DNA from: an uncultured Anaerolineae bacterium
GTDB lineage: Bacteria; Chloroflexota; Anaerolineae; VGOG01
Direction of reading: 5' to 3'
Assembly (NCBI GenBank): GCA_964510205.1
Contig: CAZEBW010000003.1
Location: forward strand, 13,274-77,273
Length of the DNA stretch: 64,000 nucleotides
Shown: positions 1 to 64,000 of the stretch, in pieces
How the letters are laid out: each line of letters begins with the position of its first letter
Position numbering within the stretch: position 1 is the first letter of the stretch
Notes under the pieces: generated by a model
Databases searched by the model: none
Told to the model about the DNA's origin: nothing
Seen by the model: only the letters and a program-made list of their open reading frames with translations
Position numbers and translations under genes: made by a program

Positions 1-42
1 ACCATCACCGCTGCGATCGAAGACATTCGAGGGGGGCAGTAG
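1..42 (+). CDS. 3' end of an upstream gene (partial; reads ...TITAAIEDIRGGQ*), possibly the solute-binding protein of the sugar ABC system
   Basis: The open frame runs in from the window edge and ends at TAG 40-42. It lies directly upstream of two sugar ABC permeases. Confidence 0.25.
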   Translation, partial: TITAAIEDIRGGQ

Positions 43-60
43 GCTCCTAGCACTTGACAT

Positions 61-99
61 GCGAACGCAGGTAAGGGCGCGTTCCTTACCTGCGTTCGC
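61..99 (+). promoter_or_regulatory. Intercistronic stem-loop: a perfect 16-bp inverted repeat GCGAACGCAGGTAAGG-(7 nt)-CCTTACCTGCGTTCGC. A second 13-bp inverted repeat, GAAACCAGGTTTT (~118-130) / AAAACCTGGTTTC (~201-213), encloses the rest of the leader.
   Basis: The inverted repeats were read directly from the sequence. The position between the upstream gene end and the permease genes resembles the malE-malF intercistronic hairpins. Confidence 0.5.
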
Positions 100-235
100 T
101 CAAAGATAGCGAACCGGAAACCAGGTTTTGGAGACTCTACGAATCCAAAGTGTGTGTTATGGCACGCGTTTGCGATGGAGAGATAAGCATCCTTGATCGG
201 AAAAACCTGGTTTCTTTCACTTATCCAAACTCCAG

Positions 236-1306
236 ATGAGGAGGTGTCTTATGGCTGTAGCCGAAATGCGTGCCGGTGTTCCAACCCAGCAGGAGGGTCG
301 GTGGGCTAGATTTCGACAACGGGTGAAAGAATCTCGCACTGCCTGGCTGTACATCCTCCCTGCTGGTCTGGTAATGCTTTTTATCACCCTCTTTCCCCAG
401 CTCTACCAAGTCTGGATGTCCTTCACCGATTATCGGGTCAAGCACCTGCGCTTCGTTCTGTTCGATTCCAGTACGTGGGCCAAGTATGTCCCGCCCTTTG
501 TGGGCCTGAACAACTACGTCAAGATCCTCAACAGCAGTCTGGCCATCGAGAGTTACGATTTCGGCCGGCTGCTGCTCTTCAACGTGACCTGGACGGTGGT
601 CAACGTCTTTTTCCACGTATCATTGGGGGTCATCATCGCGCTGGTCCTGAATAGTGAGAAGCTGATTGGCCGGCGGTTCTACCGTGCTCTGTTCGTACTG
701 CCCTGGGCGATCCCTGGCTACATCACCGCCCTGACTTGGCGGAACATGTATGACGACCGTTTTGGAGCCTTCAATCAGCTCCTGGGAGTCATCAACGGCT
801 GGCTGGGCACGAATCTACCCACCGATACCCGCTGGCTGACCGTCACCAATCCGCCCATTGGCGGGCCGCTCAGTTTCTTGCCCCTGGCGTTCTACTGCGT
901 CCTGCTGGCCAATGTTTGGCTAGGCTGGCCGTTTATGAGCGTGGTCGCCACAGGTGCGTTGCAGTCTATCCCCGAAGAGTTGTACGAGGCCGCTGCCATA
1001 GACGGGGCCAGCAGTTGGCAGAAACTTTGGAAGATCACCCTCCCCCTGCTCCGTCCGGCCATGGTGCCGGCTATCATGCTGGGTACGATTTGGACCTTCA
1101 ACCAGTTCAACGTGATCTACTTTATCTCCGAAGGAGGGCCCTTCGGACGCACGGAGATCCTGATCACCCAGTCTTTCAAGCTGGTTTACGAACAGCGCTT
1201 GTATGGGGTGGGAGCAGCCTTTAGCTTTGTCGTCTTCTTCATCTTGCTGATCATCACCCTGATCCAGAACCACGTGACGCGCGCTACGGAGGCTTACTAT
1301 GTCTAA
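236..1306 (+). CDS. Sugar ABC transporter permease (CUT1 family, MalF-like; binding-protein-dependent inner membrane component)
   Basis: Multiple TM segments and the EAA loop motif EAAAIDGASSWQKLWKITLPLLRPA. It overlaps the next permease by 8 nt; the start could be at 236 or the in-frame ATG a few codons downstream. Confidence 0.85.
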   Translation: MRRCLMAVAEMRAGVPTQQEGRWARFRQRVKESRTAWLYILPAGLVMLFITLFPQLYQVWMSFTDYRVKHLRFVLFDSSTWAKYVPPFVGLNNYVKILNSSLAIESYDFGRLLLFNVTWTVVNVFFHVSLGVIIALVLNSEKLIGRRFYRALFVLPWAIPGYITALTWRNMYDDRFGAFNQLLGVINGWLGTNLPTDTRWLTVTNPPIGGPLSFLPLAFYCVLLANVWLGWPFMSVVATGALQSIPEELYEAAAIDGASSWQKLWKITLPLLRPAMVPAIMLGTIWTFNQFNVIYFISEGGPFGRTEILITQSFKLVYEQRLYGVGAAFSFVVFFILLIITLIQNHVTRATEAYYV

Positions 1307-2198
1307 AAAACGAAAAGACATCCTCCAGCAATTAGGGCTTCAGGCCTTTCTCCTGGTGATTACCGCCTCAGTCCTGTTCCCCATCCTGTGGGTCGGCTCC
1401 CTGGCTCTGGACCCGCGCAACATTGACAAACCGCTGGAGCTGCGCTTAATCCCGCCGGGAGCTTCCCTGGACGCCTTTCGCAAAGTCCTACTTGAGCCGT
1501 TTAAGCTGTTGTGCAGGAACCCTACAGACCCTTCCACTTGCATGACCTTTGCACGGCTGCTGAAGAACAGCCTACTGGTGGCCCTGGGCACCAGCCTGGT
1601 GGCGGTCGTCCTGGGGGCCTCGGCCGCCTATGCTTTCTCTCGCTTCCGTTTTATTGGACGGCAGGCCGGCATGTTGGGTTTCATCATCCTGCTCATGCTG
1701 CCCTCCACGGCTACCCTGGCCCCGCTGTACGTTCTGCTCAGCCAGATCAAAATCGGCGGGGAATCCCTACGCACGTCCCTTTTCGGCCTGGCCCTGGCCT
1801 ACGCTTCCAGCGCGTTGCCCTTTGCCATCTGGAACCTGAAAGGCTACTTTGATACGGTGCCCAAAGAATTGGAGGAGGCCGCGCTCATTGACGGCGCCTC
1901 AATGACCCAGACCTTTTTGCGGGTCATCATGCCGCTCTCCGTCCCTGCTCTGGCGGTGACGGTTCTGTTCTCCTTCATGACCGGCTGGACCGAATTCCTG
2001 TTAGCCTGGACGTTCTTGGAGAATCCATCTCGCTTCACCCTGGCCATGGCCCTGCGCTCCATGCAGGGACAGTTCGCCACGCCCTGGTCGGAATTCGCGG
2101 CCATGTCCATTCTGATGACCATTCCCATCGTGATCCTGTTCTTCATGCTGCAGCGCTACCTGGTTTCAGGATTGACGGCGGGTGGAGTGAAGGAATAG
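1299..2198 (+). CDS. Sugar ABC transporter permease (CUT1 family, MalG-like)
   Basis: EAA motif EAALIDGASMTQTFLRVIMPLSVPAL and six predicted TM helices. Translationally coupled to the upstream permease. Confidence 0.85.
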   Translation: MSKKRKDILQQLGLQAFLLVITASVLFPILWVGSLALDPRNIDKPLELRLIPPGASLDAFRKVLLEPFKLLCRNPTDPSTCMTFARLLKNSLLVALGTSLVAVVLGASAAYAFSRFRFIGRQAGMLGFIILLMLPSTATLAPLYVLLSQIKIGGESLRTSLFGLALAYASSALPFAIWNLKGYFDTVPKELEEAALIDGASMTQTFLRVIMPLSVPALAVTVLFSFMTGWTEFLLAWTFLENPSRFTLAMALRSMQGQFATPWSEFAAMSILMTIPIVILFFMLQRYLVSGLTAGGVKE

Positions 2199-2207
2199 CA
2201 GAGAATC

Positions 2208-2726
2208 ATGTCGGATACGTACTACCGAGAGCGCGCTGCGCGCCGCGCCCGCCTCTGGTGGATCGCGGGAGGCATAGCCGCAGCCGTCGTCTTGGTCGTC
2301 CTGGTCACCAGAGCCCTTTTCTACGACGCTTGCACCCGCAGCTTTGACCGCTCGCCCCGCTCCATCGTCTCCACCTTTGTGGAAGCGGTGCGGCGCGGCG
2401 ACGCGGCGGTGGCTCAGGAATGTTGGGAGCACGACGCCTACTACGATCTTGAAGCCGGCTGCTCTGAGATCTGCCTGTCGCGGGTCTTGGGGGCGCAGTA
2501 TCGGGTGCTCGACATCGCGCTGGGTCAGCCCCAAACCACGCCAGATGGCCGCGCCAACCTGCGGGCCACCGTCTCCATCGAGTGCGCTGACAGCGGGGAA
2601 GAGCACACCGCCGAAATCCTGCTCGACAGTGTGGGCAGCAATATCCCCTGGAAGCACTGGGCCATCATCCGCAGCACCTTCGGGGGAACGGTGGCTGAGC
2701 CGTGGTGTGAACCTGTGGGGCAATGA
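2208..2726 (+). CDS. Hypothetical membrane-anchored protein (N-terminal TM helix, Cys-containing C-terminal domain)
   Basis: A 172-aa ORF starting 10 nt after the permease stop. It has a hydrophobic N-terminus, WWIAGGIAAAVVLVVLV; no family was recognised. Confidence 0.5.
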   Translation: MSDTYYRERAARRARLWWIAGGIAAAVVLVVLVTRALFYDACTRSFDRSPRSIVSTFVEAVRRGDAAVAQECWEHDAYYDLEAGCSEICLSRVLGAQYRVLDIALGQPQTTPDGRANLRATVSIECADSGEEHTAEILLDSVGSNIPWKHWAIIRSTFGGTVAEPWCEPVGQ

Positions 2727-2810
2727 GCGTTAGCGAGTAGACGGCGGACGGATCATGGGCGCGATGCTACCGTCTCGTTCGGGAGCAACGTTGGCGAACG
2801 ACAACTGAAA

Positions 2811-2839
2811 TTGACGGGCAGCAAGGTTTGTGTTACAAT
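2811..2839 (+). promoter_or_regulatory. Sigma-70-like promoter: -35 TTGACG (2811-2816), 17-nt spacer, -10 TACAAT (2834-2839)
   Basis: Both hexamers are near-consensus with ideal spacing, ~40 nt upstream of the ATG at 2881. A G-rich SD (GGGGGGAGGGAA) precedes the start. Confidence 0.5.
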
Positions 2840-2880
2840 AAAACGACCTCAAGACAGAGTATGGGGGGAGGGAATATCAA

Positions 2881-3342
2881 ATGAAAGAAAACGTCATACC
2901 GGTTGTCAAACTCCCACAGGCTGACATTGAGTTGACCGAATTGATGGCTCGTTTTCAAGGCCAGCCTCTCGGTTTCCAAATCCCAAAACTGGACGGCTTT
3001 TTGCTCCTTCTCCCCGTGGAAGACTACGGTTTTGTAACTTCGGCTATCCAGGCGAGGAAGGCACTACCCGTCCGCCCATCCAAAACGCCAGCCGAATACT
3101 TTGCTGAAACGGTACGTGTTCTTCGCCGCCTGGAACGGAAGCACGGCATGACCTCGGCCGAGTTCTACCGAAAGTTCCAGGAAGGCACACTCAAAGAAGG
3201 CCCAAACGACTACTGGGAGTGGCGTGTCCGTTACAAAAGCTTCCTGACCATGCAAGAGCGATTTGGCTTTTCGGAGGCAGAGGTAACTATCTACCCATCC
3301 TCACCACATGCACAAGGGCAGGAAGCCCGCCAAAGGTGTTGA
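2881..3342 (+). CDS. Hypothetical protein (153 aa), no recognised family
   Basis: An ORF with its own promoter and SD, lying between the permease operon and the GH57 gene. Confidence 0.5.
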   Translation: MKENVIPVVKLPQADIELTELMARFQGQPLGFQIPKLDGFLLLLPVEDYGFVTSAIQARKALPVRPSKTPAEYFAETVRVLRRLERKHGMTSAEFYRKFQEGTLKEGPNDYWEWRVRYKSFLTMQERFGFSEAEVTIYPSSPHAQGQEARQRC

Positions 3343-3475
3343 CAAGGCCCTTCCCCTGGATGTCCCAAGAGTAGATTTCGCCATTGTCCTCTCAAAGATA
3401 CAACAGCTCAAATCGCAGGCAGGTGACCAACACAAGCCAAGACAGCGAGAAGATCAAATCCAGAAGGAGTAAAAA

Positions 3476-6400
3476 ATGAGCCTGCGTATACCCCTTAAAG
3501 GCACCCTCGTGTTAGTTATCCTGTTGGCTCTGCTGGCTGCCGGATGCCAGCAAACGCCCACGCCGGCCCCTAATCCGACGCCGGAGCCGACAACGCCACC
3601 GCCCACGGCGGAGCCTACACCCACAACCGAACCTACGACAGCGACCGAAGAAAAGCCGCTGTACCTGGCCATCATCTGGCATCAGCACCAGCCGCTCTAT
3701 TTCAAGGATCCGCAGACGGGGGTCTATCAAAAGCCCTGGGTGCGCCTGCACGCGGCCAAGGACTACGTGGACATGGCCGCCATGCTGAAGCAGTATCCCG
3801 ACATCCAGGCCACTTTCAACCTCACCCCTTCGCTGCTGCGCCAGTTGCTGGACCTGGAAAGCGGAGCCAGGGACTTGTACGCGGCGCACACCGTGATCCC
3901 CGCTACGTGGCTGAGCAACGAGCAGAAGGACTTTATCCGCAGCCGCTTCTTCGACATCAACCCCAAAATCATCGCCCGCTTCCCTCGCTATCAGGAAATC
4001 GCCGACGACCGAGAGAATAGCGCCAACTGGGACACCTCGACCTGGCTCGACCTGCAGGTGCTGTTCAATCTGGCCTGGACCGATCCCGACTGGTTAGCCG
4101 AAGGGCCGCCGGCCATCCTGGTGGCCCAGGGGCGGAATTTCGCCGAGGAGGACAAGTCCACTGTTCTGAACAAACACGCCCGCTTGGTGGCCGAGGTCAT
4201 TCCGCTTCACAAACGCCTGCAGGACGAGGGCCGCATCGAGGTAACCATGACGCCCTTTTTCCACCCCATCCTGCCCCTGCTGATAGACACTACCCTGGCT
4301 CGCCAAGCCGCGCCCGACATCGAGCTGCCGCCCCGCTTCAGCTATCCCCGCGACGCCGTGGCCCAGTTCGAGATGGGGGTGGACTTCTACACTGAAATCT
4401 TCGGCCGCCCGCCCAGCGGCATGTGGCCGGCCGAGGGCGCTGTGGCCGAGCAGATGGTGGGACTGGTCAGTCGGGGCGGAATCCAGTGGATGGCCAGCGA
4501 CGAGGAGGTGCTGGCCCGCAGCCTGGGCGGCAAGCGCCTGGCGCGAGATGCCGGCGAAATCGTGCAGGATCCCGACCTGCTGTATCGTCCCTACATCGTC
4601 CAGGACCGCCCGCAGGACCCCGAGCTGTACGTCGTCTTCCGCGACAAAGTCATCAGCGACAAGGTGGGCTTCACCTACAGCGGCAGCGAGGGCTTGGCTG
4701 CCGCCCAGGACTTCGTGCGCCGCATCCTGGACATCCGCGATCGGCTGGAGCAAGCCGGGGCCACCGGCCCTAACCTGGTCAGCGTGATCCTGGACGGCGA
4801 AAACGCCTGGGAGCATTATCCCAACGACGGCAAGGAATTCCTGCACAACATGTACCGCCTGCTGCAAGAGGAACAGGAGAAGGGCGCCATCCGCACCATC
4901 ACCCCCAGCGCCTACGTTGCGCGCTTCCCTGAGCAGCCGGCCATTGAGCGATTGTGGGCCGGCAGTTGGGTCAGCCCCGACTATCTGACCTGGATCGGTG
5001 AGGACGAGGAGAACCGAGCCTGGGATTACCTGGGCCGGGTGCGGGAATTTGTGGAAAAGCGTAAGAAGAGGTTGGGCGAGGACACGCTGGCGGCGGTGAT
5101 GGACGCCGTTTATACCGCCGAGGGCAGCGATTGGTTCTGGTGGTACGGCGCCGACCAGAACAGCGGCGACGACGCCAGCTTCGACCTGCAATTCCGGCGG
5201 ACCCTGCAACGAGTGTACGAGCTGATGGACGAGCCGGTGCCCACCTTCCTCAAAGTGCCGGTCATCCCTCAAACCCCCGTGGCTCCCGCCGCTGGCGCGT
5301 CGGTGGTGATCACGCCCACGATAGATGGCCTGGCCGGGGAAGAGGAGTGGCAAGGTGGGGGCTACTACGACGAAGGGGACGGCATCATCGCCCAACTGTG
5401 GTACGGTTTCGGCAAGGAAAACCTCTACCTGCGCCTGGACGGACGCCGTCCCTGGGCCGAGGTCAGTGACCAGACGCGCCTCGGCTTCTACCTGACCCGG
5501 CCCGCCGGCGGGCCTGAGCAACCATTCAGCCGCATCGGCGCCGATGAAACCCTTGGGTTGAGTGCGAAGCGTACCGAAACCCTGCTGGGCTTTGGGGCCA
5601 ACGTCTTGGTCGAGGTCGCGATCACCAGCCAGGGCGCCGCCGCTACCTTCCTCACCGTGGATGAGGCGGGCAACTACACCCCCACCGACGCCGAGCTGCC
5701 CGTGGGCGTCTCTGGCAGCAGCCTGGAGGTGGCTGTGCCCTACGCCGTCTTTGGCAAACCCGATGCTGGGGACACGTTCAAGCTGCGGGCAGTGGTTAGC
5801 GAAGGGGAAGTGCAAGACATTCAGGTGCTGCCGGGCGCTGGGCCTGCTCAACTTGTGGTGCCCGACTTGGGCCTGACCACGCCTATTCTCACCCTCGCCG
5901 ACCCGGCGGGCGACGACCACGGCCCCGGCGACTATGCCTATCCCCTGGACGGCGTCTTCAGCGCCCGCGCCTACGATCTGACCGAGTTCGCCGTGGCCGA
6001 GGATGACAACAACCTCATCTTCCGCTTCACTTTCGACGGCAAACTCAACAACGACTGGGGCGCGCCCAACGGCATGGGCATCCACACCCTGGACGTCTAC
6101 GTTGATGCCGTGGAGGGCGGCGCGCGCAAGCTGTTGCCCGGCCGCAATGCCGCCCTGCCCGCGGACAGCGGCTGGGAGTTGGCCATCTGGGCCGAGGGCT
6201 GGACGCCCGGCCTCTACGGCCCGCCCACCGAGGGCTCGCCTGAGCCGCAGCAGATGGGCGACATTAGCACGCTGAACATCGTCAGCGATCCAGGCCAGAA
6301 CAAGATCACCGTTCGCGTGGCCAAAAAGGTCTTCGCCGAGAGCCTGGGCGTTGAGACGCTAGACCCGGCCTCGTGGAGCTACCTGGCGGTGGTGATGGGC

Positions 6401-6652
6401 CAGGAGGGCTATCCCAGCAGCGGCGTGTGGCGCATCCGCGACGTCAACGAGGCTGCGGCCCAGTGGCGCTTTGGCGGCGCTCCGCCCGACAGCAACATCC
6501 ATCCCCGCATCATAGACGTGGCCTATCCCGCCGACTTCCCCGTCAGTCAGGAGGAGGCCCTGAGCAGCTTCACACCCCGGACGGTGGACGCCGCCGAATT
6601 CGATGCGCTGTCGCCCGACGACTTCGCCGATCTGCCGATGGTCAGGCCGTGA
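3476..6652 (+). CDS. Glycoside hydrolase family 57 lipoprotein (alpha-amylase / 4-alpha-glucanotransferase / amylopullulanase-like) with a C-terminal glucodextranase-like domain
   Basis: Lipoprotein signal (LLAAGCQQ), a Pro/Thr linker, the GH57 region-1 motif WHQHQP, a catalytic-Glu region GMWPAEGAV, and the DWFWWYG motif. AAGGAG SD precedes the start. Confidence 0.8.
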   Translation: MSLRIPLKGTLVLVILLALLAAGCQQTPTPAPNPTPEPTTPPPTAEPTPTTEPTTATEEKPLYLAIIWHQHQPLYFKDPQTGVYQKPWVRLHAAKDYVDMAAMLKQYPDIQATFNLTPSLLRQLLDLESGARDLYAAHTVIPATWLSNEQKDFIRSRFFDINPKIIARFPRYQEIADDRENSANWDTSTWLDLQVLFNLAWTDPDWLAEGPPAILVAQGRNFAEEDKSTVLNKHARLVAEVIPLHKRLQDEGRIEVTMTPFFHPILPLLIDTTLARQAAPDIELPPRFSYPRDAVAQFEMGVDFYTEIFGRPPSGMWPAEGAVAEQMVGLVSRGGIQWMASDEEVLARSLGGKRLARDAGEIVQDPDLLYRPYIVQDRPQDPELYVVFRDKVISDKVGFTYSGSEGLAAAQDFVRRILDIRDRLEQAGATGPNLVSVILDGENAWEHYPNDGKEFLHNMYRLLQEEQEKGAIRTITPSAYVARFPEQPAIERLWAGSWVSPDYLTWIGEDEENRAWDYLGRVREFVEKRKKRLGEDTLAAVMDAVYTAEGSDWFWWYGADQNSGDDASFDLQFRRTLQRVYELMDEPVPTFLKVPVIPQTPVAPAAGASVVITPTIDGLAGEEEWQGGGYYDEGDGIIAQLWYGFGKENLYLRLDGRRPWAEVSDQTRLGFYLTRPAGGPEQPFSRIGADETLGLSAKRTETLLGFGANVLVEVAITSQGAAATFLTVDEAGNYTPTDAELPVGVSGSSLEVAVPYAVFGKPDAGDTFKLRAVVSEGEVQDIQVLPGAGPAQLVVPDLGLTTPILTLADPAGDDHGPGDYAYPLDGVFSARAYDLTEFAVAEDDNNLIFRFTFDGKLNNDWGAPNGMGIHTLDVYVDAVEGGARKLLPGRNAALPADSGWELAIWAEGWTPGLYGPPTEGSPEPQQMGDISTLNIVSDPGQNKITVRVAKKVFAESLGVETLDPASWSYLAVVMGQEGYPSSGVWRIRDVNEAAAQWRFGGAPPDSNIHPRIIDVAYPADFPVSQEEALSSFTPRTVDAAEFDALSPDDFADLPMVRP

Positions 6653-6728
6653 GACAAAAGTGGCTAGATAAAAAAATGCGCCGCTCGCCCGGCGTAACCC
6701 GCAAAGACCTATGCTGAACCCGTCCAAA

Positions 6729-6759
6729 TAGCCCGCTGCCGTAAAACCGCAGCGGGCTA
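6729..6759. terminator. Hairpin between convergent genes (TAGCCCGCTGC-loop-GCAGCGGGCTA), a likely bidirectional terminator
   Basis: An 11-bp perfect stem between the GH57 stop (6652, +) and the lipoprotein gene stop (6757, -). There is no strong U-tract. Confidence 0.4.
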
Positions 6760-7551
6760 CTCAAAATCGTCACCGATTTCACACAAATCCGACTCTTTTA
6801 TCCAGCCTGCTGTCACGCCTTGGCTACCGGAATACGCACCCTTCACCCAGTCCCCCTCAACCTCAGAGACTTTTAGAACATCCCCCTCAATGAGGTACGA
6901 TTCCCCTCGCGCACTCTCATCTGGATGATCGTGGAAGTAGGCCCGCTCACTGGCCACCATCCTGATGATTTTCCATTCTTCTCTTTTGGTGAGCTCAAAG
7001 AGCACGCCTTCTTCGTCAAAGCGAGGTTCGACATTCCAACACCCACCCGGCTCCTCCTCCAGTCTGATCTTCACCCGATCGTTTCCCAGCAGCTCGATGG
7101 TCCCCTTGGTGTCTGAAGTGGCGATCTCTACCCAGGCGTTCTCCATCCGGCCGACGAAGAGAAAGACACAACTGAAACGTGGAGCTTGCAACTGCTCATC
7201 CCACCCCGTGTAATTCTCGTAGAAGCCGGTAACCAGGTCATCGTTCACAGCGATGGATAACAGCCCGTCTTCGTAGCTTCCTGGATGCAGTGCGATTTCA
7301 GTTGGCGTTGGAGTTGGAGCAGTGGTTGGCGTGGGGAGCGGCATCCTTGTCGGCGTCGGGATTGGGGGCGACGTGCTTGTCGGCACCGGCGTCGAAGTTG
7401 GGGGGATTTCAGTGAACGGTTCTGGCGTCGAGGTCGGCGCGGCCAATTGCCGCGATGGTGTAGGACTTGGCGGCGACTGGGAAGTGCAGGACGCCAAGAC
7501 CAATCCGAGAAAGAGGAAGGCTGTCCCTATCTTTCTATCCGTGATGAACAC
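6757..7551 (-). CDS. Hypothetical lipoprotein with a Pro/Thr-rich linker
   Basis: Signal peptide with a lipobox (LVLASC), a long PT linker, and a C-terminal globular domain of unknown family. Confidence 0.6.
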   Translation of the reverse strand: MFITDRKIGTAFLFLGLVLASCTSQSPPSPTPSRQLAAPTSTPEPFTEIPPTSTPVPTSTSPPIPTPTRMPLPTPTTAPTPTPTEIALHPGSYEDGLLSIAVNDDLVTGFYENYTGWDEQLQAPRFSCVFLFVGRMENAWVEIATSDTKGTIELLGNDRVKIRLEEEPGGCWNVEPRFDEEGVLFELTKREEWKIIRMVASERAYFHDHPDESARGESYLIEGDVLKVSEVEGDWVKGAYSGSQGVTAGWIKESDLCEIGDDFE

Positions 7552-7566
7552 CGGTTTCCTCCGCCC

Positions 7567-9342
7567 CTATTGAGCACTCACCATCACCCGCTCCGGCCGT
7601 TCCCAGACAGCCCGCCACCTCGGCTCGTCCTCGATCTGGGCCTCGTTCAAGCGCCGGTAGAGCCCATCGCGGGCCATGAGCTCCTCGTGCGTCCCCATCT
7701 CGACGATGCGGCTGCCTTCCAGGACGACGATGACATCCGCGCCCCGGATGGTGGACAGGCGATGGGCGATGATGATGGCCGTGCGGCCCTCCATCAGCCG
7801 TTCCAGCGCTTGTTGGATCAGCAACTCTGTCTCGGTATCCACCGAAGAGGTCGCTTCGTCCAGGATCAGGATGGGCGCATCCTTGAGCACCGCACGAGCG
7901 ATGGCCAAGCGCTGCCTCTGCCCGCCGGACAGCTTGACGCCGCGCTCGCCGATCATGGTGTCGTAGCCATCGGGCAACTGGGTGATGAACTCGTGCGCGT
8001 TGGCGATTTTGGCCGCCGCGATCATTTCCTCTTCAGTGGCCCTCGGCCGGCCGAACAGGATGTTCTCGCGCGCCGTTCCGTGAAACAGGAACACGTCTTG
8101 CAGCACGATGCCAATCTGCCGCCGCAGGCTCTTGAGCGTCAGGTCGCGGATGTCGTGTCCGTCCAGCGTGATCGAGCCCTCGCACACGTCGTAGAACCGT
8201 GGAATGAGGCTGGCCAAGGTCGTCTTGCCCACGCCCGTCGGCCCAACCAAAGCCACGACAGTACCCGGTGCGATGTCGAGATCAACGTGCTCCAGCACGG
8301 TGTCCCCCATGACATAGCGAAAGCCCACATCGCGCAAGGTAATCGCACCCCTGGCTCTATCCGTCAACTCGATGGCGTCAGGCCGCTCGACCACATCGGG
8401 CTGTTCGTCCAGCAGCTCTTTCACCCGCTCCGCGCCCGCCAGGGCCTGCTGGACGCTTTCCCACACCCCGCTCAGCGCGCGCACGGGTTCGTAGAGCATC
8501 TCCAGGTAAAGGAAAAAGGCCACCAGGTCCTCAATAGGCAAGGTCTGGTTCAAGGCAAGTTGTCCGCCGAAGTAGATGATGACGATAGTGCCCAGAGAGG
8601 CAGAGAGTTCTATGAAGGGGCGGAAGGTGGCCATGAGACGCAGCGCGCGGAGCATCGAATCGCGATACCTGACGATGTGGTCGCCGATGCGGGCAGCTTC
8701 GATTTGCTCCCTGGTGAAGGCTTTGATCTCGCGGATGCCCAGCAGATTGTCGCTGAGCGCTGCGTTGAGCTCGCCTAGTTCGGCCTGACGCTGGCGAAAG
8801 GCTGGCCGCACGTACTTGGCAAAGCCTCGCATGGCCAACACGATCAAAGGTATGGGGATCATGCTCAAGAGCGTGAGCTGCAAGTTCATGTTAATCAGCA
8901 CAGCAGTAACGCCGACCAGCATGAACACATTCACGATCACGTCCGGTATGGCATGGGCGATCAGGTGCTCGGCCAGCCTCGAGTCGTTGACCGTGCGCGA
9001 CATCAACTGGCCCGTCTGCTTGTCCTCGTAGAAACGAAGCGACAGTCGCTGCAAATGGTCATAGACATCCGACCGAACGTCGGCCACCACGTTCCAGCCC
9101 GCCACGTGGGCCATGTAGCTTCTGAGAAACCGCAAGCCGCCGCGCACCACGTAGGCAGCCAGGGCCAGCAAGGCCAATCGCGCGATGGAAGCCGCCGCCT
9201 CTGGCCCCGCCGTGGGATCGGTCACCGTGGCGATCATGGTCTTGACAATCCACGGGGCCAACAACTGCACACCCACCAGCAAGAGCATACTCACCACCGT
9301 CAACGCCAGCGGCCCAGCGTACTTGGGAGTATATTTGAACAC
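7567..9342 (-). CDS. ABC transporter ATP-binding/permease fusion (MsbA/multidrug exporter type, ABC type-I exporter fold)
   Basis: An N-terminal 6-TM domain, Walker A GPTGVGKTT, signature LSGGQRQRLAIARA, and Walker B ILILDEATS. Confidence 0.9.
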   Translation of the reverse strand: MFKYTPKYAGPLALTVVSMLLLVGVQLLAPWIVKTMIATVTDPTAGPEAAASIARLALLALAAYVVRGGLRFLRSYMAHVAGWNVVADVRSDVYDHLQRLSLRFYEDKQTGQLMSRTVNDSRLAEHLIAHAIPDVIVNVFMLVGVTAVLINMNLQLTLLSMIPIPLIVLAMRGFAKYVRPAFRQRQAELGELNAALSDNLLGIREIKAFTREQIEAARIGDHIVRYRDSMLRALRLMATFRPFIELSASLGTIVIIYFGGQLALNQTLPIEDLVAFFLYLEMLYEPVRALSGVWESVQQALAGAERVKELLDEQPDVVERPDAIELTDRARGAITLRDVGFRYVMGDTVLEHVDLDIAPGTVVALVGPTGVGKTTLASLIPRFYDVCEGSITLDGHDIRDLTLKSLRRQIGIVLQDVFLFHGTARENILFGRPRATEEEMIAAAKIANAHEFITQLPDGYDTMIGERGVKLSGGQRQRLAIARAVLKDAPILILDEATSSVDTETELLIQQALERLMEGRTAIIIAHRLSTIRGADVIVVLEGSRIVEMGTHEELMARDGLYRRLNEAQIEDEPRWRAVWERPERVMVSAQ

Positions 9343-9446
9343 AAATTTGAGAGATTTCAGCGTGTTATCCTCCAGTTGCCAGCCGCTCTAGCTGGATGAC
9401 AACCCAGCGGTCCACAAAGCGGCTGAGTCCAACGAAGCCCATCGAG

Positions 9447-10235
9447 CTAACGGTTCAACGTACGCAAAATCGCCAGCAGTTTCTTCTTTGCTTCGGGGGA
9501 CATATCCAGGCTTTCCAGTTCCGCCTCCAAAGCTTCGAACGTACCATAGCCCCCAAGATAGCCATTGACGCGCGCCGCAGCCGTGGAGTTCACGAAATCA
9601 TCACTGTCGAAATATATGGCCTTGAACACTTGTTCAACCTCTGGCACCTGACGCAACCGATACTTCTGATGATAGTCCTCAGCCAGGTAAAACTCCGACG
9701 CGGGGACGATCTCGGTAAAAATCGCCTTTCCTCTCATGACCTCCTGGCGGTCTCTTGTTTCTGTGGCTAAACTTTTCTGCTCCTCGTCGTGGTAAAACAC
9801 AATGGACATATACTGCCGTGACCAGGGGCGGCTCGTTGGGCTGTGGCTATCCCAGAAGACATCCAGCAATTCGGCGTACGAGATCTGGGCAGGGTCATAG
9901 TCAATCTGGATCGTCTCGGTGTGATCGCCCAGGTTGTAGTAGGTGGGGTTCTTCGTCGTCCCGCCGGCGTATCCAACGCGGGTACGGATCACACCAGGGA
10001 GGCTCCCGAACCGGGAGTCTGGCCCCCAGAATCAGCCCAGCGCAAATGTCGCCGTTTCGATTGGTGCAGAGGCGTCTATGGTCGGTGTCGCCGCTTCGGT
10101 GATCGCATTACTCTCTGTCAGATCCATTGCTTTCCTTTCCATCCGCAAACTAAGAACAATCATCGCTGATATAGTCAATGCACTTACCAGCAAGATTCTT
10201 AGAGTTGGCGTAGTCGCTTTGACAAGATCTATCAT
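9447..10235 (-). CDS. msrA: Peptide methionine sulfoxide reductase MsrA with an in-frame UGA (putative selenocysteine) at the catalytic position; an N-terminal hydrophobic signal/anchor
   Basis: Downstream part: [32 protein letters not shown]. Upstream part in the same frame: ...ETATFALG-[TGA at 10032-10034][14 protein letters not shown]. This reconstitutes the MsrA active-site motif G(C/U)FWG. There is an ATG at 10235 with a GGAGAGGG SD. The ORF track splits the gene into 10032..10235 and 9447..9992. Confidence 0.65.
10001..10020 (-). promoter_or_regulatory. SECIS-like hairpin 14 nt downstream of the in-frame UGA of msrA (mRNA: CUCCCG-GUU-CGGGAG)
   Basis: A perfect 6-bp stem with a G/U-containing apical loop, placed where a bacterial SECIS would sit. 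Confidence 0.45.
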
Positions 10236-10530
10236 GGCGTATCCCTCTCCTCACCAATCATGCTGGAGAATAAATCACGTACCGCATGATCCGCTTGGTT
10301 TCCGAGCGGCGGGCGACTTCTTTGAAGTCTGAGCTTCGGAACATAGAGGGCAGGGCGTGGTAGGCGAAGAGTTCCTCGAAGGCAGCGCACCGTTCTGGCG
10401 TCGGGCCACCCAAGCACAAAGCTTGTGGGCTTTGGCTTGCTTCATCAGCGCAGGATTGACTCAAGGACAATCCCTGCGTGAACTCATGGCCCCGCTCTTG
10501 GCCCTCACAGGCCACTGCAAAAGTCGAGTC

Positions 10531-12228
10531 CTATCTTTCGCCTCGCTGCTTTTTCACGATCTTAGCCCAAGTGTCGCGCAGGGCCACGGTTTGATTGAAT
10601 ACCAGCTTCTCGTCGGTCGAATCGGGATCCACGCAGAAATAGCCCTGTCGCATGAACTGGTAGATGCTGCCGGGTTCCGCGCCTGCCAGACCAGGCTCGA
10701 CACGGCACGAGCTCAACGTCTCCAGCGAGTTCGGATTCAGGTTGTCCGTGAAATCCCCCCCTTCCTCGACATCGAGGGGGTCTTCTACTGAGAAGAGGCG
10801 ATCGTACAGCCGTACCTCGGCTTCCAGCGAGTGGTTGGCCGAGACCCAGTGCAGCGTTCCCTTAACTTTGCGTCCGTCCGGGGCCGAGCCGCCTCGCGTC
10901 TCCGGATCATAGGTGCAGTGCAGCTCGATCACCTCGCCCCTTTCGTCCTTGACCACGCCCACGCATTTGACGAAATAGGCGTGCATCAGCCGCACCTCGC
11001 GGCCGGGGGCCAAGCGCCAGAACCTCTTCGGCGGATCCTCTCGAAAGTCCTCTCGCTCGATGTACAGCTCGCGCGAAAACGGCACCTTCCGCGTCCCCAT
11101 GCTGTCATCCTCTGGATTGTTGATACACTCCATCTCTTCCACCAGGTCTTCTGGATAGTTGTCAATAATCACTTTAAGCGGGCGCAGCACGCCGAACACA
11201 CGCGGGGCGCGTTGATTCAGATCCTGGCGGACGCAGTGCTCCAGCAGCGCGATATCAATGATGCTGTTCGTCCTGGGCACTCCGATGCGATCGCAAAACT
11301 CGCGGATGGCCTCTGGGGTGTAGCCCCGCCGCCGCACTCCCGACAAGGTGGGCATCCGCGGGTCGTCCCAGCCGCTGACGCGCCCTTCTTCCACCAGTCG
11401 GATAAGCCTTCGCTTGCTGATCACGGTGTAAGTGAGGCTGACGCGGCCGAACTCGATCTGCCTGGGATGATAGATCCCCAACTGATCCAGGAACCAATTG
11501 TACAGAGGGCGATGGTCCTCGTATTCCAGCGAACAGAGCGAATGGGTGATCCGCTCGATGGAATCCGACTGGCCGTGGGCCCAGTCGTACATGGGGTAGA
11601 TGCACCACTCGGCGCCCGTGCGGTGGTGGGTAGCGTGGAGGATTCGGTACATGACCGGATCGCGCAGGTTCATGTTGCCGGAGGTCATGTCAATCTTGGC
11701 CCGCAGGACGTGCTCGCCTTCCTCGAACTCGCCGGCTCTCATGCGCTCGAACAGGTCCAGGTTCTCTTCCACAGAGCGGTCTCGATAGGGGCTGTTCTTG
11801 CCCGGAACACCGAAGGCGCCTCGGTACTCCTTGATCTCCTCGGGACTCAGACTGTCCACGTAGGCTTTGCCATCCTTGATCAACTGCACCGCCCACTGGT
11901 AGAGCTGCTCGAAGTAGTCCGAGGCATAGTACTCGCGATCCTCCCAATCGAAGCCCAGCCAGCGGATGTCCTCTTTGATAGCTTCCACGTATTCCTCTTC
12001 TTCTTTGACGGGATTGGTGTCATCGAAGCGGAGATTGTACAGCCCTCCGAATTCCTCGGCGATACCGAAGGTAATCCAGATGGCCTTGGCGTGTCCGATG
12101 TGCAGATAGCCGTTCGGCTCTGGTGGAAAGCGGGTATGCACGCGCCCGCCGAACCGGTTGGTTCTCAAGTCTTCCTTGATGGCATCTCGGATAAAGTCAG
12201 AGGGACGTTCGGAATCGTTTGTGGTCAT
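10531..12228 (-). CDS. glnS: Glutamine--tRNA ligase (GlnRS)
   Basis: Class-I HIGH motif [16 protein letters not shown], and close similarity throughout to E. coli GlnRS, e.g. [14 protein letters not shown]. Confidence 0.9.
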
Positions 12229-12277
12229 GTTAGTGGCTCCCTTCTTGGTTTATCTTTCATCTCCTGTTCCTCCTCCA

Positions 12278-12607
12278 TCAGGTCACAGCCAGCGCAACCT
12301 GTAGGCAGCCTTGCACACTTCGCCAATCCCGGTCTGACAGATGCCCTATCGTCGTTAGGCTGGCGGTCGGCATGGTGGCCAAGAAGGCGCGGAACGCAGA
12401 CGGAGTGTGCAAGCCAGCGGTCTGCCAATCTTGCAGCACGCAGTCTGTAGGACCGGTTGCGGCAGCGACCTGGCTGGTCAGCAGACCCAGCACGGCGTCA
12501 GGGCGTGTCCTGTGGTAAGTGTCGGTGGACACCACGATAGCGGGACGACGCTTGATGCCTGTCACGCCGGGGAAGTCCACGGTCACGACGTCGCCTGGCT
12601 TAACCAT
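12278..12607 (-). CDS. Type II toxin, PemK/MazF family mRNA interferase
   Basis: GDVVTVDFPGVTGIKRRPAIVVS, then a LTSQ segment typical of the MazF/Kid fold. It overlaps the upstream small gene by 8 nt. Confidence 0.7.
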   Translation of the reverse strand: MVKPGDVVTVDFPGVTGIKRRPAIVVSTDTYHRTRPDAVLGLLTSQVAAATGPTDCVLQDWQTAGLHTPSAFRAFLATMPTASLTTIGHLSDRDWRSVQGCLQVALAVT

Positions 12608-12830
12608 CTTCTGCCTCCCCGTTCCAGATGGTGCGTTCGGCGTGGGCCAACGAGGCTCGCATCAGATCATGCAAGTCTTCCTCGCTCCACGTGTCGCTCA
12701 CGTCCACGGCTGTGCGTTGGCCGTAGCGCTCCCGCAAGAACGCGACAAAATCATGCACTTCTGCAACCTTTTCAGTAGGCAAGGTAGACAATGCCTCAAA
12801 GATCTCTCTGGCTTGTGTGCGTGTCACCAT
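12600..12830 (-). CDS. Putative cognate antitoxin (76 aa; family not recognised)
   Basis: A small ORF immediately upstream of the MazF-like toxin and overlapping it. The start MVTRTQ at 12830 is preferred because of a strong SD, AAGGAGGG. Confidence 0.5.
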   Translation of the reverse strand: MVTRTQAREIFEALSTLPTEKVAEVHDFVAFLRERYGQRTAVDVSDTWSEEDLHDLMRASLAHAERTIWNGEAEDG

Positions 12831-13178
12831 CGGTGTCCCTCCTTTCGTAGTCCATGGTCTCTGTGGAAACAGTGATCTTCTTTCCAATTACCCCTCCTCT
12901 CCATCTCGCACCAGGAAGCAGAGAGTATCGCTTTGGAGGGCGTAATGAACGGTTCGTTTACTCATGCGTTCACCTACCTGCGATCACGCGCTTCCCAAAT
13001 CCGCCTTGTGGTTGGCGCCATCGCGGTAGGATTGCTTGGTAACCCAACAGCTCCCCACAGAACACCGCGTGTGGTTGCACGCACAGGTCTGAATTGGCGG
13101 TGGGGTGGGCGAGTGTTCAAGAGACCGACAATCAAATATTCAGCACCTCGAAGATCTCTTGTCTCACGTCGTCGCGGT

Positions 13179-14732
13179 TCAGCACGTCTTCGATGGTAAA
13201 CCAGTAGTCAATGTCGTTTTGGTGGGCTTGTCCTCTCGACCCAGAGGCTTTCTCCAGACCGTTATACTCTTGCGCATCGCAGCACGCCCGTATTTCTTCA
13301 TTTGCTGGCTGCTGTTGCCTTTGCGCTGTGGCAAGACGTAGACCTTGACGGGCTCGAAGCCGACTTGCTCGGCCAGGCTTGTACTCAGTGTGTCAACGGG
13401 AATCACCTCGCCAGCGTAGCGCACGTTGTCATTGACAAAGGCCACCTGCGCACCGCCACGACACGTTCGATGGAGCTCTGCGAACACGAAGGTCAGTTCC
13501 GTGAAATACTGGTCAATCATGGTCAGCACACCCGTGTTGTTGATCTCTCCTCGTTCGTTCCTGATCCGCAGGGCGGTATTGACCTCGGCGAGGGCATCAT
13601 TGCTCCTGACTGCACCCACGATGCCCGCGCAGCGGTCATACTGACCAATAGCTCGATAGAACTCCCCCAGCTTATCCAGCTTCGCCTTATTCTCTACTGT
13701 ACACGACAGTTGACGTTGTCGCAGATCAAAGATCTCCTCTCCCACGCCCAGGTAGGCTAACTCAAGAGCGTATGTCCTGGTGTAATCATATCGGTTGGCG
13801 TAGGGCGGCGACGTAATGACGCCGCCGAATTGATCAGCCTTCATTTCTGGAAGCACGTACAGCGTGTTGCCCTCGATCAATTCCTGTTCACTGGGCGGCA
13901 GAGGCTCTCTCTGCAATCTGGATACATCAATGATGACCTTGCTCAATCCTTCAATAAGAGCCTCTCTAACACCTGGCAATTTCCCTTTGTGGATGCCCCT
14001 GATTGGTTTCTTACCTTGTGCAACTCGCTTCTCGTTACGCTCGCGAATTTTCTGTGCTCGCCTGTCCCAACGCAGGTACTGGCCGTCTTTTCTGGTGTAA
14101 CTGATCTTCTCAAGCGTGCTAGTTAACATCAGCCTGCACAGTATCTTTGCGTCCTCGCTCACATCCAACGTCTCGATCCAGTGTGTGTAATCCATCAGGT
14201 CGCGTTCTGTCTTGTCGGGAAACGCGGTCCTGGTGATGGTCAGATGTGGGAACTTTTCGAGTGCGGCTGGTGGCGTTGTTTCTTTTACCAACTTGCGGAC
14301 GTAGCGCAATTCGGCCAAGTCGTAGTCAAATGCCCGCGATTTGGCTTCCCACGCTAAATGGCAATGTGGCAATAGCTCGATACCCACGGCGTTGATACCA
14401 AGCATCTTGGCGGTCAGAAGCGTGGTGCATGAACCGGCAAACGGGTCGAAAATGGTATCGCCAGGGCCAAGGCTGAACTTCTCGATCAGTATCTCAACCA
14501 GATCGGCTGAGAAGCCCTCTCTGTACTTGAGCCAGCTATGCAAGACCTCGGTCTTGTTAGCCTGAAAACTGACAAGCTGACGGTCGAACTCTTCGGTCTC
14601 CTCTAGCAGATGACCGTAGCGCTCTTCCAGCGAGATGCGGGCGTCTTCAGGGCACACGCCGTTGTGCGAGAACGAGTCTCTTGTTGGCTCAGGCGACTCA
14701 ATTTGCTTTTCGAACATCTGTAACTGTTTCAT
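13179..14732 (-). CDS. DNA methyltransferase, N6-adenine/N4-cytosine type (alpha-class: motif I before motif IV), with no adjacent restriction endonuclease
   Basis: Motif I DPFAGSCTT (~aa 97) and motif IV SPPY (ITSPPYANRYDY, ~aa 300), separated by a ~200-aa putative target-recognition region. Confidence 0.75.
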   Translation of the reverse strand: MKQLQMFEKQIESPEPTRDSFSHNGVCPEDARISLEERYGHLLEETEEFDRQLVSFQANKTEVLHSWLKYREGFSADLVEILIEKFSLGPGDTIFDPFAGSCTTLLTAKMLGINAVGIELLPHCHLAWEAKSRAFDYDLAELRYVRKLVKETTPPAALEKFPHLTITRTAFPDKTERDLMDYTHWIETLDVSEDAKILCRLMLTSTLEKISYTRKDGQYLRWDRRAQKIRERNEKRVAQGKKPIRGIHKGKLPGVREALIEGLSKVIIDVSRLQREPLPPSEQELIEGNTLYVLPEMKADQFGGVITSPPYANRYDYTRTYALELAYLGVGEEIFDLRQRQLSCTVENKAKLDKLGEFYRAIGQYDRCAGIVGAVRSNDALAEVNTALRIRNERGEINNTGVLTMIDQYFTELTFVFAELHRTCRGGAQVAFVNDNVRYAGEVIPVDTLSTSLAEQVGFEPVKVYVLPQRKGNSSQQMKKYGRAAMRKSITVWRKPLGREDKPTKTTLTTGLPSKTC

Positions 14733-14769
14733 CAGGCCTGTTTTTCTCTACGCTTCGATTGTTAACCCT

Positions 14770-14798
14770 ATTATACTACGCCCCTCCAGTTTCGTCAA
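14770..14798 (-). promoter_or_regulatory. Consensus sigma-70-like promoter for the methyltransferase: -35 TTGACG, 17-nt spacer, -10 TATAAT (read on the minus strand)
   Basis: The reverse complement of 14770-14798 reads TTGACGAAACTGGAGGGGCGTAGTATAAT. It lies ~35 nt upstream of the ATG at 14732. Confidence 0.5.
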
Positions 14799-14811
14799 TG
14801 CTGAAAACAAA

Positions 14812-14850
14812 ACTCCCCGCGTGACCTGACAAGGCCGGCGGGGAGGTAGT
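14812..14850 (-). terminator. Rho-independent terminator of the upstream lipoprotein gene (CCCCGCCGG...CGCGGGG followed by AGTTTTGTTTTC)
   Basis: A GC-rich hairpin plus a U-tract on the minus strand, immediately after the stop of gene 14873..15313. Confidence 0.55.
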
Positions 14851-14872
14851 CGTGGCGGAAACTGCTGGCTTG

Positions 14873-15313
14873 CTACTCGCTTGCCAAGCTCAAGTTAAAG
14901 GTGTGCATGTCATCGTACTCTTGCCCCATGACCAAGTTGACGTCGCCGCTGTTCATCCCGTAGACCACCGACCATTGGGTGCTCCCTTGGGCCACGTCGG
15001 CCAGCAGGACCATGGCCTCCGTTCCTTCGGCTACGCTCAGGGCAGCCCGCTGCTCGTATGCGCCATAGTAGCGCATGGTGTAGAGCGGGTAGTCGTCCAC
15101 CTGCTTCAGGCTGCTGAGGGTCGCTGCCTCTTCGTGCGACAGGCCATCGGCGCGGGGCGTGGGCGTTGGAACAGCGGTCGGGGTTGAGGTCGGCGGGACG
15201 GGCGTGGGCGCGATGGCGGGAGCGCTGCACCCCACCAGAAGCCCCAGGATCAGGACTAGGCTGATCATCTTTTGCAGCGATTTCTGGATGCTCATCTTCT
15301 TTTTCTTCTTCAC
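14873..15313 (-). CDS. Hypothetical lipoprotein
   Basis: Signal peptide with a lipobox (LLVGCSAP) and a PT linker. Confidence 0.55.
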   Translation of the reverse strand: MKKKKKMSIQKSLQKMISLVLILGLLVGCSAPAIAPTPVPPTSTPTAVPTPTPRADGLSHEEAATLSSLKQVDDYPLYTMRYYGAYEQRAALSVAEGTEAMVLLADVAQGSTQWSVVYGMNSGDVNLVMGQEYDDMHTFNLSLASE

Positions 15314-15981
15314 TGGAATCTGAGGTACTTCTCGGTAGCGGCGCTCAGATCAGAGTAGACGCCCCGGTAGGCCGGCGGGAGCAGCGCTGCCATCTGGTAC
15401 ATGATCTCGTCCGTGATCTGCCGGCGTACCTGGCGAGTTACTCTGGCCCCACCGGCATCAACGTAGAACGGTTCGCCGACGACAATGTGGAAATCGGTGC
15501 GGCGCAATCGGCGCAGGTTGTCCCGGTAGTGCTCGGCGCCGTAGTAGACCACGGGCAGCAGGGGCGCGCCGCTGCGCAGCGCCAGGAGCACGACGCCGGG
15601 ATGGGCCCGCTGCAAACGTCCGTGTCCGCTGCGGGTTCCCTCGGGGGCGATGGCGAAGATATGGCCCGCCTTCAGCATCTCCAGCGCCTTGCGCAGGGCG
15701 GCGATGTCGGCTTCGCCCCGGTGCAGGGGAATGGCCCCACACACGTCCAGCAGCCATCGCGTCCAGAGCTTTTCCCAGCGGTAGGCCGCGGCAAAGCCAG
15801 TCACCGGGCGCGGCTGCAGCCGGGCGTAGACAATGGGCATCTCCAGGATGTTGACGTGGTTGGCGACCAGGATCAGCGGCCCCCGCTGCGGCACCCGCGC
15901 CAATTGCTCGTCGTCTATGCGGCAGAGGAGGCTGGTCAGGCCTTTGAGCGTGGCGATGACGACGCGATGAGTGAGCGTCAT
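15310..15981 (-). CDS. plsC: 1-acyl-sn-glycerol-3-phosphate acyltransferase family protein (PlsC-like)
   Basis: NHxxxxE/D-type block LILVANHVNILEMP and the PEGTRS block FAIAPEGTRSGHG. Confidence 0.75.
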   Translation of the reverse strand: MTLTHRVVIATLKGLTSLLCRIDDEQLARVPQRGPLILVANHVNILEMPIVYARLQPRPVTGFAAAYRWEKLWTRWLLDVCGAIPLHRGEADIAALRKALEMLKAGHIFAIAPEGTRSGHGRLQRAHPGVVLLALRSGAPLLPVVYYGAEHYRDNLRRLRRTDFHIVVGEPFYVDAGGARVTRQVRRQITDEIMYQMAALLPPAYRGVYSDLSAATEKYLRFQ

Positions 15982-16685
15982 GGAACACTCCTTAGTCGCT
16001 CAATCAACTGGGGCAACTGGCCCAGGTGCTCCAGTTCGTAGTATCCGTCGTGTCCGACGGGTTGGCTGTCTATCACTTCATGAGCCCAAGTGGTGTGGTA
16101 TGGGACGTACACTGCAGTTCCGCCAAGGGCCAGCACGGGCAAGACGTCTGACTTCAGCGAATTGCCCACCATCAGGAAGCGGCGCGGCTCGATTTCGTAC
16201 TTGGCCAGCAGCTTCTGATAGACGCGCGGGGTCTTCTGGCTGACCACCTCGACGTGGCGAAAGCAGTCGCCGAGGCCTGACCGCGAGAGCTTGGACTGCT
16301 GATCGAGGAGGTCGCCTTTGGTGATGAGCATCAGATCGTGTAATTTCGCTAGTTCGAGGACCGTTTCCTCCGCGTGATCGAGCAATCGCGTCTGTGAAGT
16401 AAGCATTTCTTTCGCGAAGCCGATGATCTGCATGACCTCCGCCCCCTCGATCTTCCCCTGCGTCAACTCGACAGCGGTTTCGATCATGGAAAGGGTGAAG
16501 CTCTTGATGCCGTAGCCGTAGTACTGGAGGTTGCTCATCTCCGTCTGATAGAGCTGCTGAGCAACCGTCTCGGCATCGGCATAGCCCGATAGCAATTCCT
16601 TGAGCTTGTCCTGAGTCTCTGTGTATAGGACCTCGTTGTGCCACAGGGTGTCGTCGGCGTCGAAAGCGATTAGGTCAAACTTCAA
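15978..16685 (-). CDS. HAD-superfamily hydrolase
   Basis: N-terminal DxDxT motif FDADDTLW. ATGA overlap with plsC. Confidence 0.7.
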   Translation of the reverse strand: MKFDLIAFDADDTLWHNEVLYTETQDKLKELLSGYADAETVAQQLYQTEMSNLQYYGYGIKSFTLSMIETAVELTQGKIEGAEVMQIIGFAKEMLTSQTRLLDHAEETVLELAKLHDLMLITKGDLLDQQSKLSRSGLGDCFRHVEVVSQKTPRVYQKLLAKYEIEPRRFLMVGNSLKSDVLPVLALGGTAVYVPYHTTWAHEVIDSQPVGHDGYYELEHLGQLPQLIERLRSVP

Positions 16686-16700
16686 AGTTGGCCACCTCGA

Positions 16701-17579
16701 TCACGAACGCAAACCCCGGCCGCGCGGCGCCCACTCCGTTGGATCGCCCCAGTCGGTCGCTTTCCAGCGCATCTTCTCTGGCCGCACCAGCGGGATGATG
16801 TCCTTGAAGAAAGCCAGTCGCTCTTCGTCGGTCATGGGCGTGAAGGCCTCGGCGATGGCCAGGTTCTGCTCCAACTGGGCCATGCTCTCCATCCCCACGA
16901 CGACCGTGCTGACCGGCAGAGCGAAGGCGTAGCGCAGGGAGCGCTCCACTTCGTGGGTCAGGCTGCCCAGCCCCAGCACTTTCATGCCGATGGTAGCGAC
17001 CCCCTTGGCGTTGGCCACGGGCAGAAACTCCTCGGCGAAGCTGAGGATAAAGTGGTCCAGCGCGGAGAGGGCGACGAGCGCGCTGTCAAACGGGAAGCGG
17101 TTGAGGGCCTCGATCAGGATCTGCGGGTCGGTGTGGCCACTGATGCTGATGTGGTGCACCAACCCCTCCTCGCGGGCTTGCAACGCTGCCTCCAGCGCGC
17201 CGTCCTGGCCGGTGAATTCGTCCAGCCGAGCGTAGTCGTACACGTTGTGCAGCCGCCACTCGTTCACGTAGTCGGTCTGCAGCCGCGTCAGGCTCTCCTC
17301 CAGTTGGCGGCGGGCCCCATCGCGGGTGGTGTCCCAGGTTTTGGTGGCGATCCACATCTCCGCCCGCCGGTGTTTGACTACCTTGCCCAGGCGGGTCTCC
17401 GCCTGCCCATTGGAGTATATCCAGGCGGTGTCGAAGTAGCGGATGCCTCGGTCAATGGCGGTGTTGACGATGGCGATGGCCTCTTCCTCCGTGCAGTGAT
17501 GCTCGTCCACAATCCGCTGCCCGCCAAAGCTCAAGATGGGGAACGATTCTCCGGTTTTGCCGAACGGTCTGGTTTCCAT
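16701..17579 (-). CDS. Aldo/keto reductase
   Basis: METRPFGKTGESFPILSFGG...DTAWIYSNGQAE, typical of the AKR family. The start was chosen at 17579 (GGAGG SD). The long in-frame upstream extension (to 18023) is Arg/Pro-rich and judged non-coding. Confidence 0.75.
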   Translation of the reverse strand: METRPFGKTGESFPILSFGGQRIVDEHHCTEEEAIAIVNTAIDRGIRYFDTAWIYSNGQAETRLGKVVKHRRAEMWIATKTWDTTRDGARRQLEESLTRLQTDYVNEWRLHNVYDYARLDEFTGQDGALEAALQAREEGLVHHISISGHTDPQILIEALNRFPFDSALVALSALDHFILSFAEEFLPVANAKGVATIGMKVLGLGSLTHEVERSLRYAFALPVSTVVVGMESMAQLEQNLAIAEAFTPMTDEERLAFFKDIIPLVRPEKMRWKATDWGDPTEWAPRGRGLRS

Positions 17580-17615
17580 ATTTGACCTCCTGATAGTGCA
17601 GTTCAAGGTGCTCAA

Positions 17616-17646
17616 GGTGCAACGCACTTCGAAAGTGCGTTGCACC
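17616..17646. repeat. Palindromic hairpin GGTGCAACGCACTT-CGAA-AAGTGCGTTGCACC (copy 1 of 2; see 56190..56221)
   Basis: A 14-bp perfect stem, intergenic, downstream of the oxidoreductase gene. The same stem sequence recurs at 56190. Confidence 0.7.
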
Positions 17647-17665
17647 TGGTTGGGTGAATAGCAAT

Positions 17666-18784
17666 TCAGTCTAGCTCGCCCTCCATCAGCCCCAGCGGCA
17701 GGGGGGCGGGCCTTTGGCAACGGCTGGCAATCTCGATGTGCCGGCCGCTCTCCGACGATTCCTCTAGGGCGCGCATGACGTCGAGCACGTGATAGGCCAG
17801 TTCGCCGCTGGCGCGGTGGGGGCGGCCAGAGGCGATGGCGTAGGCCATGTCCGCTACGCCGATTCCGCGGCCCACCTCGGTGCTGTGGGTGAGCGGCATC
17901 TCGCTCCATTCGTCGGCCCCGGCCCGGCGGATCCAGACGGATCCGCCAAAAAGGCTGGGGTCGGTGGCGCTGAGGGTGCCTTCTGAGCCGTAGATCTCGA
18001 GGTGTGGCAGCTTGGCGGCCCACATGTCGAAGCTGAGGATGGTCGTGGCCACCGGCCCGCTGACGAAGTCGAGCGCTCCGCTGACGTGGGTGGGGACTTC
18101 GACCGCTATCCTGCGCCCGCGATGCAGCTCACTGGTGGCGATGCGTTCGGGGAAAGAGATTCGAGCCAAACTGGTGACCCGCTTCACGGGTCCCAACAGG
18201 TTGACCAGCGCGGTCAGGTAATACGGCGCCATGTCAAATATAGGCCCTGCCCCTACCTGGTAGAAAAAGTCCGGGTTTGGATGCCAGGACTCGGGGCCGT
18301 GGCCGTGACCGGGCAAAAACGCCGCCGCCGCCACCGGCTCGCCAATCCAGCCGTCGTCAATCAGCTTGCGGCACGTCTGCTGGTGGCCGCCCAAGAAGAT
18401 GTCCGGCGCGCAGCCGACCCGCACGCCCTTCTCCTGGGCCGCAGCGAGCACCTTTTGCCCGTCTCGGCGGGTCACGGCCAGAGGCTTCTCAGAATAGACG
18501 TGCTTCCCGGCGTTGATGGCCGCCAGACTGACCTCGGCGTGGGCCGTGGGCACGGTGAGGTTGACCACGATTTGGATCTCTGGATCCGTCAACACCTCCT
18601 CGACCGAGCAAACGCGGCAGACCTCGAACTCCTCGCCCTTTTCCTCCGCTTTGAGAGCGTCAATATCCGCACAGGCCGCGATGTCGAGGATCTCGAAGAT
18701 GCGGCATCCCCTGATGTAGGCTCCGAAAATACTCCCCGTGCCTATAATACCGATTTTAACTGGTGACTGCTCCGCCCGTGTCAT
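17666..18784 (-). CDS. Gfo/Idh/MocA family NAD(P)-dependent oxidoreductase
   Basis: N-terminal Rossmann VKIGIIGTGSIFG and an EKP motif. The start is placed at MTRAEQ (18784); that ATG is contributed by the terminal repeat of a palindromic element. Confidence 0.7.
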   Translation of the reverse strand: MTRAEQSPVKIGIIGTGSIFGAYIRGCRIFEILDIAACADIDALKAEEKGEEFEVCRVCSVEEVLTDPEIQIVVNLTVPTAHAEVSLAAINAGKHVYSEKPLAVTRRDGQKVLAAAQEKGVRVGCAPDIFLGGHQQTCRKLIDDGWIGEPVAAAAFLPGHGHGPESWHPNPDFFYQVGAGPIFDMAPYYLTALVNLLGPVKRVTSLARISFPERIATSELHRGRRIAVEVPTHVSGALDFVSGPVATTILSFDMWAAKLPHLEIYGSEGTLSATDPSLFGGSVWIRRAGADEWSEMPLTHSTEVGRGIGVADMAYAIASGRPHRASGELAYHVLDVMRALEESSESGRHIEIASRCQRPAPLPLGLMEGELD

Positions 18785-18896
18785 TGCGAGGAGCGTTCCT
18801 TCGGCTTCGCTCAGGACAAGTTTTTGCGACGAAGCAATCTCCTCCTTGCGGCTTGGGGATTGCTTCGCTTCGCTCGCAATGACAGCCTGCGTAGTC
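18769..18896. repeat. MITE-like palindromic element, family A (TIRs GTCATTGCGAG...CTCGCAATGAC with internal inverted repeats GAAGCAATC/GATTGCTTC); copy 1
   Basis: Lies between the isomerase stop (18900) and the oxidoreductase start. A related copy sits inside the GT39 ORF at 37487-37654. Confidence 0.65.
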
Positions 18897-18899
18897 ACT

Positions 18900-19667
18900 T
18901 TAACTTTTGTTTCCACGGGCGAAACCTCCTTCGACGAGGTATTGATAGCTTCTCTCCACCGCTTCCAGCATGTCGGCGGCGCAGTGGTCCAACTCGACGA
19001 TCAGCCATGCCGCTGCCCCCTCGGCGGCCTGGAAGATGGCGGGGAAATCCAGCACGCCATCGCCGACGGCGACGTGCGGCTCACCCTGGATGGCTGGGCC
19101 ATCTTTGAGGTGCAGCAGTGGGGCGCGCGGGCCGAGTTGGCTCGCCACTTTGGCCGGGTCCACGCCCGCCGTCTCGATCCAGTACGTGTCCAGCTCGAAG
19201 AACACGCCTGGGTCGAGGCGCTCCAGCATCACCTGGTAGACGTAGCGGCCTTCGACCTGGAGAAACTCCCACCAGTGGTTGTGAATCCCAAACGCCAGGC
19301 CGTTTTCGGCCGCCACGGCATGGGCTTCGTTGAACAGGTCACACGTCTGCTGGATGAGGTCCATCGTCTCGAAGCTCTCTGGCCCTTTCCCGGACACAAT
19401 GCGCTGGCAGCCCATGGCGGCCATGAAGTCCAGCACCCTGGTTTCGTCTTTGCCGACTGGCAGGGGCGTGTGCGCGGAGGGCGCCTCAAGCCCCAGCTCT
19501 TTGAAGAGCCTGGCAGCCTCGGCGGTTGTCGTGCCGGGAAGATGGAAGATGGGTTCTACGCCGACGTAGCCGATATCGGCGACTTTTTTCATCACCCCAA
19601 CAAAATCCTGGGCCAGGGCTTCGCGCAAGGTGTACAGTTGTAGGGCAATGGGAATGGTCATGAACAT
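18900..19667 (-). CDS. Sugar phosphate isomerase/epimerase (xylose-isomerase-like TIM barrel)
   Basis: MTIPIALQLYTLREAL..., typical of this family. The start is at 19667 or 19661, with a GAGGAGG SD. Confidence 0.7.
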   Translation of the reverse strand: MFMTIPIALQLYTLREALAQDFVGVMKKVADIGYVGVEPIFHLPGTTTAEAARLFKELGLEAPSAHTPLPVGKDETRVLDFMAAMGCQRIVSGKGPESFETMDLIQQTCDLFNEAHAVAAENGLAFGIHNHWWEFLQVEGRYVYQVMLERLDPGVFFELDTYWIETAGVDPAKVASQLGPRAPLLHLKDGPAIQGEPHVAVGDGVLDFPAIFQAAEGAAAWLIVELDHCAADMLEAVERSYQYLVEGGFARGNKS

Positions 19668-19690
19668 CCTCCTCAATTTTGATTTGAGTG

Positions 19691-19765
19691 TGGCCAAAAT
19701 CTGTTGTAGTAGCGACTTCAGTCGCTTGGAACGACTAAAGTCGTCACTACCACAGGTTTTAGCCA
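19691..19765. repeat. Palindromic element, family B (GTAGTAGCGACTTCAGTCGCTTG...GACGACTAAAGTCGTCACTAC, flanked by CCAAAATCTG/CAGGTTTTAG); copy 1
   Basis: Two internal hairpins. The reverse-complement copy is at 31990..32092. Confidence 0.65.
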
Positions 19766-19811
19766 CGCCCTTTTTGATTTCCACACTGATTGCTGATTTC
19801 CTGATTCCTGA

Positions 19812-20462
19812 TCATTGATACTCAACCGTCGCTCGCTGGTCGTAAGCGGGCAGTTGGGTCAAGTTACGGACGAAGATCACCCCCACGCCGCCGATGCCCA
19901 GCACCTCCGCTTCCAGCGAAACGTAGCCGACGCTCCTCAGCAGCCAGAAGACGGGCGCCATCAGCACGGTCATGAGCATCACCGCCCGCGGGCTTCGTCG
20001 TGAGCGCTCAGCCGAACGGCTGTTGCGCAGCACGAGGTAGCCAATTCCCCACAGCGCCGCGGCGATGGGCAACACCAGCGGCTGCTGCCACAGGAACAGT
20101 CCCGACAGCGTGCTCAGCCCCATCCCCCCGGCGAATCCGAAGCGAGTCCTTCCGCCGTAAGCTGACCAGCAGTGACCGACCACCGCGCCCACGCCAGCGG
20201 CCGGCAGGGCCCACGAAGTCCCCGTCAACCTCACCGCCAGCCAGGCGGCCAGCACTCCCTTGCCGGCGTCCACCAGCGCGGTGAACGCGCCCCAGGCGAG
20301 GCCAGCCTGGCGGGACACGTTGAGCCCGCCGGTGTGACCGCTGCCAGTGGAGCGCAGGTCTGGCTTGTTGAGCAGTCGGGTTACCAGCACGCCGGTGGGA
20401 AAGGAGCCGACGAGGTAGCCAAACATCGCAGCGAGCAGCAAACGAATGATCAACATCAACAC
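19812..20462 (-). CDS. plsY: Glycerol-3-phosphate acyltransferase PlsY
   Basis: A ~215-aa polytopic membrane protein with the SGHTGG...NV block characteristic of PlsY. Confidence 0.65.
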   Translation of the reverse strand: MLMLIIRLLLAAMFGYLVGSFPTGVLVTRLLNKPDLRSTGSGHTGGLNVSRQAGLAWGAFTALVDAGKGVLAAWLAVRLTGTSWALPAAGVGAVVGHCWSAYGGRTRFGFAGGMGLSTLSGLFLWQQPLVLPIAAALWGIGYLVLRNSRSAERSRRSPRAVMLMTVLMAPVFWLLRSVGYVSLEAEVLGIGGVGVIFVRNLTQLPAYDQRATVEYQ

Positions 20463-21391
20463 ACCACCCGTAGACGGCGCGGCAGCGCGCTGACCTCCAG
20501 CCGATGGGCGTCGGTGCGCATGATCTCCCCGTCCACGTGCACCGGCAAGCCCTGCTGCGAGGCGATGACGATGCGGGCCGTCCGATCCACCGTCACCGTC
20601 GGCTGAGTGGCGTGGGTGCCTTTGATGAAATAGGGAATCAGGCGGAAGATGCCCAGTTGGCTCACCTGACGGGCCAGGGTCACGTCCAGCAGGCCGTCGT
20701 CCTGCACCGCCTGCGGAGCGATCAGGAACATGCCCCCCGTGCGGCGGCCGTTGGCCACCGAGACCATCAGCAGCGGCAACTCCGTCTCTTTCCCGTCGTA
20801 ACGCACTGTCACCAGCGGAGCTTTGTAATACAGGAAGATGGTCCTCAGCACCGCCACCAGGAAGACCAGCGGTCCGCGCAGGTAGCGCAGCTTATAGCTT
20901 TCCACGGTGGTGGCGGAGTCGAAGCCCGCGCCGAAGTTGTTGCCGAAATAGCGCACGTTCCCCAGTTCGTCCTCCACGCGGCCAACGTCCACCACCCGCG
21001 TCTGCCCGGCGGCCAGCACGCGGCAGGCGGCGGCCACGTCGCCGATGGGAACGCCCATGCACCAGGCGAAGTCGTTGCCCGTGCCGATGGGGATGAGGCC
21101 CAGGGCTGCGCCAGCAGGTTCTCCGACCTCCCAGGCCGCTGTGCCCAGGCTGGCCTCGACGATGCCGTTGAGCACCTCATTGGCCGTGCCATCGCCGCCC
21201 ACAGCAGCGACGATGTTCCATCCCTCCCGCACCGCCTGCGCGGCCTGGGCCACTGCCGAGAGCTGCTCCGTCGTCTGGACGATGTCGAACGTCGCTTGCG
21301 CCTCCGTCAGCGCGTGGCGGATGACCTCCGCCGTCTGCTGGCCAGCTCCCCGCCCGGAGACGGGGTTGAGAATGACTTTGATGGTGGACAT
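20456..21391 (-). CDS. Diacylglycerol/lipid kinase catalytic-domain protein (YegS/BmrU-like)
   Basis: ILNPVSGRG near the N-terminus and the GGDGT motif (AAVGGDGTANEV). Confidence 0.75.
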   Translation of the reverse strand: MSTIKVILNPVSGRGAGQQTAEVIRHALTEAQATFDIVQTTEQLSAVAQAAQAVREGWNIVAAVGGDGTANEVLNGIVEASLGTAAWEVGEPAGAALGLIPIGTGNDFAWCMGVPIGDVAAACRVLAAGQTRVVDVGRVEDELGNVRYFGNNFGAGFDSATTVESYKLRYLRGPLVFLVAVLRTIFLYYKAPLVTVRYDGKETELPLLMVSVANGRRTGGMFLIAPQAVQDDGLLDVTLARQVSQLGIFRLIPYFIKGTHATQPTVTVDRTARIVIASQQGLPVHVDGEIMRTDAHRLEVSALPRRLRVVC

Positions 21392-21392
21392 T

Positions 21393-23987
21393 TCAATCCC
21401 CCTCTACGTCCCGCTGCAACTCGTACAACTTGTTGAGCGCCTCCAGCGGGGTCATGGACTCCAGGTCCAGCTTCTTCAGCTCCTCGACGATGGGGCTGGT
21501 CTCGGGGAAGAGGGCGAGCTGACGGGTTTCGGCGATGCGCTTGGGCTTGATGGGCGCTCGATGGGAGTCGCGCTCTAACTCCTCCAGGATTTCCTCGGCG
21601 CGGCGGATGACGGTCTTGGGCAGGCCGGCCAACTGCGCCACGTGGATGCCGTAGCTGCGGTCAGCGCCGCCGGGGACGATTTTGTGCAGGAAGATCACGT
21701 CGTCGCCCTCCCCAGCCACGGCCACGTTGTAGTTGCGCACCCTGGGCAGGACGCTGGCCAGCTCGGTCAACTCGTGGTAGTGGGTGGCGTACAGGGTCTT
21801 GGCCCGCAGACGGGGGTGGTTGTGGATGTACTCCACTACCGCCCAGGCGATGGACATGCCGTCGTAGGTGCTGGTGCCCCGCCCGATCTCGTCCAAAATG
21901 AGCAGGCTGCGGTTGGTGGCGTGGTGGAGGATGTTGGCCATCTCGATCATCTCCACCATAAAAGTAGACTGGCCGGCCCAGATCTCGTCCTGAGCGCCGA
22001 TGCGGGTGAAGATGCGGTCCACCAGCCCCATGCGGGCCTCGTCGGCGGGGACGAAGGAACCGATTTGAGCCATGAGGACGGTGAGGGCCACCTGGCGGAG
22101 ATACGTGCTCTTGCCGCTCATGTTCGGGCCGGTGATGATCAGGATCTCCTCCTCCTGGGAGAGGCGGGCGTCGTTGGGCACGAAGGGCTCATCACGCTGG
22201 GTGAGTTCCACCACCGGATGGCGGCCGGCCGTGATTTCGATCTCGTCGCCATCAGTCAGGACGGGGCGGACGTATCGGTTGCGGATGGCTACCTCGGCCA
22301 GGGCGGCGTAGGTGTCCAGGTGGGCCAGGGCGCGGGCGGTGGAGAGCAGCCGTTCGGCCGCGGCGGCCACCTGATCGCAGACCTGGCGGAACAGACGGGC
22401 CTCGATGTCCAGGATGCGCTCTTGGGCGTTCAGGATCAGCGATTCGTACTCCTTGAGCTGCGGAATGATGTAGCGCTCGGAGTTCACCAGCGTCTGCTTG
22501 CGGATGTACTCCTCGGGCACGGCCTCCAGGTTGGCTTTGGTCACCTCGATGTAGTAGCCGAAGACCTTGTTGTAGCCCACTTTCAGGGATTTGATGCCCG
22601 TGCGCTTCCGCTCGGTCCGCTCCAGGTTAGCCACCCAGTTCTTGGCGTCTTTGGAGGCGGCCACAACGCTGTCTAGCTCCGCCGAGAAGCCGGCCTGGAT
22701 CACCCCACCGCTGGCCAGCGTGGCGGGCGGGTCGTCCACGATGGCCTCGCCGATGAGGGAAGCCACCTCCTCACAGGGATCTAATTGAGGGACTAGGGAC
22801 AAGAGGCTAGGGACAAGGCCCTGATCCCTTGTCCCTTCTCTCGACAGCGCCTCCCGAATCTGCGGCGCCTTCTCCAGGCTGTTGCGAATTCCTACCAGAT
22901 CCCTGGGCACGGCGATGCGCTGCACCACGCGATTGGTTAGCCTCTCCAAATCGGCCAGCTCTTTGAGCAGGGCCATCACCTGCGTTCGAGTGGGCGTGTC
23001 CTGGTAGAGGGCCTCCACCGCGTCCAGCCGCTGGTTCAGCTTATCCACGTCCAGCAGCGGCTGGTTGAGCCACTGGCGGAGCAGGCGACCGCCCATGGCC
23101 GTGACCGTGGCGTCCAGCATGCCCAGCAGTGATCCTTTGACCGCGCCGCTGCGGATGGTGCGGCTCAACTCCAGGCTTCGCCGCGTGGAGGCGTCGAGGG
23201 TCATAAACTCGCTGGTGGAATAGGTGCGCAGATCGCTCAGTTGGGCCAGGGCCGCTTTCTGGGTCTCCTGCAGGTACTGGACGATGGCCCCGGCGGCGCG
23301 CACGGCCAGGGGCATCCCCTCGCAGCCGTAGCCAGCCAGCGAGGCCACCTCGAAGTGATCGAGGAGCGCCCGGCGGGCGTTGCCCAGCTCGAAGCGCCAG
23401 CTCTCGTAGGGCGAGAAGTGGGTTTCGGTGTTCTGTATCTCGAACTCTGGATCCTGGATCAGGCACTCGGCTGGACGCAGCCTCTCCAGTTCCTCCACCA
23501 CCGCTTGTTGGAAATCGTCGCCCGAGAGTTGGGTGGTGGCGAATTCGCCGGTGGTAATGTCGGCGTAGGCGATGCCCGCCCTGCGGTCTTCGATCACCAG
23601 GGCAGCCAGGTAGTTGTTGCGCTTGTCCTCCAGCAGGGTCGGCTCCACCACCGTGCCCGGCGTAACCACCCGCGTCACCTCGCGGGGCATCAATCCCTTC
23701 ACGGGCTGGTCGCCCATCTGCTCCACGATGGCCACCTTGTGCCCCGCCTTGATGAGCTTGGCGATGTAGCCCTCCACGGCGTGATAGGGCACCCCGGCCA
23801 AAGGCACCCGTTGATCCTTCCCCACGGGCCTTGAGGTGAGGACGATGTCGCAGACCTGGGCCACGATCTTGGCGTCCTCATCGAAGCTCTCGTAGAAATC
23901 GCCCAGGCGGAAGAGGACGATGGCGTCGGGGTACTGCTTCTTGATCTGCAAGTATTGGCGGCGCATGGGGGTTGGTTTCTTGGCCAT
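21393..23987 (-). CDS. mutS: DNA mismatch repair protein MutS
   Basis: The N-terminal mismatch-binding motif GDFYE(S)F, Walker A GPNMSGKSTYLRQ, and HTH and clamp regions. The start is at 23987 (MAKKPTPMRRQY). Confidence 0.9.
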   Translation of the reverse strand: MAKKPTPMRRQYLQIKKQYPDAIVLFRLGDFYESFDEDAKIVAQVCDIVLTSRPVGKDQRVPLAGVPYHAVEGYIAKLIKAGHKVAIVEQMGDQPVKGLMPREVTRVVTPGTVVEPTLLEDKRNNYLAALVIEDRRAGIAYADITTGEFATTQLSGDDFQQAVVEELERLRPAECLIQDPEFEIQNTETHFSPYESWRFELGNARRALLDHFEVASLAGYGCEGMPLAVRAAGAIVQYLQETQKAALAQLSDLRTYSTSEFMTLDASTRRSLELSRTIRSGAVKGSLLGMLDATVTAMGGRLLRQWLNQPLLDVDKLNQRLDAVEALYQDTPTRTQVMALLKELADLERLTNRVVQRIAVPRDLVGIRNSLEKAPQIREALSREGTRDQGLVPSLLSLVPQLDPCEEVASLIGEAIVDDPPATLASGGVIQAGFSAELDSVVAASKDAKNWVANLERTERKRTGIKSLKVGYNKVFGYYIEVTKANLEAVPEEYIRKQTLVNSERYIIPQLKEYESLILNAQERILDIEARLFRQVCDQVAAAAERLLSTARALAHLDTYAALAEVAIRNRYVRPVLTDGDEIEITAGRHPVVELTQRDEPFVPNDARLSQEEEILIITGPNMSGKSTYLRQVALTVLMAQIGSFVPADEARMGLVDRIFTRIGAQDEIWAGQSTFMVEMIEMANILHHATNRSLLILDEIGRGTSTYDGMSIAWAVVEYIHNHPRLRAKTLYATHYHELTELASVLPRVRNYNVAVAGEGDDVIFLHKIVPGGADRSYGIHVAQLAGLPKTVIRRAEEILEELERDSHRAPIKPKRIAETRQLALFPETSPIVEELKKLDLESMTPLEALNKLYELQRDVEGD
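22775..22848. repeat. In-frame hairpin-forming insert inside mutS (CTAGGGACAAG x2, then GGGACAAGG-loop-CCTTGTCCC)
   Basis: Encodes the low-complexity segment TRDQGLVPSLLSLVPQLDP within MutS. Confidence 0.45.
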
Positions 23988-24239
23988 TGATTTCTCTCTT
24001 CTCGTCGTCAGAGTTTGCTCCTGCTGGATCTGGCGATCCAGCAGGGTGGCGGCGGCAGGCAAGCGTGGAGGAGGACTTCCCGCCTTGCACGCAGTCCGCC
24101 GTGAGCAACTGTGATTTGGGTGTGTTTCAAATAAGTTGGCTGGTATTGTTGGTCGGAATGGCATTCCGACGAGTTGACGGATTACCAATCCGTCCTACAA
24201 CCGAGATGAAACACCCCCCTGTGATTTGCGGAGATTATC

Positions 24240-26189
24240 TCACACGTCTTCCAACAAACTCGTCACCCATCCGATGTCTAGCTCGTGCAGCTTGGCCGGG
24301 CGAGGCACGCCGGTGTCGGGGTCCCAGCCCATCATCTCGTAGTACAGCGGCAGGGCGGCTTCCACAGCGGCGGGGTCTATCGGTGCGCCGGGGCCGAGGG
24401 GCTCGGCCATGCGGGGCGGCAGGCGGTCGTCGGCGGGGGTGAACCCCTGCCGCACGTTGAAGGCGCGAGCCAGGGTCACCAGCCGCTCGGCGGCCTTCCA
24501 CAGCTCCCAGGCGGTGGTATCCCAACCCGTCACCGCCCGCACCGCTTCCACCACCTGATGGTTGCCATAGGGCAGGAAATTGCACAGGCACAGGCAGTTG
24601 TTCAAATGCTGGCGCAGACCGCCATAGAGGATAGCCCGCACCTTCTCCGGGCCGAGGGAGGTGGGCGGCATGGGCTCCAGCACGCCTAGGTTGCGGACGC
24701 TGTCCATGCCGGCCTCGTGCTCGTAGTTGCTGTCGAACGCGCTGTGACAGTGATCGGCGCCGGTGTAGGAGACGGCGTAGCCCAGCCCCAGGCCGTGCTG
24801 GATGCGAGGGTCGTGATAGGGCAGCTCCTGCCCCTTAACGTGCACGGCCAATCGCTCCGCGCCGCCGCCGCCCCTCAGTCCCCCCCAACCTTGGGAGGGA
24901 AGTTTCGCATTTCCGCCGCCAATGTGCTCAGCCGCCCGTTTGCTCCCCTCCGCCAGCAGGTCGCCGATGCCCTGGCGAGCGGCGATTAGTTCCAGCAGTT
25001 GCAGCACGGCCTCCGCATTGCCAAAGCGCAGCTCCAGCCCGCCGCTGTCCTCCAGCGTCAGCAGCCCTTTCTCAAAGCACTCCATGGCGAAGGCGATGGC
25101 GCCTCCGGCGGAGATGCTGTCCAGTCCCAGGGCGTTGCACCGCTCGCTGGCCTTGGTCACGGCGTAGACGTCGGCCACGCCGCAGTTGGCGCCCAGGCTG
25201 ACGGCGGTCTCGTACTCCGGGCCGCCGTAGGCCGGATCCACCGCGTACGGCTGCTCTAGGTCAGCCACTTTTTTGCAGCCCACGGCGCAGGCGTAGCAGC
25301 TCTCCATGCGGACCACCACGTGCTCGGCCAGGCCCTCGCGTCCCAGGACGTCGGCCCCGTCCAGGTGGCCGTCGCGGAAATTGTGCACCGGCAATGCCCC
25401 GTCGCGGTTGTAGGGCATCATGCTGACGCCGGTGCCCAGGTCGGGAAACTTGCCCATCAGGTCTCGGTAGTTGTCTCGCATCCAGCGGGCCAGCGCGCCG
25501 ACTTGAGCGGAATCGGCCAGGGGGACTTTACCAGTGCCCCGCACGGCCACTGCTTTCAGTTTCTTGGATCCCATCACCGCGCCCAGGCCGGTGCGTCCAG
25601 CGGCGTGCTTCAGGTCGGCCACGATGTTGGCGTAGCGGACCAGTTTCTCGCCGGCCGGCCCGCAGAGGGCCACGCGGGCTCGCGGCTCGCCCAGTTCCTC
25701 TCGGATGGCGGTGTGGGTCGGCTTGTTCTCCAGCCCCCACAGGTGGGCGGCGTCCCGCAGCTCTGCCTGGCCGCCGTGCCCTGAGGCCGCTTCGCTTACA
25801 GTCGAAGCGTCGTGCACCCAGAGGTAGACGGGCGATGCCGCCTGCCCCTCGACGATGATGGCGTCGAAGCCCGCGGCCTTCAATTCCGCCCCCCAGAAGC
25901 CGCCCACTTCTGATTCGCCCATCGCGCCGGTGAGGGGCGAGCGTGCGCCGATGGCGTTGCGTCCGCTGCCGGCCAGGGGCGCGCCGGTGAGCGGCCCGCA
26001 GGCGAAGATCAGGCGGTTCTCCGGCCCCAGGGGATCGGTGTGGGGAGGCGCCTCTTTCAGCAGGTAGTAGGCCACAAATCCCGCCCCGCCCAGGTAGCGG
26101 CGGTAGAAAACGTCGTCGGGCGTCTCGACGGTGATCTCTCCATTGGTCAGATTGACGCGCAGGATGCGGCGATGGTATCCGAAAGACAT
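24240..26189 (-). CDS. Aldehyde:ferredoxin oxidoreductase family (tungsten/molybdopterin-containing AOR)
   Basis: The N-terminal domain MSFGYHRRILRVNLTNGEI and AOR-family Cys ligand regions (CYACAVGC, CNALGLD). The start is at 26189. Confidence 0.8.
   Translation of the reverse strand: MSFGYHRRILRVNLTNGEITVETPDDVFYRRYLGGAGFVAYYLLKEAPPHTDPLGPENRLIFACGPLTGAPLAGSGRNAIGARSPLTGAMGESEVGGFWGAELKAAGFDAIIVEGQAASPVYLWVHDASTVSEAASGHGGQAELRDAAHLWGLENKPTHTAIREELGEPRARVALCGPAGEKLVRYANIVADLKHAAGRTGLGAVMGSKKLKAVAVRGTGKVPLADSAQVGALARWMRDNYRDLMGKFPDLGTGVSMMPYNRDGALPVHNFRDGHLDGADVLGREGLAEHVVVRMESCYACAVGCKKVADLEQPYAVDPAYGGPEYETAVSLGANCGVADVYAVTKASERCNALGLDSISAGGAIAFAMECFEKGLLTLEDSGGLELRFGNAEAVLQLLELIAARQGIGDLLAEGSKRAAEHIGGGNAKLPSQGWGGLRGGGGAERLAVHVKGQELPYHDPRIQHGLGLGYAVSYTGADHCHSAFDSNYEHEAGMDSVRNLGVLEPMPPTSLGPEKVRAILYGGLRQHLNNCLCLCNFLPYGNHQVVEAVRAVTGWDTTAWELWKAAERLVTLARAFNVRQGFTPADDRLPPRMAEPLGPGAPIDPAAVEAALPLYYEMMGWDPDTGVPRPAKLHELDIGWVTSLLEDV
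25779..25808. repeat. 30-nt in-frame mini-insert CCTGAGGCCGCTTCGCTTACAGTCGAAG(CG), family D (encodes STVSEAASGH); copy 1, inside the AOR gene
   Basis: An identical 28-30-nt string recurs inside the M20 peptidase gene at 31756-31785. It carries an internal palindrome, CTTCG...CGAAG. Confidence 0.7.
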
Positions 26190-26218
26190 CTTGCTCTCCT
26201 CTCTTTCTCGTCTCAGTT

Positions 26219-26929
26219 TCACCTCGACAGGACTTCTCTTTGCACCTCGAATAGCTCTCGGATGCCTCTCTCCGCCAAATCCAGCAACTCGTGCATAACC
26301 TGGCGGGCGAAGGTTTGGCCCTCGGCGGCGCCTTGCACTTCCACGTATTCTCCCTCGGCGGTCATGACCACGTTGAAGTCCACCTCGGCCACGGAATCCT
26401 CATCGTAGCAGAGGTCGAGCACCGCTTGGCCGTTCACTACGCCCACGCTGACGGCGGCCACGGGCGTGGTCAGGACGTCGGGGGGAAGCAGGCCGCCTCG
26501 GATGAGCTTGTCCAGGGCGATGGCCAGGGCCACGTAGCCGCCCGTAACCGAAGCCGTGCGGGTGCCGCCGTCGGCCTGGATGACGTCGCAGTCTACGATC
26601 AGGGTGCGCTGGCCCAGCTTTTCCAAGTTGACGGCGGCACGCAGGCTGCGGCCGATGAAACGGCGGATCTCCTGGGTGCGCCCGCGGAGACCACGGGTCT
26701 CGCGGGGGGTGCGCTCGTGGGTGGAGCGGGGCAGCAGGGCGTATTCGGCCGTGATCCAGCCCTGGCCTTGACCAAAGAGCCAACCGGGCACCCTCTCCTC
26801 CACGGTTGCGTTGCAGATGACGCGCGTGGCGCCCATTTCGATCAGCACCGAGCCTTCGGGGTACTGCACGTAGTGCGGCGTGATGGTCACCGGCCTCAGT
26901 TCGTCGTTGTTCCGCCCGTCAATCCGCAT
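26219..26929 (-). CDS. rph: Ribonuclease PH
   Basis: [13 protein letters not shown]...[26 protein letters not shown]. Confidence 0.9.
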
Positions 26930-26968
26930 CGGTCACTCCTCACTAGGCACTGATTTCATGCGCCCACA

Positions 26969-28234
26969 TCATTTCCCCACCTCGGAGTTCTGTTTCCTGA
27001 TCACGTTTGCCAGGATCCTCACCCCCTTGGCCATCTGTTCCTCGGAGAGGAAGCTGAACGGGAGGCGTAGGTTGCGCTGGCCGCCTCCTTCCGAGGTTGC
27101 GGCGAAGAAGCGCGCCCCCGGCGTGAAGACCACCCTCCGCTCGGGTGTAAGGGGAGCGGCACTCGTAAGCGGAGCGGCACTCGTAAGCGAAGCGGCATTG
27201 GCCAGCACCACTTCGGCGTCCAGCGGCTGGGGCAGGGTCAGCCAGGCGAAAAAGCCGCCGGCCGGGCGGGTCCAGCGCACGCCGTGGGGCATTTCCCGCT
27301 CCAGGGCCGCCAGCAGCGCGTCGCGCCGGGCGCGGTAGCGGGCCACCAACCGCGCGATGTGCGGCTCCAGCCACCCCTCCTGGCAGAAGGCGGCCACCAC
27401 GTGGGCCACGAAGGGGTTGGCTCCCCCCTCGTTCCCTTTCAGCCCGCAGCCGACGACGCGCTGGATCACGTCGGCTTCGGCCATGATCCAGCCCAGCCGC
27501 AGCCCGGCGGCCAGGATTTTGGAGAAGCTCCCCAGGCGAATGACGCCTTGTCCATTAGCCAGCTCGAACAGGGAGGGCGGCACCCGCCCCTCGTAGCACA
27601 AGTCGCGGTAGACGTCGTCCTCCACCACCAGCAGCTCTCGATCAGCGGCCAGTTCCGCCAGCGCTTCTCTGCGCTCCGAGGTCAGGGTGACGCCGGCCGG
27701 GTTCTGGAAGGTGGGGATGGTGTACAGGAAGGCCACCCGCCGTCCGATCAGGCGCAGCGCGTCCAGCCGTTCGGCCAGGACCTCAACCACCAGCCCCTGG
27801 TCATCCATCGGCACTTGTCGCAGCTCCACGGGATGATCGCGCAGGGTGGCGAGGGCCTCGTGGTAGCTGGGGGCCTCCACCAGCACCACGTCGCTGGGGT
27901 GGGTGAACAGGCGGGCCACAGTGTCCAGCCCCTGGGCCGCGCCGGCGGAGAGCATGATGTGGTCGCGGCTGATGCGCAGCCCCTCGTCCCGCTCCACCTT
28001 GCCGATCAGGTAATCGAGCAGAGGCCCGTATCCCTGTTCGGGACCGTACTGCAGGGCCAGCCGCCCCCGCGACCGCAGCGCGCGCTCAGTGGCGGCCATG
28101 ATCTTCTCCACCGGCAGGAGGTCGGGGTCGGGATGGCCGTAGACGAAGGGGATGGCCCCGGTTGGCCCACCGGCCTGGACGCCTGTCAAGGGGTCGAAGG
28201 GCAGTTGATCAGCAAGGGCGATGTTAGGAGGCAT
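26969..28234 (-). CDS. PLP-dependent aminotransferase, class I/II fold
   Basis: The SFSK PLP-Lys region (GSFSKILAAGLRLGW). It contains an internal 21-nt tandem repeat (~27150-27200) encoding ASLTSAAPLTSAAPLT. Confidence 0.7.
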   Translation of the reverse strand: MPPNIALADQLPFDPLTGVQAGGPTGAIPFVYGHPDPDLLPVEKIMAATERALRSRGRLALQYGPEQGYGPLLDYLIGKVERDEGLRISRDHIMLSAGAAQGLDTVARLFTHPSDVVLVEAPSYHEALATLRDHPVELRQVPMDDQGLVVEVLAERLDALRLIGRRVAFLYTIPTFQNPAGVTLTSERREALAELAADRELLVVEDDVYRDLCYEGRVPPSLFELANGQGVIRLGSFSKILAAGLRLGWIMAEADVIQRVVGCGLKGNEGGANPFVAHVVAAFCQEGWLEPHIARLVARYRARRDALLAALEREMPHGVRWTRPAGGFFAWLTLPQPLDAEVVLANAASLTSAAPLTSAAPLTPERRVVFTPGARFFAATSEGGGQRNLRLPFSFLSEEQMAKGVRILANVIRKQNSEVGK

Positions 28235-28303
28235 AGGCCATCTCCATGTTTACAGAGCAGAGGAGCAGTGCGCGGCAGATGGCGGACGATGCTTCTTTGG
28301 TTT

Positions 28304-28990
28304 TCAATTTGCAGCCTTGGCCTTCGCTGTCTTGAGCATCTCCTCCAGCATGCCGTGGCCGCCGTAGTTGAGGATGGCGAAGGACAGCAGCATCCGCTTG
28401 CGCTCCTCGTCGTATTCCTGATGGTCCAGGATTTTGTCCACGTATCCGCTGGCCTGGCTGGCGGTGACCACCAGGCCGCCCTCCAGCAGCAGCCGCGCCT
28501 TCCGCTCCAGCTCGCCCAGCTCCAGCCGATCCATGGCCTGCTCCACCATCCGCACCCGCTGGCCAGCCAGGGCCACGTCTATGCGGCGCCGGCAGAAGCT
28601 CTGCAAGCGGTCGTACAGCTCGTCCAGGTGGATTTCCACCCCCTCAGAGTCGGCCGTGCCGGGCAGCGGCTTCATCACCGTGAAGCGGGTGCGCACCAGG
28701 GTGGGCAAGCCCAGTCCTACCGCCAGCGCTACCCAAGGGGAATCGCCCCCCGTCCCGAAGCTGCGCATCAGCGCCAGGATCAGCACGGCCATGGTGACGT
28801 TCAGAATCAGCAGGATGATCGAGCCCCAGGTGCGCAGCGCGCGCACCGGATCGAGTTCGAAAGAGCTGACCACCTCGGACAGAGCCAAAACCAGGCTGGC
28901 TCCACCGGCCAGGAGATACAGCCCCCAGGGCACGCTGGCCAGCCACGTCGCTATGGCATTGAATACCGTCATTTCAACCTCCTGGCCCAA
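28304..28990 (-). CDS. Hypothetical membrane protein (3-4 N-terminal TM helices plus a soluble C-terminal domain)
   Basis: Hydrophobic N-terminal half. It overlaps the upstream wHTH gene by 22 nt. Confidence 0.55.
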   Translation of the reverse strand: MGQEVEMTVFNAIATWLASVPWGLYLLAGGASLVLALSEVVSSFELDPVRALRTWGSIILLILNVTMAVLILALMRSFGTGGDSPWVALAVGLGLPTLVRTRFTVMKPLPGTADSEGVEIHLDELYDRLQSFCRRRIDVALAGQRVRMVEQAMDRLELGELERKARLLLEGGLVVTASQASGYVDKILDHQEYDEERKRMLLSFAILNYGGHGMLEEMLKTAKAKAAN

Positions 28991-29256
28991 CGCAATTCCC
29001 GCTGCAAACGCAGACCACGCTGGTTGAGCGTCACCAGGTCGCCTCCCAAGCGGCCCTTCACCTGCCTGACGTCAATCAACTGCTTGTCCTTCAAGGACAG
29101 CAGCGGGTCGTTGACCTCCTCGGGCAGAGAGAAGGTCTTGACCGCCAGTTCGGCCGGCGTGGCTGCCCCCACCTCCCCCAACACCTCCAAAATAGTCCTC
29201 TCCTCGTCCGAGAGGTCGTCTTCCAGCTCCCTCAGTTCTTCCAATGTCTCAGCCAT
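28969..29256 (-). CDS. Small winged-helix DNA-binding protein (MarR/ArsR-like)
   Basis: An acidic N-terminus, then a wHTH-like segment ERTILEVLGEVGAATPAELA...LIDVRQVKGRLGG. Confidence 0.5.
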   Translation of the reverse strand: MAETLEELRELEDDLSDEERTILEVLGEVGAATPAELAVKTFSLPEEVNDPLLSLKDKQLIDVRQVKGRLGGDLVTLNQRGLRLQRELRWARRLK

Positions 29257-29303
29257 GATTTTTTACCTCCTGAATAGCTAAGTTCCTCTATGCCCCTCAC
29301 GTT

Positions 29304-30732
<1,429 letters not shown>

Positions 30733-30737
30733 TCAGT

Positions 30738-31964
30738 CTATTGGCGCACACCCAGTATCTCGACGGCCAGGCGGGCGTAGACCCGCGCGGCGGCCACTAC
30801 GTCGTCCAGACGGATCTGGTCGTCCACGGTGTGGGCGAAGCGCTCCTCGCCGGGACCGAAGCCCACGGTGGGGATGTTGGCTCTCCCCATGGTGTAGGCG
30901 CCGTCGGTGGAGAAAGCCCACTGGCCGATGCTGGGCCGATAACCCAGCGTCTCTCGGATGGCGCGAGCCGTGGCCTGCACCAGCGGGTGGTCCTGATCCA
31001 GCGCCCAGGGGGGATAGAACTCTTTGGCTCGGCACTCGTAGCCCGTGTAGCTGGTGGCTCGATACTTGGTCACTTCTACATTGGCCCGGATTCCCTCACG
31101 GGCGATGATCCCCTGCACCTCTGCCAGGGCTTTGGCCTCGGTCTCGCCCAGCGTGAGACGGCGGTCAATGTAGAAAGTGCAGGCGTCGGGGATGGCGTTG
31201 CGGCTGGCGGCGGAGCTGTCAATTTGGGTGACGGCGATGCTCCCCTGGCCCAGGAAAGGATCGTCGGCCAAGCGGGGGACCAGAAGCTCGACGCCGAAGA
31301 TCAGCCGCGCGGCGTCGTAGATGGCGTTTCTCCCTCGCCTAGGAGTGGCGGCATGGCAGGACTGGCCTCGGACAGTGACTTTCATCTCCACGCGCCCCCG
31401 ATGGCCCCGTTTGATCTGCAAATTCGTTGGTTCCCCCAGGACGACGAAGTCGGGCCGGATTCCCTCTTCCTCGATCAGCACCCGCACAGCCAAGCCCTCG
31501 CACGGTTCCTCTTGGACCACACCCACCACACACAGTTCACCAGCCAACTGGACGCCGGCGTCAACGAGGGCCTTAGCTCCGTAAATCATGGCCGCCAGCG
31601 CGCCCTTCATGTCGCACGCGCCCAGGCCGTACAGCACTCCGTTCTCGATCTGGGCTGCGTAGGGATCGCGGCTCCAAGAGTCGGGATCGCTGACGCCCAC
31701 GGTGTCCATGTGGCCGTCGTAAATGAGTCTGGGGGCAGCGCTGGCGCCGCGATGTCCTGAGGCCGCTTCGCTTACAGTCGAAGGGAGGCAGCCGACGACG
31801 TTTCCGATGCGGTCGCGCCTCACCCTGGGGAAGCCCACCTGCCGCATCTCCTCCGCCAGGCGCTCGGCCAACGCCTCCTCTTGGGTCGAGAGGCTAGGAA
31901 TGCGGACTAAATCCTGGAGGAATGCAGTCAAGTCACGACGATCTTGGGAGGATAGGTTAAACAT
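30738..31964 (-). CDS. M20 family metallopeptidase (ArgE/DapE-like deacylase)
   Basis: The HMDTV metal-binding motif and the GACDMKG block. Confidence 0.75.
   Translation of the reverse strand: MFNLSSQDRRDLTAFLQDLVRIPSLSTQEEALAERLAEEMRQVGFPRVRRDRIGNVVGCLPSTVSEAASGHRGASAAPRLIYDGHMDTVGVSDPDSWSRDPYAAQIENGVLYGLGACDMKGALAAMIYGAKALVDAGVQLAGELCVVGVVQEEPCEGLAVRVLIEEEGIRPDFVVLGEPTNLQIKRGHRGRVEMKVTVRGQSCHAATPRRGRNAIYDAARLIFGVELLVPRLADDPFLGQGSIAVTQIDSSAASRNAIPDACTFYIDRRLTLGETEAKALAEVQGIIAREGIRANVEVTKYRATSYTGYECRAKEFYPPWALDQDHPLVQATARAIRETLGYRPSIGQWAFSTDGAYTMGRANIPTVGFGPGEERFAHTVDDQIRLDDVVAAARVYARLAVEILGVRQ
31756..31785. repeat. Family D mini-insert, copy 2, inside the M20 peptidase gene (encodes STVSEAASGH)
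   Basis: Identical to 25779-25808 over 28 nt. Confidence 0.7.
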
Positions 31965-31989
31965 GGCTTCATCCTATTGAGTCTCAGTA

Positions 31990-32092
31990 GATGGAAATTT
32001 GGGTTCGTAGTGACGACTTTAGTCGTCTGGTTCGGGGGACAAGCGACTGAAGTCGCTACTACGAATCCCTATAGTGGTCAGATTTTCCATCT
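31990..32092. repeat. Family B palindromic element, copy 2 (reverse orientation; TIRs AGATGGAAATTTGG / CAGATTTTCCATCT)
   Basis: Contains GTAGTGACGACTTTAGTCGTC and CAAGCGACTGAAGTCGCTACTAC, the reverse complement of copy 1. ATTGAGTCT is repeated at both flanks. Confidence 0.65.
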
Positions 32093-32100
32093 ATTGAGTC

Positions 32101-32190
32101 TGTAAATCGGTAGATTCGGGATTCGTAAACCCGTAACCTGGGCTGCCCAAGTCCCAGATGACGAATCTACGAATCTACGAGTTTACGCAT
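32101..32190. repeat. Family C repeat element, copy 2 (GTAGATTCGGGATTCGTAAACCCGT...ACGAATCTACGAATCTACGAGTTTACG)
   Basis: Shares the CGTAGATTCG/GATTCGTAAAC core with 30621-30732. Confidence 0.6.
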
Positions 32191-32192
32191 TG

Positions 32193-33626
32193 CTAATACG
32201 CTCCTCGGCCGGCCAGGACGGCGGGCAGGGTTTTGAGGCCGATCTTGAGGTCCATCAGAGGCGACCAGTTTTCCAGGTAGTAGATGTCCAGCAGGCACAT
32301 CTCGTCGAAGGTGAGCTGGCTGCGGCCGCTGACCTGCCAGAGGCCGGTGAGGCCCGGCGAGATCTCCAAGCGCCTTCGGTGCCACTCTTGGTATTGCTCC
32401 ACCTCCGAAGGGATGGCCGGGCGCGGGCCGACCAGGCTCATCTCCCCCCGCAAGACGTTGTAGATCTGGGGGAGCTCGTCCAAACTGGTGCGGCGCAGAA
32501 TTCTCCCTACCCTGGTGCAGCGCGGATCGCTGCGCATCTTGAAAGTCGGCCCTGCGACTTCGTCTTGGTCTGCCAATTGAGGGCGCTCCTTATCTGCTCC
32601 CTGGCGCATAGAGCGAAATTTATAGCACACAAATCTGGAACCATTTTTGCCCACTCGAATCTGTTTGAAAAGGACGGGGCCTGGGGAATCCAGTTTGATG
32701 GCCACAGAGATGAGGAGCAGTAGGGGCGAGAGCAAGATCGAGCCGGCCAGAGAGATGACGATGTCGCTGGCCCGCTTGAAGGCCAGGTTCCACCCCTTGA
32801 TAGCGACCTCCTTGACGCCGATAATGGGGATGCCACCCAGGTCCTCGATGTCCACCCGACTGAGGGCCAACTGAAAGAGGTCGGGTACGATGCGAGCCCG
32901 CACCCGCTCCCGCTCACACTGCCGCATGATGCCCAGAATCTTGCGGTGATGCATCCAGGGCAGGGTGATAATGACCTCGTCAATGGCCTGCTCTTGTACG
33001 ACGCGGGGCAGATTATCCACATCGCCCAGGGCCTTGAAGCGGCCGATGTCTGTCTTGCTCTTCTCGGCATCATCGTCAACGAAGCCGATGACCTGGTAGC
33101 CCAGTTCGGGTTGGGCCACGATGTTGCGCATCAGCTTGCGGCCCACCTCGCCAGCTCCGACGATCAGCAAGCGGTCCACGCCGATGCCTTTCCTCATCTG
33201 CCTTTCCCAGACCCAGCGCTTGATCAGGCGGCTGAGGGAGAGCAGGGTGACGATGATGCCCCCCGCCCATAAAAACATCAAACGGGAATAGACCAGGGGC
33301 CTGAACCAGAAAGTGATCGCGGTGACGATGACGATGCCGGTGGTGGTGCCGCCGACCAGAGCGTAGACCTCATCGAGCCAGGAGGCGCCGCGAGGCTGAT
33401 CGTAGACTCCGCCTAGCTTGTAGGCGATCATCAACAGAACCGTCAACAGCAAAGCGAAGGGTGTGTACACCCCGAAAGGAGCATCGTAGGCAGGATCAAC
33501 GGTGCGAAACCACTGCAGGTCGTAGCGCACCCAGTAGGCAGCGGCGAAGCTCAGATTGATGAGCACCACATCCGCCACGGTCATGATTAGAGAAACCCAT
33601 CGCCGGTACCGCTCAAACATCTCCAA
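32193..33626 (-). CDS. Polyprenyl-phosphate glycosyl-1-phosphate transferase (WbaP/exopolysaccharide priming sugar transferase family)
   Basis: The C-terminal bacterial sugar transferase domain (SLVGPRP, DELPQ) and N-terminal TM segments. Confidence 0.8.
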   Translation of the reverse strand: MEMFERYRRWVSLIMTVADVVLINLSFAAAYWVRYDLQWFRTVDPAYDAPFGVYTPFALLLTVLLMIAYKLGGVYDQPRGASWLDEVYALVGGTTTGIVIVTAITFWFRPLVYSRLMFLWAGGIIVTLLSLSRLIKRWVWERQMRKGIGVDRLLIVGAGEVGRKLMRNIVAQPELGYQVIGFVDDDAEKSKTDIGRFKALGDVDNLPRVVQEQAIDEVIITLPWMHHRKILGIMRQCERERVRARIVPDLFQLALSRVDIEDLGGIPIIGVKEVAIKGWNLAFKRASDIVISLAGSILLSPLLLLISVAIKLDSPGPVLFKQIRVGKNGSRFVCYKFRSMRQGADKERPQLADQDEVAGPTFKMRSDPRCTRVGRILRRTSLDELPQIYNVLRGEMSLVGPRPAIPSEVEQYQEWHRRRLEISPGLTGLWQVSGRSQLTFDEMCLLDIYYLENWSPLMDLKIGLKTLPAVLAGRGAY

Positions 33627-34746
33627 GCTCCATGACTCGACGGTAGACCCGCACCGTCTCCCGAGCTGTTTTTGTCCACGAGAAGCCTTTGGCTCTTTTC
33701 AATCCTCGCTCCCTCATCTCCTGTCGCAGGACCTCGTCACTCAAAGCTCGCCTCATGGCCTCCGCCAGCCCTTCCACATCCAGCGGATCAACGGTCAGCC
33801 CTGCCTCGCCCACCACCTCCGGCAGCGACGACGTGTTGGCCGTGACCACGGGCGTCCCGCAGGCCATAGCCTCCAGGGGCGGCAGCCCGAAGCCTTCGTA
33901 GAGGGAAGGGTAAACGAACAGCTCCGCCGCGTTGTACCACAGAGGCAACTCGCTGGCGGGAATGTAGCCAGGGAACACGACCTCGCTCTCCAGGCCCAGT
34001 TCCTCCACGCGGGCGAAAATATCTTCGTAGAACCAGCCCGTGGCCCCGCCGATGACCAACTTCAAGTTTGCAAGTTCGCAAGTTTGCAAGTTTGCAAAGG
34101 CTTCGATGAGGCCGGCCACGTTCTTGCGCGGCTCGATGGTGCCCACGAAGAGGATGAAGTGCTCCGGGAGACCGCGCTCCGACCGAAAGGCAGCCACCTG
34201 ATCCTGGGCCAGCGGGCGGAAGGCCTCGTCTATGCCGCAGTAGATCACGTCCACTTTATCAGGCGAGACCCCCAGCAGGCGGACCACGTCGCGCTTGGTG
34301 CTCTGCGAGATGGCGATGACGCGCCGGGCCTTTCTGGCTGAGAGGCGGGTAAACAGGCTCAGGTAGAAGCGTTTAGAGCGCTTGAAACTCTCGGGATGCA
34401 GAAGAAAACTGAGATCGTAAACAGTAACCACCGACGGACAGGGCGAGAGCAAGGGCGTGACGAAAGCCAGGGCGTGGAGCAAGTCCGCCCCCTCTTTTCG
34501 CAAAGCGAAGGGTTGCACCACCTGTTCCCAAAAGATCCGAGCCACGGGCCTGGAAGTAGGCAGCCGCGAGAGCTTCAATGTCAAGTCCGAACCCGTGAAC
34601 CTCCCATCGCCGATGAAAGCCGTGTAGCGGTTATCACCGTCCACGCGCGGCAGATGGGTAAGCAAGTTGTAGATGTACGAATTGATGCCCGCGCCCCGGT
34701 AGGTCTCTGTCAGGGACAGCAGGTGGGCGTTCAGGGCGATGTGCAT
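33613..34746 (-). CDS. Glycosyltransferase family 4 (GT-B, retaining)
   Basis: The E-X7-E region YEGFGLPPLEAMACGTPVV. Confidence 0.8.
   Translation of the reverse strand: MHIALNAHLLSLTETYRGAGINSYIYNLLTHLPRVDGDNRYTAFIGDGRFTGSDLTLKLSRLPTSRPVARIFWEQVVQPFALRKEGADLLHALAFVTPLLSPCPSVVTVYDLSFLLHPESFKRSKRFYLSLFTRLSARKARRVIAISQSTKRDVVRLLGVSPDKVDVIYCGIDEAFRPLAQDQVAAFRSERGLPEHFILFVGTIEPRKNVAGLIEAFANLQTCELANLKLVIGGATGWFYEDIFARVEELGLESEVVFPGYIPASELPLWYNAAELFVYPSLYEGFGLPPLEAMACGTPVVTANTSSLPEVVGEAGLTVDPLDVEGLAEAMRRALSDEVLRQEMRERGLKRAKGFSWTKTARETVRVYRRVMELGDV
34063..34097. repeat. Octanucleotide tandem repeat (CAAGTTTG/CAAGTTCG) x4 inside the GT4 coding sequence
   Basis: Four contiguous 8-bp units, one with a T>C change. 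It encodes ANLQTCELANLKL. The unit length is not a multiple of 3. Confidence 0.7.
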
Positions 34747-35006
34747 TTCTTCTCTCGGTAGTAACGTCGTCGTTGTTCATCCAAGCCTTCCAGTAGATCT
34801 TCTATGCTCAGCCCAGCCTCCTGGCGCAGACGCTCGATCTCCGCCGCCAACTTGGGCACCAGGGACACCTTGGGGGTCACGAAAAAGGCCCCGTCCAGGT
34901 CAATGAGAGTCAGGGTATCTCCAGCCTCCAGGCTGTGGCGCTGACGTAGTTTGGCGGGCAGGGTGATCACCCCCCGTTGGCGGATTTGGATGGTATTGGC
35001 TTCCAT
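34731..35006 (-). CDS. AbrB/MazE/SpoVT-family DNA-binding protein (solitary antitoxin-like regulator)
   Basis: QIRQRGVITLPAKLRQRHSLEAGDTLTL is a swapped-hairpin AbrB-type motif. The start at 35006 has an AAGGAGG SD. It overlaps the GT4 gene by 16 nt. Confidence 0.6.
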   Translation of the reverse strand: MEANTIQIRQRGVITLPAKLRQRHSLEAGDTLTLIDLDGAFFVTPKVSLVPKLAAEIERLRQEAGLSIEDLLEGLDEQRRRYYREKKCTSP

Positions 35007-35076
35007 AAGGCACCTCCTTGAAAAAGAGATGAATTTGCAGAATATCAGCATTTCAGCCATATTATAGTACCGTTAA

Positions 35077-36249
35077 TCATCGGGGGCAAGTCGCCATGAG
35101 CTCCCGGTATACGTGATACGTCTTCGCCGCCACCTGGGCCTGGGTGTAGTGGGCCAGCACCCGCTCTCGGCCTCTTCGAGCCAGTTCCTCCCGCAAAGCC
35201 GAATCGGTCATCAGTTGGGCCAGTTTGCCCTGCAAAGCCTGGGCATCCCCCTCGGCGAAAACCAGGCCCGCATCACCGATGACGTTGGGGATTTCCCCCG
35301 AGTCCGATCCCACCACCGGCACCCCGCAGGCCATGGCCTCGATCAACACCCGCCCGAACTGCTCTTTCCAGTTGGGTCGGGTCAGGGAGGGCAGGACCAA
35401 GGCGTCCAATTGACTGTAATAGTCAGGCATCTGAGTGGAAGGAATGGGCTCCTCAAACCTCACCCGCTCGGCGATGCCCAGCTCCGTGGCCAGCTTTTCC
35501 AGTGGAGCCTTCTGCGGCCCACTCCCCAGGATGCGCAACCGCCAATCGCCTGCCAGACCGGCCACCGCCCGCAGCAAGATGTGCACTCCCTTCTCTTCGA
35601 CCAGCCTGCCTACGTAGCCAATGACGAAAGGTTGTGAAACGTGAGGCGTGAAACGTGAAACGTGAGGCGTGAAACGTGAAACGTGATAGATCTCAGGATC
35701 CACCCCAAACTGCGGAATCGCCTTGACAGGTCCTCGATACCCTTTCGCCCTCAGCACCCCCACCGCTTCGGCGTTGCCGGCGATGGCGTAATCGGCCTTG
35801 CGCAAATTGTAGCTTTCGATGAGGCTGAAGGGGGGCGGATAGCGGCGATGGAGGTTTTGCCAGGTGAAGAAGATGGCCTTGGCTCCGCGCTTCTTGGCCA
35901 GGCGCATAGCTTGCCAAGTAGCCGCGTTGTAGGGCTCCTCGTCAATGTGGACGATGTGGGGCTTGATGCTCCTGAAATGCTTGCCCAAGCCCGGATAGAA
36001 GTGCAGGTGGAAGTGGCCGTTGAGGGCCATCCTCTCCACCACCAGCTCATATCCCTGCGTATGCGCTCGCTCCAGCCGCATCACCCCTCGTTCGTCGCGC
36101 CAGCAGGGCGGCACCACCACGGTGAGCTCCACGTTGGGCAACTTGGCCAGTTCCTCCAGTTTTTTCTGATAGGCGCCCACGATGCAGGCCTTGGAGATCA
36201 TCAGCACGCGCAAATGGCTGCTCCTTTCGGTCTCTGCTATGTGACCCAC
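35077..36249 (-). CDS. Glycosyltransferase family 4
   Basis: EQFGRVLIEAMACGVPVVGSDSGE. The start is uncertain: it could be the downstream MISKACIV. Confidence 0.75.
   Translation of the reverse strand: MGHIAETERSSHLRVLMISKACIVGAYQKKLEELAKLPNVELTVVVPPCWRDERGVMRLERAHTQGYELVVERMALNGHFHLHFYPGLGKHFRSIKPHIVHIDEEPYNAATWQAMRLAKKRGAKAIFFTWQNLHRRYPPPFSLIESYNLRKADYAIAGNAEAVGVLRAKGYRGPVKAIPQFGVDPEIYHVSRFTPHVSRFTPHVSQPFVIGYVGRLVEEKGVHILLRAVAGLAGDWRLRILGSGPQKAPLEKLATELGIAERVRFEEPIPSTQMPDYYSQLDALVLPSLTRPNWKEQFGRVLIEAMACGVPVVGSDSGEIPNVIGDAGLVFAEGDAQALQGKLAQLMTDSALREELARRGRERVLAHYTQAQVAAKTYHVYRELMATCPR
35634..35689. repeat. In-frame tandem repeat (21-nt unit GTGAGGCGTGAAACGTGAAAC x2.5, built from a GTGAAAC/GTGAGGC heptamer) inside the GT4 gene
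   Basis: Encodes HVSRFTP x2.5. Confidence 0.7.
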
Positions 36250-36323
36250 CTACATTATAACCCACCGACAGACAAAAAGCAAAGAGCGAGCCAGTGGGAG
36301 CTCCTGGTTGACATTTCTACGCC

Positions 36324-38615
36324 TTGTGCTATAATCTACGCCTGTGGAGGAATGGGGGGAAGGGTTGGCAGAGCTTGGAGAGACCAGGGCGTTCGTTTTG
36401 GACTGAATGGGGGTCTTTGCTAGCGGTGATGGCCCTAGCAGCGGCCCTGCGCTTCTGGGCTCTGGGTAGCATACCGCCCGGCCTCTATCACGACGAAGCT
36501 TTCAACGGCCTGGATGCCCTGGGGGTTCTAAAAGGCGAAAGGCCGATTTTCTTTGAGGCCAACAACGGCCGCGAACCGCTGTTTATTTACCTGGTCGCCC
36601 TATCCGTGGCCTTTCTGGGCCGCAGTCCAGGGGCCATACGCATCGTGGCTGCTGTGCTGGGCACTTTGACAATTCCCGCCACCTATCTCATGGCCAAGGC
36701 CCTATTCAACCGACGCATCGGGCTGCTGTCCGCCGCCATCGCGGGCCTGACCCTGTGGCACGTCAATCTGAGCCGCATCGGCTTCCGCGCCGTGGCCATG
36801 CCGCTGTTGGTGGCCCTGGCCCTCTGGCAACTGTGGCTCGGCTTCAAGCGTGGCCACCGAGGCCATTTTCTGGCGGGGGGGATGCTCTATGGGCTAACCC
36901 TCTATACCTACCTCGCGGCGCGATTCACCATCGTGGCCCTGGCCGCCTTCGGCCTGTATCTCTTTGGAGGTTGGAGGTTAGAGGTTAGAGGTTGGAGCTT
37001 GGGGATTGGAAGTTGGAGGCGTGGCGCCTTAGTCTTTGCATTGACCGCGTTGGTGGTTTCGGCCCCGCTGATGGTGTACGTGGTCACGCACACGGATGCC
37101 TTTCTGGGCCGCGTGGGGCAGGTGTCCATATTTAATCCCACCATCAACGAGGGCGATTTCTGGGGGACGCTGCTGCGGCACGTGGGCAGGACGCTGCTGA
37201 TGTTCACCCACCGGGGCGATTTCATCCCCCGCCACAACGTGCCCTTGCGCCCTGTCTTCGATCCGGTTCTGGGTGCGTTTTTCCTGCTGGGGTTGATTCT
37301 TTGCTTGGGCCGATTTCGCCGGCGACCCAACCACGCTTTGGTCGTTATCTGGCTGGCGGTCATGCTCCTGCCCACTATCCTGGCCGAGGACGCGCCGCAT
37401 TTTCTGCGCAGCGTGGGCGTTCTGCCCGTGGCCTTTGTCGTGCCGGCCATAGGGCTGGATTTCTCGTGGCGTTTTGTAACTACTCAGGCTGTCATTGCGA
37501 GCGGAAGGGCAACCGCAGGTTGCACGCAATCTCCACCCCGCAATTGGAGATTGCTTCGGGCGCAAACCCCGCGCCCTCGCAATGACAGCATGAACGGTAG
37601 TTTCTGCCCTTTAGAATGGCGGGCCCGCCATGGGCGACTCGCAATGACACGGGCTGAGCAGTTACGGCGTTTTTTAGAAAACAAGGGCCCTGCTGCGGTC
37701 GCTGTTGGCGTGGTGGCGCTGGTTCTGATGTTTAGCCTTGGCGACACGACTGTTGACTACTTTGGCGATCACGCTGCCAGCCAGTACTTGCGATACAATT
37801 TTGAAACGGCGGCGGTGGAGCTGGCCACTCAGGCCAATCGCTTCCTGGGCGCCGGATGGGATGGCGCGGGACTTGGGACCAGAGAGCACCCCCTGTCGCC
37901 TGGGCGCCACCTCTACATCGTTGACCGCCTCTGGCGGGATTGGCCCTCGGTGCGCTTTCTGGTGCCGCCCTCGCCAAACTTGACTATCTTGACAGAAAGT
38001 GCTACACTTTCTCGGGCTTCCTCGGAGCTCGGGTTGAGTGGCCGAAGGCGTACCGAAACCGAGGTCATGCTCGTTCTCTGGCCCTACGAGGACTACAGCC
38101 AGTACCTGACGCTTTTGCCCGTAGGCTCTATCATCGCTGTCCAGGAGGGAGCCCTGGAGCGAGGGGACCTCGAAAAAGAGGCCCGGTTACTGTACATCGC
38201 CTACACGACCGCTCCCGCGACCACCCCGGCTGGACAGCCGGTGGCTCGCTTCGAAAAAGACATGACCTTGATTGATCATCGCCTGGTTGCTGTTTCGCCG
38301 CAGGAACTGCGCTTGAGCCTGCTCTGGCGAGCCGAGGCGGAGGTCGAGGCAGATTACGCCGTGTTCGTCCACCTGACGCGGGGCGGCGCGATCTTGACTC
38401 AGGATGATTCGCCTCCCGCTGGAGGCTATTATCCCACCAGCTTGTGGCGCGCGGGAGACATCATCAGCGACGAGCATACCCTGGTCTTGCCCGAACCGTA
38501 TGATGCGGCCAGGCATAAGTTAATAGTTGGCTTCTATCAATTGCAGACTTTGGACCGATTACAAGTCCTTGATGAATTGGGCAAACCCATAAATGACCAC
38601 GTGATCATTGAATGA
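36324..38615 (+). CDS. GT39/GT83-like GT-C glycosyltransferase (ArnT/PMT family) with a C-terminal extracytoplasmic domain. The ORF carries two in-frame repeat elements and may in fact be two genes.
   Basis: The N-terminal TM region with YHDEAFNG...REPLFIY typical of ArnT/PMT. The C-terminal domain is related to the repeats of the 40241 protein. The true start is uncertain. Confidence 0.65.
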   Translation: MCYNLRLWRNGGKGWQSLERPGRSFWTEWGSLLAVMALAAALRFWALGSIPPGLYHDEAFNGLDALGVLKGERPIFFEANNGREPLFIYLVALSVAFLGRSPGAIRIVAAVLGTLTIPATYLMAKALFNRRIGLLSAAIAGLTLWHVNLSRIGFRAVAMPLLVALALWQLWLGFKRGHRGHFLAGGMLYGLTLYTYLAARFTIVALAAFGLYLFGGWRLEVRGWSLGIGSWRRGALVFALTALVVSAPLMVYVVTHTDAFLGRVGQVSIFNPTINEGDFWGTLLRHVGRTLLMFTHRGDFIPRHNVPLRPVFDPVLGAFFLLGLILCLGRFRRRPNHALVVIWLAVMLLPTILAEDAPHFLRSVGVLPVAFVVPAIGLDFSWRFVTTQAVIASGRATAGCTQSPPRNWRLLRAQTPRPRNDSMNGSFCPLEWRARHGRLAMTRAEQLRRFLENKGPAAVAVGVVALVLMFSLGDTTVDYFGDHAASQYLRYNFETAAVELATQANRFLGAGWDGAGLGTREHPLSPGRHLYIVDRLWRDWPSVRFLVPPSPNLTILTESATLSRASSELGLSGRRRTETEVMLVLWPYEDYSQYLTLLPVGSIIAVQEGALERGDLEKEARLLYIAYTTAPATTPAGQPVARFEKDMTLIDHRLVAVSPQELRLSLLWRAEAEVEADYAVFVHLTRGGAILTQDDSPPAGGYYPTSLWRAGDIISDEHTLVLPEPYDAARHKLIVGFYQLQTLDRLQVLDELGKPINDHVIIE
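36966..37018. repeat. Heptanucleotide tandem repeat AGGTTRG x4, with a GGATTGGAAGTTGGAGG tail (family E, copy 1), in-frame inside the GT39 gene
   Basis: GGAGGTTGGAGGTTAGAGGTTAGAGGTTGGAG. A reverse-complement copy is at 40912-40942 in the next large gene. Confidence 0.6.
37487..37654. repeat. Family A palindromic element, copy 2 (GCTGTCATTGCGAG...CTCGCAATGACAGC), plus a solo terminal repeat CTCGCAATGACACGGGCTGAGCA at 37632-37654; in-frame within the GT39 ORF
   Basis: Same TIRs as 18769-18896. The solo end supplies an in-frame ATG (LAMTRAEQ), as in the oxidoreductase gene. Confidence 0.65.
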
Positions 38616-38675
38616 TCCCGCCTTTGCCGCCGCAAATCGCAGCAGAGGCAGAAAATTCACTTAGGAGGAAAACGA

Positions 38676-40052
38676 ATGCGATTCTGTCGCCTAGTAACAA
38701 CTCTGTTAGTCACATTATTGATTCTGACCCCCCTGGCGGCCTCGGCTGCTCCGCCCGCCCAAGGGGGAAATCTGTTGAAGAACCCTGACTTTGAAGAAGG
38801 CTTCAGCGAGCGAGGCGCTGGGGAGGTAACTGTAGCCAACGGGTGGGAGCCCTGGTGGGTCCAGGGGTCCTCAGATCAGGCCAGCAAAGGCTATCTTGTA
38901 CGACCTGAATACAAAGGAGAGGATGCTTGGATCTTCACCATGCGGCGGGTTCACTCAGGTCGCTTCTCTCAGAAGTATTTTAGCACCTATTCCACCCACA
39001 TCGCTGGCTTCTATCAACAAGTGGCCGTTCCCGCGGGTAGCAAGGTTACCTTTTCCATTTGGGCACAGGTCTGGAGCAGTTCTGAATCGAACCCAGATCG
39101 ATGTGATGGTTTTGGCAACTACGCGGTTTCGGTGGGCATTGATCCTCACGGCGGCAACGATGGCACTTCCGGCAACATCGTCTGGTCGGATTCAGTGATG
39201 GCGTGCAATGAGTGGGTTCACCTCAGCGTTTCCACCACGGCCCAGGCCGACAGAGTCACTGTTTTCACCAGGGGCGCACCAGAGTTTCGGGTGAAGTACA
39301 ACGATTCCTACTGGGATGAGGCGGTCTTGACCGCCGTAGCCCCTACACCCACACCGCGTCCACCGACGAGCACGCCCGTGCCGACCAACACGCCGGTGCC
39401 GACCAACACGCCCGTGCCGACCAACACGCCGCGTCCGACGTCCACCTATACCCCAACCCCGACCTCGACCCATACCCCGACGCCTGTGGACACCCCCACG
39501 CCGACGATCACCCCGACGCCAACCGACACCCCCACGCCAACCCATACGTCCACTCCCACCTCAACCCCAACGCCAGTCAGCGGGGCCATCTGCGTACTGG
39601 CTTATCACGACCGCAACGGCAACGAGATGCGCGATCCGGACGAGGAGCTCCTGCCTGGGGCGATGTTCACTGCCTCCGATGGCCTTCGGACGGTGGCCAG
39701 CTACATCACCGACGGCGTTAATGAACCATACTGTTTCACGGACTTGAAGCCGGGCAACTACTTCCTTCACGAGGAGAACCCACCTGACTACGTTTCTACC
39801 ACCCGCGACGATTGGGGCGTGGTCATCGCCGGTGGCTCTCTCATCCAGATCGAGTTCGGCGACAACTTGCAGCCCACGCCGGTGCCGACGTCCACGCCGG
39901 TGCCTACGTCTACGCCGGTGCCCCTGGTCACGCCCACTCCAGAGCCTCTCATGTCTAGGCTCAGCGCCAATCTGTATCAGGTGAGCGGCGTCGTGATCAT
40001 CGTCCTGGCGGCGGCCATAGCGCTGGTGTTCAATATCCTGAGGAGAAGATAG
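38676..40052 (+). CDS. Secreted, membrane-anchored protein with a PT-rich linker and an SdrD-B-like (Cna-B-type) domain
   Basis: Signal peptide, then a globular domain, then a (PT/PV)n linker, then [28 protein letters not shown]...KPGNYFLHE (SD-repeat B-like), then a C-terminal TM helix. Confidence 0.6.
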
Positions 40053-40240
40053 ATTTAGCACGGAGATGAAGATCCACTTGGCCCAAGATGATCCGTGCCT
40101 GCCCCTTTGGCTGCTCTCTCATCCTCTTGGGCCTTTTTGTTTACCTTACGGCCCGGCGCGATGAACAGCGGCGATCTCTAGCCATGATTGTCTCTCCCCT
40201 TGCTCCCGCTGAGTCGTGAATCCAGGTTGAGCTAGATGGG

Positions 40241-43200
40241 TTGTTAGGCATGTTTTCAAACATCGCGGAGAGGAAGAAACGAGCCGCAGGATTGCTCCTG
40301 GCCTTGTCCCTGAGCCTCATGGCCTGCCTGCCCCTGTTGGTAGGCGATGCGGGTCTCATCAACACGCGCGGGGGAGGGGATAGCCCCTTCCTACTGGTCC
40401 GTGTGCATCAATTGGTTGCCAACTTGGAGGCCGGCATCTTCCCCGCCCGCTGGATGCCCGACGCTGCCTATGGATTGGGCTACCCCTTTTTCAATTTCTA
40501 CGCTTCTCTGCCGTATTACATCGCGGCTCTGTTCAAACTCTGTGGCTTTGGCTTCATCTGGGCCATCAAGCTGACTCAGCTCCTGGGTTTCCTCGCTGCG
40601 GCAGCTTCGATGTATCTGTTGGCCAAGCGCTTGTTCAATCGAGAGGCCGGCGCTATCCTGGCCGCCCTGGCTTATACCTACGCTCCCTATCACCTGGTCA
40701 ACGTCTACGTGCGGGGCGATGCCCTATCGGAGTTCTACGCCTTCGTTTTCTACCCCCTCATCTTTTGGGCGCTGCTGCGGCTGCGAGACTCGCTTTCGGC
40801 TGCCAACGTCGCTTGGGTCGCCCTTGCCTACAGCGGACTGATCTTGACCCACAATGTCTCGGCCCTCATCTTCAGCCTCTTTGTGATTCTCTATCTTCTT
40901 CTCATATCTAAGGTCCAACCTCTAACCTCTGACCTCCAACCCTTCGGCAGGGCTCAGGGCAGGCCTCCAACCTTCAAATGGCTTGCCAGCAGCGTTTTCG
41001 GCCTGGGCCTGGGCCTAGCCATCAGCGCCTGGTTCTGGCTGCCGGCCCTGCTGGAGGGGAAGTACGTGCAATTGGAGCACCAGACCACCGGCTACTTGAA
41101 CTACAGCAATCACTTCCGCGGCCTGAATCTGGTGCAGCCTTCGCTTCTGTTTGACTATGCCATCGGAGCGGGCCAGACTCCCTTTGTGATGGGACTGGCC
41201 CAGGCCGTGCTAGTGCTACTGGGCTTGGCCGCCATCGTTGCCTGGTGGATCAGGCGCCGCCGCCCCGAGGCCCACAGTGCGTTCTTCATCGCTGGTCTGG
41301 CCCTGGCTACTTTCCTCATCACCCCGCTCTCGCGCCCCCTGTGGGACAACGTGCCGCTGCTGCCCTTCGTCCAGTTTCCCTGGCGATTTCTGTCGGTGCA
41401 GGCCTTCTTTGCCAGCCTGGTCATCGGCTACTTGGGAGTCCCCAACTTGTTGGGGGCGCGGCGCAACGAGCCCGAACAAGACTTCGGCGAGCTCAGTCGA
41501 GCCGTTCGGGACTCCGCTTTGGGTTTCAGCAGACCGCGTTTGCTGGCCGGCGTCTTGGGAGCCGCGCTGCTGGTGACGTCCATGCTGAGCCTGAGGCCTG
41601 AGTACCTGCCCATCGGCGAAGCGGACGTCACCGTGGAGCGACTGATGCTCTACGAGTACTTCACCGCCAACGTCGGCACCACCATCCGCCACGAGTATCT
41701 GCCCCGCTGGGCGGCGCCTCGCCCTTACACCTCCGAGGCGCTGCTGCGCCGTGGGGAGAAACCGCCGCCGCTGGTGATGGGCGGAGAGGTCAAAGCGGTT
41801 GGGCTGGTTTGGCGCGGGCCAGCAGCCGAAGGGTGGGTCCTCGATGTGGGCTCTCCCCAGGCGTCTTTGGCCTTTCACACCTACTACTTTCCCGGCTGGC
41901 GAGCCTACGTGGACGGCCAGCCCACGGATCTGCAGCCCGTCGAAAACCTGGGCTACATCGGTCTCGATCTCGACCGTGGAGAACACGAGGTAATCTTGCG
42001 CCTGGAGCGCACGCCGCTGCGGGCTTGGGCTGAGGGGGTATCGCTGGTTGCGGCACTGGTCGTCGTTGGACTCCTAATCGCTGGGAAGCTGACGAGGCGA
42101 CGAGGCAATGAGGCGACAAGGCAACGAGGCAATGAGGCGATGAGGCAACGAGGTTCTTTCCTCATTCCCTCGTCGCTGATTAACTCATTACCTTTGGCCA
42201 TGATGGTGGCAGTCTTGTTGCTAGGCGCTGTCGGATTCCGGGTTTCGGGCCGACACTCCGCCGACCACCCGACCATCCGACCATCCGACCAAGGACCATC
42301 CGACCTGACTATGGACTTCGACCGCCTGCCTTACCTGCATCACAATCCTCAGGGAGTCAACTTTGGCGGGATGGCGCGGCTGAAAAGCTACCAGCTTTCG
42401 GCGGACGGCTTAGCTTCGCACGCTATTGTGCAAGCTGGCGGAACTGTCGAGGTGGTTCTCCACTGGGATGAGGTCAAGGGCGAGGGGCTGGAAGCTAACG
42501 TGCGCCTGACCTCGCCCGCCGAGTACCTCTTCCACGCCAGCGCTGGCCTGGCTGAGGATCGCGTCGCCATCTCCTCCCCACGGGGGGCGACGCGCCATCT
42601 TCTGGAAGTGCCCGAGGAAGCCGTTCGCGGTCTCTACCTGATCAGCGTAAGGGTGTGGGACGAGGAGGGCGAGATAAGGCCCGTCACCGAGAGGGGCGAG
42701 ACCCTGGGCGCGACCTATCTGCGTCCTCTGGGGGTTAGCAGCCAGCGATGGGCTGCGGGCGATGAGCCGACCCTGGCAAACTTCGGGCCGGGCATCGTCT
42801 TGAGCGAAGTAGCCACCGAACAGACCACGTCCGAATCATTGCAGGCCAGGCTGACCTGGCGAGTCGTTGAACCGGTGGCCGCCAACTACGGCCTGGCCCT
42901 GCGCCTGCGGGATGCAAGCGGCCAAGAGCTTGCCTCCCTGGACACCCAACCTCACTACGGGCTGTATCCCACCAGCATGTGGCGGCGGGGAGAGCTGATC
43001 AGCGACGGCTACGTCTTGCCCCTGCCTGAGGGCACCCCGCCCGGCGACGACTATGCGCTGGAAGTGATCCTCTACGAAGTGGCCTCACTAGCCCCCATCG
43101 GCACGGCCCAGATACCCGTGGCCCTCACCAAGCCCACCATCAAGGCCACCTATCCCGTGCTGCAGGAGTTCGATCCGTTGGCCCTGGTCGCATTGAGTCC

Positions 43201-43960
43201 GCTGAGGGCGCGGATAGAGCAGGGCCAACCCTTGCTCGTGCAGACCAAGTGGGCTGCTATCGAGCACCCGGACCGTGACTATGCCTGCTGCCTATCGTTG
43301 CGAGATGAAGGCGGGACAACCGTCCAATCGCAGGCCCAGCCGATAGCCAGGGGTTATGCTACCTCTCTCTGGCCGACCGACGCCATCGTGGCCAGCCGCT
43401 ATCAGATGACGCTCGATCCCTTGCTGGCGCCGGGGCGCTACAATCTGGTTATCGCCGTGTTCGATCCCGAGACGGGCGAAAGCTTTGGCGAATTCGTCGC
43501 CCCGACGGCCATCGTCGTGGAGGGAAGGGAGCGCAGCTACGTTGTGCCCTCCATGCAGACCCAATTGGACGTGAGTTTCGGCGACCGGATGCGACTGCTG
43601 GGCTATGATCTCACCCGTCAAGAGGGGGAGCTGCGGTTGGGCCTGCACTGGCAAGCGCAGCAGCAAATGGAGGGAGATTACAAAGTCTTCGTCCACCTTT
43701 TCGATCCCGCCACGGAGGAGATCGTGGCCCAGGACGACGCCATGCCTCTTCAGAATCAGTATCCCACTTCGTGGTGGGCCGAGGGCGAGGTAGTCAGCGA
43801 TGAGATCACCATCTCCTTAGAGAACCTACCCCCGGGCCGCTACCGCCTGGCCCTGGGCGTCTATGACCCCCAGACCATGGACCGCTTGGCGGCCGTAGGC
43901 CCCGACGGCGCCCCTATCGCCGACGACCGCGTCATCTTGGATGAGGAAGTGCGAAATTGA
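40241..43960 (+). CDS. Large polytopic membrane protein (GT-C/YfhO-like N-terminal domain) with four tandem ~110-aa extracytoplasmic repeat domains
   Basis: ~12 TM helices in the first ~450 aa. Repeats share W..A....DY.VFVHL...........QDD..P....YPTS.W..GE..SD, the same domain found at the C-terminus of the GT39 protein. Confidence 0.6.
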   Translation: MLGMFSNIAERKKRAAGLLLALSLSLMACLPLLVGDAGLINTRGGGDSPFLLVRVHQLVANLEAGIFPARWMPDAAYGLGYPFFNFYASLPYYIAALFKLCGFGFIWAIKLTQLLGFLAAAASMYLLAKRLFNREAGAILAALAYTYAPYHLVNVYVRGDALSEFYAFVFYPLIFWALLRLRDSLSAANVAWVALAYSGLILTHNVSALIFSLFVILYLLLISKVQPLTSDLQPFGRAQGRPPTFKWLASSVFGLGLGLAISAWFWLPALLEGKYVQLEHQTTGYLNYSNHFRGLNLVQPSLLFDYAIGAGQTPFVMGLAQAVLVLLGLAAIVAWWIRRRRPEAHSAFFIAGLALATFLITPLSRPLWDNVPLLPFVQFPWRFLSVQAFFASLVIGYLGVPNLLGARRNEPEQDFGELSRAVRDSALGFSRPRLLAGVLGAALLVTSMLSLRPEYLPIGEADVTVERLMLYEYFTANVGTTIRHEYLPRWAAPRPYTSEALLRRGEKPPPLVMGGEVKAVGLVWRGPAAEGWVLDVGSPQASLAFHTYYFPGWRAYVDGQPTDLQPVENLGYIGLDLDRGEHEVILRLERTPLRAWAEGVSLVAALVVVGLLIAGKLTRRRGNEATRQRGNEAMRQRGSFLIPSSLINSLPLAMMVAVLLLGAVGFRVSGRHSADHPTIRPSDQGPSDLTMDFDRLPYLHHNPQGVNFGGMARLKSYQLSADGLASHAIVQAGGTVEVVLHWDEVKGEGLEANVRLTSPAEYLFHASAGLAEDRVAISSPRGATRHLLEVPEEAVRGLYLISVRVWDEEGEIRPVTERGETLGATYLRPLGVSSQRWAAGDEPTLANFGPGIVLSEVATEQTTSESLQARLTWRVVEPVAANYGLALRLRDASGQELASLDTQPHYGLYPTSMWRRGELISDGYVLPLPEGTPPGDDYALEVILYEVASLAPIGTAQIPVALTKPTIKATYPVLQEFDPLALVALSPLRARIEQGQPLLVQTKWAAIEHPDRDYACCLSLRDEGGTTVQSQAQPIARGYATSLWPTDAIVASRYQMTLDPLLAPGRYNLVIAVFDPETGESFGEFVAPTAIVVEGRERSYVVPSMQTQLDVSFGDRMRLLGYDLTRQEGELRLGLHWQAQQQMEGDYKVFVHLFDPATEEIVAQDDAMPLQNQYPTSWWAEGEVVSDEITISLENLPPGRYRLALGVYDPQTMDRLAAVGPDGAPIADDRVILDEEVRN
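40912..40977. repeat. Family E heptamer repeat, copy 2 (reverse orientation: GGTCCAACCTCTAACCTCTGACCTCCAACC), in-frame in the membrane-protein gene
   Basis: The reverse complement matches 36966-37000. Confidence 0.55.
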
Positions 43961-44142
43961 GACCTTCCACCCAACCTTACCTTGGGTGCATTAAAAACAG
44001 GTTGGTAGGGGCGGGTCTTGCACCCGCCCAGGGCGACCGCAAGGGATCGCCCCTACCACCGGATTTGAACACCCCCATTCCCTTTGCAGTCCAGCAGGGT
44101 AGAACAGGTCTCTGAACCGCCCTGCTGGCAGGCATTGGACAT

Positions 44143-44219
44143 AAATAACGTTACAATATTCAAAACTGGTGCTGGTAGGCCGTATCTAAAACGGACTTTT
44201 CGCGTTATAATAGGTAGAG
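44143..44219. repeat. Conserved upstream element G, copy 1 (TAGGCCGTATCTAAAACGGACTTTTCGCGTTATAATAGGTAGAG)
   Basis: Shares TAGGCCGTATCTAAAA...TTCG(C)GTTATA(A/T)..GTAGAG with 60778-60904. Both lie upstream of giant surface-protein genes. It contains TATAAT. Confidence 0.5.
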
Positions 44220-44624
44220 ATTGTCCGCCAAGCGCCTCTGTATCGCTTGTTGGGGGGAGCAAGCGAGATGCCTCACTGCAATCCCAATCTGCACTCTGCA
44301 AGTAGCGTCCGCAACCGCAGCTGCGCCGCGGGCATTTTCGCCTGCCTGTTTGAGGCCGATGCGTGAAGGGTGAGAGACTCACTCCGTGCGTGGGCCTTTC
44401 ATTCCTGGCCCCCGAAACCGGGTAACTGATCGCCACCAGAGATTCGTATCCGCAACTTCACCAGCATTGCAGAAACAAACTGAATAGTCCCGATCAGATT
44501 ATCTCGAAAAGGCAATCCCGTCGTGAGATGGGAGGCGCAAAGCCGAGAGTCTGCTAGTGGTCATGGATGTCCCTGGATGTGATCTCAGGCGTCACATCCT
44601 AGGCGTGTCCAGCTTGCAGGGAGT

Positions 44625-44668
44625 CAGGCTGCCTAAGGATGATTCTTTGGCAGCCTGCTTTTTTTTCT
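44625..44668 (+). terminator. Rho-independent terminator (CAGGCTGCC-loop-GGCAGCCTG, then TTTTTTTT) ~100 nt upstream of the beta-helix protein gene
   Basis: A 9-bp GC-rich stem followed by an 8-T run. It closes an ~660-nt non-coding stretch (43961-44668). Confidence 0.6.
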
Positions 44669-44771
44669 GCAACCATCGCGCAGCGCACCAACTCTAGAAC
44701 GCGGTATGCTCGAACGGCTTTGGCTGCATTCCCCCGGTGTGCCGTTCCGAGCGTGAAAGAGAGAAAGAGAA

Positions 44772-47700
44772 ATGCACAGAATTCGTCCTATTGTCCTTGT
44801 CGTGTTGGCACTGTTTTTGACCTTGATGCTGCGCCCCGACTGGCACGGTGGAGGCACCGTGCTGGCAATTGGGTTCGCCGTCAACTCGACGGCTGACACC
44901 CCCGACGGCTTCCCGGGCGACTTCGTTTGCGATACCGGCTTCGGCCCTAATGATTGGACCGGCATCTGCACGCTCCGCGCCGCGATCGAAGAGGCCAACG
45001 CGAGTGCGGGCCCTCATGCGATCACCTTCACTTTCGCTGGCACGATTCAGCCCCTCACCGAACTGCCGGCCATTACGATGTCCGGCGTCACTATCGACGG
45101 AGACGGCGACATCGTGCTGGATGGCAGCAGCGCCGGCGCCGGTGCCAACGGCCTGGTGATTCAGACCAGCAACACCACCGTTAAAGGGCTGGTGATCAAC
45201 GGCTTTCAGGTGACGAATCTCGCCGGCAATGACTTCAGTAAGGGCAACGGCGTCGTCATCCGGACGGGCACGGGCAACATCATAGCCGCCAACTTCATCG
45301 GTACCAACGCTGCCGGGACCGCCTGCGTCGGCAACGGGGGCAGCGGAGTGCTGATCGGCGGCTCGAACAGCATTGGGGCCGCCAGCAACAATACAGTGGG
45401 TGGCACCAATGCCGCGGATCGTAACGTCATCACCTGCAATGGCTTCCAAAATCAGACGGTCACTGGATGGGACGGGGTGACGATCTGGGCCACCTCTGCC
45501 AATGCGGCCAACAGCAACGTCGTGCAGGGCAACTACATCGGCACCGACGTCACTGGCGCGATGACGTTGACGGCCGGCACGGACATCTCCGGCACCATCC
45601 ACATCGGCAACACTGGCAACGGCGTTCGGATCGCCGGCGGGTCGTCCAACACGGTCGGTGGCACGTCCGCGAACGCACGCAACATCCTCTCCGGCAACGA
45701 GCTGGCCGGCGTGCGCATTGAGGCCAGCCCGGTGTTCACGCGCGAGGCCAACAGCAACGTCGTGCAGGGCAACTACATCGGGACGGACGTCAACGGCACC
45801 GGCGACCTGGGTAACCTGGACGTCGGCGTCTACATCATAGGGCTCGTGGATGACGCCGACAGCAACCAAATCGGCGGGACGGACGCCGGCGCCGGTAATC
45901 TCATCTCAGGCAACGGTGCGAGCGGCGTGTTCATTCTTGGTGGTAAGGCCGACCACAATACGGTCAGCGGCAACCGCATCGGCACCGACGTCAACGGCAC
46001 TGCCGCCATGCCCAACGACAGCGGCGGTGTCATGATCACGGATGCAATGACCAACACCATCGGCGGCACAACTGCCGCGGCGCGCAACCTCATCTCCGGC
46101 AACGCGGGCATCGGCGTCTCGATTATCAACAGCGATGACGATGGTGATGCCGACGGCAACCTCATCCAGGGCAACTACATTGGCACGGAGGTCAGTGGGA
46201 CCACGGCGCTGCCCAACACGCTGACCGGCGTCGTGATCACGAACGCCGCGAACAACGACGTCGGGGGCACGGCCGCTGGCGCCGGCAACCTGATCTCCGG
46301 CAACGGCGAATACGGCGTGATCATTATGAACTCCGGCGCCACCGGCAACGTCGTGCAGGACAACTACATCGGAACCGATTTCGACGGCGATGCCGCCATC
46401 CCCAACCAGGGCGCCGGCGTCCTGATCGTCAACGCCTCGGGCAACACGGTGGGCGGGTCGGGCAACCTGATCTCAGGCAATGTCCTTCAGGGTGTACGCC
46501 TCATCGGTGCTGACAACAACACGGTGCGGGACAACCTCATCGGCACGCAGGCCGACGGGACGAGCCCGCTGGGCAACGGCTCGCACGGCGTGGTCATCGC
46601 GGATGGCGACAACAACGTCATCGGTGTGGATGGTGTGACCCCGCAGGACAACACCATCGCTCACAACGGCGGCGACGGGGTGCTGGTGTACTCCGGCACC
46701 GGCAACCAGATCCTGTCGAACTCGATCTTCGACAACACCGAGCTGGGCATTGATCTGGGCGACGACAACGTCGTGACGCCCAACGACGAGGACGATCCCG
46801 ACACGGGCGCCAACAACCTGCAGAACTACCCGGTGCTGACAACGGTTACCACCGGCAGCACCGACCTTCAAGGTGCGCTCCTCAACAGCACGCCCAATAC
46901 TCTGTTCACCATCCAGGTCTTCACCAACACGGTATGTGATGCCTCAGGTTTCGGCGAGGGCCAAACATATCTCGGCTCGACGACGGTGGAGACTGGGGGC
47001 GACGGAAACAAGCTCTTCGACGTCTCCTTCACCACCACGGTCCCCGACGGGCAATTCCTCACCGCGACAGCGACCGACCCGTACAGCAACACCTCGGAGT
47101 TCTCCAATTGCATTCCGGTCCCTTCAGCGCCGGTGCTGGCCATCAACAAGGAATGGCAAGACCTGAATGGCGGGGCTGCGCTCCCCGGCGACACGCTACT
47201 ATACACCATCAACTACTCAAACACCGGTAATGCGCCGGCCACCGGGGTGGTCATCACGGACACCTACAGCATCTCCTGCACCGCCATCAGTAACGTCACC
47301 ACGGACCTCAACTTCACCACCTTCTTCTCCGACACCACCAGGATTCGCTGGCCGGCAACGGGCGGAATAGTCCTTGACGCGCAGGCCGGCGGGTCGGTGA
47401 GCTACCGATGCACCTTGGACGACTCCTTCCCGGACGGGATCACCAATGTGGAAAACACAGCCACCATTGACTCGGATCAGACCGCGCCGCTGCCAGATAC
47501 GGAGACGGTCCCGGTCGATGTAGAGGCGGTGTTGACTATTGACAAGGAGTGCACGCCGGCCATGGGGAATAGGCCAGGTGACACAGTGCGCTGCGTGATC
47601 CAGTACGCCAACACCGGCCATGCGTATGCGACTGGTGCCACCATCGTGGACGACTACGACGAGAATTATGGCGACGTGCCAGATGCCTCGATCACGGGCA

Positions 47701-48488
47701 GTGCGCACTTTGGGGTTGGCACGGACGATAGTAACACCATCACGTGGGGCCCGTCAACGATACCGGCGGGCGAGTCGGGCCAGGTGGAGTACGACTACAC
47801 TCTGGCTGTAGCCGGCACCTTCCCTCATGGCACGACGCCGGTGATGAACACAGCTACCATAGACTCCAACGACACGGATCCGGTGGCGGATCCCGAGACG
47901 ATCCAGGTCACGGCGGCGGCGGTGCTGACCATCAACAAGCAGGCACTAGACCCGAATGGTGGGCTCGCAGAGCCCGGCGACATTCTGCAATATACCATCC
48001 ACTACACCAACACGGGCGACGCGCAGGCGACTGGAGTGTTCATCACCGACGACTACAGCGACTTATGTGCCATCAGTGGTGTGACAACAGACGCCAACTT
48101 CACCACCTTCTCCAACATCTCTGGGGTGTTGCGCTGGCCGCAGAACCCGAACATGACGACGCTGGCGGCAGGGGCAAGTGGATCATTGAGCTACGAGTGC
48201 CAGTTGCAGGACCCCTTCCCGGCAGGGACGACACGGGTGAGCAACACCAGCACCATAGACTCGAATGAAACCGGCCCGAAGCAAGACACGGAGACGCTCT
48301 TCACCGCCTGCTACGACTTCAATGGGAATGGGGTGGTGGATATAGGTGACATCATGCAAGTGGCTGTTCGATGGGGTATCGCCCCCGGCGACCCTGACTG
48401 GGATGACAAGTACGACGTGAATGGGGACGGGGCCATCACTATACTAGATATCATGATGGTAGCGGCCCAGTGGGGCCAGGCTTGCTAG
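44772..48488 (+). CDS. Giant secreted protein with right-handed parallel beta-helix repeats, DUF11 (conserved repeat) domains and a C-terminal type-I dockerin-like module
   Basis: Signal/TM N-terminus. Many repeats of the GNG.GV.I..S.NN.IGG type. The TATIDS...DT-type DUF11 repeats. C-terminal DFNGNGVVDIGDIM...DVNGDGAITILDIM. Confidence 0.7.
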   Translation: MHRIRPIVLVVLALFLTLMLRPDWHGGGTVLAIGFAVNSTADTPDGFPGDFVCDTGFGPNDWTGICTLRAAIEEANASAGPHAITFTFAGTIQPLTELPAITMSGVTIDGDGDIVLDGSSAGAGANGLVIQTSNTTVKGLVINGFQVTNLAGNDFSKGNGVVIRTGTGNIIAANFIGTNAAGTACVGNGGSGVLIGGSNSIGAASNNTVGGTNAADRNVITCNGFQNQTVTGWDGVTIWATSANAANSNVVQGNYIGTDVTGAMTLTAGTDISGTIHIGNTGNGVRIAGGSSNTVGGTSANARNILSGNELAGVRIEASPVFTREANSNVVQGNYIGTDVNGTGDLGNLDVGVYIIGLVDDADSNQIGGTDAGAGNLISGNGASGVFILGGKADHNTVSGNRIGTDVNGTAAMPNDSGGVMITDAMTNTIGGTTAAARNLISGNAGIGVSIINSDDDGDADGNLIQGNYIGTEVSGTTALPNTLTGVVITNAANNDVGGTAAGAGNLISGNGEYGVIIMNSGATGNVVQDNYIGTDFDGDAAIPNQGAGVLIVNASGNTVGGSGNLISGNVLQGVRLIGADNNTVRDNLIGTQADGTSPLGNGSHGVVIADGDNNVIGVDGVTPQDNTIAHNGGDGVLVYSGTGNQILSNSIFDNTELGIDLGDDNVVTPNDEDDPDTGANNLQNYPVLTTVTTGSTDLQGALLNSTPNTLFTIQVFTNTVCDASGFGEGQTYLGSTTVETGGDGNKLFDVSFTTTVPDGQFLTATATDPYSNTSEFSNCIPVPSAPVLAINKEWQDLNGGAALPGDTLLYTINYSNTGNAPATGVVITDTYSISCTAISNVTTDLNFTTFFSDTTRIRWPATGGIVLDAQAGGSVSYRCTLDDSFPDGITNVENTATIDSDQTAPLPDTETVPVDVEAVLTIDKECTPAMGNRPGDTVRCVIQYANTGHAYATGATIVDDYDENYGDVPDASITGSAHFGVGTDDSNTITWGPSTIPAGESGQVEYDYTLAVAGTFPHGTTPVMNTATIDSNDTDPVADPETIQVTAAAVLTINKQALDPNGGLAEPGDILQYTIHYTNTGDAQATGVFITDDYSDLCAISGVTTDANFTTFSNISGVLRWPQNPNMTTLAAGASGSLSYECQLQDPFPAGTTRVSNTSTIDSNETGPKQDTETLFTACYDFNGNGVVDIGDIMQVAVRWGIAPGDPDWDDKYDVNGDGAITILDIMMVAAQWGQAC

Positions 48489-48536
48489 GGAAGGTGAACT
48501 GTCGTGTCTATAGCCAACAGAGGGGGTTAAGTCACA

Positions 48537-50480
48537 GTGAATAAACGTTCCACAAATACACGCTGGCAATTCAAGCTGCCATCGCTCTCCAGTCTTGTGC
48601 CTATTTTGGTTGTGGTCCTTTTGACGAGCTTCGTATTCGGCACGATGCGCTTCCCGGCAGCGATCACCGCCGCCGACATCCGGGGCGACCCGTTCGGCCA
48701 GTATGGCGACGCCGACGACCAGTTCAACCTGCCCGAGGGCGCCGAGACGGCGTCGGTGGTGTCCTATCAGGAAGACTTCGATTTCAGCCGGGGCACGGAG
48801 TGGAAGACCTCGGGCTGCATGCTCGGCCAGGGGCTGTGGGGCCAGACCTCCACGTTGCCGCAAAAAATTAGTGGCCAGGTTACAGCGCCAGCGTACTGGT
48901 ACGGCACCCATCCGTCCGCGCTGGATTTCAAGCAGGACCTGCCGCCCAACCAGGGGCCGTGCCCCGGACTCGATCCGCCGTGCTATCGCTGCCTCCCAGG
49001 AGGCTACTACCAGGCCCAGTACTCCACGGGCGACCTGTGCGCCTTCGGCGGGGGACAGCACTGCGGCAACCTGACGGCGCCACGCATCAACCTCTACAAC
49101 GTCCCGCCGCCCATCGTGCTGGAGTTCAAGAACTGCCTCGAGATACAATCGTCACCGCCATTTGCTGGCCCCGTGCAGATCGAGGCCCGCGTTGAGATCG
49201 CCGTCAACGGCGGCGAGTTCTTCACCTTGAAGAGCTTTACGCAGAATGTCAATTGCACGGCGGAGAAGATTGATCTGTCGGACTACGCCAACTCGATCAT
49301 CCAGTTGCGTTGGTTCATGGCGGTGATTGGGACCTCGTCCTACGCAACGAATGCCTACGGCTGGGTGGTGGACGACGTCAAGGTCATCGGGGGCTTCGAC
49401 ACGGATATAGATAATGAACTGAATTCCGACCAGCGCTTCTACGTGGCCGACACGCGGAATCACCGCATCAGCGTGTGGAAATACAAGACCGACGATGACG
49501 CGGTGGACCAATTTACGGATAAGAACTTCGGCCAGTACGGCGACGACGACGGCCAGTTCAACCGCCCCGAGGACGTCGCTGTGGGGCCGGACGGCCGGGT
49601 GTACGTGGCCGACACCGGCAACCACCGCATCCAGGTGTTTGACAAGGATGGCGAGTATGTTCAAGATGGCGAGATTGGCTGGTATGGCGACGGGGACGGT
49701 CAATTCAACTCGCCGAGCGGATTGGCTGTCAGCGGCTGGGTGCTGAAAGACAACGGCATGAACGAACCGCGTCGCGTGGCCGACTTTTTCTATCTCTACG
49801 TGGCCGACACCCTCAACCACCGCCTCCAGCGCTTCAAGATCAGCGCGCCGGACAAAGTAGCCGGCGGGTTTGGGTTCGAGACGACCCCGTTCGATTACGA
49901 GCACGACGGCAACATGGGGTCCTACGGCGACGCCGACGGCCAATTCAACCTGCCGGAGGGCACGGCCGCCGACCCGATAGATACGCCGGCCTTTCTGGCG
50001 CCCGAGATGTACCAACTGCCCATCGTGCCCGAGCAGTGGGTGGGACACGTCTACGTCGCCGACCAGAACAACCACCGCGTGCAGTACTTCGAGTTGACTG
50101 GCGCGTTCGAGGACAAGTGGGGAACCTACGGCGACGGCGACGACAACTTCAACACACCGCAGGACGTGGCCGTCGGCATTCGTCTCGAGGATCCCATCAA
50201 GAACGAGGGGGAGCGCTATGTGGACGTCTACGTCGCCGACACGGGCAACCACCAGGTCAAGCAGTACGACGACACGGGGGCGCATCAGGACACCATCGGC
50301 AGCTACGGCGACGCGGACGGATTGTTCAACAGCCCGAATGGCGTCGCCGTGGATCGGCTGCCACAGCAGTTGTCAGATGATGATTATCCGCAATCCGTCG
50401 GTGTTGATGGCGATCTGTTCGTCATAGACAGCCTGAACCACCGTGGACAGCGATTTGAACGTACGGAAGGACTACCGTGA
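48537..50480 (+). CDS. Secreted NHL-repeat protein
   Basis: Signal peptide and at least 5 NHL repeats (YVADTGNHRIQVFD, YVADQNNHRVQYFE, etc.). Confidence 0.75.
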   Translation: MNKRSTNTRWQFKLPSLSSLVPILVVVLLTSFVFGTMRFPAAITAADIRGDPFGQYGDADDQFNLPEGAETASVVSYQEDFDFSRGTEWKTSGCMLGQGLWGQTSTLPQKISGQVTAPAYWYGTHPSALDFKQDLPPNQGPCPGLDPPCYRCLPGGYYQAQYSTGDLCAFGGGQHCGNLTAPRINLYNVPPPIVLEFKNCLEIQSSPPFAGPVQIEARVEIAVNGGEFFTLKSFTQNVNCTAEKIDLSDYANSIIQLRWFMAVIGTSSYATNAYGWVVDDVKVIGGFDTDIDNELNSDQRFYVADTRNHRISVWKYKTDDDAVDQFTDKNFGQYGDDDGQFNRPEDVAVGPDGRVYVADTGNHRIQVFDKDGEYVQDGEIGWYGDGDGQFNSPSGLAVSGWVLKDNGMNEPRRVADFFYLYVADTLNHRLQRFKISAPDKVAGGFGFETTPFDYEHDGNMGSYGDADGQFNLPEGTAADPIDTPAFLAPEMYQLPIVPEQWVGHVYVADQNNHRVQYFELTGAFEDKWGTYGDGDDNFNTPQDVAVGIRLEDPIKNEGERYVDVYVADTGNHQVKQYDDTGAHQDTIGSYGDADGLFNSPNGVAVDRLPQQLSDDDYPQSVGVDGDLFVIDSLNHRGQRFERTEGLP

Positions 50481-50610
50481 TAACCTGTTGGTCGTCGGGT
50501 CAGGGACCCATCGCGGCCAATGCTTTATTCGCCAATTGTCGTTTTGCTGGCTCGCAGGAGCTCAGCCAACCGCAATGCTTACAATCATACGTAAAGGAGG
50601 TTAGTGAGTC

Positions 50611-53600
50611 ATGAACATCCAAGCTCTTTTCCAACCCAAACGACGGCGCCTGCTGGTGCTTGTCATGCCGGTGCTGGTCGCCCTGCTCGTCGTGGCGCTG
50701 ATCATCGGGTCGTTGTCGGTCTCCGCCTTCGGCGATCTGGAGGTGACCTTCAAATCGGGGTCGGAGCCACCAACTACGACCAGGGCCGGTACCAGTCACT
50801 CGTTCTCAGTCGAGGTGACAAACAACGGCACTACGGATCCACCGGCTGAGGCCGTGGTGTTTGAGTACCGAGCGCCGGCGGGTGTGGTCATCACTGAGAT
50901 TAAGTCAGATGCACCTGGCCCCTGCGAGGTTGGCACCGAGGGCGACCCCAGTGATCCGTCCATCTGCTCTCTGGGCAACATGGCCGGCGACACCTACACC
51001 ATTGACATCACGGTCTACGTCCTCCCCGACGTCCCGCATGGCACGCTGCTGGACCACGACGTGCGGGCTTGGCAGTTCGGCACGGAGGAGGATCCACCCG
51101 ACAACGAGAACCACGCCTTCGTCGAGGTAGAAGCCGAGGCCGACCTCTCTGTGTCCAAGATAGCCGAGGGCGACGTGGTCACGGGCTATGACGACAACAC
51201 CTTCGAGGACATCCTCACGCCCACCGCGAATGAGGTGACGGCCGGCGAGCTGATCAAGTACACCGTCACCATTACCAACGCTGGCCCGTCGGACGCCCAG
51301 AACGTGGTGGTCACCGATACCCTGCCGGCCAAGTTCGATTTCATAGAGAGCGTGCCCGCTGGCTGTTGGGCCAACGCCGCCAACCCGCTGCTGGTCACCT
51401 GCCTGCTGAACACCATGCCGGCCACCACCACCCAGCAGTTGGAGCTGGTGGCTCGCACCCGGCCGGATGCGGCCATTGACAGCCTGGAAACGACGGGGAT
51501 CGCGGACGACCTGGACAACGTGCGCCCCGTGACCAACACTGTCCAGGTGACCAGCACCACCTCTGATACAGTGACTTCAAACAACACTAACATTGTGACC
51601 ACAACGGTGAACGCGGTCGCCAACCTGCAGATCACCAAGACCGACCTCCCCGACCCGGTGCTGGCCGGCGAGGAAGTGGTCTACGAAGTCACCGCCAAGA
51701 ACCTCGGGCCGTCTAAGTCGCGCGATATCGAGATTGATGACTTACTCCCCGACGGCCTGGTCTTCGTCCGCTGCGAGCCGCTGGATCCCGACGAGGTACC
51801 GGTCTGCAGCGCCGTGGGGCAGATGGTGACGCTGGACGACTTCCGCATCAACAGCCTGACGCGGGACGACCTGATGCCAGACGAGGAGCGGTCCTTCCGC
51901 ATCGTGGCCTACGCCCGCAGCAACCTGGTCAAAGAGCCCAATCTCTATGCAGGTGCACCGGATGCGGTGGGCAACCTGGTGACCCTCACTAACACGGTTT
52001 GGATCTCGGATGCACTCGACATCACCGACTGGTATACGGCCACTACCAGGGACCGCGAGTTGACCGGTGTCACCAGCGAGGCCGACCTGGAGGTGCGCAA
52101 GACGGACACGCCCAATCCCACACCCGACGATGGCTACCTGATCTACGACCCCGTCACCAACAGCTTCATCTACACCTACACGATCACCATCGAGAACCTG
52201 GGGCCGTCGGACGCCGGACGGGTGATCCTGACCGACACGCTGCCGATCTACGCCAGCCTGGACATGGTGGGCGGCGATCCGATGACTGCTATTACCACGA
52301 CCGGCTCCCCCACGGACGCCCTTGATATCCGCTTCCGCGACGATGGCGTGGTCATCGTGGACTGGGGCCAGATCGCCGGCAACGATGACCGTCGTGACGA
52401 CCTGACCCTTGATCCCGCCAACCCGTCGCTGCCCACGACGCGCACCCTCACCATTCGCGTGCGGGTGGACGCTGACGTGGCGCCGGACATCGGCGTCCTG
52501 GAGAACCGGGTGCAGGTAACCACCGTGGCCGGTGACGTCTGTCCGACCCAGACTGGCAGCCCTGTGTGCACGGACCCGTGGCCCCACGGCTACACCCCGA
52601 CGCCGGATCCGGACCTGAGCAACAACGTGTATGTTGAGTACACAGCGCTGGTGTCGCCGGAGGTCAAGGTGGACAAGAAGGTCTACGTCCGCAAAAGCCC
52701 GGCCAGAAGCATTGACGTCACCACCGATGGCCTGACGGAGGTGGAGCGCTGTGAGGCCTACGCCGCCGACGACGTCCTGACGCTGCCGGGCGACGAGGTG
52801 ACCTACTGCTACCTCATCACCAACGAGGGCGACTCCTGGCTCAACTCCGTCACGCTGCAGGACCAGTCCGATGCGCTCATCTACCGCGCGCCGCTAGACC
52901 GCTTCGAGGTCATCTACCCGGGCCAGACGGACCAGCCTCCGTTGCGGGGCGCCATCACCCGGGTTGGTGCTAACACGGACGAGGCCCAGACCATTAATAT
53001 CGCCACAACATACGCTGCGGTGGCTGTCATGTCGCCGAAAGGCGTGCCGGATCCGGATGGCTACGACCACATCCTGATCACCCGCAGGTTCACAGTGGAC
53101 TTCCCACTGCTTGGCGCCGTCGCTGGAATCGTCTGGGACGACGCAAACGAGAACCACGTGGTTGACCTGGGCGAGACGCCCTGGCCAGGCAAGAAAGTTT
53201 GGCTATATGACGAGTCGGGCGCCGTGGACTTGGACGTCACGACCACTGGTGCGGATGGGAGATATGCATTCCACGACGTTGCGCCCGGAAAGTATAAAGT
53301 ACTGGTGCGCGAGCCTGCCCCTCTAAACACGGTTCTCGGTGTCTCGCCTGTGATCACATTCGATCCGTCGAAAGGGTACTCGATAGCCAACCTCGACCAC
53401 CCCAGCAAGCTGTGGTATATCGAGAGTGAGGAGTATGAGGAGCCCATATTCCGCATGTTGGGCACCAACGTGGCGCGGGTGGACGCGATACCGAGCACCA
53501 AGTACAGCACTTCCCTGCCGGGCATCGAGCCCTCCGGCGATTGCGAGGACCCCGATCTCGTCTGCGACACCGACCTACTCCACGACACCCTGGCTTTGCC

Positions 53601-56094
53601 AGTGCTCGAAGATACCACTAAGGAGTGGGATATCTTCGAGGACAATGGGGATAACCTACCTAGCCCAGATGACGTCATTGAATACACCGTGGACATCCCC
53701 AATACGGGCATCATCGAGGCCACGGGGGTGGAGTTCTACGACGGGCTGTACAACTGGATCAATGACGAAGTGGACGACCTGAAAGTGCCGGGCTGGCTGA
53801 TCAACGGCAGCGTATCCGCTGCCATCCACGTCACCGGCCGTGACCCGGACACCGGGCGCGAGATTGACGCCGACCTGGAGCCGCCAGATCTGGCCTTCGG
53901 CGAGGACATCCTGCTCCGTACCCACGCGCCAGTGATTGGCGGCGGCTACCTTGAGCTCACCTACCCGTCGCGCATCGTGCTGGACGAGGAGATCCTCAAG
54001 GGCAATAACGACGGCGACGATGAGGTCCACGTAGCTACGCGGCTGCCCATCCCGCCCAAGGGCTACCTGCTGCGCTTCGACGGCGAGACCTACGACCCGC
54101 CCATCCCAGTCACTTTCTCCCTGCGCATCAAGTACCAGGTGCGCATCAAGGAGACCAAGTACGTGAGGCTGGGCACCATCGTCCTCAACCACGGCTGGGT
54201 GGATTACAACGAGATGGGCCTGTTCGACCAGCGATTCCCGGATTTCGACCCCACGGATCCGGATGCTCACACAGCGGACAACAAGGTGGCCAACAACCAC
54301 GCCGGTACGCCCGGGCGGGACTGGGAGAGGCCTGAGTTCCCCGGCTGGCCGGCGATTCCGGTGGACGTTGAGCCCACGAACTACCTTGGCGAGCGCTTCG
54401 ACGACTACGCGCTGCCTGATGCTGCTCTGCGTGACGACGACGATCCGACCTGGTTCAAGCTGGAGCAGATGCCGCGTCGCCTTCAGTTGCCGGCCATTGA
54501 TAACGCGGGCGGTTGGGAAACCCAGATCCAAGTGCAGAACGCGGGTGATGAAGATACGGGAGGGATCGTGTTCTTCTGGGGAGAGTACTCGGCCAAGTGT
54601 CCTTACAGCGATCCGGGCCCGATTGAGTCTGCCTGCAAGCGGGTGCTTGAGAACGCTGTCTGGCCTCTGAAGTCCCAGAGCATCCCCAGCGCAGCAAGGT
54701 CGGCCATAGCCTACTCGGTGGACGACGACCTCTTTGAGCAGGCCTGTAGGGATGCGGCTGATGCTGTGGGTGACAGTGCCGCCTGGCAGGATTGGGAGGA
54801 TGCTTACAAAGGCAGCGGCGAGCCGATCGCAGTGATCGTTGAGCGCAAAGGACCTAACGATCATGATACGCTGGTTTCCAGCGCCTACCCTGGTATCTCG
54901 GAAAACAGGGAGGGGGGTGGACCTCCATATCGGTACTTTGCCCCCTATGCCATGAGGCTGTATCAGGGCTTGGATACGGAGATGATCATCCAGAACTCCG
55001 GTCGGGGGTGCGCTTCCATCGTCCTCAACTATCAGAAGCAGGGGGCCTGTGTCTTCAGCTATGATGAGGACATCTTCTTGGCGCCGGGCGAATCCATCCG
55101 GAAGCGAGTGCCAGAGGTGCTGGGCGCCGAATGGCTGGGTTCGATCTACCTCGAGTCGGACGAACCCTTGGGCATCGTCATAGATCAGACCAGCTTCCTG
55201 CCGTCGGAAGACAGGGGGACGCTGTTGACCTATGAAGCCCGGCCCTACAGGCTCACCACCGACACAGTCTTCTATGGCGACCTGGTTTGGCGCGAGCTGA
55301 GCGGCTGGGAGGCCAGCATCCAGGTGCAGAACCTGACCCAGCATTCCCAGCCTACCTTCGTAACGGTGGAGTTTTTCGATCAGAGTGGCGATTCCATCCT
55401 CTTCCTGGGCGAGTGGATCTGCCGTGCCGGAGGGAAAACCTTCTATCTGCCGGCCGTCACTGACCTGGGGGTCAATTATCCTGCTGGGTACGTGGGGGCG
55501 GTCGAAATCCAGTCCCACGGGCAGGTTGACTATCCGGGCGGAATGCATGATGGCCAGCCCATCTTCGCCGTGATTGACCTGAAGAAGACAAAGATGTACG
55601 ATGAGAATCTGCATCGGTGGAGACACACCGTGCCTGGTGAGATCCAGGGTGGGGCCTACAACGCTCTTTCGGAGACGGACAAGGAGGCAACCAGGGCCAT
55701 CATGCTCCCCCACCTGGCCAAGGCCAAAGATGGTCAGGGCGTAACCTCTCTGATCGCTGTCCGCAACAATTCCAACTGCAATGACATCGCGCTCAAGCTG
55801 GAAGTCACAAACCGGGTCGGGACCACGGTTACCTATGTAACCAACTTCTATCTGTCCACTAGGCACATCAAGCTCATAGACCTGGCCGACATAGGCACCA
55901 TAAATCCTGGCTTCGTCGGTGCAGGGACGGTAGAAGTCACATACGTGGAACAGTTGTGCGACGAGGACGCCGATGGACATATAGATGAGGCGCCCATTGT
56001 GCCTTCTGTGGTGGTGGTGAACAGGGGCGCTGGTGCTGGTGACATCACTGAGGTATACAAGGGTATTCCCGTGGCTTTTTGGGGAACCCCGTGA
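50611..56094 (+). CDS. Giant (1827 aa) secreted DUF11-repeat surface protein with a large C-terminal region of unknown function
   Basis: N-terminal TM/signal. Several DUF11 repeats (LSVSK...TVTITNAGPSDAQNVVVTDTLP). AAGGAGG SD. Confidence 0.65.
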   Translation: MNIQALFQPKRRRLLVLVMPVLVALLVVALIIGSLSVSAFGDLEVTFKSGSEPPTTTRAGTSHSFSVEVTNNGTTDPPAEAVVFEYRAPAGVVITEIKSDAPGPCEVGTEGDPSDPSICSLGNMAGDTYTIDITVYVLPDVPHGTLLDHDVRAWQFGTEEDPPDNENHAFVEVEAEADLSVSKIAEGDVVTGYDDNTFEDILTPTANEVTAGELIKYTVTITNAGPSDAQNVVVTDTLPAKFDFIESVPAGCWANAANPLLVTCLLNTMPATTTQQLELVARTRPDAAIDSLETTGIADDLDNVRPVTNTVQVTSTTSDTVTSNNTNIVTTTVNAVANLQITKTDLPDPVLAGEEVVYEVTAKNLGPSKSRDIEIDDLLPDGLVFVRCEPLDPDEVPVCSAVGQMVTLDDFRINSLTRDDLMPDEERSFRIVAYARSNLVKEPNLYAGAPDAVGNLVTLTNTVWISDALDITDWYTATTRDRELTGVTSEADLEVRKTDTPNPTPDDGYLIYDPVTNSFIYTYTITIENLGPSDAGRVILTDTLPIYASLDMVGGDPMTAITTTGSPTDALDIRFRDDGVVIVDWGQIAGNDDRRDDLTLDPANPSLPTTRTLTIRVRVDADVAPDIGVLENRVQVTTVAGDVCPTQTGSPVCTDPWPHGYTPTPDPDLSNNVYVEYTALVSPEVKVDKKVYVRKSPARSIDVTTDGLTEVERCEAYAADDVLTLPGDEVTYCYLITNEGDSWLNSVTLQDQSDALIYRAPLDRFEVIYPGQTDQPPLRGAITRVGANTDEAQTINIATTYAAVAVMSPKGVPDPDGYDHILITRRFTVDFPLLGAVAGIVWDDANENHVVDLGETPWPGKKVWLYDESGAVDLDVTTTGADGRYAFHDVAPGKYKVLVREPAPLNTVLGVSPVITFDPSKGYSIANLDHPSKLWYIESEEYEEPIFRMLGTNVARVDAIPSTKYSTSLPGIEPSGDCEDPDLVCDTDLLHDTLALPVLEDTTKEWDIFEDNGDNLPSPDDVIEYTVDIPNTGIIEATGVEFYDGLYNWINDEVDDLKVPGWLINGSVSAAIHVTGRDPDTGREIDADLEPPDLAFGEDILLRTHAPVIGGGYLELTYPSRIVLDEEILKGNNDGDDEVHVATRLPIPPKGYLLRFDGETYDPPIPVTFSLRIKYQVRIKETKYVRLGTIVLNHGWVDYNEMGLFDQRFPDFDPTDPDAHTADNKVANNHAGTPGRDWERPEFPGWPAIPVDVEPTNYLGERFDDYALPDAALRDDDDPTWFKLEQMPRRLQLPAIDNAGGWETQIQVQNAGDEDTGGIVFFWGEYSAKCPYSDPGPIESACKRVLENAVWPLKSQSIPSAARSAIAYSVDDDLFEQACRDAADAVGDSAAWQDWEDAYKGSGEPIAVIVERKGPNDHDTLVSSAYPGISENREGGGPPYRYFAPYAMRLYQGLDTEMIIQNSGRGCASIVLNYQKQGACVFSYDEDIFLAPGESIRKRVPEVLGAEWLGSIYLESDEPLGIVIDQTSFLPSEDRGTLLTYEARPYRLTTDTVFYGDLVWRELSGWEASIQVQNLTQHSQPTFVTVEFFDQSGDSILFLGEWICRAGGKTFYLPAVTDLGVNYPAGYVGAVEIQSHGQVDYPGGMHDGQPIFAVIDLKKTKMYDENLHRWRHTVPGEIQGGAYNALSETDKEATRAIMLPHLAKAKDGQGVTSLIAVRNNSNCNDIALKLEVTNRVGTTVTYVTNFYLSTRHIKLIDLADIGTINPGFVGAGTVEVTYVEQLCDEDADGHIDEAPIVPSVVVVNRGAGAGDITEVYKGIPVAFWGTP

Positions 56095-56189
56095 GGTAGT
56101 AGCCCAGCCCGTCGCAATCCCGCTGACGGCTAACAGAAAGAGCCACCAGGAGTGATCGCCCTGGTGGCTCTTTGCATTTGTCTCGGCAA

Positions 56190-56221
56190 GGTGCAACGCA
56201 CTTCCAGAAGTGCGTTGCACC
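56190..56221. repeat. Palindromic hairpin GGTGCAACGCACTTC-CA-GAAGTGCGTTGCACC (copy 2 of the 17616 element), between convergent genes
   Basis: Same 14-bp stem as 17616-17646, with a different loop. Confidence 0.7.
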
Positions 56222-56228
56222 TTCTTCG

Positions 56229-57509
56229 TTATGGGCGTCGTTGATCAGCCCCTTCCAGCGCCGTCACTCGCGCTTCCAGAGCGGCGATCTGGGCCGCCTG
56301 CTCCTGCACGAGCTGGTAGAGCCCCTGGATGGCGGCCAGGGCCACGCCGTCGGCATCCAGGGTGCTGATGTGTGTGTCGTCTTGGCCTACGCCGAAGGCG
56401 GCGTAGAAATCCTGGGCCATGGGACCGATGTGGCGGATGGATGGGTCCTGGCTCTGGTAGTTCCAGGTGGTGATGGGGATTTCCGCCAGGCGGGCCAGCA
56501 CCCCTTGTTCATCCACCGTCGCGAAGTGCTCTTTCTGATCGCGGTCGCTCAGATTAGACCAGGAACCAGCTCCGGGGTTCAGGATCACTCCTGCTGTGGG
56601 GTTGCCGCTACCATCAATGGCCGACGCGAATCTTGCCCCTCCTGTCGCACGGACGCTGAACTCGTTATCGGCGGTAGAAGCAAAGTCAAAGTCATTAGAA
56701 TCGCCCCAGACGAAGGCCCCGTCGTGATCGGCCCTGGCTCGCCGGCCGGCGGCGAAGCTGTAGTCGCCGGCGGCGGTGTTTTCGTGGCCGCCGGGCACGG
56801 TGGCCCGTTTGCCGCTGGCGGTGTTGGATATGCCTCCGCTGACGGTGGCGTGTTCGCTGCCGGCGGTGTTGGCGATGCCTCCGCCGACGGTGGCGAAGTT
56901 GGCGTTGCCGGCCACGTTGCCGGCCACGTTATTCGCGCCCCCGCCGATGCTGGCGGCGAAGCCCAGCGCGGCGTTGGTTTCCCCCCCGCCGATGGCGGCG
57001 GCGAAGCCCATAGCGTTGTTGCCTTCCCCCCCGCCGACGGTGGCGAAGTCCGCAGTGACCCCGTTGGTGGCGCTGGCCTGGCCGCCGCCGCCAATCACAG
57101 CGCCTACCACGCCGCCAGCGACGCTATTGCCGCTGTAGCCGCCGATCAGGTTGGGGGTGCTGGCGGTGGGCTCCATTCGCAGCGCACGCGCCCCGTTCAC
57201 TCGCAGCTCCAGGGCCACGTCGTCCGTGGTGCCCAGGTAGTTGGCGCCGGGGGTGGTGTTGGGGTTGCCGGTGAGGCTCCAGTCGTCGCTGGTCCAGGCG
57301 CCGGAGCGCTGCCACTTGCTGGCGACGAGCATGATGTCCACGATGTCTATCATATTGTCGCGATTCACGTCGCAGGTGGGGTCATAGCTGTCGCCGGGGG
57401 CGCAGCCGCCGCTCTCTGAGGCTTGTGGTCCCTGAGCGCCCGTGGCCGTGCTCGAAACGAGAAGCAGCGCCAGACAAAGGGCAATCCCGATAACTTTCAA
57501 TGTTTTCAT
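56229..57509 (-). CDS. Secreted tail-fibre-like protein: signal peptide, a dockerin-like segment, Gly-rich GGG(x)N repeats, and a C-terminal peptidase-S74 intramolecular chaperone (endosialidase-chaperone) domain
   Basis: The C-terminal SDRDQKEHFATVDEQGVLARLAEIPITTWNYQ...HIGPMAQDFYAAFGV...ALAAIQGLYQLVQEQAAQIAALEARVTALE matches the S74/MYRF-type chaperone domain. The N-terminal DVNRDNMIDIVDIMLV is dockerin-like. Confidence 0.65.
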   Translation of the reverse strand: MKTLKVIGIALCLALLLVSSTATGAQGPQASESGGCAPGDSYDPTCDVNRDNMIDIVDIMLVASKWQRSGAWTSDDWSLTGNPNTTPGANYLGTTDDVALELRVNGARALRMEPTASTPNLIGGYSGNSVAGGVVGAVIGGGGQASATNGVTADFATVGGGEGNNAMGFAAAIGGGETNAALGFAASIGGGANNVAGNVAGNANFATVGGGIANTAGSEHATVSGGISNTASGKRATVPGGHENTAAGDYSFAAGRRARADHDGAFVWGDSNDFDFASTADNEFSVRATGGARFASAIDGSGNPTAGVILNPGAGSWSNLSDRDQKEHFATVDEQGVLARLAEIPITTWNYQSQDPSIRHIGPMAQDFYAAFGVGQDDTHISTLDADGVALAAIQGLYQLVQEQAAQIAALEARVTALEGADQRRP

Positions 57510-57675
57510 CGTGTTCTCCTTTTGCCCTCACCCCTCCCTCTGTGGGGGGTAGAGGAGAGGGCCACAAATAAGAAGCCCGTGGTGCTCATGAGCACCGCGG
57601 GCTCGCGATAGAGCGACCACCTTGTCTGTTGCGCAGCTCCGCAGCGGCCGATTGGTGCGCGCTACGCCAGCGGTC

Positions 57676-58983
57676 TTATGGTCTCACCGCGTCACGGTAT
57701 GCGTTGCGGAAACGAGTAAAGGCCAACTTCCACTCGCCGTTGTTGTAGTGCACCATGGCCGCAGCGAACTCGGCCTCGGCGTTGTGGACGTCCTGCCCGG
57801 CTGTGGAGTGCATATCAATGGCGCTCCGCACGATATCGCGGACCATCTCCAGAAGACCGCAGCCGGCGATGACCTCAGGGGCGTACGGATATGTCACCTG
57901 AAGCGTTTCCAGCTCTGTTGACATGCAGACGGATCTCGGCAGGGCAAAAAGCGCGATGGGGGCATCCTCTTTCGAGGCCAGGTTGTCCTCAATGCGTTGC
58001 CGCAGGTTGAGGTTCCGAAAGTGGAAGAGGAACTTGTCCGTTGTATTGAACCTGGTGGTGAGCCCCTTATCGTGCTCGGCGAGGTCGGCGTGGGTGATCC
58101 CTATGTTCTCGTAAGCGGCCCCAAGTTCTGCAGAATCTATCCCTCCGTTGCAGAAACTGAAGCCTTCGTATATAGCTTTAGTTGCGAGGGCGATTCCCTT
58201 GAGAACCCCCCAAGCAATACAGCCAGGCGCGCTTGTCCCATAGCACCCAAATAGAAAAGGCACGACGATCAGCGTCGCCTCACACCCGACGATCTCACCA
58301 ACGAAGGAAGCTACGTCGCCTGCGACTTTCAAGGCGAGAAGCCCAAGCATGACCGGGTTGGAATACCGCTCTTCTGGACATCCCACAGATGTAGGGTAGC
58401 CAGGTTCGGCGAGGTCCCCTGCCGCCTCGTTAATCTGGTCGTGGTCCTGGTGCGTGATACCGGGCGGGGGGGTGGTCACCGGGGTGGGGGTTGGAATGGC
58501 CGCAAGAGAGTCCGGCGGCGGTTGGCCCTGCCCCTCGCCAGGTTCTTTTCCTGGGGTGAGAACCAGAGACTTCAGAACCATGACATTCTGCTTGAAGGGC
58601 TCATAGTTGTCACCAAACGCCTCACGGGCCATATCAAGCTCTTCGTGTGTGAGGCTTTGAATCAACTGCCGGCTCGGCAGTGGGGGAGCCTCCTGACCGC
58701 TTAGCTGCGCATAGTGTTGCGCATAGGGATAGAGCTCCTGGAGTGTGTCCCGCAAGTCGAGGAGAGTCTGGCGGAAATCCTCGGCCTCCTCGGGATCTGG
58801 ACGGCTCTCGGAGCTCGGCCCGTTGACCCATTCAGGGAGATCACCCCAGTCCCCGTCCACTGCGGGCGTGGGAGTTGGGGTTGGCGTCCCCGTGGCCGGC
58901 CCACGATCAGCGGAGGCAGCCGGAGGTATCACTGGAGTAAGAATCAGTACCACGAGTAGAAATACAACGCCCAGCTTGCTCAT
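57676..58983 (-). CDS. Secreted protein of unknown function, paralog 1 of a tandem pair
   Basis: Signal peptide and PT linker. The C-terminal ~200 aa are highly similar to 59168-60556, ending ...GEWKLAFTRFRNAYRDAVRP. The start is at 58983 (GAGGAGG SD). Confidence 0.6.
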   Translation of the reverse strand: MSKLGVVFLLVVLILTPVIPPAASADRGPATGTPTPTPTPAVDGDWGDLPEWVNGPSSESRPDPEEAEDFRQTLLDLRDTLQELYPYAQHYAQLSGQEAPPLPSRQLIQSLTHEELDMAREAFGDNYEPFKQNVMVLKSLVLTPGKEPGEGQGQPPPDSLAAIPTPTPVTTPPPGITHQDHDQINEAAGDLAEPGYPTSVGCPEERYSNPVMLGLLALKVAGDVASFVGEIVGCEATLIVVPFLFGCYGTSAPGCIAWGVLKGIALATKAIYEGFSFCNGGIDSAELGAAYENIGITHADLAEHDKGLTTRFNTTDKFLFHFRNLNLRQRIEDNLASKEDAPIALFALPRSVCMSTELETLQVTYPYAPEVIAGCGLLEMVRDIVRSAIDMHSTAGQDVHNAEAEFAAAMVHYNNGEWKLAFTRFRNAYRDAVRP

Positions 58984-59167
58984 CTTGCATCCTCCTCGCA
59001 CGTCTGTGGTGTGCTAACTTGATAATGCTAAAATCGTTAACTTGAAAGCTCCAAGCAAACGCTAGTCCGCGTTTCGGGCGCTGGACTAGGGCTTCGTCGT
59101 GAGCTGCATGGTGAGCCAGTCGAACCATCAGCCGAACGGTCCAGCGGGAGCAGATGGATGGCTACCG

Positions 59168-60556
59168 CTACGGCCTCACTGCGTCACGGTATGCGTTGCG
59201 GAAACGAGTAAAGGCCAACTTCCACTCGCCATTTTTGTAATGCGCCTCAGCTGCAGCGAACTCGGCCTCGGCGTCGTGGACGCTCTCGCCAGCTATGGTG
59301 GTCATGTCAATGGCAGCCCTTACCGTGTCGCGGACCAGCTCCAGAAGACCGCAGCCGGCGATGACCTCAGGGGCGTACGGATCCGTCGCCTGAAGCGTCT
59401 CCAGCTCTGTTGAGACGCAGACGGATCTCGGCAGTGCCAGGAGTGCATGTGGCTCATCATCTGGTGAGGCCAGGTTGGCCTCGATGTTCAGCCTCAGGTT
59501 CAGGTTGCGGAAGTTGAACAGGAATTTGTCGGTCCAATTGAACCTGGTATGGAGGTTCCCGTCGTGCATGGTCAGGTCAGCGTGAACGATCTTCGTATCC
59601 TCGTAGAGGGCCTGGATGGTAGCGGAGGTGACGTTACCGTTGCAAAAAGCGAAGCCATCATATACCTCTTGAACGGCTAACTGGATGCCGTCGAGAACGC
59701 TTTTCATTACGCACTGGATTGGGTCCTGCAAGTTTAAGCCCGAGACGATAGTTTTCTCCTTACACATCACCGCTAGAACGATTCCTCCCGCCTCCATCCC
59801 CTCAAGAGTGATCATCAAGCTGAACATGACCTCCGCCGGGTATCCCCCTTCAGGGCATCCCACGTCGGTGGGCCATCCAGGTGGGAATAAGTCCCCTGCT
59901 TCCTCGTTTGTTTGTTCGTGGTTCTTGTGCGTGATAGCGGGCGGAGTGGGGGTGCACACCGGGGTGGGGGTGGGGATGCTGGTGAAGGAACTCAGCGATG
60001 GGCCGGGCCCCTGACCCTTCTTACCGCTTCCCTCAGCGGTGGGGCTGGAAGTGGTCGGGAGCTGATCTTTCTCACCGGTTTCCTTTGCCGGGGTGAGGAC
60101 GAGCGACTTCGCACGCTCGACACCAGCCTTGACGACCTGGAAGTCCGTGTCGGAGGCTTTGAACGAACTCTGGATCATGTAAAGCTCTTCATCCGTGCGC
60201 TCTTTAATCTCCCCCCGCGCTTTCTCCAGGGAGGAGTGGGCATTGCTCAACTTCTCAGGACGAAGGGGGGCATTGGCAACGAGTTCATCAAGCTCGTCCA
60301 CGAGATCCAGGAACTCGCGGCGGAAACTCTCCATTTCCTGAGGATCAGGAACCTCGTTGTACCCCAGCCTGTCGAGTATCCCCTGGGGGGTGGGGGGTGG
60401 GGTGACGGTCCAGATCGGGATGGGAGTCACCGTGGCCTTGATCGGGGTGGGAGTCTCTTTTGGCAGACCGCGATCGGCAGAGCCGGATATGGGGATGGCT
60501 GTGGCCAGAACCAGCGCGATCACGATAAACATGAACAAAAAGCGATGCTCTCTCAT
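59168..60556 (-). CDS. Secreted protein of unknown function, paralog 2 of a tandem pair
   Basis: Same conserved C-terminal half. The 3' ~300 nt is ~85-90% identical to paralog 1 at the DNA level. The start is at 60556 (AAGGAGGG SD). Confidence 0.6.
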   Translation of the reverse strand: MREHRFLFMFIVIALVLATAIPISGSADRGLPKETPTPIKATVTPIPIWTVTPPPTPQGILDRLGYNEVPDPQEMESFRREFLDLVDELDELVANAPLRPEKLSNAHSSLEKARGEIKERTDEELYMIQSSFKASDTDFQVVKAGVERAKSLVLTPAKETGEKDQLPTTSSPTAEGSGKKGQGPGPSLSSFTSIPTPTPVCTPTPPAITHKNHEQTNEEAGDLFPPGWPTDVGCPEGGYPAEVMFSLMITLEGMEAGGIVLAVMCKEKTIVSGLNLQDPIQCVMKSVLDGIQLAVQEVYDGFAFCNGNVTSATIQALYEDTKIVHADLTMHDGNLHTRFNWTDKFLFNFRNLNLRLNIEANLASPDDEPHALLALPRSVCVSTELETLQATDPYAPEVIAGCGLLELVRDTVRAAIDMTTIAGESVHDAEAEFAAAEAHYKNGEWKLAFTRFRNAYRDAVRP

Positions 60557-60675
60557 ACTGCGCCCTCCTTGGGGTGCCTCTCGCACGCCGGTGTCGAATC
60601 GTCAACTAGAATCTGGCCTCTGTCGAAAAAAAACAGAGCCCATGCAAGCCAGCAAATTGTAACGTATTTCGCCGC

Positions 60676-60715
60676 TTTTGTCAATTTTGACAAAACTATC
60701 CATATCTGATAGAAT
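60676..60715 (+). promoter_or_regulatory. Sigma-70-like promoter (-35 TTGACA 60687-60692, 17 nt, -10 TAGAAT 60710-60715) overlapped by the perfect palindrome TTTTGTCAA-TT-TTGACAAAA (60676-60695), a candidate operator
   Basis: Hexamers and palindrome were read directly. The site lies in the divergent region between paralog 2 (-) and the Ig-like adhesin gene (+). Confidence 0.45.
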
Positions 60716-60777
60716 AGCACCCGCAACTGGCACCTCGCCACGGCGGTTTCGATGTGCCAAACCGTCCACCGGTGTAT

Positions 60778-60904
60778 CTCTACCTTATATAACGGGTTAC
60801 TCGGCAAAAAGATACGGCCCGAACCTTAAGATTCTCGAGATTGGTCAAAACTCGTCTCGCTAGGCCGTATCTAAAATGCATTTTTTTCGTTATATAGAGT
60901 AGAG
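60778..60904. repeat. Conserved upstream element G, copy 2: a palindromic element (CTCTACCTTATATAACG...CGTTATATAGAGTAGAG, with an inner inverted repeat AAAAGATACGGCC/GGCCGTATCTAAAA)
   Basis: The inverted repeats were read directly. Core similarity to 44143-44219. Confidence 0.55.
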
Positions 60905-61117
60905 TTAGTGCACGACCGGCCGTGACGCCCTGTAGGCCATCGGCGGGCAAGGGGAGGAGTACGTGCCAGCCGACGGACCCGTGAATCTGGGCCAGTTTCA
61001 ATAATCCCAATGGATGGCCAGGAGTTGCGCTCCGAGCCCCTGTTCGGGAGTGCAACTCCCTCACATTGAGGGAATTGTGATCTACCGAATCCATTATGTT
61101 TGCAAGGAGGAACCCCC

Positions 61118-64000
61118 ATGTCCCTAAAACGATTTTCCCAACGTGCTGCGAACCTATTTCCTGCGCCCGCGCGCCATGCCCTGGTGGTGCTGGGCTTTTT
61201 TGTTGCCCTGGCCGCGTTGGCTGGCCTGCTCCTGCTGCTGGGCCCCGGCCCGGCGCCCGTGACCGCCGCGCCTGCCGTGACTGATCGTGCCCCCGACCTC
61301 AGCGATGTCACCCTGGCTATAACGGGCACCCAGACGACAGTAAGCAGAACTAGTGGCCCCAATCCATCCGACTATGGTGTTTCCCTCACCTTCCAAGCAA
61401 CCGTGAAAAGGGTGGACACTGAGGCCACCCTGACATCAGGCACGGTCACCTTCAAGGACAACGGGGTGAATATCAGTGACTGTGTGGGCAAGGGTCTCGG
61501 GTCGGGTCATGCACAATGCAAGACCGACGACCTCACTGGCGGCGAGCATACGATCACAGCGCACTATAGCGGTTTTGGCGACTTCGCCTCGAGCATCGGC
61601 ATGTTATCCCCCAACCAGACGGTGTACAAGGCCAACCCGGGTTTGAATCTGGTATGCCCGGAGAGCCCCAACTATGGTGATGAGGTCGAGTGCGAAGCGA
61701 CGGCCAGTGGGTCACCTACTCCCACGGGCGTTGTCTCCTTCTATGACGGGGACAAGGATATCGGCATGGACGCGCTGGATTCAGACGGGAAGGCGACCGC
61801 GACCACGTCCGCGCTCACCGCCGGCGATCATACGATCAGAGCCATCTACCACGGCGACGACATCTACGAAGCGGATGAGGCCGAAGATAGCCTGACGGTG
61901 GAAAAGGCGATCCCCGACGTGACGGCTAGTGGGCCATCTGTATCGTGCTACGGTGAGTCGGTCGAATTCAAGGCCACTGTCACATCGGACGTGGGGACAC
62001 CCACCGGGAAGGTGGTGTTCACTGGGTGGACGAACCCATTCACGGCGACGTTGTACGCGGGCTCTGAGGAGGTGAGCTTCACCACCATGGAGCCACTCAC
62101 TGCCACCATTATTACTGGAATCACAGTCGAATATAAGGGTGACGACAACTTCCAGAGTGAGACAGCCGTCTGCCCCCACGTTGTGGTGCCGGTCACAACT
62201 ACGACGGAGCTTCAGGATCCCTTGCCCGAAACGGACAGTGGCCAGGATGCCCGCTTCATCATCAGTGTGAAGAGGAATGAGGATTGCCCGGGATCCGGGA
62301 CGCCGAGCGGGAACGTTACCCTATATGATTTACTACCACCAGTAGTCATCACACAGACGACGCTGCCCGAGGGCAAATCGGTAGTGACCATCATCACGGA
62401 TACGCTCACTCCCGGCATGCATTACCTCTATGCCTCGTATTCGGGTGGTCTGCCCAATTTTGTGGACAGTACCTCAACGGGAATCACCCACACGGTGAAC
62501 GGAGCCGGGAGCGAGACGTCCCTTGAATCTTCTGTCAACCCTTCGGCTTGTGGCCAGTCCGTCACCTTTACCGCCACCGTGGAGGCGGCTGGAGCGGGAT
62601 CGGGAACACTGGGGGGGCATGTCACATTCAAGGATGATGGAACAGTGATCTCCGGCTGCGATTCCGTTTCGCTGCCTTCCCCTGCGACTTGCACCACGGA
62701 CGCTCTCTCTGCCGGCGAGCACGAGATCACGGCCGAATACAGCGGCGATAGCAACTTCGAGCCGAGCGAGGACAGCTTGCGCCAAACGGTCAATATCATC
62801 GCCACCACGACGGCGCTCGATGGCCTAGTTTCATCGGCGGTTGGCGACTCCGTTGACTTCACGGCGACAGTATCGGAGACTCTGTCGGGGGATCTTGTCG
62901 ACGAGGGCAATGTCACTTTCTATGATGGCACAACGGAGCTTAGCACAGAGACGCTGGCCGCTGGTAAGGCGACCTGCTCCACATCATTTGGCTCTGCCGG
63001 CCAGCACTTTCTGAAGGCCGTCTACAACGGTACAGAGAGCTTCCAAGGGAGCACCTCACAGCGGCTGAAACACACGGTGGGCGCGGTCGGCACTACGACG
63101 ACGCTGGAGAGTTCGTCGAATCCATCAGACTATGGCGATAACGTCACCTTCACGGCCACTGTGAAAGAGACCGACTCGGGAGATGCGGTCACCAGTGGCA
63201 CGGTCACCTTCAAGGATGGTGCGACGACGCTCGGCAGTGACACGCTGGACGGATCAGGCCAGGCGACGCTCTCGACGTCTGACCTTACCGCCGGCACTCA
63301 TCCCATCCAAGCCGTCTACGGCGGTACGGCCGACTTCGCCGGCAGCGAGTCAATGGTATTGGACCAGGTCGTGAACGAGGCCGATACCACCACCACGATC
63401 ACCTCACACCATCCCGATTCATCGGTTGTGGGGGAGCTCGTGAAAGTGGACTTCACCGTGACGGGCAGCACCCCCACCGGCAACGTGACGGTGACGGTCA
63501 GCGGCGACACAACCAGTTGCACGGGATCCGTCGCAGCGGGCACCTGTACCCTGATCCCCACCACAGCTGGCGCCAAGACACTCACCGCCACCTACGATGG
63601 CGACGATAACTTCAACGGGAGTTCGGATACCGAAGGCCATACGGTGAACAAGGCCGCCACCACCACCACCGTCACGAGTTCCCCCAACCCATCAGTGCTT
63701 GGCCAGAACGTCACTATCACCGCCGACGTGACGGCAGATTCACCGAGCACCGCGACGCCGGACGAAGGCACTGTGGATTTCAGTTACAATGGCACGTCTC
63801 TTGGCTCGGACTCGTTGGCGAATGGCAGCGCCAGCGTCACCACCTCGTCACTGCCGGTGGGTGCGCATACCATCACCGCCGATTACTACGGGGGCGCCAA
63901 CTTCAACGACAGTTCCGACTACTCGACGCACACGGTCAGCGAGACGCCGGCCGATCTGTCGGTGACCAAGACGGACTCGCCTGACCCGGTGAACGTGGGC
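61118..64000 (+). CDS. Ig-like (Big_3-type) repeat adhesin, 5' partial (continues beyond the window); at least nine ~90-aa Ig-like repeats, then the start of a DUF11 domain
   Basis: AAGGAGG SD and a signal peptide. Repeats of the pattern T.TL.SS.NPS..G..VTFTATV......GTVTFKDG...LG...L.G.A...TS.L.AG.H.I.A.Y.G. The frame is open from 61118 to the window end and is not in the ORF track because there is no stop. Confidence 0.7.
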   Translation, partial: MSLKRFSQRAANLFPAPARHALVVLGFFVALAALAGLLLLLGPGPAPVTAAPAVTDRAPDLSDVTLAITGTQTTVSRTSGPNPSDYGVSLTFQATVKRVDTEATLTSGTVTFKDNGVNISDCVGKGLGSGHAQCKTDDLTGGEHTITAHYSGFGDFASSIGMLSPNQTVYKANPGLNLVCPESPNYGDEVECEATASGSPTPTGVVSFYDGDKDIGMDALDSDGKATATTSALTAGDHTIRAIYHGDDIYEADEAEDSLTVEKAIPDVTASGPSVSCYGESVEFKATVTSDVGTPTGKVVFTGWTNPFTATLYAGSEEVSFTTMEPLTATIITGITVEYKGDDNFQSETAVCPHVVVPVTTTTELQDPLPETDSGQDARFIISVKRNEDCPGSGTPSGNVTLYDLLPPVVITQTTLPEGKSVVTIITDTLTPGMHYLYASYSGGLPNFVDSTSTGITHTVNGAGSETSLESSVNPSACGQSVTFTATVEAAGAGSGTLGGHVTFKDDGTVISGCDSVSLPSPATCTTDALSAGEHEITAEYSGDSNFEPSEDSLRQTVNIIATTTALDGLVSSAVGDSVDFTATVSETLSGDLVDEGNVTFYDGTTELSTETLAAGKATCSTSFGSAGQHFLKAVYNGTESFQGSTSQRLKHTVGAVGTTTTLESSSNPSDYGDNVTFTATVKETDSGDAVTSGTVTFKDGATTLGSDTLDGSGQATLSTSDLTAGTHPIQAVYGGTADFAGSESMVLDQVVNEADTTTTITSHHPDSSVVGELVKVDFTVTGSTPTGNVTVTVSGDTTSCTGSVAAGTCTLIPTTAGAKTLTATYDGDDNFNGSSDTEGHTVNKAATTTTVTSSPNPSVLGQNVTITADVTADSPSTATPDEGTVDFSYNGTSLGSDSLANGSASVTTSSLPVGAHTITADYYGGANFNDSSDYSTHTVSETPADLSVTKTDSPDPVNVG

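Follow-up and report, generated by a model that had tools for sequence, protein, structure and literature searches.

Analysis of a 64-kb stretch of Anaerolineae (Chloroflexota) DNA (hereafter, the window) revealed on the minus strand a methionine sulfoxide reductase gene, msrA, that is broken in two in the public annotation and that we hold, with high confidence, to be an intact gene in which an in-frame UGA is recoded to selenocysteine (Sec) under the control of a downstream hairpin, and whose product carries a leader (for membrane anchoring or export) followed by a probable internal start. The internal 'stop' codon of this msrA very probably encodes Sec. The gene adds a new, wrongly annotated member to a selenoprotein family that is already known and widespread, and finding it in Anaerolineae is not unusual.

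The two minus-strand ORFs involved, 10235..10032 (67 codons, ending with the TGA at 10034-10032) and 9992..9447, share one frame (10235-9992 = 243 = 81x3); the preliminary description of this DNA had joined them through the TGA, and the coordinates bear this out. The joined frame (9447..10235, minus strand; 262 codons including the Sec-UGA, and a TAG stop at 9449-9447) encodes an MsrA of 262 aa in which the active-site motif reads G-U-FWG (ALG-U-FWGPD). The active-site peptide given earlier was correct in that the MsrA motif is restored with the stop at the Cys position, and in error in one detail, as the sequence reads FWGPDS, with a single G, and not FWGGPDS. In the public annotation, msrA is cut into a 67-aa ORF and a 181-aa ORF, and the same split appears in the gene calls on locus L081 from an independent assembly (Logan SRR7048220). 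The sequence of that locus is identical, TGA included, which excludes an assembly error as the origin of the TGA.

The 262-aa product contains the PMSR domain (Pfam PF01625, 145.9 bits vs the cut-off of 23.7, E = 1.4e-42) and also matches TIGR00401 (127.4 bits vs 108.1) and the 'Selenoprotein MsrA helical domain' (PF20939, 31.4 bits vs 23.7, residues 216-246). The PMSR catalytic domain spans residues 61-196 (9648..10055, minus strand), and the C-terminal helical domain that is typical of the selenoprotein MsrA subfamily, recognized from the PF20939 match and the alignment to PDB structures, occupies 9450..9647 (minus strand). The best PDB matches (4U66, 4LWJ and 7C13) are all to the MsrA of Clostridium oremlandii (CoMsrA), with E ~1e-66 over residues 54-258. 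In this alignment, residue 68, encoded by the UGA (10032..10034, minus strand) and substituted as Cys in the query, falls on Cys16 of CoMsrA (Sec16 in the native protein), and the conserved Glu107 of the catalytic domain falls on Glu55; the orthologue codons place the UGA likewise. This confirms the earlier assignment of the UGA to exactly the codon of the catalytic nucleophile, the Cys/Sec position of the PMSR domain.

The likeness to CoMsrA, from Clostridium (Alkaliphilus) oremlandii OhILAs (PDB 4LWJ, 4LWK, 4LWM, 4U66, 7C13), extends over a gap-free alignment of 205 residues, more than half of which are identical. Both proteins have the GUFWGPD active site with the Sec nucleophile, the catalytic Glu and the PF20939 domain, and both lack a resolving Cys (the window product contains no Cys at all), so that both are of the 1-Cys type (PMC4479559). 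The window product is a 1-Sec MsrA with a C-terminal helical domain as in CoMsrA. The two proteins differ at the N-terminus: CoMsrA is a leaderless, cytoplasmic protein of 209 aa with Sec at residue 16, whereas the window protein has ~52 additional N-terminal residues that comprise a hydrophobic anchor, a T/IPxID-x-x-AP linker motif and a candidate internal start.

For comparative analysis, 83 related loci (within labels L001-L085) were collected. In 75 distinct orthologous sequences, the codon in question reads TGA, and in 6 it reads TGT or TGC. The TGA-type sequences come from at least 10 phyla; the true Cys-form proteins are P0007, P0010, P0011, P0012, P0031 and P0089. Conservation of the protein extends to either side of the TGA (L001-L085), and close relatives (83-88% amino acid identity) retain both the TGA and the hairpin. 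These findings support the selenocysteine MsrA proposed in the preliminary description. Comparison with L083, an 85%-identical relative, over 128 catalytic-domain codons 3' of the UGA yielded 26 synonymous and 15 amino acid changes, with 28 differences at third codon positions vs 8 and 10 at the other two, a pattern from which we conclude that purifying selection acts on the part of the gene 3' of the UGA. Decay of an ordinary msrA after mutation of its catalytic Cys codon (TGC/TGT) to TGA would be in line with the gene calls of 67 and 181 aa and with a window that encodes no Sec machinery, the machinery of the genome being assumed; such a nonsense pseudogene, against which the preliminary description had also argued, is nevertheless extremely unlikely, given the recurrence of the TGA at one codon across many phyla, the intact and conserved flanks under purifying selection, and a covarying hairpin that comes with the TGA and is missing in the Cys forms.

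Equally hard to credit is termination at the UGA in earnest, with the 181-aa ORF (starting from the GTG at 9992), or two small proteins, as the functional product. Gene callers predict precisely this and 181-aa entries abound in the databases, but a protein of 181 aa would be missing the GxFWG active site along with its nucleophile, and its first residue would fall within a beta-strand that is conserved in the PMSR fold, as seen in the alignment to 4U66; furthermore, the ETATFALG segment 5' of the TGA is conserved to the same extent as the sequence 3' of it. Read-through that inserts Trp or Cys by near-cognate decoding, or a lineage-wide reassignment of TGA, could be suggested by the W that appears at this position (GWFWG) in database translations such as P0002, P0006, P0008 and P0016. 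We consider this to be very unlikely: Trp cannot serve as the nucleophile of MsrA, the position aligns with Cys in the true Cys forms and with the native Sec16 of the characterized CoMsrA (PMC4479559), and the SECIS-type hairpin is found only with TGA forms. Global reassignment of TGA was rejected, as TGA is the normal stop of 19 of the 30 Pfam-supported genes in the window, which also implies that the recoding in msrA is local.

Recoding to Sec, the reading that we favor, calls for a bacterial SECIS (bSECIS) element, and the hairpin CUCCCG-GUU-CGGGAG begins 14 nt 3' of the UGA. With its outer G-C pair, the element covers 10001..10019 (minus strand), and its 15-nt core (10017-10003) consists of a 6-bp stem, CUCCCG/CGGGAG, and a GUU loop. 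The sequence and the 14-nt spacing had been reported correctly, whereas the range previously quoted, 10001-10020, is slightly too wide, as the core, with or without the outer pair, lies inside it. The minimum free energy (MFE) is -8.1 kcal/mol for the core and -9.2 kcal/mol for 19 nt with flanks, and only 2-4 of 200 shuffled sequences fold as well. The 66-nt stretch around the UGA folds no better than its shuffles (z = +0.93), so the evidence from the single sequence is modest. In the case for a SECIS, weight is carried by the fold of the hairpin on its own and by the comparison of related loci, and this comparative evidence is decisive.

The bSECIS criteria of the Zhang and Gladyshev model, as summarised in PMC13188914, specify an apical loop of 3-9 nt on an upper stem of 4-16 bp, a G at loop position 1 or 2 that is usually followed by G or U, a distance of 16-37 nt from the UGA to the apical loop, and an MFE of -7.5 kcal/mol or lower. 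The window hairpin agrees on all four counts, with the 3-nt loop GUU, the 6-bp stem, a distance of 20 nt (14 + 6) and the energies given above. The same criteria are passed by 65 of the 75 TGA loci (mean dG -9.6), whereas the values for the six Cys loci range from 0 to -4.2, and the hairpin is missing from every one of these loci. In the alignment of 71 sequences, the loop columns 24-26 (GTT) are invariant, and RNAalifold independently predicted the same 6 pairs, three of which show compensatory changes (CG/AU/UA, UA/GC and GC/AU); the covariation score was reached by none of 500 shuffles, and controls with slid partners scored far lower. This covariation in part follows amino acid changes (Ser/Ala at +6 and Ser/Leu/Ile/Gln at +10), so that protein-level co-variation and RNA constraint are not fully separable. 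Constraint at the RNA level is favored by synonymous sites that are frozen among the Sec forms: of 71 sequences, all have G as the last base of the Arg/Gln codon, and 69 use GGG for the Gly codon. Thus, the SECIS-like hairpin of the preliminary description is substantiated by the bSECIS criteria, by the compensatory changes and by its absence from the Cys forms, and the alignment of Cys- and Sec-MsrA orthologues that had been proposed as a check shows that the hairpin goes with the TGA.

Like the prototype bSECIS elements of E. coli fdhF and fdnG, the window hairpin is a stem-loop within the coding region immediately 3' of the UGA, with a small apical loop that starts with G followed by U, and with distance and MFE in the accepted range. 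It differs in its very small size, the stem having 6 bp and the loop 3 nt (or 5 nt in those sequences where the closing pair is A.C), and in the absence of a bulged U such as that of the fdhF element. A search of the whole window against Rfam at gathering thresholds gave no match, hence no curated SECIS. The window contains 86 pairs of ORFs that can be joined through a TGA, and the bSECIS-type filter was passed only by msrA and by an antisense shadow ORF at 18767-19333.

The capacity of the organism to decode Sec is assumed. A Pfam scan of the 37 ORFs in the 64-kb window found no SelA, SelB or SelD, and ARAGORN detected no tRNA-Sec, or indeed any tRNA, in the window. With respect to the lineage, Sec-MsrA had been described as notable, a view that does not hold: in one genome-collection scan, Sec-MsrA genes were found in ~25 Chloroflexota genomes and in many other phyla, and Sec-MsrA is an experimentally verified family of bacterial selenoproteins (PMC13188914, PMC4479559). 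Selenoproteins are on record for Chloroflexi (PMC1794560), and Sec-MsrA was computationally identified in Syntrophobacter fumaroxidans, deltaproteobacterial symbionts and marine metagenomes (PMC1794560, PMC1976440, PMC2398784). The window protein shares with these the family and the position of Sec, and a Syntrophobacter MAG orthologue (L038) has the same TGA and the same hairpin; the host in the present case differs, being an Anaerolineae (Chloroflexota) MAG, as judged from homologues of its MutS.

In the proposed mechanism, the hairpin at 10017-10003, with its GUU loop 20 nt downstream of the UGA (10034-10032), would direct the recoding by binding SelB carrying Sec-tRNA(Sec), by analogy with other bacterial SECIS elements. 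Sec68 would then act as the nucleophile that attacks methionine-S-sulfoxide, and, because the protein contains no Cys, the selenenic-acid intermediate would have to be resolved by an external thiol, presumably in the manner of CoMsrA, which is reduced by glutaredoxin. All-against-all BLAST of the ORFs from the 83 loci identified no reductant, MsrB or sel gene as a conserved neighbor of msrA; in particular, there is no conserved glutaredoxin or thioredoxin gene next to msrA of the window type. The ORFs that recur beside msrA across these loci are only shadow ORFs of msrA itself.

The first ATG (10235-10233), from which the long, membrane-targeted form would be translated, is preceded by the Shine-Dalgarno (SD)-like sequence GAGGAGAGGG (10243..10252, minus strand); in the relative L083, the corresponding site is occupied by GGAGAGG. 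Codons 14-30 (10146..10196, minus strand) encode the hydrophobic segment ILLVSALTISAMIVLSL, identified from its Kyte-Doolittle profile (mean of 2.24 over 19 aa), which confirms the N-terminal hydrophobicity noted previously and narrows it to these residues. The leader has an n-region with K6 and R13 and an h-region of 17 aa, without a lipobox Cys or a clear AxA site, which makes an uncleaved signal anchor the most likely assignment. The extension shows homology to the N-termini of Chloroflexota relatives that follow the pattern M-x-x-L-x-K-A-T...TM, and most orthologues carry an N-terminal extension that is a signal, a lipoprotein signal or an anchor. A lipobox-like motif is present in 27 of 71 long forms, and the close relative L083 has VVAC. 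The homologues with lipoprotein signal peptides lend support to the membrane-anchored or extracytoplasmic location that had been raised as a possibility, and, judging from these sequence features, the long product is most likely located on the outer side of the cytoplasmic membrane owing to its extension, by means of a signal anchor here and of a lipoprotein signal in many relatives. Signal peptides of MsrA are not mentioned in the accessible parts of the reports on Sec-MsrA (PMC1794560, PMC1976440, PMC2398784).

Downstream of the anchor, a second SD-like sequence, GGAAAGGAAAG (10140-10130), is followed by the ATG of M37 (10127-10125; the element as a whole covers 10125..10140, minus strand), where initiation would produce a candidate leaderless isoform of 226 aa. 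This assignment derives from the conserved Met and from SD duplex energies. The position of the Met shows a peak at 31-33 codons 5' of Sec, comprising 39 of the 76 loci, at the place where the leaderless members L025, L032, L052, L067 and L077 start, and the conserved ATG lies 4-11 nt 3' of the purine core. The duplex energy of the internal SD averages -8.2 kcal/mol in the family vs the background of -2.95 kcal/mol; in the window, it is -5.9 kcal/mol, weaker than the family mean. The SD core occurs in all three codon phases (19/14/19), and in L084, where the upstream extension is interrupted, the internal SD and the ATG are retained. Taken together, the extension and the conserved internal SD and ATG suggest one exported and one cytoplasmic isoform, with the latter probably arising from M37, as far as comparative sequence evidence can indicate.

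Ribosome pausing in the course of membrane targeting has been suggested as a role of SD-like sequences inside coding regions, and the internal element together with the Met could be such a pause element, or else a protein motif, with the long form as the only product. The moderate SD energy in the window would fit this explanation, as would the 13 TGA-type long-form loci (15 with two Cys forms added) that have no Met in the relevant range; it accords poorly with the conserved spacing of ATG and purine core, with the use of all three phases by the core, with the coincidence of the Met and the starts of leaderless members, and with the state of L084. We regard it as less likely than not. Internal initiation leads to a broader reading, which we advance tentatively and rate at slightly below an even chance, namely, that this Sec-MsrA clade supplies two compartments from one gene, with an anchored or lipoprotein form outside and a leaderless form in the cytoplasm, both made by dual initiation. 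Under this same tentative reading, the outside form would be an extracytoplasmic Sec repair enzyme with neither a resolving Cys nor a linked reductant gene, and dual initiation would be maintained in Chloroflexota, Desulfobacterota, Nitrospirota, Planctomycetota and other phyla.

To our knowledge, such a two-start arrangement has not been previously described in bacteria. In Neisseria PilB and in the membrane-anchored MsrAB2 of Streptococcus pneumoniae, an N-terminal leader likewise puts MsrA outside the cytoplasm; these are Cys enzymes of other MsrA subfamilies that are fused to, or partnered with, Trx or MsrB modules. The arrangement also resembles that of mammalian MsrA, where alternative N-termini from two initiation sites give rise to two differently localised forms (PMC6316033). 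If both starts are used, the window gene and its relatives would encode a bacterial selenoenzyme with two locations, and one would have to ask how a 1-Sec MsrA is reduced outside the cell. The combination of export or anchor leaders with a conserved internal start in most members may merit following up.

Sec-MsrA as such is expected, and what the present case contributes is a view of its frequent occurrence among anaerobic Chloroflexota and in other phyla. Many msrA homologues are likewise truncated in public records, or are given Trp at the Sec site, and the in-register hairpin CCCRGUUYGGG, 14 nt 3' of the UGA, provides an easy criterion, specific to this family, by which such msrA calls can be recovered.

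The minus-strand interval 9447-10235 had been described as two ORFs in one frame split by a TGA, and the coordinates and translation bear this out: the only interruption of the msrA frame is the TGA at 10034-10032, and the read-through translation comprises 262 codons. The peptide FWGG quoted in the preliminary description has one G too many; the rest of that description is correct. The TGA is not an assembly error because locus L081, assembled independently from another data set (Logan SRR7048220), has the identical sequence, TGA included. A reassigned genetic code was likewise rejected: TGA is the ordinary stop of 19 of the 30 Pfam-supported genes in the window, and recoding is therefore local.

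The orthologous loci compared comprise 80 from a one-genome-per-species scan and five obtained via exact-protein look-ups. The codon preceding FWG is TGA in 75 distinct sequences and TGT or TGC in six (L005, L053, L056, L064, L074 and L079). Judging from record titles, lineages with the TGA form include Anaerolineales/Anaerolineae, Dehalococcoidia, Chloroflexia, Nitrospirota, Syntrophobacteria, other 'delta proteobacteria', Desulfosarcina, Planctomycetota, Acidobacteriota, Syntrophomonadaceae, Desulforamulus, Synergistaceae, Spirochaetaceae and Calditrichaceae. Amino-acid conservation is equal on either side of the TGA (ETATFALG / FWGPDSRFG), and the close relatives L082-L085 (83-88% amino-acid identity) all retain it. 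Across the 128 catalytic-domain codons 3' of the UGA, comparison with L083 reveals 26 synonymous and 15 amino-acid changes; since the differences cluster at third positions (28, vs 8 and 10 at the other positions), this pattern indicates that purifying selection acts on the downstream frame.

The hairpin CUCCCG-GUU-CGGGAG (10017-10003, minus strand) starts 14 nt 3' of the UGA, with position and sequence as originally reported. Bacterial SECIS elements are characterized by an apical loop of 3-9 nt with a G within its initial two positions followed mostly by G or U, a stem of 4-16 bp, a UGA-to-loop distance of 16-37 nt and an MFE of -7.5 kcal/mol or lower (PMC13188914, a 2026 review of prokaryotic selenoproteomes). 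Here, the loop is GUU (3 nt), the stem 6 bp, the spacing 20 nt and the MFE -8.1 kcal/mol (-9.2 when the outer pair is included), and only 2-4 of 200 shuffles fold equally well. When 71 distinct TGA-type sequences are aligned without gaps over 60 nt starting from the UGA, RNAalifold predicts exactly the six hairpin pairs; 82% of the cells are paired, vs 21-61% when partners are slid. Compensatory double changes occur at three pairs (18:32 CG/AU/UA, 19:31 UA/GC and 23:27 GC/AU), in part tracking amino-acid replacements (Ser/Ala and Ser/Leu/Ile/Gln); the observed covariation was reached by none of 500 shuffles, which yields no probability value because the sequences are related by descent. The Sec forms are also fixed at synonymous sites: their Arg/Gln codon ends in G throughout, and 69 of the 71 use GGG for Gly. 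The SECIS model detects the element at this position in 65 of the 75 TGA loci (mean -9.6 kcal/mol), whereas the six Cys loci use other synonymous codons and fold there at only 0 to -4.2 kcal/mol. The hairpin thus accompanies the UGA, the behavior expected of a SECIS. Together with the TGA/Cys comparison, this conservation supports the initial proposal, and we consider it highly probable that the window msrA encodes a Sec-MsrA and that its hairpin is a genuine SECIS of the bacterial type.

Bacterial Sec-MsrA, whose motif is GUFWG/H, is listed as an experimentally verified selenoprotein (PMC13188914) and was also reported from Syntrophobacter fumaroxidans (PMC1794560), Olavius symbionts (PMC1976440) and ocean metagenomes (PMC2398784). 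The window gene is a further, mis-annotated member of this known family, and its novelty is low. Nor is it notable in its lineage, as had been suggested, given that about 25 of the 80 loci of the scan are from Chloroflexota; selenoproteins in this phylum have been reported since 2006 (PMC1794560). The family looks systematically mis-annotated in databases: the homologs P0002, P0006, P0008 and P0016 are translated as GWFWG, with Trp for Sec, which apparently reflects gene calling under a TGA=Trp code, and many other public homologs are cut to 181 aa.

When Cys is substituted for the UGA, the window protein matches Pfam PMSR (E 1.4e-42), TIGR00401 (msrA, above the cut-off) and PF20939, 'Selenoprotein methionine sulfoxide reductase A, helical domain' (31.4 bits vs a cut-off of 23.7). 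The best solved structures are those of Clostridium oremlandii MsrA (CoMsrA; 4U66, 4LWJ, 4LWK, 4LWM and 7C13; E ~1e-66), which align without gaps to residues 54-258, the UGA position coinciding with Cys16 of the PDB chains and the catalytic Glu55 being conserved. In native CoMsrA, residue 16 is Sec; this selenoprotein possesses an additional helical domain (residues 145-209), lacks a resolving Cys (1-Cys type), exceeds the activity of its own Cys mutant 20-fold and uses glutaredoxin, not thioredoxin, as reductant (PMC4479559). The window protein is also devoid of Cys. No reductant gene was found as a conserved neighbor in the neighborhoods of the orthologous loci. At five deltaproteobacterial loci (e.g., L051:3792-4832), the adjoining ORF resembles, by eye, a molybdopterin oxidoreductase of the sulfite-oxidase/MsrP type, a neighbor that is not conserved across the family.

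Unlike the leaderless CoMsrA, the window gene starts 67 codons before the Sec codon (minus strand), with a good Shine-Dalgarno (SD) sequence, GAGGAGAGGG, upstream. The N-terminus, M-I-D-L-V-K-A-T-T-P-T-L-R, is followed by a 17-residue hydrophobic stretch, and the pattern M-x-x-L-x-K-A-T...TM is common to the Chloroflexota homologs P0007, P0012, P0016 and P0031. The linker TPTIDASAPIE (10056-10088, minus strand; residues 50-60) directly precedes the catalytic domain; a linker, usually (I/V)PPID-x-x-(A/V)P, occupies this place in nearly all leader-bearing orthologs (L001-L080) and is absent from CoMsrA. More than 45 in-frame upstream codons are open in 71 of the 77 loci with enough upstream sequence; 27 of these 71 long forms contain a lipobox-like motif and most a strongly hydrophobic segment. 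The Cys homolog P0011 (394 aa) is a lipoprotein-type MsrB-MsrA fusion with the signal peptide MKMRLVICLLLTGVMLIGGC..., which lends support to the MsrA clade acting outside the cytoplasm; P0010 is apparently such a fusion whose call was cut short. Because of the long upstream frames, lipobox-like motifs, hydrophobic segments and this fusion, the Sec-MsrA clade appears to be largely membrane-anchored or exported. L083 (85% identity) shares its N-terminal 20 residues with the window protein and has the lipobox VVAC; the lipobox Cys is absent from the window copy, which is most likely signal-anchored.

The leader also harbors a candidate second start, M37, in the form GGAAAGGAAAG-ca-ATG (10125-10140, ATG at 10127-10125, minus strand; -5.9 kcal/mol). 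A conserved internal SD and ATG occupy the corresponding site in most long-form orthologs (L001-L084). An in-frame Met lies 31-33 codons upstream of Sec in 39 of 76 loci, compared to about 2 per position elsewhere. In 49 long-form loci, anti-SD pairing in the 17 nt upstream of the internal ATG averages -8.2 kcal/mol, against a background of -2.95 kcal/mol (21,597 codon positions of the same genes); 78% of the loci vs 14% of the background reach -6 or lower (Mann-Whitney p = 2e-24, with loci treated as unrelated). Alternatively, the internal SD and Met could represent a pause element or a protein motif. However, the purine core, 4-11 nt from the ATG, occurs in all three codon phases (19/14/19), which identifies it as a signal in the RNA, not a motif of the peptide. 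The leaderless members L025, L032, L052, L067 and L077 start at the equivalent position. The most economical reading suggested by these sequence comparisons is two isoforms: the ancestral internal start would be retained and still in use, yielding a 226-aa cytoplasmic form beside the 262-aa membrane-targeted one. Alternative N-termini of mammalian MsrA serve different compartments (PMC6316033); for bacterial Sec-MsrA, neither signal peptides nor dual starts are mentioned in the literature searched. This architecture is a moderately interesting, testable side result. L084:571-830 (83% identical), with the upstream frame open for only 53 codons, no proper leader and the internal SD and ATG intact, reflects either a leader-less variant or a frameshift introduced in assembly.

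Within the 64-kb window, we found no tRNA, Rfam match, SelA, SelB or SelD, and besides msrA, the only TGA-interrupted gene with a SECIS-type hairpin is an antisense shadow ORF. This second TGA-joined pair passing a simple bSECIS-type filter (18767-19333, plus strand) has no family support and lies antisense to a xylose-isomerase-like TIM-barrel gene (18900-19784, minus strand), and is therefore most likely a false positive. MutS, 87% identical to proteins named 'Anaerolineae bacterium' or 'Chloroflexi bacterium', places the host in Anaerolineae. The window also has a gene for aldehyde:ferredoxin oxidoreductase (24240-26222, minus strand; AFOR_N and AFOR_C, E 1e-117), a tungsten/molybdopterin enzyme characteristic of anaerobes; its presence hints that the host lives anaerobically, as is typical of selenoprotein-rich bacteria.

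Two very large plus-strand ORFs of 1238 and 1827 aa (44772-48488 and 50611-56094), with DUF11, SdrD-B-like, DUF7507/DUF7619, beta-helix and dockerin-type domains, probably encode cell-surface proteins. The minus-strand ORFs 16701-18023 and 17666-18916, both with Pfam matches, overlap by ~350 nt; since the aldo/keto reductase match covers the 440-aa ORF only from residue 165 onward, the true start of that ORF probably lies far downstream of the first GTG.

Follow-up and report, generated by a model that had tools for sequence, protein, structure and literature searches.

The window, by which we mean the whole 64,000-nt stretch of DNA analyzed, contains two genes whose reading frames run through copies of one short repeat: a glycosyltransferase gene (GT39 hereafter) and a Gfo/Idh/MocA oxidoreductase gene. 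The repeat, family A, is a MITE with terminal inverted repeats (TIRs) of 26–28 nt (GTAACTNCTCAG..GTCATTGCGAG) and an 8-bp target-site duplication (TSD). The features of the two sites are:

36324–38615, plus strand: 763-aa ORF of a predicted GT-C fold glycosyltransferase (Pfam PMT_2; 100% identical to protein P0001).
37468–37475, plus strand: left TSD copy, GGCGTTTT, identical to 37666–37673.
37476–37665, plus strand: MITE, remodelled 190-nt copy, with only frame +0 free of stops (from TIRs, TSD and orthologue alignment).
37476–37501, plus strand: left TIR, GTAACTACTCAGGCTGTCATTGCGAG, which fits the consensus of 44 canonical copies and recurs at 18873–18898 on the other strand.
37502–37586, plus strand: inner palindromic unit, ends CTCGCAATGAC, putative mini-element cargo, which aligns with composite copies L066, L069 and L028.
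37600–37637, minus strand: IS110-family mini-element left end, TCGCCCATGGCGGGCCCGCCATTCTAAAGGGCAGAAAC, with a palindrome at 37616–37631 and the right end lost.
37638–37665, plus strand: right TIR, CTCGCAATGACACGGGCTGAGCAGTTAC, identical in L001, with an in-frame ATG at 37644–37646 (Met441).
37666–37673, plus strand: right TSD copy, GGCGTTTT, identical to the left copy.
17666–18916, minus strand: 416-aa Gfo/Idh/MocA oxidoreductase ORF, insert included (100% identical to P0121, annotated at 416 aa).
18755–18762, minus strand: gene-proximal TSD copy, CAGTTAAA on the minus strand, with one mismatch to the upstream copy.
18763–18898, minus strand: MITE, a variant of 136 nt that follows codon 6 of the oxidoreductase gene in frame; with its TSD it adds 48 codons.
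18899–18906, minus strand: upstream TSD copy, AAGTTAAA on the minus strand, which overlaps the isomerase stop codon (18900–18902).
18914–18929, minus strand: ancestral oxidoreductase start (GGAGG at 18929–18925, 8-nt spacer, GTG at 18916–18914).

On domain and structural-model matches, the host glycosyltransferase is a predicted GT-C fold enzyme, CAZy GT39/GT83-like. Its PF13231 match scored 36.1 bits against a cut-off of 26.1 bits, YHDEA (the DE motif of the first outer loop) was invariant in the orthologue alignment, and Foldseek matched the protein to AglB, ArnT, STT3 and PglB (E 1e-8 to 1e-4). The database-annotated form begins at 36429 (728 aa). The GT39 copy and its TSD add 66 codons (residues 385–450) in the loop that leads into the last transmembrane helix, between two predicted helices; the AlphaFold pLDDT was <50 at residues 395–441, and the insert-bearing loop would probably be cytoplasmic.

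The same GT39 site was empty in L002 (a single TGGCGGTTC joined to TTAGAAAAC) and likewise in L003, and it was filled, with the same TSD, in the window and in L001. A plain 112-nt copy occupied this site in one MAG. Among the aligned GT39 orthologue sequences, 20 of 22 ran ...LWRFLENR... without an insert, and the element peptide was present in only P0001, P0005 and P0121 among 240 retrieved homologues of both genes.

At the 18.8-kb site the 48 added residues precede the first Rossmann strand of the oxidoreductase, and the element ATG (18784–18782) is Met45. The ancestral GGAGG and GTG are intact, upstream of the MITE and in the same frame. The orthologues measure 366–372 aa vs. 416 aa here, and their N-termini, which read METKVKIGIIGTG (29 of the 38 printed begin (M/V)ExK/R-V-K/R-hGIIGTG), are the empty-site evidence for this insertion. 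The orthologous locus L043, with ATG in place of the window GTG and a TSD pair of AAGTTAAA vs. AAGTTAAG, carries a 112-nt copy that shares two diagnostic substitutions (ACG and GCGGAG) with the window copy vs. the consensus. The two copies therefore represent one insertion, by descent or allele transfer, and the shared derived substitutions rule out that each lineage acquired its copy here separately.

These data bear on a first-pass annotation of the window, made from its sequence, which had placed a ~115-nt repeat at 18769–18896 and 37487–37654. The repeat is real, with 60+ copies and TSDs, but its true extents are 136 nt (18763–18898) and 190 nt (37476–37665), and the GT39 insert is 66 aa rather than ~55 aa. 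The TIRs, TSDs and empty site bear out a mobile palindromic element inserted in frame in coding sequence; the 763-aa ORF is unbroken as claimed, the translated ORFs read ...LAMTRAEQ... at both sites, and the element does carry an in-frame ATG. The 18.8-kb copy had been called intergenic, but its position falls within ancestral Gfo/Idh/MocA coding sequence. The proposed comparison with orthologues found the GT39 orthologues to be without the segment, which leaves the claimed insertion standing, and the proposed copy count gave >60 complete copies among at least 80 loci in at least 5 Anaerolineae MAGs.

The TIRs begin GTAACT/GTGACT, are kept over 26–28 nt in the >60 MITE copies, and enclose a palindromic core (GTCATTGCGAG ... 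CTCGCAATGAC). Length was exactly 112 nt in 44–45 copies, whose mean identity to the consensus was 98.3%. The 8-bp TSD was perfect in 45 of 61 complete copies and had one mismatch in 12; its sequences were varied and AT-rich (42% GC vs. 58% for the loci). Within the window, GTCATTGCGAG occurs exactly at 18780(+), 18873(-), 37491(+), 37576(-) and 37638(-), a count only weakly above chance for an 11-mer (5 vs. 1.5 expected, with 5 attained in 3 of 100 shuffles). The repeat is nevertheless real, because the ends common to both sites extend over 25–28 nt at 93–96% identity (18763–18790 with 37638–37665, and 18871–18898 with 37476–37503), 8-bp duplications flank them, and 60+ copies exist elsewhere. 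We consider it likely that both window elements are MITE copies inserted in frame in both genes.

The canonical MITE and its TSD together span 40 codons (120 nt). Of the six consensus frames, +0 alone is free of stops (VTTQAVIASEAKQSPSRKEEIASSQKTLLAMTRAEQL), and both window copies are read in it. One open frame in six is what chance predicts for a 112-nt element of 57% GC, and the single open frame is thus no sign of adaptation of the MITE to coding regions. The three small length variants (+15, +24 and +48 nt) all keep a multiple of three. Where reconstruction places the empty site within an ORF of ≥200 codons, 11 of 30 copies are in frame +0 vs. 5 expected. Substitutions by codon position in the 44 canonical copies numbered 29/18/38, inflated by one polymorphic third position, and clear coding constraint was not seen in these counts. 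The family may have been shaped by element-level selection for coding compatibility, as its 40 codons, single open frame and length variants would suggest.

Of 53 copies surveyed, most have a short ORF or a gene end as their context, and a handful are intragenic. Further in-frame copies were found in a HAD hydrolase (L047), whose Pfam Hydrolase match extends across the insert, and in a second PMT_2 protein (P0258). An exhaustive search of representative proteins returned 24 with the element peptide, 23 of them short and one a real long protein (P0258), indicating that the family is lineage-restricted. A word-indexed protein search returned 17 carriers, all of 40–72 aa, but it missed known carriers and is therefore uninformative. 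A literature search for the motif gave unrelated primer sequences only, an Rfam search of both sites (E up to 1) gave no RNA family, and a promoter and terminator scan called none in or at the MITE copies. The hairpin of the GT39 copy was considered as a terminator on account of the T-run that follows it (GGCG TTTTTT) and was rejected, since the scan gave no terminator there and 4 nt separate the run from the stem. The sole match in a plasmid database was the core unit, 75% identical, in a Methylosinus (alphaproteobacterial) plasmid.

The MITE, which is small and multi-copy, has no transposase gene. It would be moved by a DDE-type transposase acting in trans, of which the TIR and TSD form is the signature. 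An insertion in the stop-free phase and in a tolerant part of a gene would add a peptide and leave the gene unbroken, and both window copies would be survivors of such insertions. Translation would then run from the ancestral starts straight through both copies, and on the sequence of the two loci each gene is probably read through in this way as a single polypeptide.

The right TIR of every copy, however, carries an in-frame ATG that reads outward. If the ATG at 37644–37646 or 18784–18782 were a functional start, GT39 would be made as two polypeptides, an N-terminal GT-C membrane domain and a C-terminal domain with its own initiation, and the oxidoreductase would begin MTRAEQSPVKIG.... GT39 from Met441 would give a plausible single-pass anchored periplasmic domain, and the oxidoreductase from Met45 would have a near-native N-terminus, with 8 residues before VKIGIIGTG vs. 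4 in the orthologues. ORFs with an initial MTRAEQ also lie beside other copies (L040, 4316–4735, and possibly the histidine kinase of L077). We nevertheless regard initiation within the element as unlikely. A GGAGG-like motif is absent 5–12 nt upstream of either ATG, the sole GGAGGAG of the MITE being ~33 nt upstream, and a promoter-like site was not found in or beside the MITE copies. The element ATG is base-paired within the stem that the TIRs form, in a hairpin of great stability (−90.2 kcal/mol, z = −5.9, for the GT39 copy; −57 kcal/mol, z = −3.8, for the oxidoreductase copy). The part upstream of it has no stop codon, so that ribosomes from the ancestral site must read through, and the ancestral Shine-Dalgarno sequence and start are conserved in both lineages. 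The frame has been kept despite a difference of 24 nt (oxidoreductase site) or 78 nt (GT39 site) from the canonical copy.

Both GT39 halves are under purifying selection. Between the two insert-bearing genes dN/dS was 0.23 in the N-terminal half and 0.28 in the C-terminal one (dS 0.42–0.62), and read-through as a single polypeptide is for this reason likelier than a split gene. The first-pass annotation had offered a split GT39 as one of its two readings; such a split is unlikely given that no stop ends the N-terminal part, that the element ATG lacks a Shine-Dalgarno sequence and sits in a hairpin stem, that the frame outlived a complex rearrangement, and that selection is seen in both halves. 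The terminal repeat had also been credited with the oxidoreductase start, which is not needed where GGAGG and the GTG at 18916 are retained upstream in frame.

A third reading, that the insertions inactivated both genes and that the open frames are chance survivals in young pseudogenes, is highly improbable. The window GT39 does sit on the longest branch of its clade, its dN/dS of 0.23–0.28 is slightly above the 0.17–0.22 obtained vs. the empty allele, and copies L020, L080 and L019 appear to interrupt long predicted ORFs in stop-containing frames. Those GT39 values are nonetheless well below 1 in both halves, over a dS of 0.4–0.6 since the insert-bearing lineages split; the 763-aa ORF, MITE included, and the 416-aa ORF have neither stops nor frameshifts; and a second, diverged genome keeps the same in-frame state at both loci.

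The GT39 tree is star-like and does not clearly pair the window gene with the other insert-bearing gene as its sister: dS between the window and L001 was 0.42–0.62 vs. 0.37–0.49 for either against the empty L002. The MITE copies look much younger than the surrounding genes, a discrepancy that calls for gene conversion between copies, transfer of alleles, or precise excision on repeated occasions. A recombination tract around the GT39 insert was considered and rejected, since the local rise in identity was weak (0.95 over 81 nt) and mostly TIR and TSD.

The GT39 copy had been described as a full copy plus a solo terminal repeat. It is instead a single MITE, and what now fills its interior is the remnant of another kind of mobile element, an IS110-family mini-element. 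This IS110-type family inserts at the GTCATTGCG-AG core of the MITE: its left end occurred 24 times, 23 of them directly after GTCATTGCGAG, and AG came next in 16 of the 17 copies in which a right end was found; the remaining one, L046, is a doubtful match. Full copies of 1655 nt, with a left end of ~275 nt, encode a DEDD_Tnp_IS110 and Transposase_20 protein (451 aa in L040; PF01548, E = 1.9e-22; PF02371, E = 9.1e-12), and a similar ORF is present in L026. Most copies are derivatives of 125–166 nt in which unrelated cargo is bounded by just ~39 nt from the left end and 10 nt from the right, and mini-derivatives of this sort are undescribed in two IS110 papers (PMC11208160, PMC12288879). Having both ends of the 1655-nt element, they may be non-autonomous elements guided to the MITE core, presumably by bridge RNA.

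In the GT39 copy the cargo unit (37502–37586) abuts the left TIR. We infer that an IS110-family mini-element would have inserted at the CT core beside the right TIR, and that a deletion between direct CTGTCATTGCGAG repeats would then have removed the MITE interior together with the mini-element right end. The outcome would be the present 190 nt, with its TSD a multiple of three and stop-free. A stop-free in-frame outcome of this rearrangement has a chance of ~0.08, and frame preservation at the GT39 copy is modest evidence. Three layers are thus nested (MITE, IS110-type mini-element and palindromic cargo), and the loop has grown from 40 to 66 extra residues. Taken jointly, a MITE selected for coding compatibility and 125–166-nt elements that are mini-IS110s mobilised in trans form a tentative and rather doubtful proposal.

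Neither the ~600 kb of retrieved loci nor a scan of metagenomes yielded an autonomous element with the MITE ends. The sole long match of the outer-end scan of the loci, L040, was the MITE with a nested IS110, and a candidate long repeat, whose end was the query of the metagenome scan, proved to be another MITE family, ~153 nt long, that has the outer 14 nt in common with family A and likewise an 8-bp TSD. According to ISfinder and TnPedia descriptions, the ends of IS66-family elements begin 5'-GTAA and their insertion duplicates 8 bp. The family-A ends (GTAAC/GTGAC) and 8-bp TSD resemble these in two features, both generic, and neither an IS66-type transposase (TnpC) nor a long element with family-A ends was found in the scanned loci; we treat the IS66 family as a lead for the transposase of the MITE.

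The repeat could instead be a palindrome of REP/REPIN or RPE type moved by a tyrosine (RAYT/IS200-like) transposase. Its core is an inverted pair of units that each start (T/C)GTC-AT..., recalling CGTC-tagged REPs including Rickettsia RPE-4 and RPE-6 (PMC3733652); the same core occurs in the alphaproteobacterial plasmid; and REPs are known IS110 targets (PMC11208160, PMC12288879). We find this origin quite improbable, since an 8-bp TSD of variable sequence flanks 57 of 61 copies, unlike single-strand Y1 transposition. The conserved ends reach 15 nt beyond the core, and the outer ends are common to other MITE families with unrelated interiors and 8-bp TSDs. The TGTC-AT tag is present, but the stem-loop form is not: as read from the sequence, the half-units do not fold as an 8–9-bp stem with a 4–5-nt loop.

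Gene callers annotate both window proteins with element peptides inside (P0001, P0121 and P0005), and spurious short ORFs made of the element only are deposited as hypothetical proteins. Knowing the MITE avoids mistaking element segments for conserved domains or true start codons. The case shows that two diverged genomes can retain an insertion while the host gene stays under purifying selection, and if coding compatibility is selected, the MITE would be a recurrent source of new loops in Anaerolineae membrane glycosyltransferases and other proteins. If the mini-IS110 reading is true, these elements would be a natural case of bridge-recombinase cargo delivery into a dispersed repeat that reshapes coding sequence, as at 37502–37637, and their homing to the MITE core may interest those who work on bridge recombinases.

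Repeat-homing elements are known in the IS110/IS1111 group: IS621 and ISPpu9/10 enter REPs, and IS4321/IS5075 enter the TIRs of Tn21. The IS110-type copies described here resemble IS621, which inserts at a CT core (PMC11208160), in their asymmetric ends, their one fixed target, the CT/AG dinucleotide on both sides and the repeated palindrome that they enter. They differ from IS621, ISPpu9/10 and IS4321/IS5075 in that they enter a MITE, at its TIR core (GTCATTGCG-AG).

In-frame insertion of small mobile elements is best known from Rickettsia and is here extended to free-living Chloroflexota. Rickettsia palindromic elements (RPEs), of ~100–150 bp, lie in frame in unrelated, apparently functional genes (Ogata et al. 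2000, 2002; PMC10969869, PMC3733652). RPEs and the MITE both contribute a conserved peptide to loops or termini, and the (T/C)GTC-AT tag of the MITE core resembles CGTC-tagged repeats including RPE-4 and RPE-6. In-frame copies in intact conserved genes, as with RPEs, were found in GT39, the Gfo/Idh/MocA gene, the HAD hydrolase gene and the second PMT_2 gene. The intragenic share, by contrast, is small: nearly half of the copies of three RPE families lie in ORFs, whereas the MITE is mostly intergenic with a handful of intragenic copies (53 surveyed; 1 of 24 representatives long). By description the MITE is also set apart by its Chloroflexota/Anaerolineae hosts, its clear long TIRs and its 8-bp TSD.

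Approximately 10% of prokaryotic MITEs are intragenic (PMC11602168), and intragenic, ORF-compatible copies are known for ERIC, Coxiella QMITE1, Anabaena MITEb/MITEe and Nezha (PMC10969869; PMC5896051). Family A shares with these a non-autonomous, multi-copy nature, TIRs, TSDs, hairpins and occasional in-frame ORF fusions. The MITE family is new, and its in-frame behaviour is like that of small elements already known inside genes. What distinguishes it from ERIC, QMITE1, MITEb/MITEe and Nezha is its sequence, the two in-frame insertions kept in two diverged genomes, and the one copy that was apparently rebuilt by a second mobile element with the frame kept.

In a search of the window, the 11-mer GTCATTGCGAG matches exactly at 18780(+), 18873(-), 37491(+), 37576(-) and 37638(-), a count that by itself is weakly above chance (5 matches vs 1.5 expected). 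The repeat that the first-pass annotation saw at both sites is real, but the likeness between the sites is much longer: 18763-18790 pairs with 37638-37665 and 18871-18898 with 37476-37503, each arm being 28 nt at 93%. This longer similarity and the flanking 8-bp direct repeats give the true extents of the two family-A elements.

18755-18762 and 18899-18906: 8-bp direct repeats, target-site duplication (TSD) of site 1, TTTAACTG / TTTAACTT
18763-18898: family-A element of site 1, 136 nt, bounded by 8-bp direct repeats
37468-37475 and 37666-37673: 8-bp direct repeats, TSD of site 2, GGCGTTTT
37476-37665: family-A element of site 2, 190 nt, bounded by 8-bp direct repeats
Family-A outer end: GTRACTNCTCAGSC, in inverted orientation at both ends

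A scan with the right end CGCAATGACACGGGCNGAGCAGTNAC, covering one genome per species, gave at least 80 loci; all right-end matches listed fall in five Anaerolineae MAGs. Exactly 112 nt were measured in 45 of 63 complete copies, and these have a mean identity to the consensus of 98.3%. The 8-bp TSD is AT-rich, varies in sequence between copies, and is perfect in 45 and has one mismatch in 12 of 61 copies. A transposase ORF is absent from family-A copies, and the orthologous GT39 site of another genome (locus L002) is empty (TGGCGGTTC/TTAGAAAAC). Jointly, the terminal inverted repeats, the fixed-length TSD, the many near-identical copies, the lack of a transposase ORF and the empty site identify family A as a MITE. 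At least three other small families (about 122, 145 and 153 nt) have both the 8-bp duplication and the outer 14 nt, GTAACTGCTCAGCC, in common with family A; copies of them lie in these fetched loci:

L011 4672-4793; L012 7582-7726; L036 6249-6370; L084 69-222; L088 946-1099

These families have unrelated interiors. The shared ends and TSD suggest that one transposase probably serves several of them. Neither a family-A transposase nor an autonomous partner was found in ~600 kb of fetched loci and a metagenome scan. Ends starting with GTAA and an 8-bp TSD presumably fit IS66, which we take only as a lead to the family-A transposase.

The GT39 ORF encodes 763 aa with a PMT_2 domain (Pfam) and a GT-C fold (Foldseek matches to AglB, ArnT, STT3 and PglB). 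A conserved equivalent segment in orthologues had been named as evidence against an element-encoded insertion; 20 of 22 aligned orthologue sequences have no insert and read uninterrupted through ...PAIGLDxLWRFLENR..., whereas residues 385-450 of the window protein, 66 in all, are additional. The orthologue P0005, from MAG VGOG01, carries a plain 112-nt element at the identical nucleotide with an identical TSD. In the AlphaFold model, insert residues 395-441 have pLDDT below 50, and the insert lies between two predicted helices, just ahead of the last membrane helix and the beta-rich C-terminal domain; judged by the usual GT-C topology, this loop would be cytoplasmic. Comparison of the two GT39 genes that bear the insert gives a dN/dS of 0.23 for the N-terminal and 0.28 for the C-terminal part, with dS at 0.42-0.62, indicating that the host genes stayed functional.

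A second in-frame repeat of the GT39 ORF (36964-37012, GGTTGGAGGTTAGAGG..., encoding WRLEVRGWSLGIGSW) has an inverted partner at 40898-40941, 3.9 kb downstream. The loop that bears it is hypervariable in orthologues and is expanded there by other repeat-encoded peptides; those of the orthologues are LSLAEGLEACPE..., TFKAQSSKFKAQ after LENR and GFDTPSATLRQAQDTAQPK in the C-terminal domain. Elsewhere in the window, the minus-strand gene of a GT4 glycosyltransferase (35077-36249) contains GTGAAACGTGAGGC units in tandem (35634-35693), which encode HVSRFTPHVSRFTPHVS. At 42091-42154 an 8-nt unit (GACGAGGC / AATGAGGC) is repeated about eight times in tandem.

The 18.8-kb copy had been read as intergenic. 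Orthologue N-termini place it instead within the ancestral Gfo/Idh/MocA coding sequence. Orthologues are 366-372 aa long, and 29 of the 38 N-termini printed start as (M/V)ExK/R-V-K/R-hGIIGTG, like METKVKIGIIGTG; the window ORF reads METKVK-(48 aa)-IGIIGTG, with VTTQ...AEQSPVK as the 48 added residues. The ancestral GGAGG, 8-nt spacer and GTG (18929-18914) are kept upstream of the element and in frame, in a start region that overlaps the isomerase gene's stop codon, so the element did not have to supply the oxidoreductase start, as had been thought. VGOG01 carries a 112-nt copy at the identical site; both copies have two substitutions relative to the consensus in common and so represent a single insertion, shared by descent or through allele transfer. 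The 23-nt sequence GTAGTAGCGACTTCAGTCGCTTG occurs as a perfect inverted pair 12 kb apart (19706-19728 and 32040-32062); one arm falls within the isomerase ORF's 5' extension (peptide ...SDDFSRSKRLKSLLQ...), and the pair probably belongs to another dispersed repeat family.

The first-pass annotation also considered the element-borne ATG as a translation start, splitting GT39 or beginning the oxidoreductase. The ATG lacks a Shine-Dalgarno motif at suitable spacing and is sequestered in a hairpin (-90 or -57 kcal/mol); a promoter and terminator scan gave no such sites in or next to the elements, and no stop codon precedes the ATG. On these grounds the more likely course is translation that begins at the ancestral starts and runs through the elements. 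For the oxidoreductase, an additional start at Met45 may exist and would give a near-native protein. ORFs adjoining other copies, at L040 4316-4735 and L077 3496-4983, are readable from the element's MTRAEQ; the latter encodes a histidine kinase with no other Met upstream of MTRAEQ. There the element may supply, or only seem to supply, the start codon.

One of six frames of the consensus is stop-free (VTTQAVIASEAKQSPSRKEEIASSQKTLLAMTRAEQL), as expected by chance for such sequence, and the canonical element plus TSD adds 112 + 8 = 120 nt. The open frame is used by both window copies, both VGOG01 copies, a HAD hydrolase (L047) and a second PMT_2 protein (P0258). Of 30 copies with a reconstructed empty site inside an ORF of 200 codons or more, 11 use this frame vs 5 expected; most family-A copies are at gene ends or intergenic. 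In the simplest reading, insertion would be random as to frame and selection would purge disruptive copies.

Site 2 had been described as a second copy plus a solo repeat. The additional segment is not family A but the left end of an IS110-family element. The fetched DNA contains 24 occurrences of this end (TCxxCCATGGCG..CGCCAT..CAGAAAC), 23 of them immediately 3' of GTCATTGCGAG. With one mismatch allowed, the right end GTTTCTGAGT was found downstream in 17 of the 24, directly followed by AG (the CT core on the opposite strand) in 16 of 17; in the exception, L046, it is only 55 nt from the left end and is possibly a chance match. The fixed insertion place, GTCATTGCG-AG, is in the MITE core.

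Window 37600-37637, reverse orientation: IS110-family left end, repeated in fetched DNA
L026 5073-6727 and L040 1576-4249: IS110-family copies or derivatives
L071, L014, L019, L028, L031, L039, L041, L044, L049, L066, L069, L070, L083: other loci with copies or derivatives
Target stretch: CGCTTCG/AACGCTC-CT-CGCAATGAC

Full copies, among them those of L026 and L071, are 1655 nt long with a left end of ~275 nt, and encode a 451-aa DEDD_Tnp_IS110 + Transposase_20 protein. Most copies are 125-166-nt derivatives, with ~39 nt of left end, 10 nt of right end and unrelated cargo between, and are possibly trans-mobilised 'mini-IS110' elements; their homing to the MITE core is the most unusual by-product of the analysis. 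In L040, a 303-aa DDE_Tnp_1_3 transposase gene (1771-2682) lies within the left end of the IS110 copy, making three nesting levels: gene in IS110 copy in family-A MITE.

The right ~140 nt of the site-2 element align with the composites L066, L069 and L028; in comparison with them the element is missing the interior of the MITE and the right end of the mini-element. Both could have been lost through a deletion between direct CTGTCATTGCGAG repeats. The outcome, 190 + 8 = 198 nt, is in frame, with no other frame open; the chance of an in-frame, open outcome without selection is about 0.08.

Element copies are within 0-3% of the consensus, and flanking genes have dS 0.4-0.6; in the star-like GT39 tree the two genes with the insert sit on neighbouring branches that are not clearly sisters. 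The age mismatch could result from gene conversion among copies, from allele transfer, or from frequent precise excision, in which the hairpin would be bypassed by slippage from one 8-bp repeat to the other. Since site 1 has a 136-nt variant in the window vs the 112-nt form in VGOG01, and its 24-nt block recurs in the unrelated copies L012 and L053, this distribution points to conversion between copies.

The inner palindromic core (GTCATTGCGAG..GAAGCAATCC-loop-GGATTGCTTCG..CTCGCAATGAC) is also present on Methylosinus trichosporium OB3b plasmid pOB3b1 (100184-100267; L090 157-227), between two convergent genes. By its occurrence in this alphaproteobacterium the core crosses phyla; the outer ends are specific to these Anaerolineae. 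The core's TGTC-AT tag resembles CGTC-tagged REPs, which include Rickettsia RPE-4 and RPE-6 (PMC3733652); the regular TSD of family A argues against a REP/RAYT mechanism. In-frame small palindromic mobile elements are established (RPEs, ERIC, QMITE1 and cyanobacterial MITEs; PMC10969869; PMC3733652), ~10% of prokaryotic MITEs are intragenic (PMC11602168), and homing to CT-core repeats is already known for IS110-family elements (PMC11208160; PMC12288879). Family A is not a new kind of element; it adds a new sequence family from a phylum that has been little studied, and its nested history is instructive.
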